Positions 1 to 64,000 of a stretch of DNA of 64,000 bases are shown here, in pieces. The stretch is from Kudoa neothunni. Its lineage: Eukaryota > Animalia > Cnidaria. Numbering within the stretch: position 1 is the first letter of the stretch; each line of letters opens with the position of its first letter. Both the position numbers and the translations under genes were made by a program. Where the stretch lies: NCBI GenBank assembly GCA_964304625.1, contig OZ199839.1, positions 5,710,311 through 5,774,310 on the forward strand, written 5' to 3'. The notes under the pieces are model-generated. The model was given only the letters and a program-made list of their open reading frames with translations. It searched no databases and was not told the origin of the DNA.

Positions 1-212
1 CAAATTTATTTAGGAAAAGCTAGTCATGCAATAAAAAAGAATCAGTACAGGTTCGTGATAGACTTAAGTAGAGGAAAATATTATAATTTAGCAATCAATG
101 TAATTTCGGTATATTCTAATATGAGAATTTCATTTAATTATATTTTAATTAATTTTAATCTAAGAAATAACATATATTATTAAAATTCCAACCAAAAATT
201 GCAAAAATGTAT

Positions 213-1057
213 TTAAATATTAATTCTATTCTAAAAAAGATTAATTTAATGGGTAATTGTTGTGGCTCGAAACATAAAATTAACAAACCCTTTTCAGTCC
301 AATCTTCAACAAGTGATATATAGATCCAGGCGTGTGAGAAAATGTTTTGATGAATTTCTCAGGTTCCAAAGGAATTGTGCGGTCGTTTGAGCGTGTACGA
401 CTGTATGCTATCATTAGCGTAGCTTTAAGCGCCTCTTTCATATCATATATTTTTTCGTAGTTTTCAGTATTGATCGCATGTAACCCAGTTTTTAGGACGT
501 TTTTTTCAAAGATAGACAACATTACACGAGTACTATTCTATAAAAATTAATAATTACTTGCAGTTTAACTTTTCAGTCACATAGCTAAGCGCCCTTTCAA
601 GATGTGAAATGCTTTTTGCAAGTAGGCTCCATCGGGTCAGATTTCGAGCAAAACGACAAGAATCATGTATGTATGTTCCAGTGGTGAAAAATATTTTTCT
701 ATGGTTTCTAACATCAAAAATAATAGAAGTAATCTAAAAATAATCAGGTATAAACAATAAACAAAAAAAATTTATGATTAAAAATACTGGGCATTTAAAC
801 ATATCAATTTTGAGATAAATCAATGAAGGATACACGTTTGCCACCGAATCCATATATTTTGATAACTCTGTGGTCTCAAATATATTCCTAAAATTTCACA
901 AAATTGCATTTTTTTAATACATTAGTTTATTTATGTGAAATAATTACAAATGACGGCAAAATATGATAACAAAATGACCAAAAGGATCTTTATTCATGAT
1001 TTCCCGGAACTCATTGTCACTTTGTATACTTCTGGAAATGGTAAAACGTTTGCTCAT
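213..1057 (-). CDS. Tandem paralog of the Trx-like/PUB N-terminal part of the PNGase gene; probably truncated or a pseudogene
   Basis: Spliced translation MSKRFTISRSIQSDNEFREIMNKDPFGHFVIIFCRHL|NIFETTELSKYMDSVANVYPSLIYLKIDMFKCP|ITSIIFDVRNHRKIFFTTGT...RALSY|NSTRVMLSIF...PGSIYHLLKIGLKR aligns exon-for-exon, with the same intron phases, to the gene at 4693-6966. The next exon either stops after NRINI* (213) or is degenerate with stops (~20-90). Confidence 0.7.
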
Positions 1058-4000
1058 AGGTATTCTTACAGTTAACAGGGAGTTTTTTTTGTTTTATTTT
1101 TAATAGATAACTCGCGCATAATTTTTATTTTTTTGTTGATTATTCGAAAAAATTTCCAAGGTTCTCTATGTCAATTTAACACCAGTTAGACTTAAAATTA
1201 TTTATGCCGAAATTTCGTGGTAATGTTACCCCTAATGTTTAACTTTTCTATCTATAAACTATTCGATATTAATTTTTAGTTCCTAGGTGATTTTTGTTAG
1301 GTCTTTATTACTAGGTGAATCGATAGATACCCATGAGTGTTTCTTATTGATATCAATAGAAAATTAAATAAATTAAGCGGAATTTTAATTAAAAATTAGT
1401 ACCTATTAGAGAAACCATTGGAAATTAAAATATCGTATTAAGATATCCTAATGCAGAAAAAAATATTTCGAAATATAAAAAGTAATTTTAGAAAAATAAT
1501 AATGATAATGTAGAGATTTTGTTGTTTTAAGAATCCGACGCACTTTTTAAGTCTAAAAGTCTCCAGAAAAGATTGTTCTTATATTCTGATTATTTTTCCA
1601 AAATTAATACCTTATATGGTCGTTAAATAAATGATATTTATAAATTGGAGCCTTTTGGAATCATTTAGATTCCAAAGTTTCAATCAATAAAACATTAAAG
1701 ATTTTTTTAGAAACCTCTTATTTAATTTGAAAAGATTTATGTCAAAAATATATTTCTTTTATTTCTGACAATTCTAGTGATATATCATGGGTTAATTTAA
1801 AAATTAATTTAACTAAAATTTTTGAAAGCATTACATATGCAGATTCTCAAATTTTTTAACCCGGATCATTCCATTTATGAGTATTCTGACAAAATAGCAC
1901 TTTTCGAGTGCATAATTTCAAAACCTGAAAAATTTTGTATAGGAAACGTAAATTTTACTACATGCGATAGGATAGACACATAATTGATGAATCAACTGAT
2001 TTCCATGATATATTTTGAGGGGTCGCTATCTAAAAGGAGACGTATGGAAAATGTCCTCGAAAATAGAACTTTTACGGTCATTTATTAAAACCCGAATTTA
2101 ATCTTTTTTGTGCGTAACATGTTTCTCATACTTAATTGATGCTGACGATGGAAATGTTAACGAATATTTTTTTTCATAATTTTAATTTTTTGGTAAATCA
2201 TTCTATAGTATTTTGTGAAGTCATAACTTTACTGAATAACTCAATTTAAATTTGATGATATGGGAAAAAGAATTCTCCTACCTAAAATTGTGGTAATTCT
2301 GTGTAGAAACGCGGAATTTGGTGACGATTTTGCCGATCATTGAAAAAAAATTCCAAAGAAATATTCACCATACTCAGCGTCAAATGACCTGCCTTTAATA
2401 GTAGTATAAGTGATCTTGGCTATGACGACGTTAACCCTTTCTGCCTGGGGTGGGATATTTATCATACCCCAAAAGGAACATTTTTTATTTTACTCAAAAC
2501 ACAATAATTTTTTCGCTGAAGAATTCTTAAAATGCTCCTACGAACTTATAAGGCTTCCATTTAAACAAAAAAAATTATACACTTCTAAAATCGAGAGATA
2601 ATTATTTCTTACAAAGAGTATCGCCAATGCATAATAAGGATTATTGTGGTTTTTACGCCGTCATGTATAAGATTTGGCAAAAAATTTTGACATGCTCCGA
2701 ATGAAAAGAAAAAATCAAATTTTTTGGGACCACTCGAGAAAAAAAAACTGTAAAAAACGTTAAAAATAAGGAACCACACGCTCCGCGATTACCGTTTTTT
2801 TAACTTTATTTAAAATGATTAAGAAATGGTTTTCTAATCATTAGAAAAAATGGCTTAAAATTTTCTTAACGCAAGTAACGTGAGTTTATCTGAAGACGGA
2901 GGACGAAGCTCCACATTTTCGGGATTAGGGACCTATACTAAGGTCCAGCCTATTATTGTTGTTATAATTATCGTCTATTTAACCCACATCCATTTTCATG
3001 TAGATTCCTTAATTTAAAACATCTCGATTTCCACAGTCAGCTATATTACACACGCACAAGTGGGTCCAAACCAGGCGAGAGACTTAATCCAATTATACGG
3101 ATAAAATACGAAGGGCGAGCAACAACGTTTGCCAGTAATGATGTATATATATATATATATGTTTCGACCTTATTTGTTGATTCATATGGTTTAAATTATT
3201 GTTTGATTGAAAAATTGTCGTTTTATTTATTACACGGGTTGCAACACTTTTCTCTGTTAACGTCTATTAATATACATGTTCATGATAGTTTAAATTATAT
3301 GGACTTTGGAGAATTTAAAGTTGACTAAGGCATATTGTTGCTGGGGTACGGCAGATATCCCACGTCGGACCACGCGGAATTTTTTTTGACGGAATTGTAC
3401 ATATAAGAAAATATCGTTAAAGGACGTTGGGAGAGGCTAATAACAAACATTCTTCACACGAAAAGGGGTATCATTTTCAAATCCTGAGGAAAACCTGATT
3501 GAAGAATGATTCTGATTCATTATGAGGAAAGAAATAAATTTACTCAATAACATCTTAAAAGAAAGATATATATTTCTTGTAATTAAATTATCATAAATCA
3601 ATGTTAAAAAATGGACAAAAAAACTATTCCAATTACCATATATTAATTATTTAAGAAATAATTAAAGGCTTTCGTACAATCATAGGAAATATATCAAACG
3701 AATAATTTATTTAAAAAAATTATTTCATAAAATGAGTGACATTGGTGAAGTTTTTTCTTTAAATTCATTAATACGGAGATATTTAAAAAATAAAAAGGAT
3801 TATATGTTATATTTTCCTAATTTCACTTATTAAATCTTTTTATATTTATTACATTGAACAGGATAGAATAATTCCAAAATTGCTTGAACGTTGAACATTT
3901 GTAATCAATTTATCTATAAATGTTTTAGATTGTCTATTTTATATTTTGATAAACGCTATACTTTATTTTTTATTTTATGACAAAGATAATAAATTAAAAT

Positions 4001-4692
4001 TTTTTCGCTCCAATGCATGTATATTAAAACTCAAAAATTGAGATTTAACCATAATTTAATTTTTCATGTTCGAATTTTTGCACAAATTAAGTCATAAAAT
4101 TTTGTCTAACCAATATTTCATGCATCAAAAAAATTTATAAACTAAAAAATAAATTTCTACATAACAAAAAAGAGTCAAGATTAAAATTTAATTTTTATAA
4201 AAATAGGAATATATAAATTTCCTGTTTGGTAAAACATAACGCCATTTTAAGTAATAAACGTATCAAATACAAATCCTCTTAAGGGTATGGAAATTACCCA
4301 TTCGCACAGTGGTGCAAAAACTTCACTTTAACTCCCCACTCAGTTAAATTTTAGTTATTTCCAGCCATCAAATCTTGGTATCATTTTCTCAATATAAATG
4401 GTCGCCTAAAAGGAAAAGTGCTAAAAATATGATACAATAATGAGTTAAATCTACCTCACGGTGAACTTTTTCACAAACCCATTACTTAAACCCCACAAAC
4501 AATATCTATTAATGTTGAAAAAATTTTACAGCTAATAAAAATGATCTAATATTATAATATATTATCAAATTGTACTCATCAGGAAATATTTAATAAAATA
4601 CAAACATTCTAATACTCAAAAACAGTTGATCAAACTAAAACAATGAGATAATAATTTGAGGAAAGAGTTTTTACTTGAGAATTCATTCTTAT

Positions 4693-6966
4693 TTAATAGG
4701 GACATCTGTTATATATGTGATTAAGTTGGACGGGGTTTGGTCTCGCAAAAATAATTCCAATATCTTCCTTCATTGACGACTCTAAATTGACCAAAACATC
4801 ACGGTTAGGCATCCGATCCTTTAACTACAGAAAGAGTCGCAGTTAAATATGCCTATTCGAATGCAACGTTAAACTCTTACGCGGTTGTTAAATCTGAATA
4901 GAATAATAGGAAGGATATTTTCGAAAAAGAAATCTCTGTTTGTTTTAACAGTGTTAGGATTTCGGGTGTAACGATAAGTGACTTCTTTGATCTCGTAATG
5001 AGTGAATGCAAGGACACATTTTAATTGTTTCCCCTGACAAACTTCATAGAGGAGAGGGCTATCGTATGCATTCTCGCAACAGTCAACGTGAATCCATCGT
5101 TTGAATTCAGGCGAATACACCTCACACCACATATGATCAACACAATCGAACAAGTAACGTGTTTCTAGACCGACTGATTGACAAATACATGTGAAAGCAA
5201 TTGACCATTCGCCACTTCGTCCAATTCTGGTTTCTATGGGGAGATTTGGTTAATAAGTTAAGACAGGTGTCTGTTGAGAGCATACGTAAAAGTTTTAGGG
5301 GATCCTTGTAACGAGGGAATCGTTCAACATTGGAGCATTTTTTACAAATGTAGATCTCAGTTGAATTGGCATTGTATTCCGCTTCCTGTGGAGAGGCGGG
5401 AACAATTTCGTGAGGCTCCATTGGAACTTTGCATAAATAGCAGGAAGGATCTTTGAACCATTCGAAAAAATGATCTAACCCACAATGAGGATTGGGGGAA
5501 AAAATGAAACAAACTTTTGAACCAATCGAGTAGAGCAACTATGAAACGATCAGTTTTGTCATATCTATAGTAACGGCTGTTGTGTAGAAGGATTTTTGCG
5601 TTCTGTTTGACCCATGCCATAGGGATTGTCTTGCGGGCGGCCGTTAGAATTGGTTGCGCTTGGAACTTATAAACGATATTATAAATTGATTTGATTCTCT
5701 CAACCAAACCCCTATATTTATTCTATGCGGCAATCACACAGTAAACTTTAAAAATATATTTTACGGTAAAATGGTTGAGTGTTTCGGTTACAGTGGATTT
5801 AAAGCTAGGGAAGGGATAAATGAAGACAGCCTGCCGAGGGCAGAATTTCATAGTATTATGATATTTGATTATCGTGTCCAGGCAATCAACATAAGACATT
5901 AGCATTGCTGGTGACTTTTCATAGGGAAATCTTAATACTGTTTCAGTCTAGATGGTTGAATTAAACTATTCATTTAATGTGTGTTTAAGTAAATATAGAG
6001 TGGCAATTTTATCTAATTAAATTAAATCGAATTAATTTACTAGTTCATTAAAGCTAGACCAATAATCTGTCAAGATTAATTTATCTGATTTGGCAATGAT
6101 ATATCGACAATAAAATTGTTGAATTTACAATTGTGATAGGTGAAATTGGAAAATTCACATAATACCTTTTGCATCCCACTCGCCAACAGAGTTTGAATAC
6201 ATCCATGTGTTTTTACATAGAACAGACAGAATTCGTTTGATACTAACGAGATGGAGCGATTATTCGGATAACTTGGGTCGTATTGTTTTGAAAGAAGTTT
6301 TATCAATGACTCTTTTATAGCATTAATTGAGTAGACACTTTTACTCCTCAACACGTGATTATATGTTCTATAGACGCCCTTGTTAAAAATTAACAACAAT
6401 GAGCGGGCCCTATTCTACACAGATTGTTAGTTATGAAATATTCATTTTTTCAGTACATATTCCATTGCCTTTCTTGAATGGATTTTAGTTTTTAAAACAA
6501 TTTCTCCTGGTATCAGCTCCTGTGTGATGTCAAAAATATCAATGACATGTGTTCCATTGGTGAATAAAATTTTCCTATCTGTCCCAGTTTCATAAGTAGT
6601 GCAAGCATGCTAAAGATACATCATTATTGAGGTGTAAATAAGTAAAATAATCGGAGATCGCGTAATCAAATACAGGACACCCATCGCTATCAATTTTGAG
6701 AAAAACCAACACGGGGTATCTATTTGACAAATCATCCATATATTTTGATAATTCGGTGGTTAAAATGCTTTTACTATAATAAAAAAATTAATAATCACCT
6801 ATATTAGTATATTTGTGGGAAATATAAAAATTTGGGATTACAATAAAGGGCAAAATTGCATGACATAAAATTCATATGGATTTTTTTGCAGTATTTCGCT
6901 GAGTTCGTCATCAGAAAATACATTTCTAGCGAGAGTTTCTCGTATATTTATGGAGGTTTCAGTCAT
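4693..6966 (-). CDS. NGLY1: Peptide:N-glycanase (NGLY1/PNG1)-like protein with degenerate N-terminal thioredoxin-like domain and PUB domain; catalytic Cys replaced by Ser
   Basis: Multi-exon. Transglutaminase-like core LLDWFKNHFFEW..PSCYLC...ICKKC..RFPRY..TRIGRSGEW..ETRYLFDCVDHMWCEVYSPEFKRWIHVDCCEN..PLLYE. PUB-like KLLSKQYDPSYPNNRSISLVSNEF...GCIQTLLASGMQK. Trx-like DDLSNRYPVLVFLKIDSDGCP. No PAW domain seen. Confidence 0.9.
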
Positions 6967-8189
6967 CTACGTGTGATTTCTTTTTATTGAACTTAATGGT
7001 TTGCGCAAATTATTTTTATTATCTACCTCCCTATTGAAAGAAATTAACTCATTTCTCAACATCAATTCGATCTAATTGTAACATTAAATTATTTTCATTA
7101 CAATCCATCATTGTTTTTTCCTCAACAATATTTTAACCAGCAGGCATTCAATTTTAAATTCCTACCTAAGTGACTTAATAAATCTAATATTGAGTTAGGT
7201 TTACTAGGTGGCGTTCCTTTGTTTGGTTCTGGTTGCCAATGAAATGACGTAGATGCATTATTGACCTATTTATTTAATTTTATTGCTTAACACAAATAAT
7301 TAATCCAAACGAAAATGTAATAATAGTATTAGATTTAAAATTTAAAAACTCACATTATATCACAGCGAGTTAACTCACTGCAGACACAAGTTGATGTGTA
7401 ATCCATATCATTACGTTAATGTGATGACAACTGAGTTATTGGTTTTTGACTACTTAATTTCTTCTTATCAAAGAGAAGCAGTTAAAAAATAAAATTTATG
7501 TACAGCTTGTGAGAAAGAGTTGAAAGGATTAAATTCAATTCATTTAGAAAATTTAAACTCTTTTTTATTCAGACCAATATAAAATATAGAAATATTCGTA
7601 GACACATTGGAAAATTTTAAATTGTATAAAATGTAACCAAAGATATTTTAAGGTCTCCACAATAAATTGTTGATATCGATAATATTTCCTTAGAAGGAAA
7701 GTTTCATAGTGCTTAAAAAGCACAACATCAATAAAAGACAATACTCTAACTAATCTTCTCGTTTTTATAAATAGGGAATGAAATAGTCAGTAATCAATTT
7801 TTCACACTTTTTGTAAAGTTATTTAATTAGAATTATAAATGTTTCTAATGTTTATGTGAACAAATATATTCAACTCAAAGTTAATTTTAGTTAAAATAAT
7901 TGACTGTAAATGATGAAAAATACATACGTGTAAATCACGTGATTCGTCAATTTGGTGCATTTTTGGACCCTCTGTTTATCGGTTGATGTACCATTGTTCC
8001 CAGAAAAATTGAAAATATGGCAACAAGCAATAGTAAAAACGTCAAGATAGCTACCGTAGATTTAATTCAACATTTGAAGTATAACAACCCCATATAGCAT
8101 TCTCCAAAAAAATCATATTTTCTCGAAAGTTTAAAACTCTTAAACCGTTTTCGATTATTTTTATGAATCTTTACAAATTTCACAATTGA

Positions 8190-9232
8190 ATAGTACAAAA
8201 AACGTCCTATTGCGCATGTTTTTTCCACGATTCTTGATAATAAAATAGAAGAATATGAAGAGAAAAAATTCAGCTCAAAATGATAACTTTCAAATTTTAA
8301 TAATCTTTCATCCGAACGCAGTCGGATACACGTGTAATCTCCATCTTTTTTCAACAAACATTGAATTGATCTCGAATTTTTTTGATAATCATTCGTAAAT
8401 TTGTTTATTTCATATTATTTATCGTATAAACACAAATTTTATAATATCAAATTTAATTATACAGGTTTTTATAGATTTTAATCATGAATAGTTTAAAGGC
8501 GAGAAGACAACCGCGTGCTCCTAAAATATATTTTCTTAATTTTATTCAATTATATGTGTACCGATCAAAATAATAAACTTAGGTAACATACAAAGTTTAC
8601 ATCTTGAGATATTCTCAATTACTATATTTTGCCGAATTTATTGTTAGGGAATTTTGGCGTTCAAACAAACTTATAAAACAATTAAAATATAGTTTTACTT
8701 TTTTCCCCGATGTTTTACACATACTTAAAGGTAAAAAAATGAATATAATCATTTTTAAAAATTAAGGTCCTGAATCTTAATATTAAAAACTAAATAATTT
8801 CTTAATTTCTAACAAAAAATATAATAAAAAAAAATTATAAACTAAAACAAACCATACTACATTAATATCTTTATTTAAAAGTTTAAAAATTATTTTTATT
8901 AAAGTGAAAAATGAGATATTTTTGTGAAATTTGCAAAAAGTTTATTTTTAAAGTTAGTTTGTATAAAATAAATTGTTATATATCGATAGTAGAAAATCTA
9001 AATAGTAATAATAAATAACTTTTGAAATAACGACTAAGAAAGAAACAAAATAATTCAATGTGTGTTGAAAAAAGACGGAGATTACAGATGCATCCGACCG
9101 CGTTCGGATGAAAGATTATTAAAATTTGAAAGTTATTATATTAAGCTAAATTTTTGCGCTCCATATTCTTTAATTTTATTATCAAGAATCGTGAAAAAAC
9201 ATGCGCAAGAGGACGTTTTTTAGGTGCTGCGT
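8190..9232. mobile_element. MITE/foldback element with ~170-bp imperfect terminal inverted repeats
   Basis: 8199-8368 (aaaacgtcctattgcgcatg...tcatccgaacgcagtcggat...) is the reverse complement of 9051-9221; the interior is AT-rich and non-coding. Confidence 0.75.
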
Positions 9233-9699
9233 ACTTGACCATTATCCCAATCAATCAGTTAGATTCCCTTATTAAGTAAAATCAGTAAATTTTAGAGGAA
9301 TAAAACTTTTTTTGAATAACTAAAAATTTTGGCGTAATCTCATTAGAATGCAACAAACGTCTAAAACACTTGAAATTTAAAATGTGAGCATGCGTCGAAC
9401 ATTATTTCGGAATGGGTATTGGTATTGACGAGTACTGAAATTTGGAGCGCTCGTTTTAAAAAATGTGCAAAATCGAATACCTACCGTATTTAAACGTTAT
9501 AATGTCGCCATATCGACAAAGTAACATATGTTCAATTTTTAATATTATGTTTAACATTTTCCCCCCGTTTCCTCTAAATACAACAATTTAATCTACGTGG
9601 GTTGGCCGAAAATGTGCGTATATCGGCCAATCACGTGACGCAAATAGATTGGTCAATTCCTAGTCTATCCCCCTAATAATCACAAAAACAGTACCCCTG

Positions 9700-10930
9700 T
9701 AACAATTTTGGGGTGCAAAATTACCCCACTATTTTATTTCCCCAATGTGTGTAGAAAAATAATTAATTGGGGAATACAAAGTGTCGCCAAATTTGAACGA
9801 GTGGGATCATTGAAATTTGGTTCATTTTTTAGATCACTAAATACGCACGATTTGCTCTTAATAATTTGTTGGGGGTTTCTGTTTAAAGTGGATTGTACAA
9901 TTCTTGAGCAATCTCTTTGAGAAAGTTTCTCCTTAATTTTTTCTCTAGTTTAATATATCATTGAATAATGAAAATGCATTAATCAACGAGATATCAATTA
10001 TATTGTAAAAATCGATAAGCGGTCATCTTCTTGTAAATCTCTTGGTAGAAATTGATACCAACATTCTGTTCACATTATCAACCTCACCCATCTTTGGTTG
10101 CATTGTAATAGATTATGGTATTATCAGTGGTACCTGTGAATAACTACTACACAACAACTTGGTCTTTTTGACAAACATGACGTCATCATACATTTTTATT
10201 TTTGCCCAGGTATACGCTGATATTTGAACCATAGTTGGAAGTGGGATCCAGCAATAAAAAAAACTTAATGTCATACTTCGCCGGTTTCACGAGCATATAT
10301 TATGTATTGACGGAAAGGACATCTTCCCCTAAAGGAAACGAGTTGCTTATCCATTGTAATTTGAAATAGTGATTTCCAATTTATTTGAATACTGTATAAT
10401 AATGCTCCAAGTTACTACAGAAGTAAAAAATGACAAAAAACAATAAATGAATGAATTTATTTTTAACAACAAATATGAAATAGCACCATGAATGGAATTC
10501 ATTATATTTTTATCAATTATCAATAATTTGGTCATAAAATTTGCCAATGAATCCACTTGCGTCACGCATTTAGAATTATGCACTTCGTGCGCAGGCGCAT
10601 TATCTCAACCATTCACTTTGTTCGTTGTTTTCTTAAAATCTACTAGTTTGATTTTACTAAAAATTTATTATTTCACTTTTTTACAATATACTCTTCACAT
10701 TAAAGTGATAAAAAAGTGAGGTAAATTTTACCCCAAAAAACGTTTGAGGATAATCTTTAAATAAAAACTTTTTTATTCATTAGTTGTTTCCAATTTGTTC
10801 GAAGAACAAAGACCATTATAAGTTTCAGGAATAGTGAAAATTTGGTGAGATTGAATAAATGAAACAAAAAGATATGATGAATACAAAATCGCTTTGGAGT
10901 AAAATTTACCCCAAAATCGTTAGAGGGTTA
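9700..10930 (-). mobile_element. Degenerate piggyBac transposon (transposase pseudogene plus TTAA-flanked terminus)
   Basis: Minus-strand fragments QLVSFRGRCPFRQYI..KPAKYDIK, YYNATKDG and VDNVNRMLVSISTKRFTRR*PLIDFYNIIDISLINAF match piggyBac transposase motifs. Terminus ...taccccaaaatcgttagagggTTAA ends at 10930. Confidence 0.85.
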
Positions 10931-11553
10931 ATTTGAAAATATTTTTAAACTTTGATAACATCGTATCGATGAAAATGCGTAATATCGTAAAACAATTTTT
11001 CAATTTTACATTTATATAAAAAATTTTATTGAAAAATATCACCACATTATATAACAGAATGAACTGTATTAAAAAACAAAACAATCTCAACTGAGATTTA
11101 CCCACAAAAAATTCGTAGAATTACATTTGATATGACGAAATTTCATCTGAGGCGAAAATTTGCAAATATGAGAAACGTATGAAAAGTGAACAATAACGGA
11201 AATAATAATATACTTTGGTTTGATGATTATTTTTACGAAACGGATTATCCAACGAAAACAATATTAGAGGTGTCAAAATAGAAGGTGCCATGAAAGATTG
11301 AGAACCAACCCTCTGAAATTGATAATATTGAAAAAATCGGTTTTAATAACAATACTATATCCACTGATAAGAAGATTCAATTGAAATTAGAAAATTGAGG
11401 AAGTATCCATCAAAAATACGATCAGTATTATGACACCTTGTACTTAGCAATCAATCACCAAAACATAATACGAAAAATATACAAGTAGATAAAAAATAAC
11501 TCGATCAAAATACACAATAGCTAATATATATATATATATACAGCATATTAACT

Positions 11554-12649
11554 CTAATCAATTTCTACACAGTCCATACAGGTGGGTCGGTAAGGAATGG
11601 TGTATTCAGAAACCAACTTTGGGGTTGAATTATCGAATCCAACCATATTCCAAAATTTGACCACACCTTTCGAATCAACCGACACGATAATCAGGATGTT
11701 TTGAAGCATTTTTAGTTGTTTCACTCGAGTATCATGGGCAGACCATTCGTAGACAATACCATTGGAAGACGACACCAGAGAGATTGTGCCATCTCTACCA
11801 CCCACAAAACAATAATCATCCTTCATAAATTGACAAAAATTATGAATTATCATCCCATCCAAAACACATACATTAACCACACAAACACAAACGATTGGAT
11901 GATGAAATTTAAGATTGAAAGTTGATTTTTGAGTACTCTCAATCAAATTTGCGAAACTCAAATTATTCCCATTGTTTGAAACAACCAAATAACTGTTGCC
12001 TGATGGTAACCATTCAATATGGGTGACATTGTTGAAATCGGTTGTGTGAGCGATTATTTTTTGGGCGTAAAGGTCTAAAATCCTAAATCATATTCAATTT
12101 ATCATCATCATCATCATCATCATCATTAACAAACTCACTCAATTCGAGACTTTGTAGCTGAGGTGAGAATGAGTGAAATGCCGTTAAGAATAGGATGAGG
12201 GGAAAGTAGAACAATCGCACTGTTACAAACTTTATCGGGTAGAGTGTAAACAATCACCCATCTATTGGTATCCCAGATATCGAAAGAGCCATTGTGATCG
12301 ATCGCGCCTAACAAACAACTATCTAGTCTTATTAGCTTAATGTATTCTTTGGATTCGGATAAATGACCGATTTCATTATGTCGCTTGACATTGTATAGAC
12401 TATGTAGCAATATAGAATTTAGATTGTCACATTTAACCTACAAAATCCATCATACCACACAGTATCATCGGTACTGGAAGAAGCGAGACAGTTATTTCCA
12501 CAGAAAACCGCACTTCTAACACATCCTTGATGGTTTTTATTGGAGAATCGCACATTGATTTGATTGTTATTAAGTTGGTTGTGCGACACTTCAAATCCAT
12601 ATAAAACACCTTCGTAAGTGCCAACAACAACACTGTACATCGAATCCAT
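11554..12649 (-). CDS. PAK1IP1: PAK1IP1/Mak11-like WD40 ribosome biogenesis factor
   Basis: N-terminus VVVGTYEGVLYGF...NHQGCVRSAVFCGNNCLASSSTDDTV..LYNVKRHNEIGHL, and C-terminal AHDTRVKQL..IVSVDSKGVVKFW...RPTCM; short introns. Confidence 0.8.
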
Positions 12650-12995
12650 GTTTGGTTTCTTTAAACTTACGAGAGGTATCGTGAATGGTCGGGCCAGCTA
12701 AACACTTGAATTTGAGAATATCTAGGAGCGGTTGGAGGTGGCGGATTTCGTTTAGGTGATAATATTTTAAAGATTGTGGCGAGATGGGGTGGATATAGAT
12801 GAATTCGGTTGCCTGGCTTTTATCTTTCTACAATAATCTAATTGTTTTTTGCCGATTAACCCTCGGCTTAGTAACATTTTTGAATTACGATTAATTGTAC
12901 CATTAAATAACGTTCTCTATCCACATTATTAATATCCAAGTAATTAGCTGTGTATAGTTGTATTTCGAGGATAACCTCTTCTCCCTCAAACCAAG

Positions 12996-15360
12996 ATGAA
13001 GGGTGTTGGCCTAGAGAACTTTTCCAACAACTGCTATCTAAACAGTATCGTACAGATATTTTTGCATATACCCGAGATGGTTGAATACTTCAGTCAGGGT
13101 ATGGAGATTGGTCGGTTGAGGTTAACATGTTTATTAGATTCAATTTAGACTATAATCCAGATGAATTGTCTCCAAATGAAGATGACATCAAACAGGTCAG
13201 GGTTGTTGAAGCGTTTGTGGAACTGTACGATGCTGTTGTATCGAATTTGAAATCTGGACACACTTCTCCTTTCATTCTCAAGGTAATATTCGGCTAACAC
13301 CTCACACAATTGTTCAATTAACATTGAAAAGTCCGCTATGGGCAAAATAGATCCAACATTCGATGTGGATGAAGAGTGCGATGCTCAGGAATTCTTTTTA
13401 GCTTTTATCAACGCATTACAACAAGGTCTTAGTCGTAGGAAACAGCCCCACTCACAAACTAGCTCTAATGTCGATCTTTCGATTCTCTCCAACTACAAAC
13501 TTTATATTTGTCAACAACGACACACAGTAGTGGATCGATTGTTTTTGGGTGCTCTAGGCAACCATTTAACATGTTCAGGATGCAAAGATGTGAGTGTTGT
13601 TCCATCGAATTAGTACTAATGTATGCTGACACATGTAGGTAAGTTGTTCGTATGATATATTTTTCAATGTGGCGATTCCGCTGCCTCTCAATAAGAAGAA
13701 AATCCGGCTGGCACTGTATTCTAACGACATGAATCGAAAACCCATAATTGAGAGTGTGGAACTTAACATCTACACCGAAACTACCGTGTCTTCGTTGCTT
13801 CGATCCACCCATTCACTTATTCCGAAGAACGGTTGCACAAATCACAATTCTTCAGAGAATACCCTTACAAAGAATTGCGTGAAAAACCGTTCTCCTATTG
13901 GAATTGGCGGAATAGGCGGAACCAGTGGGAATACTGGAAAGAGTCCTAGTTTTTTTCTATTCACCCTTGGACTCAGTTATGTCAGGCTTGCCAGGCAGTG
14001 TGAATTTGTTTGCAACGTGGTCGACTATGACAACCGTTTGATTCTGGGCGCGGAATTTCCTCGAGGAGATGTTGGCAATTGTTTCCTAGTACGTCAGTAT
14101 ATCAACAACTTTGTTGACAATCAATTCACAACCGTGGAGGCGATGAGGAAACACAAAGATTTCAAGAAAAAATTCAAATCGTCCATAGTCAGTCGACTTA
14201 TAGATAAATGTTTCAACAACAATTCACGAGCTTATCATTCATTTGTACCACCGATTGGCAGTCATTACATAGGATTACCATTTTTGATTGCTATACCAAA
14301 CCATCTTCATCAAAATAAAACCCCCTTCTACGACTGGTTGTATCAGTGTTGTGTAAAATATTTGAACAATATCGACTACATTAGTAAAACAATCAATGTG
14401 TCTTTCTATCCGTTTGATTTGAATCATGATCCTCCGGAATTTAAAATTATTGCCACTTTGAAAGATATGACAAAAGTGATTGTGGATAGTTCGTTTGGAT
14501 TGGCCATGATGGAATTCACCATTGCGATCGATCTTATTTGGAATTCCCCCAATTCACCCGGCAGTCCCTCCTCCTACGCAAACGACACTACCACCAGCCA
14601 AGTTGCCTCATCCCTGCCGAGTTCCAGTGGCGAAAATGGACACACTAGTGGCTATGCCGTGGTGGTGCCAGAACGATCCAGCTCCTGCAGTCTTAATCCA
14701 AACAAAATTATCAGTTGTTCTAGTTTTAGCGACCCTGCCAGAATGTTCAAGATTCAAGGCAAAAACTCAGATCCTTATGACATTTTGGCTGATCTTCAAA
14801 TATTTCGATCCAGAAGCTTTGATTGTACCCTGGATGAATGTATCAATTTGTTTTTCAATGAAACTGTACTAATTCACAACCGCGAATGCTCAAAATGTAA
14901 CTATGTTGGTGATTCTGTGGGTGTGGTCAAGTTGGCTATCGCTCCCTCTATTCTAACCATTCAGTTGAAAAGATTTGATTATCAGAATGGCGGCAAAAAA
15001 ACCGATGTTTTAGTTGAGATACCAAACAAGTAATTACAACTTGTAGTAATAGATTTGAGATGTGGGTTTTTTTTAAATAAATTCTGTTCATGTTTTTATA
15101 GCATCCAAATCAACTCCAAACACATCGAACAGGCCAAATCTTCCATTCATTATAGACTTGTTGGTATGGTTTGCCATATTGGAACATTCTCTTTCGGACA
15201 CTACTTCACAATCATCGATGAGCTGGGCATGGCAGACCCCAGTCTGAACGCAGAAAGATGGATCCTCTTCGATGATGCTTCTGTAGAATATATAACTGAA
15301 GGGAAGTTCAACAAATTTAAATCTTGGGCTTATCTACTATTTTTTAAACGTGTAAACTAA
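12996..15360 (+). CDS. Ubiquitin-specific protease (peptidase C19) with split catalytic domain
   Basis: Cys box GLENFSNNCYLNSIVQ, ECDAQEFF, zinc-finger Cys pairs CSGC and CSKC, LTIQLKRFDY, His box VCHIGTFSFGHY, WILFDDASV, AYLLFFKR. Confidence 0.9.
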
Positions 15361-15602
15361 TTTTTTCAATCGTTTTGTGTATTTTATCGATAAACTTGTC
15401 TCACTTTGCTATTATCATTATCATTATTAAGTATGTTGACTGTTAAGCACGAATAATTTTAAAAATCTATCATCACAATTTTTAATGTTTTCACAATGAT
15501 TTAAAAGGTTTCATGTTTAGTTAAGTTGTCAAAAGAAGATAGATTGCATTTGTTATGCCTTTTTAATTATAATGCATAATTGAATCGAATCGTAGTAAGA
15601 AT

Positions 15603-16300
15603 AAGACTGCGGTTATTGACCTGGAAATTTTTAAATCCAGAATGGCAACTACGCTTGCGCACTGCACATTTTTAATCCAGGACACTCCTATTTATAGTTG
15701 ATCTATAGAGTTTATTTTTCATAATCTGTTGTATTTTATTATTTTTTGTACTTTCGTCAAAAGTTCAACTAATTTTATTATACCAGCCGATAGATCCTAA
15801 TTCTTGTAAATTTGGTTAAATTCTGACGAATATACACAAAATAATAACACAAGTATTTTGATGTGCGGCATTAATATTTATATTTTTAATAACGTATCCT
15901 ATTCAGATTATATCATGTAGGGTTTAAACATTTACTATATTGAACGACATCACTTCAGCTTGCTTAACGTGACACCATTACATAATTACTCAGTAAACAT
16001 TGTTGCATATTATTACAAAATTTAATCGTTATTTCAAAATATACCTTGAAGCAATTAACTGTGAACATATTGATCTGTACTAGACATTAAGTATGATTGA
16101 GTGTTCGCGCCAAAAAATTGCAATAATACGACGATAAATTTAAATTTATTACCTGAAGACGTAATTAAGAATAGATACGATTAAAAACTACTGTTTGCTT
16201 AAACATGGATTTATATTTAAACCCCACTGGCAGCCCTGGTTAAATGCAATCAAAACTATACCTACCTGGATATTGTGAGCTGTGTCAATAACCACTTCTA
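15603..16300 (-). mobile_element. MITE family A copy (reverse orientation, with ~450-bp internal insertion)
   Basis: Ends match the element at 32714-32950 (ggttattgac... / ...cctggatattgtgagctgtgtcaataaccacttct). Confidence 0.65.
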
Positions 16301-16872
16301 AGAAAAATAATGACTGGTTTGACAATGATACAATATTTCAACACCAATTTGCGATTGGTGCACACAATAGAGAAAAACAACTGGCACGTACCTAAGTGAA
16401 ATTAAAGTTTTCATTATTTTGATTCCGATTTATCAAAAATATTATTATTAAATATTATTCTTAAATAATATGAATATTTTTTTTATCTATTAGATAAATC
16501 ATTGAATTAAGACCCTTATAGAGGTGGAGAATACATTCCAATGAATAATATAATTATTGAGCTTCGTATTAATAAATATTAAAATGATGAAAAATCACTA
16601 AAATTACTTTAAAAAAATACAATGAGATAGTTTGTAATTCTTTTATTTGCAATAAAGCCTCCGATTTAGAGTAAATTTGTGGTTTAATATTAGCGCAAGC
16701 GCCACGTGCAATTTAATTCGACATTATTGCAAATTAAAGCACAACAATTAAAAGTTAATCTGACTTATTTTCAAGTTGATATTAAAATATTGTATAAAAA
16801 GCTTACAAGTATCGCACTTAATTAATCTTACGGGTGTATCCTGTTGACAGCTCATGTTAATCACGTGATTAA

Positions 16873-19712
16873 ATGATGAAAAAGAGGACCAGGAAACCCG
16901 TAGTCTACGCCAAACCAAAGGTTAATTTCAAATTAGAATAAAACTTTTATTAAATACTCCAAACATTTAGAAGGGAAAGCTAAATCGCCAGTCTGCGACA
17001 AAAAAAGTTCGCCACGACGAAAATGAAGACGAGATTTCTAGGTTGGTTGCCTTATTTGGGAGGAGTCAAGATAATATTTTATAGCGATGAAGAATCTTAT
17101 CAACAAAATTTTTCCAATTCTCAGATCTCCGAACCAACTAAAAGTGGTGGTTTGGAAAAGAGGCTGAATTTGGCCAAAAAATATATTGATGAGATTCAAA
17201 ATCTAGAGAGTAATTAAAATTTTAGATGTTAGCCGTTAAGTTTTTAAAAGCTCCCAACGATGATCGAACTGATATCGATCCGATAGCTGCACGCCTAGAG
17301 GAAGAAATAGTAGCCTTATTATTTTTTTGGTTCTAATCTAACTAATATTCAGCTAACAAAAGCTGGCGTGAAACAGCGGAATCTTGTTGATAATGTAACA
17401 TTCCATTTTGTTTTCTTGGGCCTAATCAATCATCATCATCATCGTTAGTTATGTGCAAACGGAAAAATCAAAGTGGAAAATACCATCAAAATGAACAAAT
17501 CAATTACATGTATAGCTGTTGGTAAAGATCACTTTTTTGTTGGCTCTAAAGATGGAAATATTTACAAATGTGTGACTAAAACTAAAAAAAATCTCGGATT
17601 TATTTTCCATTAAGGTGACATAACTACCAAAAAAAGACTTGGAGTGATAACTGGATCTAAAAGAAGTCTAAGTAAGCAAATCAAAACAGGCGATATTCCC
17701 ACAACCTGTAATGGACACATTTTGTCCTTGGCGCTAGCTCATGACGAAAAATATTTAGTATTTATGAATTTGATTTTCGTGGTTTAGTTTACTGTTATTT
17801 AGGCGTCAAGTTGTGAAAACAAATTTGTCTATGTGTGGGATCCAAAGACTTTGGAACATATCCACACTTTTCGTGGTCATCGCGATTGGGTTAGCGGTGT
17901 CGCGTTTCGAATCGGAACTCACCAATTGTATACCACTTCCTTTGATAGAATGGTTAAGATTTGGAATCTTGATGACATGGCTTATGTGGATACATTGTAA
18001 CCTACAATTTTGTTTCAATATTGTCTTCGGATTAATATTTTGTACCACTCAGGTATGGCCATGAAGATAAAATTCTATCAATTGACTCTCTACACAAAGA
18101 GCATGCATTAACTACTGGAGGATTAGATTACTCGGTTAGACTTTTCAAAGTGGACAAAGAAACACAATCGTTATATCAAGCAGAAAGGTACTACTTTGCA
18201 TAGTTTTCTCTATTTTGAGACGTGCTAGAAATTAGATAAAATTAATTAGTTCACAAAATGTACCAAATAGTAGTTACTCTTGTAGATAGATTGTTATTAC
18301 TCTAATTCTGCTACATTTCATTGGATATAAAAATCGTCTGTATTTTTCAATTAAAGATCCCCTGTGATTTAATTAATAGTAAAACTGGTGGTTAATGAGT
18401 TGATTTGATATCGTAGACTTGGTTGGATGTAGTGGCTTTTGACCATTTATCTATTTTAAGTGATTCACTCATGGCTTTCTTCATAGTGCTCTTATCAATA
18501 GTGTAATATTAACACAAACATCTTAAACTAACTCAGGTAATTTATTTCCAACGTTATTTTGTATGCAATCCCATCGAATGCTCGTCGTTTCAATGTTGCT
18601 AGTTCAACCTGCTTCGCACGGTTTTTCCAATTTGAAATTATATCCAATTGCTATTGTTTGGTAATTGACAAGTGCTTGCTGAATGTTAATTTCACGTTTT
18701 CTCCGATTATCCAATTTGAAATTATATCCGACTGCTATTGTTTGGTAACTGAAGAGTGCTTACTGAATTAGAGTTTCACGTTTTCCCCAATTATCCAATT
18801 TGTTTTGAACCATATCATGTTTATTAGCCCATTAATGGTTAATTGATTTGCGTGCCATCCTAATCATCCTTTTATATTTTTCAATCGATTTAATTACTAA
18901 ATATGCAGTAGTTGACACGAAATGAATTGTTAGTAATCATGATTGAATAGAGTAATTTAAGTTACAATTAAACAAACACTTAACTTGTTAATATCTTAAC
19001 TATTAATTAACCAACGCGCTTGGCATATTTATCCCAAAAAAATGAAATAATTAAAATGAATGAACCATCTAATTACAAAATTTTAGCGGTTATTTTCAAG
19101 AGTATGCACTTATGATGACTGAAGAAGAGTTTGTATCTATATCGTCTAATGGATCGTTGCTTTTGTGGAAAAGCAACAAAAGGAAGCCCATTTGTGTTAT
19201 AGACAATGTGCATATTGGTCGAGCTAGAGAGGGTGAAATGTTTGGTTCAGCGGCTGACTCTGCAACCAACCCCGAAATTCGCAAGACCTCATTAACTGCA
19301 TTAAATGGATCTTCGGACATCCCCACAACAACAAAACCACTTTATTCTATCGCCTTAGTTCCATACAGCGATTTGCTTGTGACAGGTGATTTTATGAGGG
19401 TTTTTGGTATCAACTGTGAATAAATACGGTTGTTATAGGATCGTCTGATGGGTTTATTCATATTTGGAAATATTGCCACAACCAGGGCGAAATTAAACTG
19501 GAAATAAAAAAATCTATTCCCATTGTGAGTTTTTTCACCTTCTAATCGTCGATTTGTAATAACAATAACAATAATAGGATGGAATTGTATCATGTATCAA
19601 GTTTTCTAAATCGAACGACAAATTATTGGTAGGAGTGTCACGCGAAGGACGATTAGGCAGATGGGAAACTGCAAAAATAACCAATAAAATCGTAGTCTAT
19701 AGCTTAGTTTGA
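16873..19712 (+). CDS. RRP9: U3 snoRNP 55-kDa WD40 protein RRP9
   Basis: EKRLNLAKKYIDEI, HILSLALAHDEKYL, HTFRGHRDWVSGVAFRIGTHQLYTTSFDRMVKIWNLDDMAYVDTLYGHEDKILSIDSL, GVSREGRLGRW; many short introns plus one 899-nt intron. Confidence 0.92.
18598..18803 (-). repeat. 84-bp tandem repeat (2 units plus partial) next to a Helitron-like 3' end, inside the RRP9 intron
   Basis: Units start at 18626, 18710 and 18794. Minus-strand aaccgtgcgaagcaggttgaaCTAG resembles the terminus at 38156-38183. Confidence 0.7.
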
Positions 19713-19916
19713 TTTTGTTGAACAATCTATTATTGACAAAAGTCGTGTGCTAAACACTTTTTTATCCAAATAACAATAAGATTGAAGAACATAAGAGAAT
19801 AGGTGTTGTTAGAGGCGTAATAACGACGAGAATTAGGGTTGAATCTGTTAGCTTTTGTTGTTCGAGGTGTGAAACTGTGTTGATTGTATGGTACGCTCGA
19901 GGTCACTATAGATGAG

Positions 19917-21992
19917 ATGTTAGATAGCAAATCACCAAAAAGTTCATCTAATGGTTTAATGGATAGATTAACCGGAATAAAGTTGACATACTTTGTGTTG
20001 TTTTTTGGATACGGAGCAACCCTCCCTTATTTGGCATTGTATTTTCGTCAAATAGGGCTTAATGCAAGTTACGTAGGAGCTATAGCTGGGTTGAGGCCTC
20101 TGGTTCAATTTGTAAGCTGTCCTTTGTGGGCAATAATAGCTGATAGATTTCATGTGAGAAGGATAGTCTTGAACATGTCGATTATTAGTTGGTTGTTGTT
20201 TACGGTTGTATTGTATGTGCCTCGGCCGAAACATTCCTACTGTATGGATTCGCCGATTTTTGATTCTTTGACCAAAAACACAACAAACAAAAATATCACT
20301 GACGTTGCAAAAATATGGCCGAAAATCCTAGCAAAAAATAACAACACCAGTAACGATCCATCCTCACTGGAAAAAATTGAAAGTGTTCCACTAAAGAAGT
20401 AATTTCATCCGTATTAACTTTAAATAATTATTTTAGCGGAACGTTACCCTTCCAAATAGAAGTATCATCAAAAAGAAGTGTTATGGGAAGTGTGAATTCG
20501 TTCCAATTTCGAAATCCTGAACATAATCACGTTTCACCTAGACATCACATTAAAGGAGGTAATCTAACAGAGGCTAATCAAACAGCAAATAATTTGTCGG
20601 ATTCGATGATGTATACAGCACCGTTGGAATTTTTGGCTAGCAATGATAGTTTGTCGCCAACCAAAGTAAACAACCAAAGCAATAATGTTGAAAATCTGAC
20701 CGAGGAATGTCCACTTGCTGAATTTAAAATGAAAACACCAAAAAAACAATTATTGGCAGTGTTTCGGGATGAAACCGAATGTATCCCATTGGTATTCTAT
20801 GAAAAAGAAGAAGTGTTTATAGTGTTTGTTATCCTCATTACATTGACAGCTGTTGGGGAGTTTTTTGAGGCGCCTGCGGTATCGTTGCTGGATGTAGCTA
20901 TACTCGAATGTTTGGAGGATCGCAAAGAGATGTATGGTCAAACTCGGCTCTATGGTAGTCTCGGTTTCGGAATATCTTCATTTATTGTTGGGGTTACACT
21001 TGATTACTTCCACATCACAATATGTAACGAGCAGGTTACTGATTTTATGATTACGTTGTACTTTTTTGTGGGATCCATGATCCTGGCAATTTTAATATCG
21101 TTGCTGTGTGTCAAATTTGGCGATGATACATCATTGATGAGTGAATTTACCAGAAAAGAAAGAAAAAATATTTCAGAAAATAAACCAATCCAGCCCTGCT
21201 CGATTTGTCAAAACAGCAGTGATGATCCAGAAAAACCTTCACAAATAATCATCGATTTGGAATCAATAGATGAGGATTTGACAAAAAGCAAGAAACTCGC
21301 ATTAAAAAAAAACACCCAAAACCTCAGTGAAATCATCGCTATATTCAAACAATCTGAATATCAATTCAATATTCTGGTGTCCCTATTCTTAGGGTTTAGC
21401 CATGGAAGTATAATGAATTTTATCAATTGGTTCCTGGAGGATCTTGGTGCTAGTCGACTTATGATGGGATCGGCTACTGTGATACGAGATTTTGCTGTGG
21501 TTTTTGGGTTCTACATCTCTCCATATGTTCTTAGTGTACTCAGCCAAATGCAAGTTATCACTTGGACATTTTGTGTGTATATTTTCAGCTACTTCTGCTA
21601 TTCATTGATCACCTACCCGTGGTATGCTGTTCCTGTGGAATGCATTCAAGGTCTAGCCTATGCTATTATGTGGTCTTCTTGTATCACTTACTTTGGCGGC
21701 ACCGTATCCAAAGAGAATAGTGCCACAATGCAGGGTATTTATTTAATTGGGTTTGGATGGGAATTTTCCCACCGAACATATTCCTTAATATCCTATATCG
21801 TTTATAGGAGTCATTCAAGGAGTTTATTGGGGATTAGGCACTGGTTCAGGAGCAATTATTGGTGGAATCAGTGTTTTCAAGTATGGCTGCTCAAAATCGT
21901 TTCAACTAGGTGGCTACATCACCTGCTTCGCCATGTTATTCTTCGGATTAATCTATTATTTTTTTGTTCGAAAGAATGTAGATAAGCGATAA
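19917..21992 (+). CDS. MFSD6: Major facilitator superfamily protein MFSD6-like
   Basis: KLTYFVLFFGYGATLPYLALYFRQIGLNA..PLWAIIADRF, YGQTRLYGSLGFG, FINWFLEDLGAS, TMQGVIQGVYWGLGTGSGAIIGG; introns at ~20399-20436 and ~21735-21808. Confidence 0.9.
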
Positions 21993-22077
21993 AAACCAAA
22001 ATCCATTATAAATTATATGTGAATAATATATATATATATATATATATTTGAGTAATTGATGTAATATTAATTTTGAA

Positions 22078-25000
22078 CTATTTGAAAAGTGGAATTATTT
22101 CGCCGTTATTCATGCTAGAGAATTTGATCAGTTTCATCACCTTGAAATCCATCAATGAATGCGTAAAACGAAGTCTACATGAAGTAGAATTTATATTAGA
22201 GAACAGGAAAACGCATTATTTAATGTCACATTAGATCGTTGGTTCTACTATCAATTTTGGCGGGATAATTTGAAATGAGTGCATTCAATTTTATTTTTAG
22301 TTTGGGTCGACCTTTTTTGCGTGATAAATTCTCAATAAAATCCTAAAGTTACATACAGTTATAATCAATAACAGTCTAAACTGTGCGTTACATTAAAAAG
22401 GTCTTCACATTGAATCTTAGTATCCACTTTTTGTAGACAATAGAACAAACATGATTGATCTGAACCTACAAGCTCTTCTTTAGGGTGCTTCAAAGATTTA
22501 ATTAGGTTTTCCATTGGGGAAAAATTAATTCTCTAAATTATGCGATTGATTATTATATAGTTTATTTGGGGAAGAGTTAAAACCATTAATAACTAAGTTA
22601 TAATAGTAAATATATTTTGATCTGTTAGATGATTTTGAATGATTATGACAGAGTATTCCTCACTCACTTCACTCATGGTAGATACATCTGAATAGTACAT
22701 AATTTCTTTAAAATCGAACGAAAACATTCCAAATAATTCATAATTTACACTAAAAATAAAGTTTAGTTCAATAATCTTCAATAAACACAAACTCAATCAT
22801 TTGATGTATATAATCGCGAAATCCGTTGACTGTGAGTTTATCATACGAGACGCTAAACAAATCCGCCGTTTGTTTGATCAAATTTTCAAGCGAATGGGTT
22901 TGGTTTGAATGATCGTCAGTGGTAAATTCCTCACAGAAACATAAACAAACTTCTTTGATCTCCTTATAATTTCGATATGAAGGCTTAATCTGAAGGCAAC
23001 TTTTGATAAATTTGTTATCAATAATAGATTTTGTTCGGTTGAAAAACTTCATGTACCATTTTAAATACTAAAAACGATGAAAAGTATGTTATCAAATAAT
23101 ATAGATTTTTATATACGTTTAAAATGGGTTGATTATGAACCCCCAATCGTGAAAACACAGAAAAAAATAAATCAAACGTTTTTTTTATCAACAACTGTAG
23201 GTCTCTGTTACAGTTGTGAACTCGAGCCATCTCATCAGCTACAAAACTATTATCATTCAAAAGGCGCCTAACAATCATCTTATTCTTCTGCTTCTCCGCA
23301 TACCTATACGGATAATAAAAAAAGTGTCTTAATTTAAAAAAAAATGTTAAATTTTAACTCGCATTGATTATATCATTTAATATTCTAACATTTGTACGTT
23401 TAATAAAAAATAGACTGCATTAAAATTTGTAGCAAGAATAAAGTTAATTTAATAGATTAATGCATGATTGAACATTAAAACTTATATTAATATCAATTAA
23501 AATTGAGCGTGGTTAAATATTTCCCAAAACTGAATAGCAAAGGTATTAAAAAGGATCAACTAATATAAAATTAAAATTTATTTTATAATAATTGAAATAA
23601 ACGAATGATTGATTAACTAAGGTAATCCATATATTATTGTTATCAACAATATGTGCAAATTCATCCTCCTCCTCCTCAAAAAAAATTAATTAATTAATTA
23701 TGTTATTATACTGAATGCTCAAATTATGAAAAACTTGATCATTAAAAATTAAGAACGCTCAAGTCATTTAATTCAACCGTAGTGTAATCAATTAATAAAA
23801 CAATATGAAATGGAGAGGACAAAAAGATTAGCTGACGTTACATACGAGATAATCTGTTTGACTAATTCGTAAGACCATTATTTTTACACAAAAGTCTTCC
23901 AATAAAAAAATTTAATCCTCCTTTAATATTCATTCATTAAAAACACAAAAAGTGAAATAAAATACACAGTTCATATGGCATTGATGCAGTGTAACGTGTT
24001 AATTCTCAACATTATTATTATTATTATTACAACAAATCTTTTTAATTATGAACGCGGCGGAGAAAAATTACAATTAAATACATAAGCCAATAATTGGCAG
24101 AGAACCTGAATGCAATATAAATCTAAAAAGCAAATTAAATGATTAATGCTTAGCTATGACGACTAATTATTCCATTGTATAGTAAGTCGGAATTTAATGA
24201 CTTAATTCATTAACATCATTCAACAAAATTAACTGAAATACAATATCATACGCAATTAGATTTATTCAATCAAAACATATGTTCCACACAATAGAAGTAG
24301 AAGCATTATAAAAATTGAAATCAGAATTACATATTAACTCATAAAATCGACGACGATGAATGAAATTACAAAAACAAATAAACATGAGAAGAAGAATAAG
24401 ATTAGTCTATTAATTTTTATTATTAATAATACACGAATCTCTTGAACAAATAAAAGCGATGAAAGAAATAAAAACAATTATATCAATTATAAACAGATTA
24501 AAAGCTTCAAAACAACATGATTCTATCTATGGTGATTAATTAGAGAATAATTGGACAAGCGTGAATTCGCGTATGACAATTAAAAAAAGTTGAATAAATA
24601 TAAATTGGGTGATTTTGTGACTAGGCGGGTTGGCTTAAAATTCACGTCTGAATAGAATCGAATCAGTGGTAACTAAAGAGGTGCAATAAACTCTATGTTA
24701 GATGGTAAGTTGTTTATCAAATCAAATCAAATCAAATCAAGTGGCATAATAAATTGAAGTATTTTCAACAAATGTAGCACACAATACAGTTAATTATATT
24801 CAATCCCTTAAATTTACATTAACTAAAAATAAATTAACGAATTTATCTAATCGTCAAAATCTGAATGAAACTATCACTCACACCAAACAATGTAAAATAT
24901 GAATGAAAACGATGTTTAATAACTTAAGATTAGATCCATGGAATTACCTTCTGAAAGACGAAGACGTGGAACAAAAATCTTGTATAAATTTATCAGAAGG

Positions 25001-26316
25001 TTGATTTTCCTTATTCGAATTGAAAAACTCAATCCACAACAAATTAGCATCAATGTGTTCCATGACAGAGTACTGAAATCAATATCATTAGAATGAACTA
25101 TTACAAACAAGATAACTTTAATCAATGTCTGAAAGGTGGCGACTCTGAATGTGTTAGTTTTAAACAAGTGGTAGATAAAATCTAGCACACTGCTGTCCCA
25201 AATGAAGATATCGGCTAATTCTGGATGGAAAAGTATTTGTTTAAAAAATTTATTTTGAATTGCAATGGAATTTTGTTTGAGATCATTTGGTAAAGGTTTA
25301 TTTTCAACAGTGTGATTAAGACTTTTTCGTAGTGATTTGCACTCATAGGATGTATTTTTAGAGGTGAACACAATAAAAGATAGAGCAAGTTTTTTATCAC
25401 TCAAATCGCTGCAATTTACCTTTAGTTAAAAATACATAATATATTAATAATTTTTACCTGCATACAGTCATAAGTGTGTCAACAAATTCCAAACAATTAG
25501 AACAATCATTTACAATTACCAACACGTTTTGTTGTTTACGTTTGATGAGTTCGAAAATGAGAAATTTTAACGGTAGATTACACTTTTGATTCTATTATCT
25601 CAACTTACACAACATTGGAACTCATAACACCTACATTTTCTTGGCTAATGAACTCTGCCAGTTTGTTTGTAAAAGCCAGCATATCTAAATAACGTATGAA
25701 CAAGAGTTGTTCATGCAAAAAATCATAAACATACTGAAATCTGTGTTTGTGTCCATGGTGATTATGACGAATTTTTCAATTTCTAGCAATTTTTGTGTGA
25801 CTTGTTTTTTCAGAAAATTATTGATAGTTTCCTCGTTGCCTAATGAATCGCGGTATATCAGACAGATTAGACGTTAGATGTCTCAAAACAAACAATTATT
25901 TTCTTATTCAAATACTCAATTCGAATAAAAACATTTTAGATTCGCACTCCAGACTTGTCAACTTTTCGATAAATGGTTCGACATTATTGACAAGGTGCTG
26001 TTGGAAAATCTTATGTAGTAGTTGCTATTATTATTAGTGTCATATCTAAGCAACTGAATACAAAAGCTTACAGAAATATTAGTTTCGATAGTATTTATGT
26101 ATTTAAAGTAGTTGGGAGTGATGTTGCGTTGTAGCAATTCTCCATCTAAATCTATCTTGCAATGAGGCGATTTAAGCTCAGTAAAGTCAACCTTTATTTA
26201 GTTTGGCATTTTTGTTTTGAGGAGAGTTCTTTTCTTCATTGTACTAGACAACTTATATTTGGTGAAAAATCAGAAATATTTACTCGAGAACTAATGTCTC
26301 TAAGCGCGCGTTTCAT
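22078..26316 (-). CDS. ORC3: Origin recognition complex subunit 3 (highly divergent)
   Basis: Spliced peptide follows ORC3 collinearly: NVLVIVNDCSNCLEFVDTLMTVCS; FIWDSSVLDFIYHLFKTNTFRVATFQTLIKYSVMEH; SSFRRYAEKQ..LLNDNSFV; FKEIMYYSD..RINFSPMENLIKSLKHP; C-terminal LRFTHSLMDFKVMKLIK. Confidence 0.8.
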
Positions 26317-26345
26317 TTGTGAGTTTCTGCGCGAGCATCTTAAGC

Positions 26346-28633
26346 ATGTTTAAGAAGTTGTCGCTTGGGGCAAAGTTTGTTTCCCAACCCAAAGGAAACG
26401 TAATATACTTATAATACATTAGGCATAAATATATGAAAAATCTTAAGAAATAATATTAGGAGATTTTTACATGCCAATCTGATATGTTACAATTTAGAAA
26501 GCTGGTTTGTCTACAAATTCCGACAATAAACCATCAAAAAAGGATATAGGAGAGCTTGAGGAAAAACACGGTGATGCAATTACTTTAAAATATCATGTTA
26601 TTGTTGAAAAAAATGGTCTACTTACCGAAGACTGTGATATCACTGATGCAAATAACGATGCCACATTCGAAAATTTGTTGGAGACGAAAAAATTAAAGTG
26701 TTTTGTGTTGGTTTTTACTTCAATTAACAGCATTTAAGATTAAAGCCTTGGTTGAATAAAAATTTGGTCAACATGTCTATTTTACGTCCAACATTGATTC
26801 AATCCAGAGCCATCGCTTCCATTTTAGAAGTATTCTTCATATTTATGCATTCAACCAAAATTTTGTTTTGGAGGAATCACATTTTAATTCAATTTTTGTT
26901 ATTTTCAAATGTTTTATAACATGTTTGTTTTAGGGGAATGATACACTGTTCTGCTCCCCAACCGGAAGTGGTAAAACGCTAACCTACTTGCTTCCTATTC
27001 TTCAACAACTGCAGGTCGATTATAGATTTTTTCCATGGATGTTTTACATCTGATTTAGCATAATAAAACCAATTTAAGTTGCGTGGTGATACTACCCACG
27101 CGGGAGCTATCCACTCAGGTTGTTAGATTGTTATTAGCGTTGTTTGTTCTAATTTCAACTCACAATGTAGGTGTACAAAGAGTTGTGTCTTTTAGTCGAA
27201 AATTCCGATTTAAGTGTTGGTGACGTGCATAGTTACCACCAAAATTTAATTAAAAATAATGATGCGCTAATTAATCACTATGGTAATTAAGCAACAATCT
27301 TTACAATTTAACACTGTCGTAGATATTATCGTTGCTACACCTAAGCGGCTAATCGATGTAATCAAACTCAAAAAGAGTTGTATGGAAAGGTTGTTAGCAT
27401 ATAACCAATTTATTGTTTCGGTTCGGTGAGTAAATGTTGCAATTAGTGTGAGATGGATGGTATTAGATGAGGGAGATCTCCTGTTGGATACCATGACTAG
27501 AAATGGATTTTGTCGTCAGGTGGGTGATGCATTATGCGCCTCAATTAGATTTAGTTGCTCAGTGGGAAATGGATTTTGTAGCTTAATTTTCAGCAACTAT
27601 TTGCTGCAGCAGTTCATTATTTAAGGATTAATATTTTTAACTTACTTAGCATTAATGATAGATCCGACAAATCTACAACAAATGTAGTCACCCAGATGTA
27701 ATTAGGATAGTCTCGACAGCTACGTTGCATGAAAATGTTGATAAGTGGTGTTCCACACAACTGCATCATCCTGTGAAAGTTGTGGTCTACCAACACAACA
27801 GCAACATACAACAGAAACTTCAATATGTAGGAGATGAAAAAGGAAGAATATATGAACTGTTGCACATTATTAAATCTGTACTCTCGTTACATTGCCAATA
27901 GATCGCCTTATGCATGAAATTACTTTAAACTAGGGAATACAACCACCCGTGCTTATTTTTGTGAACAGCCATGAACAAGGTCTAGATTTGGTGAAACAAC
28001 TCAAAAGAAATGATATTCCCGCCAAAACTTTTAGTTCCAACGCCTTTAAGGTTTAAATTCGTTAATTAAATCTTAATCTCCACATTTTGTTAAAATTAGA
28101 GAAATGAATTACTTAAAGATTTTCGAGTTGGAAAAGTAACTATCAACTTCAACTTGTATTCATTTTTAATTTTTGTGATGCATAAGATTCATTTTCTTGT
28201 CACTACGGATGTGCTTAGTCGTGGCATTGACTTTAAAGGAGTTAGGTTTGTTATCAATTATCATTTTCCGTATTCTCCTTCTGCATACATTCATCGAATC
28301 GGTATGAAATAAAAAGATTTAAATGAAGGGTGCGATTCAGTGATTTGTAGGGAGAACTGGTCGTAGCGGAGGACTTGCAGGTAATGCTGTCACTTTATAC
28401 ACCGAAGAGGATAAATTTCTCATCCGAAATCTCATTCCTGTATTAAACAAAAGCAATATTACAATCCCGGACTGGTTGGAGAAATCTGTCCAATCAACAG
28501 TATCCACCAGCAGTAACTCCAAAGAATTTAGACCTAGCCATTTTTCTACGCGGTAATTTATTGTATTGTTTTCAATCAGAAAACAACTTGTTATTTATTA
28601 TTTAGTAAAAGAAAACAACCTCCGCCAAAATAG
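26346..28633 (+). CDS. DDX52: DEAD-box RNA helicase DDX52/Rok1
   Basis: N-terminus [11 protein letters not shown]; [61 protein letters not shown]. Confidence 0.9.
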
Positions 28634-28769
28634 AAATACACAAACAAATTAGTGTCTAATTTATGATCGGATGGTCTCACCATTTGGCAATTAGTGCTGC
28701 CATTATGGCGATGATCATTTATTTTTTATGTGTAGTTTTCCTTTGTTAAAATAAAGTTAGGTTATTCTC

Positions 28770-28776
<7 letters not shown>

Positions 28777-28803
<27 letters not shown>
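28777..28803. repeat. (CA)n microsatellite
   Basis: Directly visible. Confidence 0.95.
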
Positions 28804-29037
28804 TTTTTAGTGTGTATATCGGTTTTGATTAAGAGATCTTTACACTGTTTATCCCTACACAGTTGTTTATTTATTATGCGTGGAGCTGATTTTTCTGGGA
28901 TAAAATAGGTTGGGAATTTGGAGGAAAATAAAACTAGATAAGACATACTTAGTTTGAATATGGAGTTCTTGCCTCAAACAATTTAATCAAAGGGTTTTAA
29001 AAGGCGGAGGCTATTATTGGCACAGTAAAGTTTAGGG

Positions 29038-29352
29038 AAGTGGCTGGCTATTGACACGGATCATAATATCTAGGTAGGTATAGCTTTGACTGTATTTAAT
29101 TATTGTTCGGACCATCGCTACCGCTTCTAATTCCAAAGAATAATTAAATACATCAGATTCTAAAAAATACACTTTATAGATCAACTTTGAGTGGACGTTC
29201 TCGGATTAAAAATGGTGAACACACACGCACGCGTGATAGAAATTTCCATTATCAACAACTCTTACATACGAGCTGTTTATAGACTTAATTTCTTAGAAAG
29301 GAGCGGCGCTAGACATATATATATATATTAATTACAGTTCCAATAGCCACTC
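29038..29352 (+). mobile_element. MITE family A copy
   Basis: ggctattgacacggatcataatatctaggtaggtatagc... is homologous to 32714-32950; caatagccact near 29341. Confidence 0.65.
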
Positions 29353-29727
29353 TCAACGATAAAATATCTAGAAGAATGGGCCTAGTCTATGAGTGGTCCC
29401 GCCGCATTATTTCGGGAGGTCTGAGCAGAGTCGGCGACTTCAATTCCTGAAGACAAATATTTTATTGGATTTTGAAATTAATTATAATTATTATTATTAT
29501 TATTATGGTTATTGCGTTGGCTTGGGCGGGTAAAATATAAAATGTTAATTAAAAGCCAACAGTAATATTAGCTGATTCTGAAAAGTAAAATGAATAGAAC
29601 ATTTAAATGAAATAAATGAGTAGAACAGGGTCACTATAAAAAGTGTTTGACTGTTTCAAAATAGCTAGGAATGTACAAATTAGCAACCAAAATGTTTAAT
29701 AACGAGAGTGGATTATAAGGATTGTGG

Positions 29728-32444
29728 TTATTGATTGTGCTGCTGTCGATTCCCACAGTTAGTGTTGTAACCACCTTTGAATATCATAGAAAATAATTCA
29801 TTTTTTGAAATATCTTTATTGGGATGGTCATTGTTGTTGATATCTACATTGTGATTTTGTCGAAGGTAGTGTATAGCGGAGCTGTTGGGATTGGAGAGAG
29901 CGGGCACGTAGTTTAGAGAGGGATTATCTAGATGAGGGGTTAATTCAGAAAATTCCATATTGTTTTTAATCTTTTGATTTGGTTGCATAACATCGAGTTG
30001 ACTGAACATCTTTAAAGGTTCAGGAAAATTGAGAGTTTGGTTAGTTTCTGTCATTCCAGCATTTGAACCATTGTTGTTAGTATGCAAATAAAGAGGAGAC
30101 ATGGATTGTGGGTTGCAGTTGTTGGATTTGGGGATATTGAAAACATTCCAGATGTGACCCAATGGATGAGATTGCGTTGGATAATTTAGTGGAATATCGG
30201 CATATCTACTTGTGTCACCAATTTTGTTGGTGGTAGCGGTAGTGATGCTATTATTCATAGATCCAGTGGAGAAAGTTAAATCTATAGATCTCGACAATTG
30301 TTGAGAATTCGATTGAGCCAATGGATTGAAGCTATCATTAGTGCTCAAATTGGTGACGGGACCGGACTGAGACAGATGGTTGTTGGCAATTAACGGGATA
30401 TTTTGTATCTGTGATGGTAAATAGAATTCTTGTCCAACAGCGGAACATGTAGTGGCCGAAAACCGATCAGAATTTATAGTTTCATTTACACTGAATGAAG
30501 ATCGTTGTTGGTAGCAGGAATTGTTGGAAGGAGTGCTTGAGAGATTGACCGATCTTTTTTGAGGTTGTCCAACAAACGAAGGTTGGAAATTGGTTGAGGT
30601 ATTTTGTTCTCTAAAGACGGAGTTTAATCAGCTTAACCCCCGATCAAATTACTGCATATCGTCACATTCCATCAGGATACATTCAATGTTATCGTTGTAG
30701 GCGTTAGTAATGATGTCGAATGTGGCAAAGGTTTTAATTAGAAGTGAACTCGTAATTTTCATTTTCACAATAACGGTGACATTTTTAACTTTTCTGTAGT
30801 TCTCGAGCACTAAAGGAATGATTAAGTGACTGTTTTATGTTCCAATCGAATCTCCATCCTATTAGTATTAGTATTGGTTGTTAAATATAACTACCTTTTT
30901 TAAATGAATTCGCAAAAACTTCTTGATCACTATCATGAATCAATCCGAAGATTGATTTACCGAGATGCTCATCAATTGAGGCAACTTTATCAAACCAATA
31001 GGAATTATTTGGTTTCTGTGTGTAGATAATTTTGCCATTTTGGTCCAACTGAAATATCATTTTACAATCGGAAGATTGTGCGAGGTTGTTATCGATGGTG
31101 GAAGGTGTTGCATTGGAGTTCACATTGTTCGGGGGCACATATCCAACGGCGACCACACACCAGGTGTCAGGAGTTTCTCCATTGTACAGTGGAGATGGCT
31201 GAACCATATTGAAACCGACATCTTGAAATTTCTACATACAAACATTAAAGATTGTAGTATAATCACAAAAACTCGTGAAAAAATTACCATAAGCGAGGTA
31301 CAACAGTGTACAACAAGATATTGTTTTAAGATTTGGGCTGGGTTGGCGTCCTGAAATCGTTGAGAAAGACAGAAATTTCTCACATTTGAACATAGTGCCG
31401 TTGGATAAATAGAATCAAGTCCATAAAAATCATCACAATTACCACATTCAATTCTCAATGTGATATCCGATCTAGGAAAATAATCCTGGACAATAGAAGC
31501 TACACAAAATCACATCAACTATCCATTTTACAATCCGTTACTTGAGTTTTCCATTGAGTTGGTTTCTATGGAATTTCCGAGAATGGAGTTGGAATCCAAC
31601 TGATCATTCATTTTCAGGAGATTAGCATTCAATTTGAAGTGATCATTATGGTGGACATAATCATAAATATTTTTACCCTCTAGCATTTCCTACAAATTAT
31701 TTTATCGTTTAAAATTGAATTGGTATGAATGTGAAAAAATGGGTTATTCGTGTTTGGAATTAAATCTGTGAGTATTGGGAAAAGATATACCTTTTTATGG
31801 CCCAAAATTATTCCTACTACATCACCCACATACAGAATTCTATTGGTTACGGTGGAATATACAAACATGAATGCATTAGCGCTCTAAAACGAGCTTAGAG
31901 GTGTGAATCATTGGAAAAGTACCTCCATGAGAACCTGTCGAAATTCTCTGCCAGTCAAGAACGAGATATGATTATCCACATGTGGGTTGTGATGTGTGGG
32001 CCCTCCGAACACATTTCCCATGTGGTTGTTAACTATTGTTGGTGGCTCGCTGTAATCTATTCAAAGTGTATAATGAATCTCCATTTCGAGTATACCCCTT
32101 AAAAGACGTATGTATTGAACAGTGGTTTTAAGAATGGTGAGTTTGTCCACTCTTTTCTGATTTACAATTCCAGGGATGATACCAGACAACTCTCTCATGT
32201 AGTGGTTCATTTTGTTGCGTCTTCTCCTCTCAATTTCGGAGTGACTTTCTCTGTTCACACACACACAGCCCAAATTAATTTACAATTCATGGTTTCACAG
32301 CCGAATATATTACCTAGCAATTTTATCTCGGTTTTTTTTCAAAATTGTTCTATATGATGAAAATTAATTAGTTATAGAATCGTTAGAGCGTCAAAAATTA
32401 TATAGATACGATGCAGATGGGACAGCATCATTTGTAGAATCCAT
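29728..32444 (-). CDS. ARNT: bHLH-PAS transcription factor ARNT/HIF-1beta-like
   Basis: bHLH RESHSEIERRRRNKMNHYMRELSGIIP..KRVDKLTILKTTVQYIRLLRG; PAS-A (FMFVYSTVTNRILYVGD, IYDYVHHND, YLVVHC); PAS-B (HLGKSIFGLIHDSDQE); N/S/Q-rich C-terminus. The 5' exons are less certain. Confidence 0.9.
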
Positions 32445-32713
32445 CTGTGCTCTATGCCAATCTTAAGGCGATTAGTTGGAGATTAGCAAATAATTTCAAG
32501 TATCCACTGAGAAAAAAATCCAAATGCGGATTAAAATGTGTTAGAATTTTTAAATTTGATTATGAATAATTATGATAGATTTATTGTTACAATCTTTCGT
32601 TAACTTAGGGTTGGTGACGCGCGTTTGCGCAGTAAACATGGTTTGGTTACTTCGTTCCATTTTTCCGATTAAATCCGGTTAATACTGAATGCTAATTGTT
32701 TTAATTAGTTGTT

Positions 32714-32950
32714 AGAAGTGGCTATTGACACGGATTATAATATCCAGGTAGATATAGTTTGGACTGTATTTAATTACCTTTGGCCATTCGCTACCACTCC
32801 TATGGACCAAAAATAATTAAGTGTAGCGGATTCTATAAAATAAACCTTATAGATCAGCTATGGATAGGAATTGCCAAGATTAAAAATGGGAACTGCGCAT
32901 GCGTACTTGGCAGTTCAAATTAAAAACTTCCGTGTCAATAGCCAGTGTCT
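32714..32950 (+). mobile_element. MITE family A, most intact copy (~237 bp)
   Basis: Terminal inverted repeats agaagtggctattgacacgg ... cgtgtcaatagccagtgtct. Confidence 0.75.
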
Positions 32951-33672
32951 TAATTGTTCTAACGATTACTTAAGAGAGTTCTAATTTTTCTGTTGAACGC
33001 CTGTAGACTAGGTGAAAAAACAACAATTTATTGAATAGATAAGTTGAGCATCCTATTTGATTTTTTTAATTATTCTCGAACAATTTATTGGGGTTGTTAA
33101 CCGGCCGATGTGATAAATTTTAAATCTAGCTAACAAAGTATACTACTTGCATTATCAATTACAAAATATTTATCAGTTTGCATTATTTGATAGTTATGCG
33201 ATAATAAAATAAGAAGCCATTAAAATTTAATCCTATTTATTTATTTAAAATGTGGATTAAACTTTATAGTGCTATTTAATGAAGGTGATGATTAAAAATC
33301 GAAACATGCAATTAATGTTTGTTATTAGTGTCATTTGTAGGGACAGGCAGTATAAATTTCAAACCCACACCTAATATTATTTATAGTAGATTTTAGATAA
33401 TTAAATAGTCGACATACGTCAAAAATCGGTTATATATCATGTTTTGGGAATTTTTCGGTTTTTTAACTCAAATTAAAATTTCCTATACAATGTGATAATT
33501 ATGCGTAGTAATTACACTAAAGTAAGTAAATAAGCTATATATAAGCACGTTCCCTTTTTACCGTTTTACTGATTATTAAAACGTGATCGGTCAACTCTCA
33601 CAATATTATCTACACAAATGGAATTGACTTAGCTGGAAAATCACATTAATCACACCCCTATAAGTATTTGCT

Positions 33673-34274
33673 ATGAAAACAATAGGAGTATGGCTGTGTG
33701 CCATGGGACTCACATGGGTGAGCCTCGCAACTACACTTGTGAGAACAAATATGGATCCGGTTGACTTTGCTTATTGCGGCAAAAATGATTGTATTTTATT
33801 GGGGATTATGGCTGATATGATTGTGATTCATTGTAGTCTTTTAGCGTACCCTTTCGAGCTACTAGATGTTCGATTGATTGACCAGATTCAACCAGTCGCA
33901 GAGAATACAGAATACACTATTGAAATAGTTATTCGTTCGCGAGTAAAAAGAGATCTTAACAAAATTCCATTTATGTACGCTATTCATCATATTCTCAAAA
34001 CCCATCCCATCGGAAGCATACAAAAGTTCGATCTCTGCCATTTTGAAAACTTTTGCCCACTCAAAATGGGAGATATACGAACTTTTAGAACTACGGTTCT
34101 TGCAAAACCACACTTTTACACCCCAGTATATAATTTTCTGTCTCCATATAAAACACTAAATTCTATTAGAAAATAACCGCTCCAGATGTTACTATATTAG
34201 ATAGTTTTTCGAATACACTGCTTTGTTTCCGTCCATTTATTAGAATTATTGATTATGATTACCACCATTATTAG
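33673..34274 (+). CDS. Secreted ML-domain/NPC2-like protein 1 (4 Cys)
   Basis: Signal peptide; VDFAYCG; DLCHFENFCPLKMGDIRTFRTTV; final exon KITAPDVTILDSFSNTLLCFRPFIRII; 3 exons. Confidence 0.85.
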
Positions 34275-34689
34275 ATCTAAATTGATTTGCTCAAAGTTCT
34301 TTTCTTATCAAAAGACGGTTGATCATTTAATTTCTCATATTGATTATGTTTAATATATCACTTATTCTTAGGTTTATCTTTGTATAATTTAAAAAAACAA
34401 TATTATCAAGTTATTTCGTTGATGAAAATTTTGTCGATAATAAAAGAAATAATCCACAATCTAATATGATTTAGATACCAGCTTTGATAAAAAAATACAA
34501 AAGCAGTCTATTTTATGCAACAACGCATAAAATATTATTGATTACTTCTATGGACGTAAAATTTTTAGAAAAAGTTTTAATACTTTTGTTGTTCTAAATT
34601 GAAACTAACACACATTCTCTAAGTACAACACTGTTAATAACTTTTAGATTAGTTGGTTCATCGGCAAATCAATTTTAATTCTAGCGGAA

Positions 34690-34800
34690 AATACAGCACA
34701 TCTTCGCTTTTTCTAACTCTGATTAACGCTTCTCCAGAAAGAGCATTTTCTCTTCTGGAAATATCGAAAAAATCAGAACAAATAGAATTTTGTTCTAATG
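34690..34800 (+). mobile_element. Possible hAT transposase dimerisation-domain remnant
   Basis: NASPERAFSLL resembles the hAT C-terminal ERxFS motif; short and degenerate. Confidence 0.35.
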
Positions 34801-34949
34801 AGGAATTTTTTCAACACATTGACAAAATAATGTCATAAAGTTGAAGTTTCTGAGTTAATTATAAATTAACGTAATATTTATACATATAATTAAATATTAG
34901 TTCCGATTTTACAAAAAATTCTGATTTGTCCAAAATTATAAACATAAAT

Positions 34950-37085
34950 CTTTCTTCAAATTGCATCCATGATGATGAAGTCAACAACATAATCCTCATG
35001 TTAAACACTGGTTTCTATATTTCACTATGAAGGAATATAAATGTGAATACGAATCATGCATCAAACTATTTATAGTATATTACATGATATTATGTTTAAA
35101 AACATTAGCAATAAGTCATCATTAATGGCTGTTGTTCAGAAATATAGAATATTAAAAGTTTCCCCATATTCATAACACTTTCTTATTTAAATTTTTGTTG
35201 AATTAAAGAATAATAACTATTTTTAGTATTATATATCTTTCCATTCTAAACGCTCTATCGTTTAAGGCAATTATTGAGTGTGCGTTATTTGGTAAATTGT
35301 CTCCCATCCTTCACTCTAAGAAGTAATTATTAACTGGAAATGTATAAACAACTAATTTCATAGTTCTTAAGAATGTTTAAAAATTAAAACAATCTTCAGA
35401 AACGAATTTTCTTTGATGGATAATTATTAATGAAAAATAAACATAATTACACGATATGTTTGTATAATTTTTTATTTATATATCATCTTATAATTAATAT
35501 TCTTTTTAATTAAATTTCATATTTTGACTATTAAAGTATGATAATTCAAAGCAGGCTCTATTTCTTGATATTTATTATTCAGATCAAAACATTTCAATCA
35601 ATAAAGCTGAAAATAATTTTAATAACTTCTAAAAGACTTCAGATGAATTATCACAATAACATAATATTCATCTTCTCCTAAGATTGTCATTTTCATTATT
35701 CCGACTGCGAATGCACACGATACACTTATCAAATGATGGTTTTTGTGTCAGCTACGAAACAAGCAGTTGGTTTTCTTTTTGTAGGAAATGTTTTTATTGT
35801 CCCAATGGCTGAGAATCGCAGCGCACTTACGAAGTTATACCCTCAATAATGGTTATGAATAACTTCACAATTATCCCTAGTTCAATAAACATCTAGCACA
35901 GTATATCGTTTATTTATCATTTATCGTTTGAAAGTATTATTTTTAAAACTATATCAACGTTAATATAATTCATTGAAATTATATAAAACAAACAAACATA
36001 AAAAGGTAAAATAAATATTTGTGGTATTACTCAACTTTCAAAAATCACTTGTTATACAACATCTCGATTCCTTGTTTTTATCACTTACTCAGTATACATT
36101 TTTCAATAAAAAAAGTTGTTGTCATGGCATCACCGAAAATAAAGAGAAGAGAAATCACCTATATTGTCTTGGTGGAAAAATTAATCATACTTTGTATTGA
36201 TATAGAAAATATATTGATTTCTATTTTAAGAATGAATTTTAAATAACAACAAATTAAGAGCATTTAGTTGGAGTTTTGTTTGTTACAAAAAAGTATTAAT
36301 ATTCAATATCATTAGAATATAATAATTTAATTATTATATTCTTCACCAAATTAATTGTTTTAAACTTAAAAAAATAAAATATGCATTTAATTTTGAAGTT
36401 GTACCTAAATTTGTGGCAAAGAAACATTAGAATATTATTGTAATTTTTAGTTGATTTAATTAAACCCTTAATAATTACATTCCTTTGTTCCATTAAAAAT
36501 CAATAATATGAAGAAAAAAGCGTATATATGGATCATTTCACGGAGAATTAAAAATCGATGTTAAAAATTGGTCGAACAAAAAATTAGTATAAACTCATCA
36601 ACATAACATAATTAATTTTCCAATGATAATAATAACAATAATCCCTCAAATAAATTTCATTCCTAAAGATTATTCTCAATTATTAACTTTGTTAGTAACT
36701 GTTATTTTAGTAAATTACATATTTTCCAATTAATAATAACACATTAAACATAGTTTAGGAGAGAATTTATCAAATAACGCTCGATAATTGCCTCTAATAA
36801 TGTAGCGTTTTGACAATAAAAATTCATAATACTAAAAATAACTATATAGCTTTAGTTAGGATAAAATGAAAATAAAAATATGCTATGAGAATGGAGAAAG
36901 TTTCAATATTCTACATGCCTGGACAACAACCGTTTATAATGGATTATTCGTAATTTGTTTTCATTATAATACCATGTAAAAATAAAATTAACATTCATAT
37001 TCCTTCACAATGAAATATAGAAACCAGTGTTTAACATGAGGATTATATTGTTGACTCCACCATCATATATACGATTGGAAGAAAA
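34950..37085. repeat. Diverged inverted duplication (~34950-35180 vs ~36880-37085), probably a transposon relic
   Basis: taatcctcatgttaaacactggtttctatatttca vs tgaaatatagaaaccagtgtttaacatgaggatta, plus flanking similarity. Confidence 0.65.
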
Positions 37086-37343
37086 ATTTATTTTTATAAT
37101 GTTGGAAAAATATTTTGATGAGTCTCACATGAAAAACGCACATAAGTTTTTTTAGAATTGTTTCTGACGAAAATAGTCGTAAACAACGCTAAAAATGAGG
37201 GAGCGACACCCTCCACAATAACCTATTTTTCAGCCGGGGGTTATATATAGGGATTAAAATATTTTTTTAATTTTACGATATTTCTTTTTAATTTAAATTA
37301 GCACACTCCAGGGTAAAGCAGGGTTTTTTGCGCCAGGCAACTA

Positions 37344-38183
37344 TCTTATTTATAAAAGCTGAAGTGTCCTTGCGTGTGTTTCAGCAAGTACGCATGTGCG
37401 CCAAAATCTTTTCCTTATAGATAGATATTTATGTAACTTCTAATAGTCTACGATAATTTAAAAATTCTTTTATTTGTTATTACACGGACACAAGTCCCAA
37501 AATAACAGAAAATTGAGTTGTCCTCGGTGTTAGATTTGTTTATCGGATTACGTGGTTTCAACTTAAGTTATAAATATACGATTTGAAGATACGTCTTATA
37601 TAGTTTATCTATCTGTACATCTAAAATAGATGTGCGCTTAAATACACTTTAAAAGTTCTATAGATGAAATTTAATATAGCCAAAATATGAAAATTTGCTA
37701 AATTAATGAAGGTTTGGAAGCGTATGTTGTAATCAGATGGATTCAATCTTTATGTAATACTGAAACTAGGTCCCCATATTTCATTGTAGCGACCTTTAGA
37801 CTTAATTTTAAGCGATAAGAGTTAATATACACGGTGAAATCTTACTTTATCTAATTATTTAACATATTTTTGTTTATATTAAGAGGTTACAAAATAGTTT
37901 TGAGGAGAGAGTGTATAAAAATGTGTCGGATAAAGATATTAATTTAAGCAATAAAAATTAATCAACATAAGTTATTCAGATTTTGCTACTTTCATTATCT
38001 CTCTAAAATGATCTAAATTTTTTACTATGCCTATCACAGCTGTTAAAAGTATGATATATAAAAGAAAGATTTATTTAATCTCTCATCAGGGCTAATCAGA
38101 GGTGTCTATTTCTTTACTTGTTGGCCGTATTCTTCAACGATGAAATCTTCTCAATCCCGTGCGAAGCAGGCAGTTTGCGCTAG
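37344..38183 (+). mobile_element. Non-autonomous Helitron-like element
   Basis: 5' a|TCttatttataaaag..., and a 3' GC-rich imperfect hairpin cccgtgcgaagcagg followed by CTAG|t; A/T insertion context and no TSD. Confidence 0.55.
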
Positions 38184-40418
38184 TAAAATTCCAAAATATG
38201 GGATTATAACAAGTTTACAAATTAATTTAATCAGTTTTTAATATTATAATTGTTGTAGGGAATATTGTCAAACGTAATAACAGCCTGTGCCTACCAAACT
38301 ATGATTTTTCCGCTATTTCATAACGCAGTAAACTTTTTGATGTTCCAAAAATATAATCTATATTAAATTCTTTTAATATGAACTTTAGTTTATTTTAATA
38401 TTAAGGAACTTTAAGAATTGTTATTCAGGTTTGTTTAGCCCAATATATTTTTTTCGTACTAATCCACTCCACCTCAAAGGTAAAATTGAGCACCTCTGCT
38501 CTAAGTATCTATGGTAATATTTTTGAGATTTATGATAATCAAAATTCTTTTAATTATATAATTCTCATCAATCACATTTCTTTAATATTTCCAAACCCAA
38601 CTTCTTTAGATCCAATGAGCCAACTCTTCACTAAAATTATTAGGATCTCTCATAAAAATAAACTTTAAATCGATATAAATTGAAACATTTGATAATTGAG
38701 AAAATATTAAAATATATTAAACAATAATGAACTAAAAGTATATGAAAGAATTAATAAAGTTGGTTGTTCTCGGATAAAATAAAAATAACACAATTATATA
38801 TCCCCAATTTAATTTAATAGAATAGAATAGATGAATAAAAAAATGTAAAATTTTTTGCCAAAAATAAGAAAAAACATATTTTTCTTGTAACTTTATTTAA
38901 TGAATAAAAAATGACCGCATTGCTTACTTTTCTTTTTGTACAATGTAACCATTAAATGAAGAGCGTAATATCTTCATCTGTGAAAAAAATAAATTACTTT
39001 TTAATTTTAAATGTCTCAAATATAATTTAAACTAAAAATACTTCTATATACCACCATAATTTACAAATGTTACAAGTACCACACTCCTTCATTCATTGAT
39101 TCTACATTGAGTGTGGAGGTAACGTAATTCGGGTCATGATCCCATTAGCACCATTTAAATCAAAGAATCTCTTTTGTGGCCAAGTTGCATAATCCTCCGC
39201 TTAACATATGGGATATACGGTTCGAAGTTTAAAACGCTTCTTAAAAGGTCAACTAAGCAGCTTATGGTCGTGTTATAGAATAAACTGAATGAAAAAAGTA
39301 AACGAGAAATTTTTGACTATTCGGCAAAAATGATAATCTTAATTTTGTTTGAAATATAACAATAAGCTGAAAAATTACATTCCAGATAATACTTAATAAC
39401 AATTATGAACGAATGAAAGAATTAGTCTAAATATAAAGTGGTTCATCGTTGATTCATAAACAACTCATTCTGGTCCCTAGAAATGCTCATTATAAAAAAT
39501 CCTCAAAATCATAAATACTTATGTGTTTGATATAATATTTATAGTATACGCTTATTTTTTATTCTTTAAATATATATTAAAACGTTTCCCCTTTAAGTAA
39601 GTTAGTTGAGCACATTACATTAATTATATTTAACGAACATTAATCAAAACCAATTTTAATGCAAATAATAATATTTCCACGTTAAATAACGAAAGTGATT
39701 TAAAAAATGAACTATTCAATCCAATAAGATTTTTAGGACAAAAAGTGGATCATGGTGCTATTTATTAGAGTCCGAATTATGTGTAGCGTATCGACCCAGC
39801 TTCTGATCTGTTGATCTATTTATCTATTTAGATATCCAAGGAATTAAATGTAAAAATCTGTAATATCGCCATCACTAATTATTAACCAAAACAGTTACAA
39901 ATATATACGAAGTAAGATGTCTAAAAATAAAAAAAATTAATATGATATCTGATTGATATTATCTTAATTTTTCCCACCTTTATATGTATTATCGCTTCAT
40001 TCGTGTTTTTTCAAAAATTAATCTACATGAAACAAAATTTATCTGGAAATATTGTTGTTAATATCAAAATAATATTAAATAAAATCTGGTATATTTATAT
40101 AATATTTCTAGGTAGATTTGTTCACAAAAATCTAGGAAACAGTTAATTTTTTTATATTTGTTGATAAGAATTCAGATTATCGTTGATCCGAGTTCCATGT
40201 AAGTTCAAAAATGTGTGTGTGTGAGGTTAAACTGTTATAATTTGTAGGGAAGTAATCCATACATCTTAATTTAATCCAATTGATTATATTTTATTGTGGG
40301 ATTAACACCATTTAACATAAATAACGGGTTATACAGATAATCCGAATAGTTCAACTATACCACAGTGGTTTTATTGATAGCTAACATCAACCGAATTCGA
40401 TTGAAAATTATTTGAAGT

Positions 40419-41280
40419 ATGAGCGACGTTAAAATTATGCAATGTTACAATAGGAAAGTGATATCGGTATGCTTTAATTTTTATATAATAATTATATTTT
40501 ATTATCTAAACGAATAATATCTTTCCAGTTCAGAGTGGAAGTAAAACGTATTATACATGAAACAAAACTATTGCATGATGCCATTGGTAAGCTTGAAATT
40601 ATTTTCCAAGATTCTTCAGAATTGGAGTCTCGGGTAATATATTCGCCAACTGATCTATTGTGAGGTTCTAATATTTAACTAATTCCAACTTTTAGCATCG
40701 ATTGAAGTGTCACGTTGCCGCAATGACTCAACAAATAGCATTGTAACTATTTCTAATCAAATCAAATATTATACCTTATAAATTATTAATACTAATATAT
40801 AATTATGATAGGAGAAATGATCTACTTGGTTGGATATATCACCTGTATAAGGGTTATAAAACTAATATGGAGAAAATAATCAATTACGTGATTTAATTTT
40901 GTGAATACTGATTTTATTACTTCACTTATAGAACCCTGAAAAAGAGTTCCATATGGAATTAATTCAATTTTTCGAAAAGTATTATTATCCATCTATTGAA
41001 TATTACAGAAAATTTAGTATGGTAATTCCCGTCTTAGTTTCCAGATGTCACAGGTGTATATTTACAATGTATAATATTGATTTTATTAGACTCACAGAAA
41101 AAGTTTGATCGGAATCGGTTGTGAAGATCCCACTTTAAATGAGACTTTAAAAATGATAGAATTAGTAGACGGAAATACAGATGAACTGAGAGAAATTTTG
41201 TATTTTTACTTAATTTATTATTCGTTAATTTGGTTATTAGAATGGATATCGTCGATATAGAGGAGGTGAACGCATGTTGA
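40419..41280 (+). CDS. Putative multi-exon orphan gene or pseudogene
   Basis: Short exons bounded by GT/AG splice in frame: HRLKCHVAAMTQQIAL|RNDLLGWIYHLYKGYKTNMEKIINY|NPEKEFHMELIQFFEKYYYPSIEYYRKFSM|THRKSLIGIGCEDPTLNETLKMIELVDGNTDELREIL|MDIVDIEEVNAC*. The 5' exons do not join cleanly. Confidence 0.4.
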
Positions 41281-41659
41281 CCACTTTACATTTCAATTAG
41301 TTTGAAAAGTAGTTAATCCACTTTTTATAGTGTCCGTTTTTATGTATTTTTCTTTTTTTACCGCTTAAATCTTCTAAATCTGTTAAAAATTATATAACTA
41401 ATTATATGATTTTAATATTGACAACCATAATGTAAAAAAATTGATCCATATTACACCACGCCAAAATGTTTATTTTTGCTAATATTTTATTTAATGGAGA
41501 AAAAATTTTTAGATTATTCCAAAAAACTTTGGATTTGCTATTTTTTTCAATAGTTTGTTCGAAATGAATTAAAAAACTATTATTCTCCGCCAAATTAATC
41601 GTATATCTATTTCTTGTCTAAAAGTGGCTTAAATAAGGATAGATAAAATGATTCTTTTA

Positions 41660-42931
41660 TAAAGTTTTCCGAGCTTTAATGACATGGTATTTAAGATAGC
41701 TATGTAATTCGGTGAAAAAATACGAAAATATTACTTTAAATTTCGAATGAACAAAAAATAATAATTTTGGGAATTTGAAAAAGATATCCAAACACTATCG
41801 TATAATGTATACTTATTCTAAAATAATTTCTCGGTTCAAACATCTGCTGATATATCGAAGCATTTTTCGATAATAATTTGAGCAGTCGTTGGTGGAAATA
41901 ACTTTGAAACCATCATCTATTAAATTTAAAAGGTCGCTTTCATTTCTCGCATGTCCTCTCACAACATGGTTTTTCCATTTGCTGAAAACATTTTCAATTG
42001 GATCCATGAAGGGTGAATACGGAGGTAGATACATCAACGTTAGTTGTAACGTTGCTAAAATTTCGCTAAGTCCCCGATAATGATGTATCCTTGCATTATC
42101 GAGTATGAAGCATGGATCTTCAATTTCCAAAGAACGGCACAAATCTGCCAACTCAATGAGGAACTCTTTAAAATCTTCGCCATTTACTGGTCTTCGATTT
42201 ATTTTATATGGCACCATGCCATACTTATTCATCGCTGCAATGACGGATATGTTCCTTGACTTGACGGCTTTTACGTTTACATATGCTGATGTACCAGCAA
42301 GCTAACGATCCTGTCTTGTACGTGACGATACATTAAAACCAACTTGGTCAATAAAAACAAAGTTGCTGCCTTCTGCCTCAAGCAATTTTGAATTGAACTC
42401 TTGGGCGTACACAAAACGTTTTTCCACTGTATCGTCAGAGTTTCTTCGTTCAGGAACAATGGTGAGCATTTTTAAAGAATAATGGAATTCTTTAAGGCAT
42501 CTATTTATTGTGCTAACGCTAACACTCACGCCACATTCGTCTAATAATTTTTGACGAAGAGTCTTGAAGAAAAGTCACCACCCCTTTTTAATGACTTTTC
42601 TTTCCCATCAAGAAGATACGATTTTACAATTGAAGCAACAGTTTGTCGCTTGATTCCAACATTTTCAGCGATGACGGCATTGCTGTAACCCAATTCGCAC
42701 TGATTAGCAATCACTTTCCTATCTCGGTCACTTATTGTTTGTCTCTTAAATTTGGTTCGAGTTGTCATTTGAGAATCGTCGCTATTATCTGTTTTTAAAG
42801 TTTATAAATATTAAACTAACGTGTAATGTTGAATTTATACCACTCATATTATTTTTATTCGATTAATTTACAATGTGAACGTAAACATAAGCTTAAATTA
42901 CGCACGTGTCACTAAAGCTCGGAAAACCCTA
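41660..42931 (-). mobile_element. Tc1/IS630-type DD34E transposon with TIRs; transposase disrupted
   Basis: HTH N-terminus, FVFIDQVGFN, CFILDNARIHH...YLPPYSPFMDPIE (34 residues between D and E); in-frame stop at 42302 and a break near 42541; TIRs ttttccgagcttta(a/g)tgaca at ~41665 and ~42926. Confidence 0.9.
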
Positions 42932-43132
42932 TATTTTCAATAAGTCTAACTCCGTTCAGAGAGATAGAAGCTAAAATATATAATTAAATAATTTTAATTC
43001 GAATGTTTTTTGACAATATAAATTTACCAATCCATTAACACTTAAATTTGATTTTTAGAATGAACTAAACTTAATTCATTCGAAACACATAACAGATAAT
43101 AATTAATAAAATTCATAATCTTATTCTCTTAT

Positions 43133-43154
43133 GGACGGACGGACGGACGGACGG
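43133..43154. repeat. (GGAC)n microsatellite
   Basis: Directly visible. Confidence 0.9.
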
Positions 43155-43768
43155 CCGCTCTATGGAAATGATAGCGATATAAAGAGAGGTATCATTTTGT
43201 TATCAGTACAAAATTCTTATTTTCGAACCGAATATTCCATCACTTGTCAACATCACAATAAGGAGAATGTATTCAATCTATTATTATTTTCTGCTCATAA
43301 ATAAGGTATTCACCTTTGACGGGTCCTTGGAAGATGGAAAAATTATTTACAATTTCAACCTTAGTTAATCAACTAATAATAGCGCTAGTTTATTGATTAT
43401 GCCAAATAATATATTTTAAATAAAAAACACATAAGAACTAAACACCCTTGAGAGATAGTGAATTGGGTACAAATGCGGGATTATCTATTGGACGGATATG
43501 AGCCGCAAAGGTCCAACCGCTGTAGTTAACACCTACAATGAAATAAACTTCAAATGGGATTTAAGGAGTTACACTGACTGTCTATCTTAGCAAACATTTA
43601 AATTTGTTAAATAAAGATAAAAATTGGTTTTCTAGAAGCAGTAAGCGCAAAGAATAAAATAACAAATTCTATTGGCAAGGTCGGAATGAATATATTGTCT
43701 GAATATAGAGGAAAAGCCGACCACTCTTAACAACTAGGAAAGATACGCAAGATTGGTGGTTAGTACAA

Positions 43769-44355
43769 ATGATTGGTCTACTTGGAATTCTGTTTTTGTG
43801 TGCATTTATCGGATCAACCCAACAAATGTCTATTGTGGATTTGGAGGAGCAATCGTTTGATATTGGGTGGAATTGTTCTGATCCCAACAGTAAACTATGG
43901 TATAATGCAACTAAAAATTATGATGGAATTTATTAGCATGGGCTTTCCGATTATGGAATGTATCGATTGAAGGATGTGACCACCATACTTTATGTGTGAT
44001 CAGAAGGGGTTCTCCATTTGATGTGAAAGTAATCGTGCAAGCTGTGAAAAGAGTCAACTTTTTCACGCTTTCCATGAGAATGGGTCACGGTTACAGTCAG
44101 TATCAGGTTGCGCTCAAGAATTCCAGTCCCTGCACGAGTGATATCGACTTTTGTCCTATGCTCATAGACGACATAAGACTGATTCCAATTGAATTTTTCA
44201 TTGGTAAACACACTCCCAAAGTAATCGTTTGTGTTATCCATCATCGACAACACTACATTCATCTCACCTAGGGTTATTTTCTTCCCACAATCACCTTCAG
44301 CGACAACTACAAACAGGATCTGCTTTGTATTCAGATTCCAATCAAAATAGTATAG
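43769..44355 (+). CDS. Secreted NPC2/ML-domain protein 2 (canonical 6 Cys)
   Basis: MIGLLGILFLCAFIGSTQQ...GWNCSDPN|TWAFRLWNVSIEGCDHHTLCVIRRGSPFDVKV...SPCTSDIDFCPML...TPK|GYFLPTITFSDNYKQDLLCIQIPIKIV*. Confidence 0.9.
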
Positions 44356-45314
44356 TTGAAGTGTGGTACTATATATGAAACTTTGTATAAACAACTTGTG
44401 TGATATAAAATGGATTTCAAGAGTTAATATCATTTTTGCGCCTCTGTTTTTTTTGATAACTACGAAAGACAGTTGTTAACAGTTGTCAACCTCATTAACT
44501 GAGATTCTATCTATATTTAATAGAGAATCTCATTGGTTTAAGTTTACGTGGGAGTAAAGGAGATGTGTGAACAAACCTCAAATATAGTGTTACTGTTGTG
44601 GTAAACAACAGATATGTAGGAGCAAATAAAGCCAAATAATGTTTCCTCTGTTGTTAGATAAGCTATTTAGTGGGCTATAAATGTTATTTATCTAATAAGA
44701 ATAACATAGTTAATAAGTTTTTACATAAAAAAATGGATAAATATGAAAAGGAGCAATTACAAGCCGAACATTAAATAAAATTGTAAATCGAAAAAAGTAC
44801 GAAAACACACAGTAATAGATCTAATATTTATGTAAATTAATTGTAACATTATCTACTACTACAACATCAATATTAAATCCAGTCAAAGTGGAGTTATTTC
44901 CCAAAAAAGCTATCACAATAATACAACAATCAAAAAAAAGATTTGTTGCCCTGATTCTAAATCTGTGGCATTATCAAAGCTATTAACTTTTGTTTTCGAT
45001 CTGCAACATCAACTGTAGTAGAAACTGATCGTTTGGCTAATAAAGTGGTAACTCGGAACTGTTTTGGTGAAAAGAGTTAATAAAATCACTGAGAACAAGG
45101 TGATAACGGTACTAATCGGCTATATGTTTCAATCTACTCAATTTTAGTTTTAGTAATCACGCAATATTATTGTGTATTAAGGTCTATAACATAATCAACT
45201 GTTTATTGGCTGATTTAATTCATAAGAAGTAACGAGGACGATACCTGCAAACTAATTGTGCCGTCCAAGTTGGATTAAAATTCACACATAGTTGGCCAAT
45301 ACACATAAACAACT

Positions 45315-46005
45315 ATGTACAAATTGGTCACCACTTTTGCTTTGCTTATAATATGGAATTTTGGTGGTTGCCGTTGTTTTACAGCATATGATGATGATTG
45401 CTTTGATGGATTTTTCGGCTTATACGAGCTGGGCACAGATTTGAAAACCTGTCACAAGGGAGATGCAGCCAACAGTATGTTGTTTAGTTTGGTGTGAGTT
45501 CTGTTGTAAGTGAATGAAAATAGTGCACCTTGGTATTGATTATGTGAAAATATACAATTGGACTCAAAATCTTCCGGTTACAATCTTCAAATATCAAGAT
45601 GAGCGCAACTATGACCGAGTGTTAAGACTGTTGATAAGAGTTTCACACAAAACAAACGCCCACTATGAAAATTTGATTCCTGTAACCGAGGTCAAAGATA
45701 TTTTCTCCTCAATCTACTATTTCACCACAACCATTGGTGTTCCAATGTATGTAGTGGGACTAAATTGTACCAAGCCCAGTAGATGTCCTGTCGTTGTGCA
45801 AGGATTTCGCCCTGTAGATATAAAGTTGTCTATCAATCTAAAACATTGGCCATATAAGGTAGGTGTTTGCCGAATGGATTTTTTACTGTTAATTTTCCAT
45901 TATATATGAAATCCATTTTAGGACAACATGAATTTGAAAGTGCAAATGAGAATTGGTGGATACAGAGACTTGTTATGTTTTGATATCCCATTGATATTTT
46001 ATTAG
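45315..46005 (+). CDS. Secreted divergent ML/NPC2-like protein 3 (4-Cys subfamily)
   Basis: Signal peptide; LKTCHKG; LNCTKPSRCPVVVQG; last exon DNMNLKVQMRIGGYRDLLCFDIPLIFY*; same intron phases (1, 0) as the other ML genes. Confidence 0.8.
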
Positions 46006-47360
46006 TTCTTTTGTATGATCTCTTTTTGTTGGCCCTTGTTTGTGTTAGCCACACAGTTGTTGATTACTAGGAGATTAACTAAGTCAGTTTTATTTCTACG
46101 GATTAATATTACCATAATTTATTTATTTATTTATTTATTTATTTTCTCTTAACAACTTCTTGCCCCTCAAATTTCACTTAAAACGTAACCACTTTAAAGG
46201 ACTTCAACCCAATTCTTCATACAGACAGCTTCATCTAACTCTTTCTTTTCACACTCTGGCAAAAGTGGTTCATTTGAGGTTGTACAACAATAAAAATATC
46301 CACAAAAATGAATACTGTGGACGAACGATTCTAGTATTGAATTATAACTCCCAAACCAGACATTTTTATCGGTCGACGCGAACCTGTCCAAATGAGATAT
46401 CTGAATTACGGATCAATAAAGAATGTGCCGCAGCAATAAAGCGAAAATCTTGGATCAAAGATTAATATAATTAACTGATTATGCAAAATTTAGATTAATT
46501 TTGCCTAAGTAATATTCATTTTATATACCAAGTGGATTTTAAGGATTAAATCACTTCTTCTATCTTAGGTTTATTAGAGAATCTGATTTAATCATTAGAA
46601 TTTAAAAATTGAAAAATCAAACTTGAGAATTAAAATTTAAATTCAAAGGAAAAACATGTACACATGAAGAAACATCTACTCCTAAGTAATAATAATGTGA
46701 AAACGATCCCAATATCCCGTATTAACGTCAAAAAAAAATATTTTAACTAAAATAATGTCGTTAATTCGTAATAATTTTATTAGGTTAATCAGGAAAAATT
46801 ATAAATACAATATGTGCAAATAAAGTAATGAAATTGGATAAGCTAAATATTATTTTAGTAATATAAATTAGAACATCTGTATATAGGCAGGATATCGAAA
46901 TATGACCATGTCAATAAGATTTTTATAAGATAATTAAATAATGAATTGTTAGAATACGATTAAATCGATGGCTACTCCCAAAAAATTTTTCACAAAGATG
47001 TAATACGAAGAATTTGAATTTTAAGCGATTATTCCGAATCTATGTTATTTTAAAACCGTTTAATTTATTTTTTTGTATTTCCATCGTTATATAGCGCCGC
47101 CATCTGTGTTATCAGGGATATTTTTTTGAGCGCGAAACATATTTAGGGACAGAATATAATAAGTCTGTTATAAGAATGAAGCCATAAATGCAAATTTAGC
47201 TAAATGTTGAGCATAACTCGTTTTTAGCTTTATTTTTTGCACAATATATTGTAGATTGATGGTTAAAACTCAAACAAACTGTTAACTATTCACATTTTTA
47301 TTGAGCGAAGGAACAGGGATCGCTCTATCTGACCCAGTTGTTGAATTCACATAAAACATT

Positions 47361-48067
47361 ATGCAAAAACTCCAAACAGCCATACTTATATTGTTGAATT
47401 ATTGTTTCGTTCTAAGAGCAGACAATGAGGATTATTTTAGTGGGGTTTACAGCATATTTAATCTAGGTGGAAAGTTGAAAACATGCCACAAAGGACAAGC
47501 AAGAAATAGTATATTTTTGTTGGTTTTGTTGAGTATTTCTATATTTTACAAATTTAGAAGATCTATTTATCGAATCGGTGACAATATTCAACGTGACTGA
47601 TTCGAATCTTCCAGTGCCTATCTTTAGATACCATAAGGAACACAACAATAACAGAAAGTTGAGTATTATTATTAACGTCAAGCACAAAGCCCTTAGACAC
47701 TATGAAGACACGACGAAAACAAAAATCAGTCGTCTTTTTGCTTCTATCTTCTATTTTACCACCACAATCGGCGTACCTTTAGAAATAGAGTGGTTGGGTT
47801 GTCGCAGAATCCAAGATTGCCCAATCATTGTCCAAGGATCTAGATTTGAAAATATTAGAGCAACAATCGATCTGACGAAATGGCCATACAGGGTAGGTTC
47901 TCACCGGTTACCAACCGCTGCTAATCATCTGTTTGTTGATTAGATTATTGTGAAAATTCTCGCCTATGTAATATTTCTTATAGGGCAAAATGAATTTAAA
48001 GATACAGATGAGAATTGGTGGATACAGAGATTTATTGTGCTTTGATATTCCATTGATATTTCATTAG
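47361..48067 (+). CDS. Secreted divergent ML/NPC2-like protein 4 (paralog of protein 3)
   Basis: LKTCHKG; SIFYFTTTIGVP; LGCRRIQDCPIIVQG; GKMNLKIQMRIGGYRDLLCFDIPLIFH*. Confidence 0.8.
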
Positions 48068-48523
48068 CCGAATAAGTTCAAACAGTCTTATTTAATCCCA
48101 TACACTTGTACAATTATTGCTTATTAATTATGTCTCATAGTAGCTAATGGAATGATTCGATATTAATAGTAATTGTTCAATTCTGATTATTTTCTTCGCC
48201 TTGCGATTACTGTCAAAAATTCCAAATAGATTTCTATTGTTGGCTCGCACTGAGTTAAATCGAATGGCTGTTTAATTCCTAGGAGAACAAATAGTTTATT
48301 TTTTATCTCAATGCGGCCTTATTCTGTGAACTGAATAGATGTATAAAAGTTATCAAAAAGTTATTACTTCTTTTTTAAATAGTCTCCATGGGTTTCCTAT
48401 CTTATCATACAGATGATTTCAAACAATCCGATTGAATAAGTAGTTCCGTCGTCTCTCTTTATACAGCTTACGCCTCTTGGATCAATCCTCTAGGTTCGCC
48501 GCGACGATAACGCACACAATCTA

Positions 48524-49164
48524 ATGTCTACACAAACCAACTCCAATAAAACATTGTGTTTCGTGTGCATCTTAATTGTTGCTATCACTGTCCCAATCAC
48601 CAACGCTTCTTTCTTTAGTCGTCGAAAACTTCCAAAAGTGAATGTACTTCAATCGCCGATTGGTCATAACTGTTCCCAAGTAGAACGTAATTTGTTGTAG
48701 GCTGTTGTTTCCTTGGTTGATTCGTTGGTAATAGAATGGAAGGCGGATATTCTGAATATCTCATTTCCAGGCTGTTTGAGTGAACCTTGTGGACTCAGAC
48801 TGAGTCATGTTAATAAAGTGATGGCTACAATTGTTGCCAAAGAAACCATAAACGAAGTTCACCTTTCTGGGTACACGTATGTTGGAATAATCAAAGTGAA
48901 AATGAATATTTTGGATCCGAATCCTTGTGGTGTGTCTGTGGACTGCCCAATTTGGCCGGGAGAGACCCGGGTGTTTCCCATAAGTATCAAATCCCCTTCA
49001 TATATCCCTAACAAGGTATGTGATTTAGTGGTTGAATTCCATCACTAAGAAACTTTAACCTAATACATAATTAGGTCTATAATCCTGTGATCCATGCACA
49101 TAGTGACAAATCTCACCGCAACGAAATTCTTTGTGCATCCATCCGAATTATCCCAGTGAAATAA
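48524..49164 (+). CDS. Secreted NPC2/ML-domain protein 5 (canonical 6 Cys)
   Basis: Signal peptide; IGHNCSQVE|QWKADILNISFPGCLSEPCGL...DPNPCGVSVDCPIWPGETRVF..YIPNK|VYNPVIHAHSDKSHRNEILCASIRIIPVK*. Confidence 0.9.
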
Positions 49165-49629
49165 CACCGGGGGTCACTTGTTATTGACTTGGCTAAATTC
49201 TACCTACCGATCTATCGAACATACTTTTATTTATATATGGGTGTGTTTGCAATTGTTATTTCTATTTTTATATTATTACGCAATTTTTATCTAACGTTTA
49301 ACACAGCTCTAATCGATGGATATTCGTGTTATGTTCATGATACCAAAACGCCGCCTAAAATAAACGTTCTATTGCGATTTTGTGGGTCGTCATGCTAGAT
49401 AATTTAAATACGTAAGGAATTGGCTGTAATAGCTACGTCAGCATTATAATCGCTCTCTATAATTCTAATTGTTGGCTGCAAAACCAATAACTCCCGTCAA
49501 GGGATAACAATAGCTCATTAGAGAATTTACTCTATTGTCTAGTTGTAGTGCTAAGCGGTACACATAAGCCTATCCTAGCTAGATAGAGAAATAAATTAAC
49601 AACATTGTGACTGCTCGCCACTTACACTA

Positions 49630-50680
49630 ATGAGAACGGGGAAAAGATACTTATTAGTGGCTTTGATAGTTGTCGCATCAATAACGTTATTGGTGGTTAT
49701 GTGTGAATTGTACAATCAACCAGAATCAACGATCAACTCGGAACAGCTAATAACTGAAACTGTGGAACATTTACGTCAAGCAGGGAAATTAATTATGAAT
49801 ATTAAATCTTCTTCAAGTTATCATGTGATTTTTTTATGTTAATCAATAACAACAATCTAATAGTTTATTTGGTTGAAATCTATAGGAATATTCAAAAGGG
49901 AAAACCAAAGAGGGCTACAACGACTTGGTTACAGTGGCCGATATCACATCCAACCAGCTGATTAAAAAATTCTTTTCCTTACATTATCCCAAAATAAAGC
50001 TGCTCACCGAAGAAGACTACGAAAAAGACAAAATATACACAAAAAGCCTCAAAAACGCTATCGATAACACCCCCATTGTATCCAATGAAATCGACGAATC
50101 ATCGCTAATAGCCATCATTGACCCATTGGATGCCACTCAGGAATACACCGAGGGACTGTATCAATACACCTCGATTATGGTGTGTTTTCTACTGAACAAC
50201 CGCCCACTAATTGGCATAACATATTTCCCATCGATAGATCAAGCCTTTTGGGTGCACAACCAAAACAAAGACTCTGGCAACTTTGATAAGGTTTCTGAGA
50301 TTTTCAAAGTGCAACGAAACACATCTGCTATCAATGTGATAGTTTCAAGATCACATACGGGAAATATTTCCAAATGGATATCCCAAATTGCAAATCACCG
50401 ACACAATGTGCATGTTATTAAAGCTGGAGGTGCTGGTTATAAATCAGTTATGGTAGCTGGGAATGCAGCTGATATCTATCTTCACGCTACCGCCATTAAA
50501 ATATGGGATGTTTGTAATGGGTTGGTTTTCGGAGAGCACTTTCCAAACCTGAAAGCCTACGATACCACGCTAAATGATATCAATCTCGAAATCGATCACC
50601 CGGTGCTACATAAAGGATTCATTCTGGTCAATAACACATCGCTCCTTAGTTTCCTCTTAGAAAATAAACAACCTAATTAG
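49630..50680 (+). CDS. IMPAD1: Golgi 3'-phosphoadenosine 5'-phosphate phosphatase (IMPAD1/BPNT2)
   Basis: N-terminal TM anchor; KGKTKEG..VTVAD; IIDPLDATQEYTEGL; AGGAGYK; IYLHATAIKIWDVC; one intron. Confidence 0.92.
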
Positions 50681-51383
50681 CTTCTATTAGACGCTCTAAA
50701 TTGTTTCATATTACTTTTTGCATTAATTTATCTTTATTTGATTTTTCCTCATTTAAATGTATATTTTTTCTTCACAAAAAATAAATTTATTATATTTTTA
50801 TTTTAATTAATTATTCTATACTGATAATCCATTAAAAACTAATTAATATTTTCATATTTTAAAATAATTTAATTGTTACGAATAAGTCAAAGGCAATTAA
50901 AACCATAAAACTAACAATAACGATCATAAAAAAAATTTGTTATAAATATTAAAATCAGGGCGTAAATTATTAAAGAGAGAGTTGTAGAAGCATTTTAAAT
51001 GGAAAATGTAAATGATTGGTTCACTTCAGAAAATCATTATTAGGTTTTATGTGTGGAATCAAAAGGGATGTATAACATGAACACATAAATATATATTGTT
51101 GAGATGCGTGAATTCTATATTTTTTTTTAAAAATTCAACAAGATCTAGTTATCAAAACGGTTCGAGTTTTGCAAAATTAAAAGTGACGCTACAAATGGCC
51201 GTTAACAGACTATTTACTTGTTTTAAAAATAGTTAATCAACTAAGTAAGGAGAAATAATTTCCGCTAAGTCTAAGATTGTGGCCAAATTCTATAACACAA
51301 AGTTCTCGACAAATGATTAAAGTAGTCACGAACACGCGCACGCAGCCATCCTATAAGTTAGTTCAAATCTCGATTTCCTTAAG

Positions 51384-52313
51384 ATGGATTGCCAACTAGA
51401 GCAGCGACAAGAATTGGAAATACTTAGTTGTATCTATGCTGACGACCTCCAAGGTTAGATTTGCATAGAAGTTACTTTAAAATTAAAATTGGCGTAGTAC
51501 TTTGTGAAAGTCCTTTAAAGTTTCAAATCCAGCTTCACTATGATGAAAAGATGGAAAGTATAGATACAGAATAATTTTAATTGATCATTCGCGTGTATGA
51601 TATAGAAAAGGTCCCATTAGTAATCGAATTCCCGGAGAAATATCCAACCGAAGTTTTCAATTTGAGCGTACAGCGAACAAATCTCCTTTCAGAAAGTGAA
51701 ATTGAGGAGATTTTGAGCTTGGCTAAAGATCACGTAGTTTTCTGTATCGTTTAGTATTTTCTATCAGCTATAATCCAAAAGAATCTGATGAATATTGGTA
51801 TTCCAGTTGTTTTTGATACATTGAGTTTAATTCAAGACAAAATATACAATTGTTCTACTGCCAAGTTTAATCAACAGAATCTCAACGTAGAAGCTGAACA
51901 AATCAGTCTGACAGAAAATGACGATTCAACAACTGAACCGATCCAACCAAAAGTTATCACATGTGACGATAAAGTTGGTTATATAGCTTGTTCACAATAA
52001 TCTAAAAGTAACTTTTTAGATCAATGGCACAGAGGTAACTGTGGAGTCTTTTTGTAAGTGGAAAATCGAATTCGAAATTGAACATAACGTCGACTATAAA
52101 AAATCTTCAAATAATGGAAAATTTGACCCTCAAAAATTGACGGGTAGCTAACATCTATTGTATTCTTAACGAAAGTTAATTGATTTGATTGAAGGGAGAC
52201 AGTTTTTCGAACGGGGTATGGACACCAATACAACAACCTATTTGGAGATTGATGGAGAGATGGTGGAGTTAGATGAAAATCTATATGTAGAAAATATGAA
52301 TGATATTTCCTAG
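51384..52313 (+). CDS. RWDD1: RWD domain-containing protein 1 (Gir2/DFRP2)
   Basis: EQRQELEILSCIY; FPEKYP; NIGIPVVFDTLSLIQDKI; NGTEVTVESFCKWKIEF; KLTGRQFFE; VELDENLY. Confidence 0.88.
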
Positions 52314-53781
52314 GAACCACATATTTTATAGATTGGTTTTTTGTTTGGATAAAAAATTTTGTTGACACCTTATCTTGATCTTGCTACATCAAGCTAAAGA
52401 TTTTTACAATAAATTTAGTTGCTTTAGCGTGCATACTTGTTACCATCACTTTTTAGTTTATTCCGTCATTTGAATATAAAACTAATTTTCTAATTATTGA
52501 CATCAAAGAAGTCAGAATTCAAAATTAAATTGAGATAAATAAAATATTATTTTCGCGCCTGGCAATATAACGGTTCTACCTGCCAAACCCCCTTTTAGTT
52601 GAGGGATAAAGTTTATTTTCTATAATATTATGTATTTAATTATTTTGGGATTATCTATCTCGTCCTTGATGGCCCGTAATAGTTAACTACAGTGAAAACT
52701 ACGTTCACCTGGATATTATGATCCATGAAAATGAAGATAATATATTATGTGAAAATGGTTAATTGTGAGTAGAGATCGTAATCACACCGTAGGAAACAAT
52801 GAATATCCATTTAAAATCATATTCTTATGTATCAAATAAAGTTTAAAATTTCACGTTATCTTTAAAATTCATTTTATATCTGATTTGAAAAAATGGCTTA
52901 TAACAATCAATATGCATGAATCCATCGATTTTTCGTGTATGTGCGCCAACTTTTCAGTTTCAAAATTATTCCAAATCTAAGAATATTTAAATTTTAAAAA
53001 GAAATTTAGCAGATTGAGTTTTGGTATATGCATTTTTACGATTCTTATTAATAAAATAAATAAATAAATAAATATGAGGAGCAAAATCGTTCCCACGTGT
53101 AATCTCCCGTTGGTTTACAAAAACTTGCTAATTTCATTATTTGTCACATATTTTAATATATTAGTTATATTAAACAACTTAAATTGTTTTTTTAATACGT
53201 GCTAGTCCAAAATGGAGTCTAAATTTTAAAGGCGATGATGACTTTTATTTTCTCAGTAATGATTACGAAAAGTTCTTCCATGTATTTGTTTCTAAGGGTT
53301 ATCTTCACAAAGCTCCAACTAGCTGTAGCAATTGCAGGAATTTCGATTGCTTCATCCTTAGGAAGCGCAAATTAAATGTTGTCTGGCCGATAATTGAACA
53401 GTCCGCGTATGACAGAAATAACGTCGATTATTCTTTCACATATTTATGTGAAAGGTAATAGTTTATCTCAAGTCGTTGCTTTTAAAAACAATAGGTGTGA
53501 AACTACTTTTCGCCCCAAAATGGAACATTGAAAAAATTTTTTAAAATATTATACCGCTGGTGCATGGATGAAACTATTTTAATTACAATCAAAAAAATCT
53601 GACAACTCTGCAGCAAATCACCCTTCGAGAACAGAGAAAATAAAATCGTGGCCGGTATTTTAAAGGAGACGTATGGAAAAGTTCTGTAAATAATGGATTT
53701 TTAGAGTCAGACACTAAATCTCGAATTTGATTTAACTTATTTCTTTTATTTAATAGATGTCGACGATGGAAGTGGTAGCGA

Positions 53782-54039
53782 TTATTTCCCCCCACAGAAG
53801 TTGAATTTTTTGATTGGCTCAGTGTAAACTTGACGACATGGAAAGAGAAATCCAAAAAGGGTCAACCATACATATCCAGTGACAAATGGACGGTCTATAA
53901 TGGTATACGTGCAGAATGATTCCCATACAAATAGTATCGAAAGATGCTGGGGAGCATCATTCTCGAATCTTGATGAATACTTTATTGAAGAATGGTACCG
54001 ATTTATCATGGGTGAGGAAATAAATCTTCTCAACAACAT
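53782..54039 (-). CDS. Small putative mitochondrial membrane protein (weakly COX7C-like)
   Basis: Arg/Ser-rich presequence-like MLLRRFISSPMINRYHSS, then a hydrophobic segment VTGYVWLTLFGFLFP and a basic tail; the resemblance to COX7C is by eye only. Confidence 0.4.
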   Translation of the reverse strand: MLLRRFISSPMINRYHSSIKYSSRFENDAPQHLSILFVWESFCTYTIIDRPFVTGYVWLTLFGFLFPCRQVYTEPIKKFNFCGGK

Positions 54040-55892
54040 TTTCTGAATTTAGTTAAGGCAAAATTTTAATAATTGAACAATTTTTATATAAAAATAATCA
54101 AATGCTTGTGTACACTTAGAAAATCGTCTATTTTATATTTTGATAACTGCTGTATCATATTGATTATTTTATGACAAATATAACAGTTTATAATTTTTGT
54201 TAGAAGATAATGGACACATTGAAACAACAACTTTCAAAATTAAATAATATTTTAATTTTTCATGATCGCAATTTCAAACAAATTCAGTCATATAACTTTA
54301 TGCGGTAAATATAAATTTCCGAAAAAAAATTGAAAACTAAAAATCATATTTTAGAATAATAAATCGCAATAAGATTTACATTTCATCGATTGGATATGAA
54401 CAAATTGATTTGCTCAGTTTCTGAAATGTAACACCATTATAATGAGCACTTAAACTATCATTTTGGTCAAATAATTATCTTAAGAATAATTTAAGTGATT
54501 TAATATAACTAATATGTTAAAATATTTGACAAATAATGAAATTGACAAGTTCCTTATTTATTTATTTAATTAATTAATTAAATAAATAATAAGAATCGAG
54601 CAAAGATTAGCGACAACAAAGATGCAAAAAGGGTTGTTTTTTAGGTGTCACAGGCCACAGTATTTATAATTACAATTTTTTCAATGGAATAGGTATATAT
54701 TTACAGATGATGACAATAATGGTTTATTAGATAACCCACAAGAATAATTTCTGAATAACATTTTTAAATTAATATTTGAACATGTTTAAATATTAATGAA
54801 ATATTATGAAACTACGATAAATTATATTATAACAATAATCTTACACAAAATACATTACAATTGTGCGTACAATAAATTTCATTAAAACGGCACTATTTCG
54901 AATTATTGAATGTGTATTCTATTGTCATAAATTACTAAAATTGTAATTAATCTGCTTTTAGGTGGATAGAAATCACGACAATATTTTAAAATTATTTTGG
55001 ATGAAATATTTAGACGTTGAGCTCCAATAAGGCGAAACATTTGCTCTCGCTCGTTTAAAAGTTAAATTAACATTAAGCACGAAAGCGTTGATATACTTTC
55101 GCGCCCCTTCAATTGCCGGAAAATGAATAATGAATCAGCGAAGAATATAATTATGTCTCAAATTTAAAGGACAAACTAAAATCAAGTTCACTAGAATATT
55201 AGTAAAATCTCCATCTCATTATCATCAGATCCACTAGAAGTTGGCTTTCGATAGCTAGAATGAGTGGAATAAATTATTTAGTTAGCATTGCTATCACAAT
55301 AAATGGTGGAAATTTCATAAAATTCATACTTAAGGTTTTGTCCGCATATTTAGGTAAATTTATGTGTCATTGTGAATGATCATGATCTCGATTATATGTT
55401 TTCCCTATTTGTTCAATATGTCGCCGACTTAGTTCAACCAAACTCAACTATTCATTTCTAAAAATATCTTGTTATTGTTGAAAGCAATAAAACCCTGGGA
55501 TAAATTGACCCCAAAAGCACCAACTGTATATTTTGTTTGTATATCGTGGTTTATTGTACTTTTTCAAATTTTTTCTCCACAACTTTAAATATTATATTTA
55601 TTATGAAAATATTTCAATAGATATCACGTTTCTTAAATGCTTCTATGCATAGAAAACTCATAATACGGTAAAAGCTCGGAGGTCGATTTTGCCCAGAAAC
55701 GCTCGCTCAGATTCAGATGGCTGGCATTCGCGTGTGAAAGTGGGAAGTAAAATAATTTTAATGGATTTTCAACGGAAACTGATTGAAACGCTTTTCTTTT
55801 GTTTGTAATAAAAAAATTCTCACTGCAATTCAAAAAAAGGTTTCGAAGTAACTCGAATAAATTTAGAAGAAAGTGAACTATAATAGCGGAAT

Positions 55893-57771
55893 TTAAGATT
55901 TAATGAAATTTGCCACATAGGTTTGAATAAGTTGTTTGAGGGAAGCTTCGGTGTCTTTCGAAATATGGCCTTCATTTTTAATTTTCTAAAAACCATTAAA
56001 AATAAACGGATAACCCAACCAACTAGGAATACAGTAATAATATCTTTTCCAGCCGATCTCAAATGTTTCACAAATCCCTTCTCAAAGTTGGTGATTTCGG
56101 AAGGATCAACCGAATCGAGAAGACCCTTTACTCCACCATACAATATGCACACTTGTTCAGCATCATCGATAGGCACATATTGTCCTTGTTTGAGTAGTTC
56201 GGTCAAACGTTGACCTCGTTTAAGAAGTGACTGAGTTGCGGCATCCAAATCGGATCCGAACTGAGCGAAGGCGGCAAATTCTCTGTACTGAGCCAGTTCC
56301 AACTTCATACTACCAGCGACTTGTTTCATGGCTTTAGTTTGAGCGGCGGAACCCACACGACTCACCGACAACCCGACATTGATAGCAGGTCGAATACCTT
56401 TGTAAAAGAGTTCTGTTTCAAGGAAAATTTGGCCGTCAGTAATCGAAATCACATTGGTGGGGATGTAGGCGGATACATCACCAGCCTGAGTTTCGATGAT
56501 TGGCAGTGCAGTTAACGAACCACCTTTGAAGGTTTCACTCAGTTTGGCTGCCCTCTCCAACAATCTTGAGTGCAAATAGAAAACATCGCCAGGATAGGCT
56601 TCTCTTCCGGGTGGTCTTCTTAACAACAGTGACATTTGACGATAGGCAACTGCCTGTTTGGAAAGATCATCGTAGATAATCAGTGCATGTTTGCCGTTGT
56701 CTCTGAAAAATTCACCCATAGCACATCCTGAATAAGGCGCCAGATATTGAAGTGGTGCAGCATCAGACGCGGTGGCACTTACCACAATTGTGTAATCCAT
56801 AGCGCCAGAATCAGTCAAACGCTTCACTAATTGAGCTACTGTGCTTCTTTTTTGGCCAATCGCCACATAAATACAGTAGAGTTTTTTGCTGTCATCCACC
56901 GAATCATTGAAACGTTTTTGGTTGATAATTGTATCCACAGCGAGGGCAGTTTTACCGGTTTGACGATCTCCAATGATCAATTCACGCTGGCCTCTGCCAA
57001 TCGGCACCAAACTGTCCACAGCTTTGATTCCTGTCAACATGGGATCTCTCACAGATGCTCGAGGTATAATACCGGGAGCTTTTACATGAACTCGGGCTCT
57101 TTTCTGTGACACCACTGGACCAGCACCATCAATCGGATTGCCCAATGCATCCACCACACGACCCAACAATCCATCACCAACAGGCACATCAACAATAGCA
57201 CCTGTTCTTTTGACAAGATCGCCTTCTTTGATCAATTTGTCGTTACCGAAAACCACTACTCCCACATTGTCTGGTTCCAAGTTGAGTGCCATACCCTATT
57301 AACAAAATTAAAGTCAAACACAAAGCAACAACCAATCACAATCAATGTTTTTCTAAGAGATGAGTCTCACTTTTAGTCCCGAAGCAAATTCAACCATTTC
57401 TTCCGCTTGCACATTTCTCAGCCCATACACACGAGCAATACCATCACCAACCGATAAAACTGTTCCACTTTCTTCGAAATCGGTTCCCATCGAATACCCG
57501 GAAATTTTGGCGTCCAATATAGTAGATATTTCCGAGTGCACTAATGGTTACAGTTAAATATTCAGCTCGACGTTTCGATATATCCAACAGTTACCATCAA
57601 CTTTACGGGTTTTAGTCAAATTCCTCAATCCAAGCAACCCCAACGCTGAAATGCCGCTAACTTTTTTCAAATTCTAATAGATTGAGTTCCATACACAATA
57701 ACCACATCACTTATTACTGTGGTTGTATGAGAGAGTTGGGAAGACTTGGCTCGAGATAACGTCCTCAGCAT
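55893..57771 (-). CDS. ATP5F1A: Mitochondrial ATP synthase F1 subunit alpha
   Basis: Transit peptide MLRTLSRAK; [10 protein letters not shown]; P-loop GDRQTGKT; [22 protein letters not shown]; spliced C-terminus [30 protein letters not shown]. Confidence 0.97.
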
Positions 57772-58758
57772 GTTTTAAATGTTCGGTAATCCGAATTTGA
57801 AAACTCGATGTAAATCGGAGAGAGTTTGGTGCGGTATTGCTGCCGATATTACTTGTTATTTATTTGGTATCGACAATGGAGCCTATTTATTAATGAATTA
57901 AATTTAATAAGAATTTTAACTGTCAATAATATGTATATTTTGTCTCTTTTTCACTTCATATGCTTCATATGCTCTATTTGACTTAGTTAATTAATAGCTA
58001 ATAGAAAAATATCTGTCTTAGGGTAGTATCCGTATGATTTGAGTTGTTGGGTTTGATTCAGCTTTCCGGTAATAATCTATATTTTCTTATCTGCGCCTGC
58101 GAAATTAAACGATTACTTTTCATTTAGCAGATCATTTTATTAATGGTATATCTTGTTATCCCTCTACTACAATTTTGTCTCGTGTTTCACCACAAATTTT
58201 TACCGAGTAATTATTGTATAAGTTTTAATTTTTATCTTGTAAAAAACATAGGGTAAAATTTCCCCCATGTTTTTTTCAATTAAAAATATTTTAAAAAATA
58301 TATACTACTCCGAACCTAAATATAACATAATTCTTATGGGTAGTTTTTGTAGAAAGTAGGGAAATGTTAGATAATTAATTAAAACGCATGCGCGAATTAT
58401 GAAGATGTGTGATTCTAATAATTTCATTGATGAATTTTGTTTATCAGCGAATGAAAATCGTGTTGTTGACGAAAATATCTTTTTACTGATGTTTCTTGCT
58501 TAAAAATTGTTGTAAAAAATTGACCATAGAGACTACATTAAAAACTAGAGATACCACCATGTCTCCCTCCAATCATCTCCACATAGAGCCCGTTGTGGCA
58601 GCATTTTTGAATTCCGTGAAAAGTATGTTTTGGTATGTTATGTTCCCAATAAATCAAAATGCGTGATATTCTTAAAGAAATTGTTGAACAATTCCATAAA
58701 TAAAGCGAAAAAATGTCGAATCGTTGTTTATGGTTTATGCACCCTAACAGGAACCTCT

Positions 58759-58846
58759 TCTTAATGTCTTAATGTCTTAATATCTTAATGTCTTAATATC
58801 TTAGTGTCTTAATGTCTTAATATCTTAATATCTTAATGTCTTAATG
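58759..58846. repeat. 11 x 8-bp tandem repeat, consensus TCTTAAT(G/A)
   Basis: Directly visible. Confidence 0.95.
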
Positions 58847-59153
58847 TAAAGCGAGCAACATGTGGACACAATGAGAAGAAAAATGAAAAAAAATTGTCCA
58901 ATTCACGCATTTAAAAACTGTTGAACCTTATTGTACAATATTGATTATTAGATTTTTTGAAATATTTTTAATCAAAAAAAACATGGGGGAATTTTTACCC
59001 TATGTTTTTTACAAGATAAAAATTAAAACTTATACAATAATTACTCGGTAAAAATTTGTGGTGAAACACGAGACAAAATTGTAGTAGAGGAATAACAAGA
59101 TATACCATTAATAAAATCGTTTTGGGGTAAAATTTACTCCAAAACCATTAGAG

Positions 59154-59712
59154 CAGTGTTTCCCACCGATGGGGGTGTTTGTGTGGAAAATCCTGTGCAT
59201 TAATGTGACGTGAATAATGGTGAGATAATTGGGCAGTATGGCGCACATTTAAATCAAAACTTCGATTTTTGATCTTATTTATTTTCAGCGAAGGTTAATA
59301 TCCTAAAACCACATAAAAGCATCGATCAATTTGTATACAAAACATAAAAACGTTTAACAAGGTTTATGTTCAATAGAATCCGAATGGTCATAATTCCAAT
59401 GTTGTCACATTTATAATTGTGATCCCCTCTTTTTTTGACCTACCCAAAAACAATATTGATTAATTTTCAATATTAATTATTTAATTTCGACTTATAAGCC
59501 CCAAGTTTTACTTAACGCGGTTTTTGAGTTAATTTTTAAAGTCCATCTATGAATTAAATTAACATCTGATCGGATATATTTTAAATCTAATGGAAACAAA
59601 TATATATTGGTTATTTTCTAATTTTAATATGGCATTAGGTTGGATTCAAAATTATAAGCAGTTTAAGTCGAAAAATCAATACATTTGAAAAAGGTGGGGA
59701 AACACTGCACTG
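59154..59712. mobile_element. hAT-type MITE nested in the piggyBac terminus
   Basis: TIRs cagtgtttcccacc / ggtggggaaacactg, flanked by an 8-bp duplication CATTAGAG (59146-59153 and 59713-59720). Confidence 0.85.
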
Positions 59713-60197
59713 CATTAGAGGGTTAAACTGGAGTTGTTCTCGACCGTTCATCCTTGAGTTTTTTGTAAAACCCCGATAACATAACTAGATGCGCAGTTGA
59801 ATCTACTTTTAGGAATTGATAAATTAATTTGGTGATTAAAAAGCGGTATATTTTTATCCACATTTTCACTTACCTAGTGTAAACTTCTCACTTACTTAGC
59901 AATAAGAGCAGTCATCAGTGCAAACACTCAAAAGGTGAGTGGGTTGTCACAATTTCTGTAACTTTCACACCCAATAATACAATAATACCATCAAAGTTAG
60001 AAGTTAGGACCAATATTCTGATATATTTATTAATTTTAGATTCTCACTCGTCCTACACCCCAATCAGAAACTGTACGAATGTGAAGAATCGCGCGAATAT
60101 TCATCAGCAAATAAAAATAATCAAGCTTATTGTACACGCTCAAAAAACAATAGTGTCACATCTAATGCATAATATAGCTATATTGAAAGGTAATCGG

Positions 60198-61003
60198 TTA
60201 AATGATTCCAATCTTATTGGCAGCTTCAACAGCGTCACAATCAGGAGACAATCTCACAAAAGCAACTCGTTCACCATCATGACTACACCACAAACAATAA
60301 ATAAACAACCAAATTATGCAAATACTTGTTAAGTATGTTCACTTTTGACACATCCACATGATGTAACGATTTCACGGCACTCTTTACAACGTGTTTGTTG
60401 GCACGTGCAGCAACAATAAAAGTAAGAGTGTTGTGATCTTCGATTTTTTTCATTGCACATTCAGAAGTAACCGGATGTTGAATGATATTGTAGTGGTCAT
60501 TCTTACCGGTTTTGACTAGTGAATGATTGGGATATTTAGGAGTTCGGCACATTCTAAGGGTGTGAGGACGTCTAAAAGTGACGGTGCGGTAGACCTTTCT
60601 CTTTTGGACCTTCTTTTTCCCTTTGAGAGCAGCATTCTTGGCCTATATTATGAGCAGGTTAATCATCGCAAAATTAACCACACAAGTTGTGTATGTGCAC
60701 ATAGACAAATCCATCTACGCTTTGCTTCGATGAGAACAACAATTAGGAAATTTACTCGGATAGCTTTGGTTTTCTCCTACGTAACAAATAGGTTAAAATG
60801 TAACAGCGCACCAAACAATACCCGAATTGCTGCCATTCTTGTTGACTTCTTTGGCTTGGCCACATCCACTTTTTTTTCTACCACATTTTTAGTGGTTTTT
60901 TTCAGATCCAACGGCTTTTTGCCTTTTGCTGTAACTAAAATGACTGATTGTTAGATCCATGAGCCATCATCCAACGAATACCGTCTCCTTTCTTGATAGC
61001 CAT
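60198..61003 (-). CDS. RPL23A: 60S ribosomal protein L23a (uL23)
   Basis: 5 exons incl. a 21-nt microexon; [65 protein letters not shown]. Confidence 0.96.
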
Positions 61004-62564
61004 TACGATCGAAAGCGTGTCCCGAATAGTTACGACGACTATGACGATGACTAGTGAACATTTGTTTTTGCCTGTTATTTAATGTAAACTAATACGAATG
61101 ATAATTTAACATAGAAATCGAAACAGTATGTGATTTGTCACTTTCGTTGGATATAACACTTTAAAACTGTATACCTCGCATTAGTTTTTTCTCACGTTAA
61201 TTTTAGAAACACATTCTTAATTTCAGCATAATTTTAATATAAAATGATGTTAAGGTGTGTTTTTTCAAAAAATTTAGGATGGGGAATTGTTTATGAAGTT
61301 ACCGAATGCGCATGCGATGGAGGAAATCTATTCGTTCGAATTATTAGCTGTTAGCGTGGACAAGTTTATTATTTTATACAAATTAACTTACATCACTATA
61401 AGCGAGTACAGTTTTAAGATATAAATATAAAAGAAGGTATAGATAAAGCTCCAGTTTCAATGCGGAATTGTTAAACGATGATTCTGATAGCTAATTGTCG
61501 ATTTATTCAACTTTTTATATTCCATAGGTTGCTGGGTTGTTATAATTGTTAAGTAATCAAACTTGTATCTGATATTAGATAATCACTCTAGGACTAGGTG
61601 AGTAACCACCAATTACCAGACCAAAGATGACTATTTTATCAGCAAAGTGAGCTTGCTTGTAGCAGAAAAAATCATTTATCTTACGAAAAATTTTTTCATA
61701 ATAACTTGTAATCAATTTTTTAAGGCTCTAATCTATTTAATTGATTAAATTAACAACATTGTTTGAAGTAACTATTTTCGAGTATTTAAAAATTACTCGA
61801 AAATAAATTATAATATGAAATATGTGGTTATTTTTTTTATGATTAGAATGTGCGAATACAACAAGTCTCATTAATATTTAAATAGACAACCTCAAATTAG
61901 AGACCATCTTTGGAATCAAATACTCCAGTATCAACCACATTATCGATGGTAAATTATAAATTAAAAACAACTACGTTTTTAATAGTCGAGTTTGATTGTA
62001 TGACTGTGGGATTGAAGTGAATAACATTTCCAGGATAATTTAAAGTGTGAGTTGTTTTTTTGTGTTGTGTAAATTTCTTAATTGTCATCTGTGCATTCGA
62101 TCGAAAGGTCGGACCGACTTATTTTCGTATTATTTCCATGATATCTTTAGGTTCATAAATCTATTGTGGAATGAAATTATTTTTAAGTTGCTTTAAATTA
62201 GCCAATTACACCTTGACTCCCGCGTTGCAAATTCAAATATAGTGCGAAGTAATTGTAGTAATTGTAATGCCTGAAAAGCTTATTTATTGGAGGTGGAAAC
62301 TCGTCTTACCAACCTTCTAATGTACCGAAAATCAACTGCATTCCGATAGTAGAAATTTGGGGGTAGAAAAATACCCCAAATTTCTATTTTGTCTTTTGTT
62401 ACGAAAAAAATTCAGAAGATAAAATATTGAAGATTTTGGTGGATATCAAAAAGAATAAAGAGTTACGGCATAAATAAATTCGTTATTAATCTGCATAACT
62501 GCTTAGCCTATTTTTTTCCGAGATAAATAAACCGAATTTAATGTGAACAAGATTTACAAACATT

Positions 62565-62633
62565 TATTATTTATTTATTTACTTACTTACTTATTTATTT
62601 ATTTATTTACTTACTTATTTATTTATTTATTAT
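62565..62633. repeat. (TTTA/TTAC)n simple repeat
   Basis: Directly visible. Confidence 0.9.
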
Positions 62634-63541
62634 TAGGTGGTTCTTACACCAATATTTATCGCATACTTGCGTATATAACATTAGTTTTTATACAATTTTG
62701 TTGGACAAGATATACTAGGAATAGGAATTGAAGGCGTTATATCGCAGAATCTAGACTTTAGAAAATCCTAAAACACATCATTTAAACCCAAAATAATTTT
62801 GTCTTTAATTTTTGCAAAAAAAATGTGGCGCGTTTTACTACCCAAAGTTCATTGTAAGGTGGAAAATGTTATTTTATATTGATTTGTAAACAACATTATT
62901 TTGAAGTAATATAGGTAATCTTATAAAGTTCGAAATTACAAATAATGAATTATTCAATGAATACATTCTAGACTCTAATGATTAGAGGGTCAATTTCATA
63001 GGTATCTCCCTTTTTAGATAAAACTTAATTTTTCAAGAATGCACTCTCTAGGTAGTGTATAATTAGGACATATTATTTACTATTACTGAGGAAACGGGTT
63101 TAAATGTTGTGTCAGATCTTGAATAAATTCATAAAATTGTTAATGAATAAATAAGTTTGAATAATTAATTGAAACGTATTATTTTTATAATATAATCCAT
63201 GAATTAACACAATAATTTTACCGAATATAGGCGAATTATTCATTAAGAGTTGAAAATAGGATTAAGAAACACAAGAATTGTCGTTTTCTCTAGCTTTCGT
63301 ATATGGATTATTTTTATACTTTACCAATAAATTTAAATAATTAATTTGATAAGTTGTTAATTTCAGTCCAATTTAGTCGGAATCTAGTTGTTTGAATAAT
63401 TTAAATGATTATTTAAGGGTAAAAAAATAATTTTTTAATTATTGATCTCAATTCTTTGAGGATTATGCTTTACAGATGGACGATTAAAAAAATTGAGTTA
63501 TTAATATTGTAATTTATGTAAATTAATTATATTCAAAAAAT

Positions 63542-64000
63542 CAACTATGGGACGGCCAAGTTTTGCCGGAATCGCGCATGCGCGTTTCTCGCATATAATC
63601 GTCCGTGCGCGTATAAAATCATGAATAAAGAAACTAGTGTTGATTTTATTATTACCAAGACGAAAAAAGATATTTTTTATAATGGGTTTTTATACTAAAG
63701 ATTATAAAACAAAAGTTTGTCAGTATTGGAGGTGTCAAAAACGAGGATGTAAAGGTAGGCTAAGAACATTTCCGACAGAACAGATAGAGAGGTTGGATAC
63801 GCTAGGTTTTCATAGACACTTAGTATCCGAGGAAGAAAAAAACAAACAATTTTTCAAGGATAAAATCAACCATATCGCAGAAAATACTGTATACCCAACT
63901 AATAAAGTGTATGATATTGCAACTAATCAAGAAGATGTCCAAATATTCCAAAAAAGTCCGTTTATCAGGTGATTCGAGATATACGAAAACGAAAGAGTAT
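63542..64000 (+). mobile_element. MULE/Mutator-like element 5' end with FLYWCH zinc-finger remnant
   Basis: YWRCQKRGCKGRLRT...FHRH FLYWCH-type motif; GC-rich terminus at ~63545; stop at 63972; runs off the window. Confidence 0.7.

Follow-up and report, generated by a model that had tools for sequence, protein, structure and literature searches.

A PNGase (NGLY1) paralog with serine at the catalytic cysteine site in Kudoa neothunni, a candidate maintained pseudoenzyme

Gene A and its surroundings

The stretch of Kudoa neothunni DNA analysed here (the window, 64,000 nucleotides) carries on its minus strand, at positions 4693-6966, a gene that is a cytosolic PNGase/NGLY1 by homology, with a Png1/Ngly1-like transglutaminase core and two zinc CxxC pairs. 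This gene, which we call gene A, comprises nine exons separated by GT-AG introns of 40-218 nt, and its 563 codons contain no stop, in agreement with the initial annotation, which had described a reading frame intact in all exons. The exon joins are those predicted from the four paralogs of the family described below, in which all eight intron positions and phases are identical; gene A is presumably spliced in this way and expressed. Each exon was searched against databases separately, while the joined, spliced model was used in local comparisons. The features of gene A, in the order of transcription, are as follows.

6842-6966, minus: exon 1; ATG, beginning of a thioredoxin-like (Trx) fold, without signal peptide
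6674-6773, minus: exon 2; Trx fold, in which the WCGPC position reads FKSILT, formed across intron 1
6457-6609, minus: exon 3; end of the Trx fold, where the MPTF loop has likewise lost its conserved Pro
6166-6414, minus: exon 4; first part of the PUB domain, with the equivalents of N41, K50, Y51, R55 and N58 substituted
5765-5947, minus: exon 5; end of the PUB domain, including a KSPxMLxxYxDxL segment conserved among paralogs, then a linker; 5791 could serve as an alternative in-frame donor
5515-5722, minus: exon 6; N-terminal helices of the PNGase core, with LLDWFK at the end
5286-5474, minus: exon 7; zinc-binding region, CxxC at 5442-5431 and 5346-5335 (residues 351-354 and 383-386), both intact
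4881-5233, minus: exon 8; transglutaminase-like catalytic core (Pfam PF01841 and PF03835; PDB PNGases, E 6.5e-29)
5214-5216, minus: Ser409 (AGT), at the catalytic Cys site (C309 in primate numbering, yeast C191)
5133-5135, minus: catalytic His436, retained
5082-5084, minus: catalytic Asp453, retained
5034-5039, minus: Cys468-Gln469, in place of the invariant Gly-Trp (G368, W369)
4693-4824, minus: exon 9; last core helix and stop, without the RxSGSxxWRxxRGE motif and with no PAW domain after it

The two N-terminal folds, which the initial annotation had recognised as thioredoxin-like and PUB-like, went undetected by Pfam on single exons, and emerge from profile comparison (hhalign) with values above those of shuffled controls: 97.5% and E 7e-12 for the Trx fold, 94.4% and E 9e-8 for the PUB domain. 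A second PUB domain was considered and rejected, as exons 4 and 5 together form one. The replacement of WCGPC by FKSILT and the want of a PAW domain downstream of the core had likewise been read correctly, and the protein has neither a signal peptide nor a membrane segment. Neighbouring genes in the window are ordinary, encoding a WD40 protein (11554-11988, minus), a ubiquitin hydrolase (13338-15033, plus), an MFS transporter (19884-21985, plus), an inositol monophosphatase family protein (49925-50680, plus) and ATP synthase alpha (55820-57292, minus).

Four paralogs and the losses they have in common

The assembly (G000) amounts to 40.26 Mb in 4 contigs, gene A lying on one of 12.04 Mb; the assembly published for Kudoa neothunni, obtained from yellowfin tuna, is given as 40.2 Mb with an N50 of 12.0 Mb, three chromosomes and introns of ~49 bp (PMC12239612). 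Kudoa sp. trachurus and K. iwatai (GCA_001407235.2) have a conserved order of genes (PMC12239612). Searching the genome with each of two different exons returns exactly four PNGase copies (A, B, C and D), all with intact frames and the eight common intron positions and phases, at 35-41% pairwise identity (39-41% between gene A and the three others).

Window 289-1057, minus: paralog B, exons 1-4; the gene runs past the left window edge (G000:C2:5708873-5711367)
L006:3390-5734 (G000:C2:5684389-5686733), minus: paralog C; triad intact, Gly-Trp and C-terminal motif lost
L007:1010-4817 (G000:C3:3322509-3326316), plus: paralog D; intact, 544 aa, on another chromosome than A-C

Paralog B starts 3.6 kb downstream of gene A on the same strand, in tandem, and provides the GRCGEW copy whose existence elsewhere in the genome the initial annotation had raised; it retains GRCGEW, His, Asp, Gly-Trp and the C-terminal RxSGSxxWRxxRGE motif, and is alone among the four in keeping all these core motifs of an active PNGase. 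A weak PAW match behind it is explained by the start of that Pfam model, which covers the C-terminal motif, and no further PAW exon was found there. Paralog C, ~22 kb beyond B, may have an altered substrate. The interval between C and B also holds a 468-aa intronless ORF (L008:2266-3672, minus) with mucin-like Thr/Asp/Ser/Lys tandem repeats and a C-terminal membrane segment, as well as decayed remnants of Helitron and piggyBac-like elements (L008:6500-9450; L009:3050-3741). In paralog D, whose intron 4 extends to 1.8 kb, the motif reads GNRKEF, Cys has become Arg, His has become Phe and four neighbours have changed; judged from its sequence, it is a clearer pseudoenzyme than gene A. The family is thus graded, from B with all motifs, through C with the triad only and A with Cys-to-Ser, to D with both Cys and His lost.

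Phylogenetically the four copies form a single clade, the internal order of which, including any sister relation of A and D, is left undecided; an AU test neither showed nor rejected that A and D owe their missing Cys to one shared loss. In a quick tree the clade sits on a very long stem and does not join the cnidarian NGLY1 group, and it is architecture and organism that suggest an origin from a cnidarian NGLY1. In sea anemones, corals, jellyfish and hydrozoans, NGLY1 ordinarily has the order Trx-PUB-core-PAW with an intact CxxC (WCGPC), and consequently the Trx-PUB fusion of gene A is an inherited trait. The NGLY1 of Nematostella (XP_048580323), Actinia, Oculina, Montipora, Clytia, Rhopilema and Hydractinia resemble gene A in the order of Trx, PUB and transglutaminase core and in the two zinc CxxC, with ~30% identity over residues 52-526, but differ in keeping the Trx CxxC, the catalytic Cys, the p97 pocket and PAW. 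P0227 (ENA ERZ26222911), a hydrozoan-like NGLY1 of Trx-PUB-core-PAW layout, has a Trx fold without CxxC, as has gene A. The thioredoxin domain fused to the N-terminus of Caenorhabditis elegans PNG-1 is a further likeness (PMC9102325), although there the Trx is active, PAW is present, PUB is absent and the triad is intact. No myxozoan orthologue was recognisable among the best 150 of 2013 and the best 120 of 2277 matches listed by a HMMER search of 50% representatives and two further searches seeded with Nematostella NGLY1.

The CxxC, the MPTF-loop Pro and PAW are missing from all four paralogs, triad-intact copies included, which places the loss of CxxC and PAW before the duplications. The initial annotation had called gene A doubly inactivated; both losses are real, but that of the CxxC belongs to the whole family and is not specific to this copy.

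The PUB domain has changed in a similar manner. Tyr51 and Arg55 line the PUB pocket for p97 (PMC4017264); these positions, together with N41, K50 and N58, are substituted in 4/4 paralogs, Asn and Ser standing at the Tyr51 and Arg55 positions of gene A. This bears on one of two roles offered in the initial annotation, a glycoprotein trap or p97 adaptor, that is, a protein that would hold N-glycosylated clients, leave them uncut and use its PUB domain to dock on the p97 tail. The fold itself is present, p97 of the same genome retains its DDLYD terminus, and STT3 was found, from which it follows that N-glycans are probably made. Against this stand the pocket substitutions and, in gene A, the missing PAW, the missing invariant Trp369 and the missing C-terminal motif; Trp369 (yeast Trp251) and the C-terminal tail of PNGase presumably serve glycan binding. 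We consider the trap or adaptor improbable. Searches of the genome for Rad23, ENGase and DDI2 came back blank or matched only ubiquitin and retrotransposon proteases; for Rad23 and ENGase, neither of which was detected, the fast evolution of the genome and its short exons qualify the result.

The catalytic site

The minus-strand codon at 5216-5214 is AGT, giving Ser within GRSGEW; in the alignment with PNGase structures from mouse (2f4m) and yeast (1x3w/3esw) this Ser falls on the Cys of GRCGEW, with His and Asp in place. The initial annotation is therefore upheld as to the substitution, as well as to the retained His, Asp and both zinc CxxC pairs and the CQGK at 5039-5028. Among the best 150 database homologues, a set of best-scoring sequences and hence biased to conserved proteins, Cys occupies the catalytic site in 149/149 homologues having a residue there (from 151 matched stretches), and the Gly and Trp corresponding to G368 and W369 are present in 150/150.

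Read contigs agree with the assembly across the codon, those of run X1 over the whole stretch and those of run X2 over 5091-5347, with no differing letter; no RNA run was found to contain the stretch. All derive from a single sample at a depth of ~7, probably the assembly's own source, so that a slip in assembly is unlikely while the agreement speaks for one individual. Low depth and a single sample are what would favour an artefact, either a wrong letter in this codon or the false joining of another gene's exons at the N-terminus. However, the contigs of two runs have identical letters, the exon chain and its phases are common to four paralogs, and Nematostella NGLY1 aligns, without change of order, through Trx, PUB and core; an artefact is scarcely credible.

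In primate numbering the core changes of gene A are C309S, G368C, W369Q, Y375C and D386E, with the C-terminal motif lost, some of these sites being altered in paralog C or D as well. The equivalents of H336, D353, D335, W338, H351 and E356 are kept, several of which D has lost, as are all four zinc cysteines and the buried Trp residues; the losses fall on substrate-side motifs. Measured against the features of an active PNGase, gene A lacks a complete Cys-His-Asp triad, Gly-Trp and RxSGSxxWRxxRGE. Since yeast PNGase requires its Cys, C191A being inactive (PMC2866665), gene A is predicted to be inactive too.

Serine is nonetheless the most conservative substitute for cysteine, and the H336, D353, D335, W338, H351 and E356 equivalents are all in place. 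It might be argued that gene A is an active Ser-His-Asp hydrolase on the PNGase fold, turned to a substrate other than an N-glycopeptide as one of four specialised paralogs. In enzymes of the papain and transglutaminase folds, exchanging Cys for Ser usually leaves hardly any activity, Ser is found in 0/149 of the best-scoring homologues, and AGT, a single T-to-A transversion from TGT, is the nearest Ser codon, which makes a selective explanation unneeded. The Ser-nucleophile reading is without positive support, and we regard it as very improbable.

Selection and the probable maintenance of a dead copy

A dN/dS near 1 in an untranscribed gene had been named in the initial annotation as the outcome that would tell against a maintained protein. 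What a codon model returns for the branch of gene A is an omega of 0.40, with omega=1 rejected (p=5e-4), next to 0.45 for B, 0.31 for C and 0.19 for D; these values are rough, coming from four sequences with high synonymous divergence. For the core only, omega on branch A is 0.44 and omega=1 is not rejected (p=0.09), in what is a weak test. Conservation points the same way: of 44 core sites at least 95% invariant elsewhere, A keeps 39, B 41, C 37 and D 32, as against the 23-50% that should survive under neutrality. Had branch A been neutral, 31-72 stops should have accumulated; it has none, which bounds the neutral period of the gene at ~0.022 substitutions per site, or roughly 3-7% of the branch. 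Gene A has been constrained through nearly all its history. This is a branch average that includes any time when gene A may have been active and, as Ser is one transversion from TGT, the loss of Cys cannot be dated.

The same data must be weighed for the possibility that gene A is a recently dead duplicate, which worked as an enzyme with an altered substrate site, much as C may do, until one T-to-A change made it a null allele or young pseudogene. In favour of such a history are the single mutational step between AGT and TGT, the untouched His, Asp and triad surroundings, and paralog C, which holds the triad although Gly-Trp and the C-terminal motif have gone; moreover only a single sample is represented, and genome-wide selection is modestly weaker in Kudoa (PMC12239612). 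However, the frame and splice sites are intact, the neutral period is confined to the small fraction of the branch given above, and a second paralog, D, likewise lost its Cys and remained constrained. A recent death is rather unlikely, though it deserves to be taken seriously. The omega of 0.19 in D indicates that a copy of this family may be dead and yet remain constrained.

The reading we prefer, and hold to be somewhat probable, is that gene A is a catalytically dead PNGase (NGLY1) paralog maintained by selection, as the intact frame, the omega of 0.40 and the retention of zinc and fold residues would imply. Of the proposals in the initial annotation, the maintained pseudoenzyme thus finds favour, while the trap or adaptor role attached to it is opposed by the residue losses in the pocket and the substrate-side motifs. 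The history we propose begins with a single cnidarian Trx-PUB-core-PAW gene; on the way to this parasite, PAW, the p97 pocket and the CxxC of the Trx fold would have gone, and the gene would then have expanded to four copies. Paralog B most likely carries on deglycosylation. Gene A has lost the nucleophilic Cys together with Gly-Trp and the C-terminal motif, but has kept the zinc-stabilised fold. Its most likely role would be in the cytosol, as a binding protein or scaffold serving quality control at the proteasome, neither gripping glycans nor docking on the p97 tail. What it holds might be an unfolded client or else a partner, for which Rad23, ubiquitin and an active paralog are speculative choices. 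The KSPxMLxxYxDxL segment at the end of PUB (window 5897-5938 and its equivalents), which is nearly invariant in A-D and variable in other NGLY1, is a candidate for a new binding surface.

Inactive PNGases are already known, and gene A would be a variation on that pattern. Neurospora crassa PNG-1 and related PNGases of filamentous fungi have natural substitutions in the triad, do not deglycosylate and have a non-enzymatic role (PMC2866665, PMC9102325). The parallel drawn in the initial annotation applies in that these are natural triad substitutions, but in Neurospora both Cys and His are changed and the orthologue itself is dead, whereas in Kudoa only the Cys of gene A has gone and the presumably dead paralog stands beside triad-intact ones. 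A closer arrangement is seen in parabasalids, Trichomonas among them, in which a second, dead PNGase-fold paralog accompanies an active one (PMC6222260), and the inactive transglutaminase domain of Rad4/XPC is another dead relative of the fold. Both of these differ in reflecting ancient duplication, while A-D are one lineage-specific clade without DNA-binding domains. A literature search returned no Cys-to-Ser PNGase, no graded family of four copies in a myxozoan, and nothing on myxozoan PNGases or the cnidarian Trx-PUB form.

The value of the case is limited, as dead PNGases are known, the organism is difficult to handle and the Ser may be recent. Non-enzymatic roles of NGLY1 have, however, been reported in fungi and flies, and the graded set A-D offers a natural comparison in which catalytic and binding functions could be told apart. 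Four PNGases have been retained although the genus Kudoa has shed many genes. Among other features of the genome, the sole match to SSU rRNA, obtained with a stricter search filter, is a 3' fragment with AT-rich flanks (L011; G000:C2:5426127-5426748), and a minicollagen-like protein and several nematogalectin-like proteins, recognised by eye, are encoded.

What the first reader, a model, noticed from the sequence alone, without database searches (positions are those of the whole stretch)
33673..49164. Cluster of five divergent secreted ML/NPC2-fold lipid-binding proteins: candidate lipid-scavenging or host-modulating system
Seen in sequence: five same-strand genes (33673, 43769, 45315, 47361, 48524), each with a signal peptide, a phase-1 intron just after the first Cys, a phase-0 intron before the last exon, and a terminal (L/I)LCxxxxx strand. 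Two keep all six NPC2 cysteines. Three lack exactly the second and third Cys, a pair that forms one disulfide in NPC2, so the fold looks preserved while sequences diverged strongly. The ORF track misses this because the genes are spliced. Established: ML domains (NPC2, MD-2, Der p 2, GM2A) bind sterols, lipid A or glycolipids, and NPC2 expansions in symbiotic cnidarians are linked to sterol acquisition. Inference: in a reduced, probably parasitic genome, this array may be a diversified secreted set for capturing host lipids or interfering with MD-2/TLR4 sensing.
Basis: partly seen in the sequence, partly recalled or inferred. Interest (0 to 1): 0.85.

Follow-up and report, generated by a model that had tools for sequence, protein, structure and literature searches.

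The report
Divergent ML/NPC2-like gene cluster in Kudoa
A fish-muscle parasite with a very reduced genome (most likely the myxozoan Kudoa neothunni) carries a cluster of five small, spliced, secreted genes that are very diverged relatives of the NPC2/Der p 2 lipid-binding fold; such expansions are known in other parasites and in cnidarians, so this is a new example, not a new kind of system.

Summary
Five same-strand, three-exon genes start at the stated coordinates. All have GT-AG introns of 44-91 nt (phase 1, then phase 0), a hydrophobic N-terminus and the stated cysteine pattern. g2 and g5 keep six framework Cys. g1, g3 and g4 lack exactly the second and third.

No gene reaches Pfam's ML threshold exon by exon, so membership rests on indirect links:
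- **g2/g5:** their middle exons match those of two Pfam-positive ML genes elsewhere in the genome (hhalign P 2.5e-5), and their best solved-structure hit is Der p 2.
- **g1:** both exons are the best non-training hits of leave-one-out profiles, and its model is closest to NPC2, though weakly.
- **g3/g4:** with a third copy 2.6 Mb away they form a subfamily with insertions. It is tied to the family by the last exon (P 2.7e-5) and identical gene architecture. Its modelled middle exon is only a generic beta-sandwich.

No homologue turned up in three word-indexed searches or in one HMMER scan of 1.84 billion proteins with the g3/g4 profile.

The lipid-carrier role is inferred. Host-lipid scavenging is plausible and MD-2/TLR4 interference unlikely. 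Expression could not be tested. The scan's own notes already record this stretch and the g3/g4 pair.

The parts
33673..34274 (+). g1: 167-aa secreted ML-like gene with four framework Cys (lacks Cys2 and Cys3). Exons 33673-33790, 33845-34125, 34170-34274; introns 54 and 44 nt.
   Evidence: Models. Leave-one-out profiles rank its exon 2 (E 0.11) and exon 3 (E 0.3) first among non-training segments. AF2 of exon 2 gave pLDDT 77.3. Foldseek's top hit is human NPC2 5kwy_D (E 0.021, TMq 0.59), followed by 1nep, Der f 2, Der p 2, GM2A, and yeast and ant NPC2. No Pfam hit.
43769..44355 (+). g2: 162-aa secreted ML-like gene with six framework Cys. Exons 43769-43889, 43937-44220, 44272-44355; introns 47 and 51 nt.
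   Evidence: Model. The best PDB sequence hits of exon 2 are Der p 2 and Der f 2 (E 0.015-0.08). g2+g5 exon 2 against the two Pfam-positive ML genes gave hhalign P 2.5e-5 over 81 columns. Three N-x-S/T sequons.
45315..46005 (+). g3: 192-aa member of the divergent subfamily. It has four framework Cys, an N-terminal extension and an insertion after the first exon-2 strand. Exons 45315-45474, 45524-45858, 45922-46005; introns 49 and 63 nt.
   Evidence: Model. Subfamily alignment. Exon 3 of the subfamily against the canonical set gave hhalign P 2.7e-5, prob 74%. Exon 2 gave only P 0.041, in the expected register. AF2 of exon 2 gave pLDDT 76.9 and an all-beta model, with fold searches returning generic sandwiches only. 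Against g4: dN/dS about 0.06 in exon 3 and about 0.23 in exon 2.
47361..48067 (+). g4: 188-aa paralogue of g3 (46% identical in exon 2, 85% in exon 3). Exons 47361-47508, 47558-47892, 47984-48067; introns 49 and 91 nt.
   Evidence: Its exon 3 is the best non-training hit of the canonical exon-3 profile (E 0.049).
48524..49164 (+). g5: 177-aa secreted ML-like gene with six framework Cys. Exons 48524-48686, 48735-49015, 49075-49164; introns 48 and 59 nt.
   Evidence: Model. Pfam ML domain PF02221 is the only family hit for exon 2, but below threshold (E 0.018-0.037; 14.8-15.8 bits against 22.7). Best PDB sequence hit is Der p 2 (E 0.5). hhalign together with g2. Four sequons.

Best explanation
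The region holds a lineage-specific cluster of five paralogous genes for small secretory-pathway proteins of the ML (MD-2-related lipid-recognition; NPC2 / Der p 2 / GM2A) beta-sandwich family. The genome is most likely that of the myxozoan Kudoa neothunni. With one dispersed copy and two more canonical ML genes on another chromosome, the genome has at least eight ML genes.

Shown:
- common descent (same two intron positions and phases, same Cys framework, reciprocal profile hits);
- great age and purifying selection for the g3/g4 pair;
- paired loss of one disulfide in four of the eight.

Inferred:
- Each protein is a soluble carrier that buries a hydrophobic ligand (sterol, fatty acid or other lipid) between its two sheets.
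- The more canonical genes on C1 are the likeliest partner of the NPC1 gene that the genome retains.
- The diverged cluster genes have taken on other ligands or compartments. The most likely role is handling lipids taken from the host muscle fibre by a parasite with a much reduced gene set.
For: - Gene models, intron phases and Cys spacing are shared by all eight genes.
- PF02221 is passed by the two C1 genes (30.8 and 31.5 bits against 22.7).
- g2+g5 against those two: hhalign P 2.5e-5 over 81 columns.
- Der p 2 / Der f 2 are the best PDB sequence hits of g2 and g5.
- g1: rank 1 in leave-one-out searches for both exons, and NPC2 is the top Foldseek hit.
- g3/g4/L008: exon 3 hhalign P 2.7e-5 and reciprocal best non-self hits.
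- dN/dS is well below 1 with saturated dS for g3 against g4.
- N-terminal hydrophobic segments and N-glycosylation sequons are present.
- NPC1 is present at C2:~7.00 Mb.
- Comparable tandem, divergent NPC2-like expansions occur in Clonorchis, arachnids and symbiotic cnidarians, which are described as sterol auxotrophs.
Against: - None of the five reaches Pfam's ML gathering score exon by exon.
- Profiles of the five or of the subfamily hit no ML entry in the PDB.
- g1 against the canonical profile aligned out of register.
- The g3 exon-2 model matches only generic Ig-like sandwiches, with Z below 5.
- The Foldseek E-values for g1 are weak (0.02-0.3), Asf1 and glycosidase sandwiches are interleaved, and the alignment used for folding contained the canonical ML genes, so that test is partly circular.
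- There is no expression, secretion or ligand evidence.
- Only exon pieces were modelled, so no cavity could be examined.
Confidence: 0.6

Rival explanations
1. The genes are ML-fold proteins, but they serve spore or polar-capsule formation, a developmental role inside the parasite. They do not take up host lipid.
For: PMC8056827 states that an NPC2-type protein of Tetracapsuloides follows the expression of polar-capsule minicollagens. It also states that an ML homologue ('ecdysteroid-regulated 16 kDa-like') is in the Ceratonova shasta polar-capsule proteome.
Against: The statement is second-hand. The main text of the cited proteome paper does not mention it. Nothing links these particular Kudoa genes to that protein.
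Confidence: 0.2
2. g3, g4 and the dispersed third copy are not ML proteins. They are an unrelated secreted beta-sandwich family that happens to sit between two ML genes.
For: - No Pfam, PDB or Atlas link to ML.
- No hit in 1.84 billion proteins.
- The exon-2 profile comparison is only P 0.041, prob 1.3%.
- The model resembles generic sandwiches.
Against: - Same intron positions and phases, and the same C-x5-CP, aromatic-Pro and LLC spacing as the Pfam-positive genes.
- Exon 3 hhalign P 2.7e-5 against the canonical set.
- Reciprocal best non-self hits.
- They lie between g2 and g5.
Confidence: 0.15
3. The proteins are secreted into the host to mimic or block MD-2 and so alter TLR4 sensing.
For: Only the shared fold class with MD-2 and Der p 2.
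Against: There is no specific similarity to MD-2 in any search. From general knowledge, not tested here: Kudoa plasmodia lie inside muscle fibres, and the MD-2/TLR4 LPS pathway is atypical in fish.
Confidence: 0.04
4. Some or all of the five are decaying duplicates without function.
For: There is no expression evidence. g1 is isolated by 9.4 kb of transposon-rich DNA.
Against: - All five keep open frames, canonical splice sites and the Cys framework.
- g3/g4 show dN/dS of 0.06-0.23 at saturated dS.
Confidence: 0.05

Closest known systems
NPC2 / ML domain family (Pfam PF02221: NPC2, Der p 2 and Der f 2, GM2A, MD-2)
   Same: - Size of about 130 mature residues, with a signal-type N-terminus.
- Cys1-Cys6 and Cys4-Cys5 framework, 'CP' after Cys5, and an aromatic-Pro before the last two strands.
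- Der p 2 is the best sequence hit for g2 and g5.
- NPC2 is the best structural hit for g1.
   Different: - Below the Pfam threshold exon by exon.
- Cys2-Cys3 disulfide lost in g1, g3 and g4.
- g3/g4 have an N-terminal extension and an insertion where the Cys2-Cys3 loop sits.
- Sterol-contact residues were not assessed.
Expanded NPC2-like genes of the liver fluke Clonorchis sinensis (PMC6979364)
   Same: - Many low-identity NPC2-like paralogues in a parasite, often on the same scaffold.
- Only one retains the cholesterol-binding residues.
- Functions beyond sterol transport have been proposed.
   Different: - 32-35 genes there against eight here.
- A flatworm, not a cnidarian.
- Most fluke genes are described as keeping a recognisable Pfam ML domain and three disulfides.
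Non-canonical NPC2 of symbiotic cnidarians (PMC6548501)
   Same: - The host phylum is Cnidaria.
- There is a canonical and a diverged NPC2 set, and the diverged set moves sterols from another organism to a sterol-auxotrophic animal.
   Different: - Those proteins are recognisable NPC2s with shown sterol binding and symbiosome location.
- Orthology with the Kudoa genes was not tested, and none was detectable by sequence.
Lineage-specific NPC2 expansions in arachnids and insects (PMC13151251, PMC12386980)
   Same: Tandem duplication and rapid divergence of a small lipid-carrier fold.
   Different: Those are proposed to carry semiochemicals in sensory organs. A myxozoan has no such organs.

Membership tests
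ML domain (PF02221) | Score above Pfam's gathering cut-off (22.7 bits) | tested here: not met
   Tested exon by exon only. g5 exon 2 scored 14.8-15.8 bits (E 0.018-0.037); g1-g4 gave no hit. The joined proteins were not scored, so about 30% of the domain (first and last strands) is missing from each test. The two C1 paralogues pass on exon 2 alone with 30.8 and 31.5 bits.
ML domain (PF02221) | Significant homology to bona fide ML proteins | tested here: met
   - g2+g5 against Pfam-positive L001+L002: hhalign P 2.5e-5, 81 columns.
- g3/g4/L008 exon 3 against the canonical set: P 2.7e-5, 11 columns.
- g1: rank 1 in leave-one-out searches, E 0.11 and 0.3.

The link is indirect for g1 and g3/g4.
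ML domain (PF02221) | Cysteine framework (three disulfides in NPC2: 8-121, 23-28, 74-80) | tested here: inconclusive
   Cys1, Cys4, Cys5 and Cys6 are present at conserved spacing in all five. Cys2 and Cys3 are present only in g2 and g5. The disulfide map is from PMC6979364. Bonding itself was not tested.
ML domain (PF02221) | Ig-like beta-sandwich closest to solved ML structures | tested here: inconclusive
   - g1 exon 2 model: NPC2 ranks 1, 3 and 4 in Foldseek, but E is 0.02-0.08, TMq 0.59-0.60 and VIA Z 4.7.
- g3 exon 2 model: beta-sandwich, but no ML entry in the lists shown.
- Only partial domains were modelled.
ML domain (PF02221) | Internal hydrophobic cavity that binds a lipid | not testable with these tools
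   This needs a full-length model or a structure, plus binding assays.
NPC2 proper (lysosomal sterol hand-off to NPC1) | Conserved sterol-contact residues and an NPC1 partner | not tested
   An NPC1 gene is present at C2:7,002,056-7,006,013. The sterol-contact residues were not mapped, because I held no reference NPC2 sequence by id.

The most novel reading that the evidence does not exclude
The g3/g4/L008 subfamily may be a Kudoa-specific derivative of the ML fold that has taken on a new function. Its marks are the motifs KTCHKG, FTTTIG(V/M)P, CPVVV(Q/E)G and GY.DLLCFD.P, an N-terminal extension, and an insertion replacing the Cys2-Cys3 loop. The strongly constrained last strands and the rebuilt cavity mouth would then serve a new ligand or a host-facing role not seen in other ML proteins.
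Probability: 0.25. Interest if true: 0.55.

Novelty: new member of a known kind. Interest (0 to 1): 0.38.

Why it matters
Myxozoans have lost much of the ancestral cnidarian gene set. A reduced genome that keeps and diversifies eight ML genes, and keeps NPC1, points to sterol and lipid handling as a function the parasite cannot give up. How a muscle-dwelling Kudoa feeds on its host is poorly known.

The genes are probably missing from the published annotation. No encoded protein was found in the protein collection, and the annotation paper says its gene predictions relied on protein hints. They also illustrate how fast-evolving small secreted genes escape both ORF calling and HMM annotation in this group.

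In the papers searched, only one holds both 'myxozoa' and 'NPC2'. A myxozoan ML expansion therefore appears undescribed, although the phenomenon itself is well known elsewhere.

Tried and rejected
- **Word-indexed protein searches:** g2 exon 2, g3 exon 2 and the canonical L002 ORF all came back blank.
- **Full HMMER scan:** the g3/g4/L008 profile found 0 hits in 1.84 billion representatives.
- **ESM Atlas:** feature search with g3 exon 2 gave no useful hit. Shape search gave generic sandwiches.
- **PDB profile searches:** A1 and A2 found nothing relevant.
- **g1 against the canonical profile:** hhalign aligned the Cys4-Cys5 loop to the Cys2-Cys3 loop, out of register, so I did not use it as support.
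- **First model of g1's last exon (34201-34353):** rejected in favour of 34170-34274.
- **Weak subfamily hit at C3:7477101:** it is a transposase-like ORF, not a family member.
- **Organism guesses that failed:**
  - Nematode: no SL1 by Rfam or pattern, and no cuticle-collagen N domain.
  - Arthropod or Demodex: no R&R cuticle domain.
  - These blanks are weak, because the tool's controls did not ring either.
- **Contig C4 (18,219 b):** fetched only to identify the organism. I do not take it for human. It fits the circular mitochondrial genome reported for K. neothunni, and I did nothing further with it.
- **Joined step:** Everything was done exon by exon, by reference. Joined translations were made only inside scripts, to check frames and to count residues.
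Full report
**1. What is there**

The window is AT-rich, about 26-42% GC in 2-kb bins. The ORF list breaks the region into short frames. Reading the three + frames at the five stated starts and placing GT...AG introns gives five three-exon genes:

| Gene | Exon 1 | Exon 2 | Exon 3 | Length (aa) |
|---|---|---|---|---|
| g1 | 33673-33790 | 33845-34125 | 34170-34274 | 167 |
| g2 | 43769-43889 | 43937-44220 | 44272-44355 | 162 |
| g3 | 45315-45474 | 45524-45858 | 45922-46005 | 192 |
| g4 | 47361-47508 | 47558-47892 | 47984-48067 | 188 |
| g5 | 48524-48686 | 48735-49015 | 49075-49164 | 177 |

- Introns are 44-91 nt, and all ten acceptors end in TAG.
- Intron 1 is phase 1 and lies 4-7 codons after the first framework Cys.
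- Intron 2 is phase 0. It lies 22-24 codons after the 'CP' Cys, and 18-19 residues separate it from the last Cys.
- Each product begins with a hydrophobic stretch and carries one to four N-x-S/T sequons.
- g2 and g5 have six framework Cys. g1, g3 and g4 lack the second and third.
- PMC6979364 gives the NPC2 disulfides as 8-121, 23-28 and 74-80, so what is lost is one whole disulfide.

My only change concerns g1. My first choice of last exon was wrong, and a 44-nt intron to 34170 gives the tail ...NTLLCFRPFIRI..., which fits the family.

**2. Which genome**

- G000 has 40,260,978 bases in four contigs, and the window is C2:5,710,311-5,774,310.
- The ATP synthase alpha and MFSD6-like genes of the window are animal-like.
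- Nematode and arthropod markers were blank.
- Earlier follow-up notes of this scan call the genome Kudoa neothunni.
- I checked that against PMC12239612. The final K. neothunni assembly is 40.2 Mb, with three chromosome scaffolds plus a circular mitochondrial genome, genomic GC 30.41% and intron length 49 bp. All of these fit what I see.

I accept the identification as very likely, although no marker gene was compared. The parasite lives in yellowfin tuna.

**3. Is it the ML family?**

Direct tests are weak.
- Exon by exon, only g5 touches PF02221 (E 0.018-0.037; 14.8-15.8 bits against a cut-off of 22.7).
- The best PDB sequence hits of g2 and g5 exon 2 are Der p 2 and Der f 2, at E 0.015 and 0.5.
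- g1, g3 and g4 give nothing.

The own genome helps.
- PF02221 finds two genes on C1 (L001, L002) that pass the cut-off on exon 2 alone. Both have the same two introns in the same phases.
- A profile of the five middle exons finds those five plus one more gene, at C2:8,380,553-8,381,240 on the minus strand (L008). It is a third member of the g3/g4 type.
- Further profile searches add no more.

So the genome has at least eight such genes.

Links between the groups:
- **g2+g5 against L001+L002, exon 2:** hhalign P 2.5e-5 over 81 columns, in full register.
- **g3/g4/L008 against the other set, exon 3:** P 2.7e-5, probability 74%. For exon 2 the value is only P 0.041, but in the expected register.
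- **Exon-3 profiles:** a profile of the four canonical-type genes has g4 and g3 as its best non-training hits among 2000 six-frame segments of the window. The reverse profile has g2 as its best non-self hit.
- **g1:** profiles built from the seven other genes rank g1's exon 2 and exon 3 first among non-training segments (E 0.11 and 0.3). Two adjacent exons, correctly ordered and both ranked first, are hard to ascribe to chance.

**4. Structure**

Only single exons could be folded.
- **g1 exon 2** (pLDDT 77.3). Foldseek puts human NPC2 first (5kwy_D, E 0.021, TMq 0.59) and bovine NPC2 third. Der f 2, Der p 2, GM2A, and yeast and ant NPC2 fall within the first 35, but Asf1 and glycosidase sandwiches are mixed in. 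VIA-align gives NPC2 Z 4.7 at ranks 16-17.
- **g3 exon 2** (pLDDT 76.9). It is an all-beta sandwich, but it matches only generic Ig-like domains.

Both alignments used for folding contained the canonical genes, so the g1 result is partly circular. I count structure as weak support for g1 and as inconclusive for g3/g4.

**5. Are they functional genes?**

- g3 against g4, last exon: dN 0.07 and dS 1.2.
- g3 against g4, middle exon: dN 0.44 and dS about 1.9.

This is an old duplication under purifying selection, strongest on the last two strands. It is not recent gene conversion. All five genes keep open frames and canonical splice sites. The assembly paper also notes that very few host transcriptome reads mapped to the parasite.

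**6. How it most likely works**

Shown: a family of small secretory-type proteins descended from the ML fold, diversified in place.

Inferred from what ML proteins do (NPC2 binds sterol; Der p 2, MD-2 and GM2A bind lipids): each is a soluble carrier with a hydrophobic pocket.
- The genome keeps NPC1, so one ML gene, most likely one of the canonical C1 genes, should act as its NPC2.
- The cluster genes are then extra carriers. Cnidarians are described as sterol auxotrophs that use diverged NPC2s to take sterols from symbionts, and Kudoa is a reduced intracellular parasite. I therefore put host-lipid handling first.
- A role in spores or polar capsules is a real rival.
- MD-2/TLR4 mimicry has nothing in its favour beyond fold class.

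**7. Comparison and novelty**

Tandem, low-identity NPC2-like expansions are described in Clonorchis (35 and 32 genes, grouped on scaffolds, only one with the cholesterol residues), in arachnids and insects, and in symbiotic cnidarians. This is a further member of that kind, in a phylum branch where I found no description. Only one paper in the library holds both 'myxozoa' and 'NPC2', and the Sphaerospora genome preprint does not mention the family.

The g3/g4/L008 subfamily is the less ordinary part:
- no hit in 1.84 billion proteins;
- an N-terminal extension;
- an insertion where the Cys2-Cys3 loop sits;
- a nearly invariant last exon.

**8. Limits**

Every such test used single exons by reference, which costs sensitivity. 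Joined translations were made only inside scripts, to check frames and to count residues. C4 was fetched only to identify the organism and then left alone.

Noticed in passing
G000:C2:8380553-8381240 (minus); locus L008 1373-2057: A third member of the g3/g4 subfamily lies 2.6 Mb from the cluster. It has the same three exons and intron phases and the same KTCHKG, FTTTIGMP and GYMDLLCFDLP motifs.
   Followed up: yes
G000:C1:14981300-14981880 (L001 1326-1904) and G000:C1:3105358-3105897 (L002 1344-1883): Two more canonical ML genes pass Pfam PF02221 on exon 2 alone and have the same intron positions. They are the likeliest housekeeping NPC2 candidates.
   Followed up: partly
G000:C2:7002056-7006013 (+): An NPC1-like gene (NPC1_N and Patched domains) is retained, 1.24 Mb from the cluster on the same chromosome.
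   Followed up: partly
window 34924-37111: An element with inverted arms of about 360 nt (87% and 71% complementary parts) around a 1.5-kb core lies in the 9.4-kb AT-rich gap between g1 and g2. It is probably a foldback or TIR transposon.
   Followed up: no
window 41813-42768 (minus): A Tc1/mariner-type transposase (Pfam DDE_3, E 9e-17) is split over at least three ORFs, so it is probably a dead copy.
   Followed up: no
window 43990-44433 (minus): A 147-aa ORF lies antisense to g2 exons 2-3. It has no support of its own and is best read as a by-product of the + strand gene.
   Followed up: no
window 49925-50680 (+), 55820-57292 (-), 19884-21985 (+), 11554-11988 (-): The neighbours are ordinary housekeeping genes: an inositol-monophosphatase family gene directly after g5, mitochondrial ATP synthase alpha, an MFSD6-like transporter and a VPS11-like N-terminus.
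   Followed up: partly
G000:C4 (18,219 b; loci L017, L018): The fourth contig has 44% GC against about 31% for the window's chromosome. The standard tRNA scan found nothing in its first 10 kb. It fits the circular mitochondrial genome reported for K. neothunni.
   Followed up: partly
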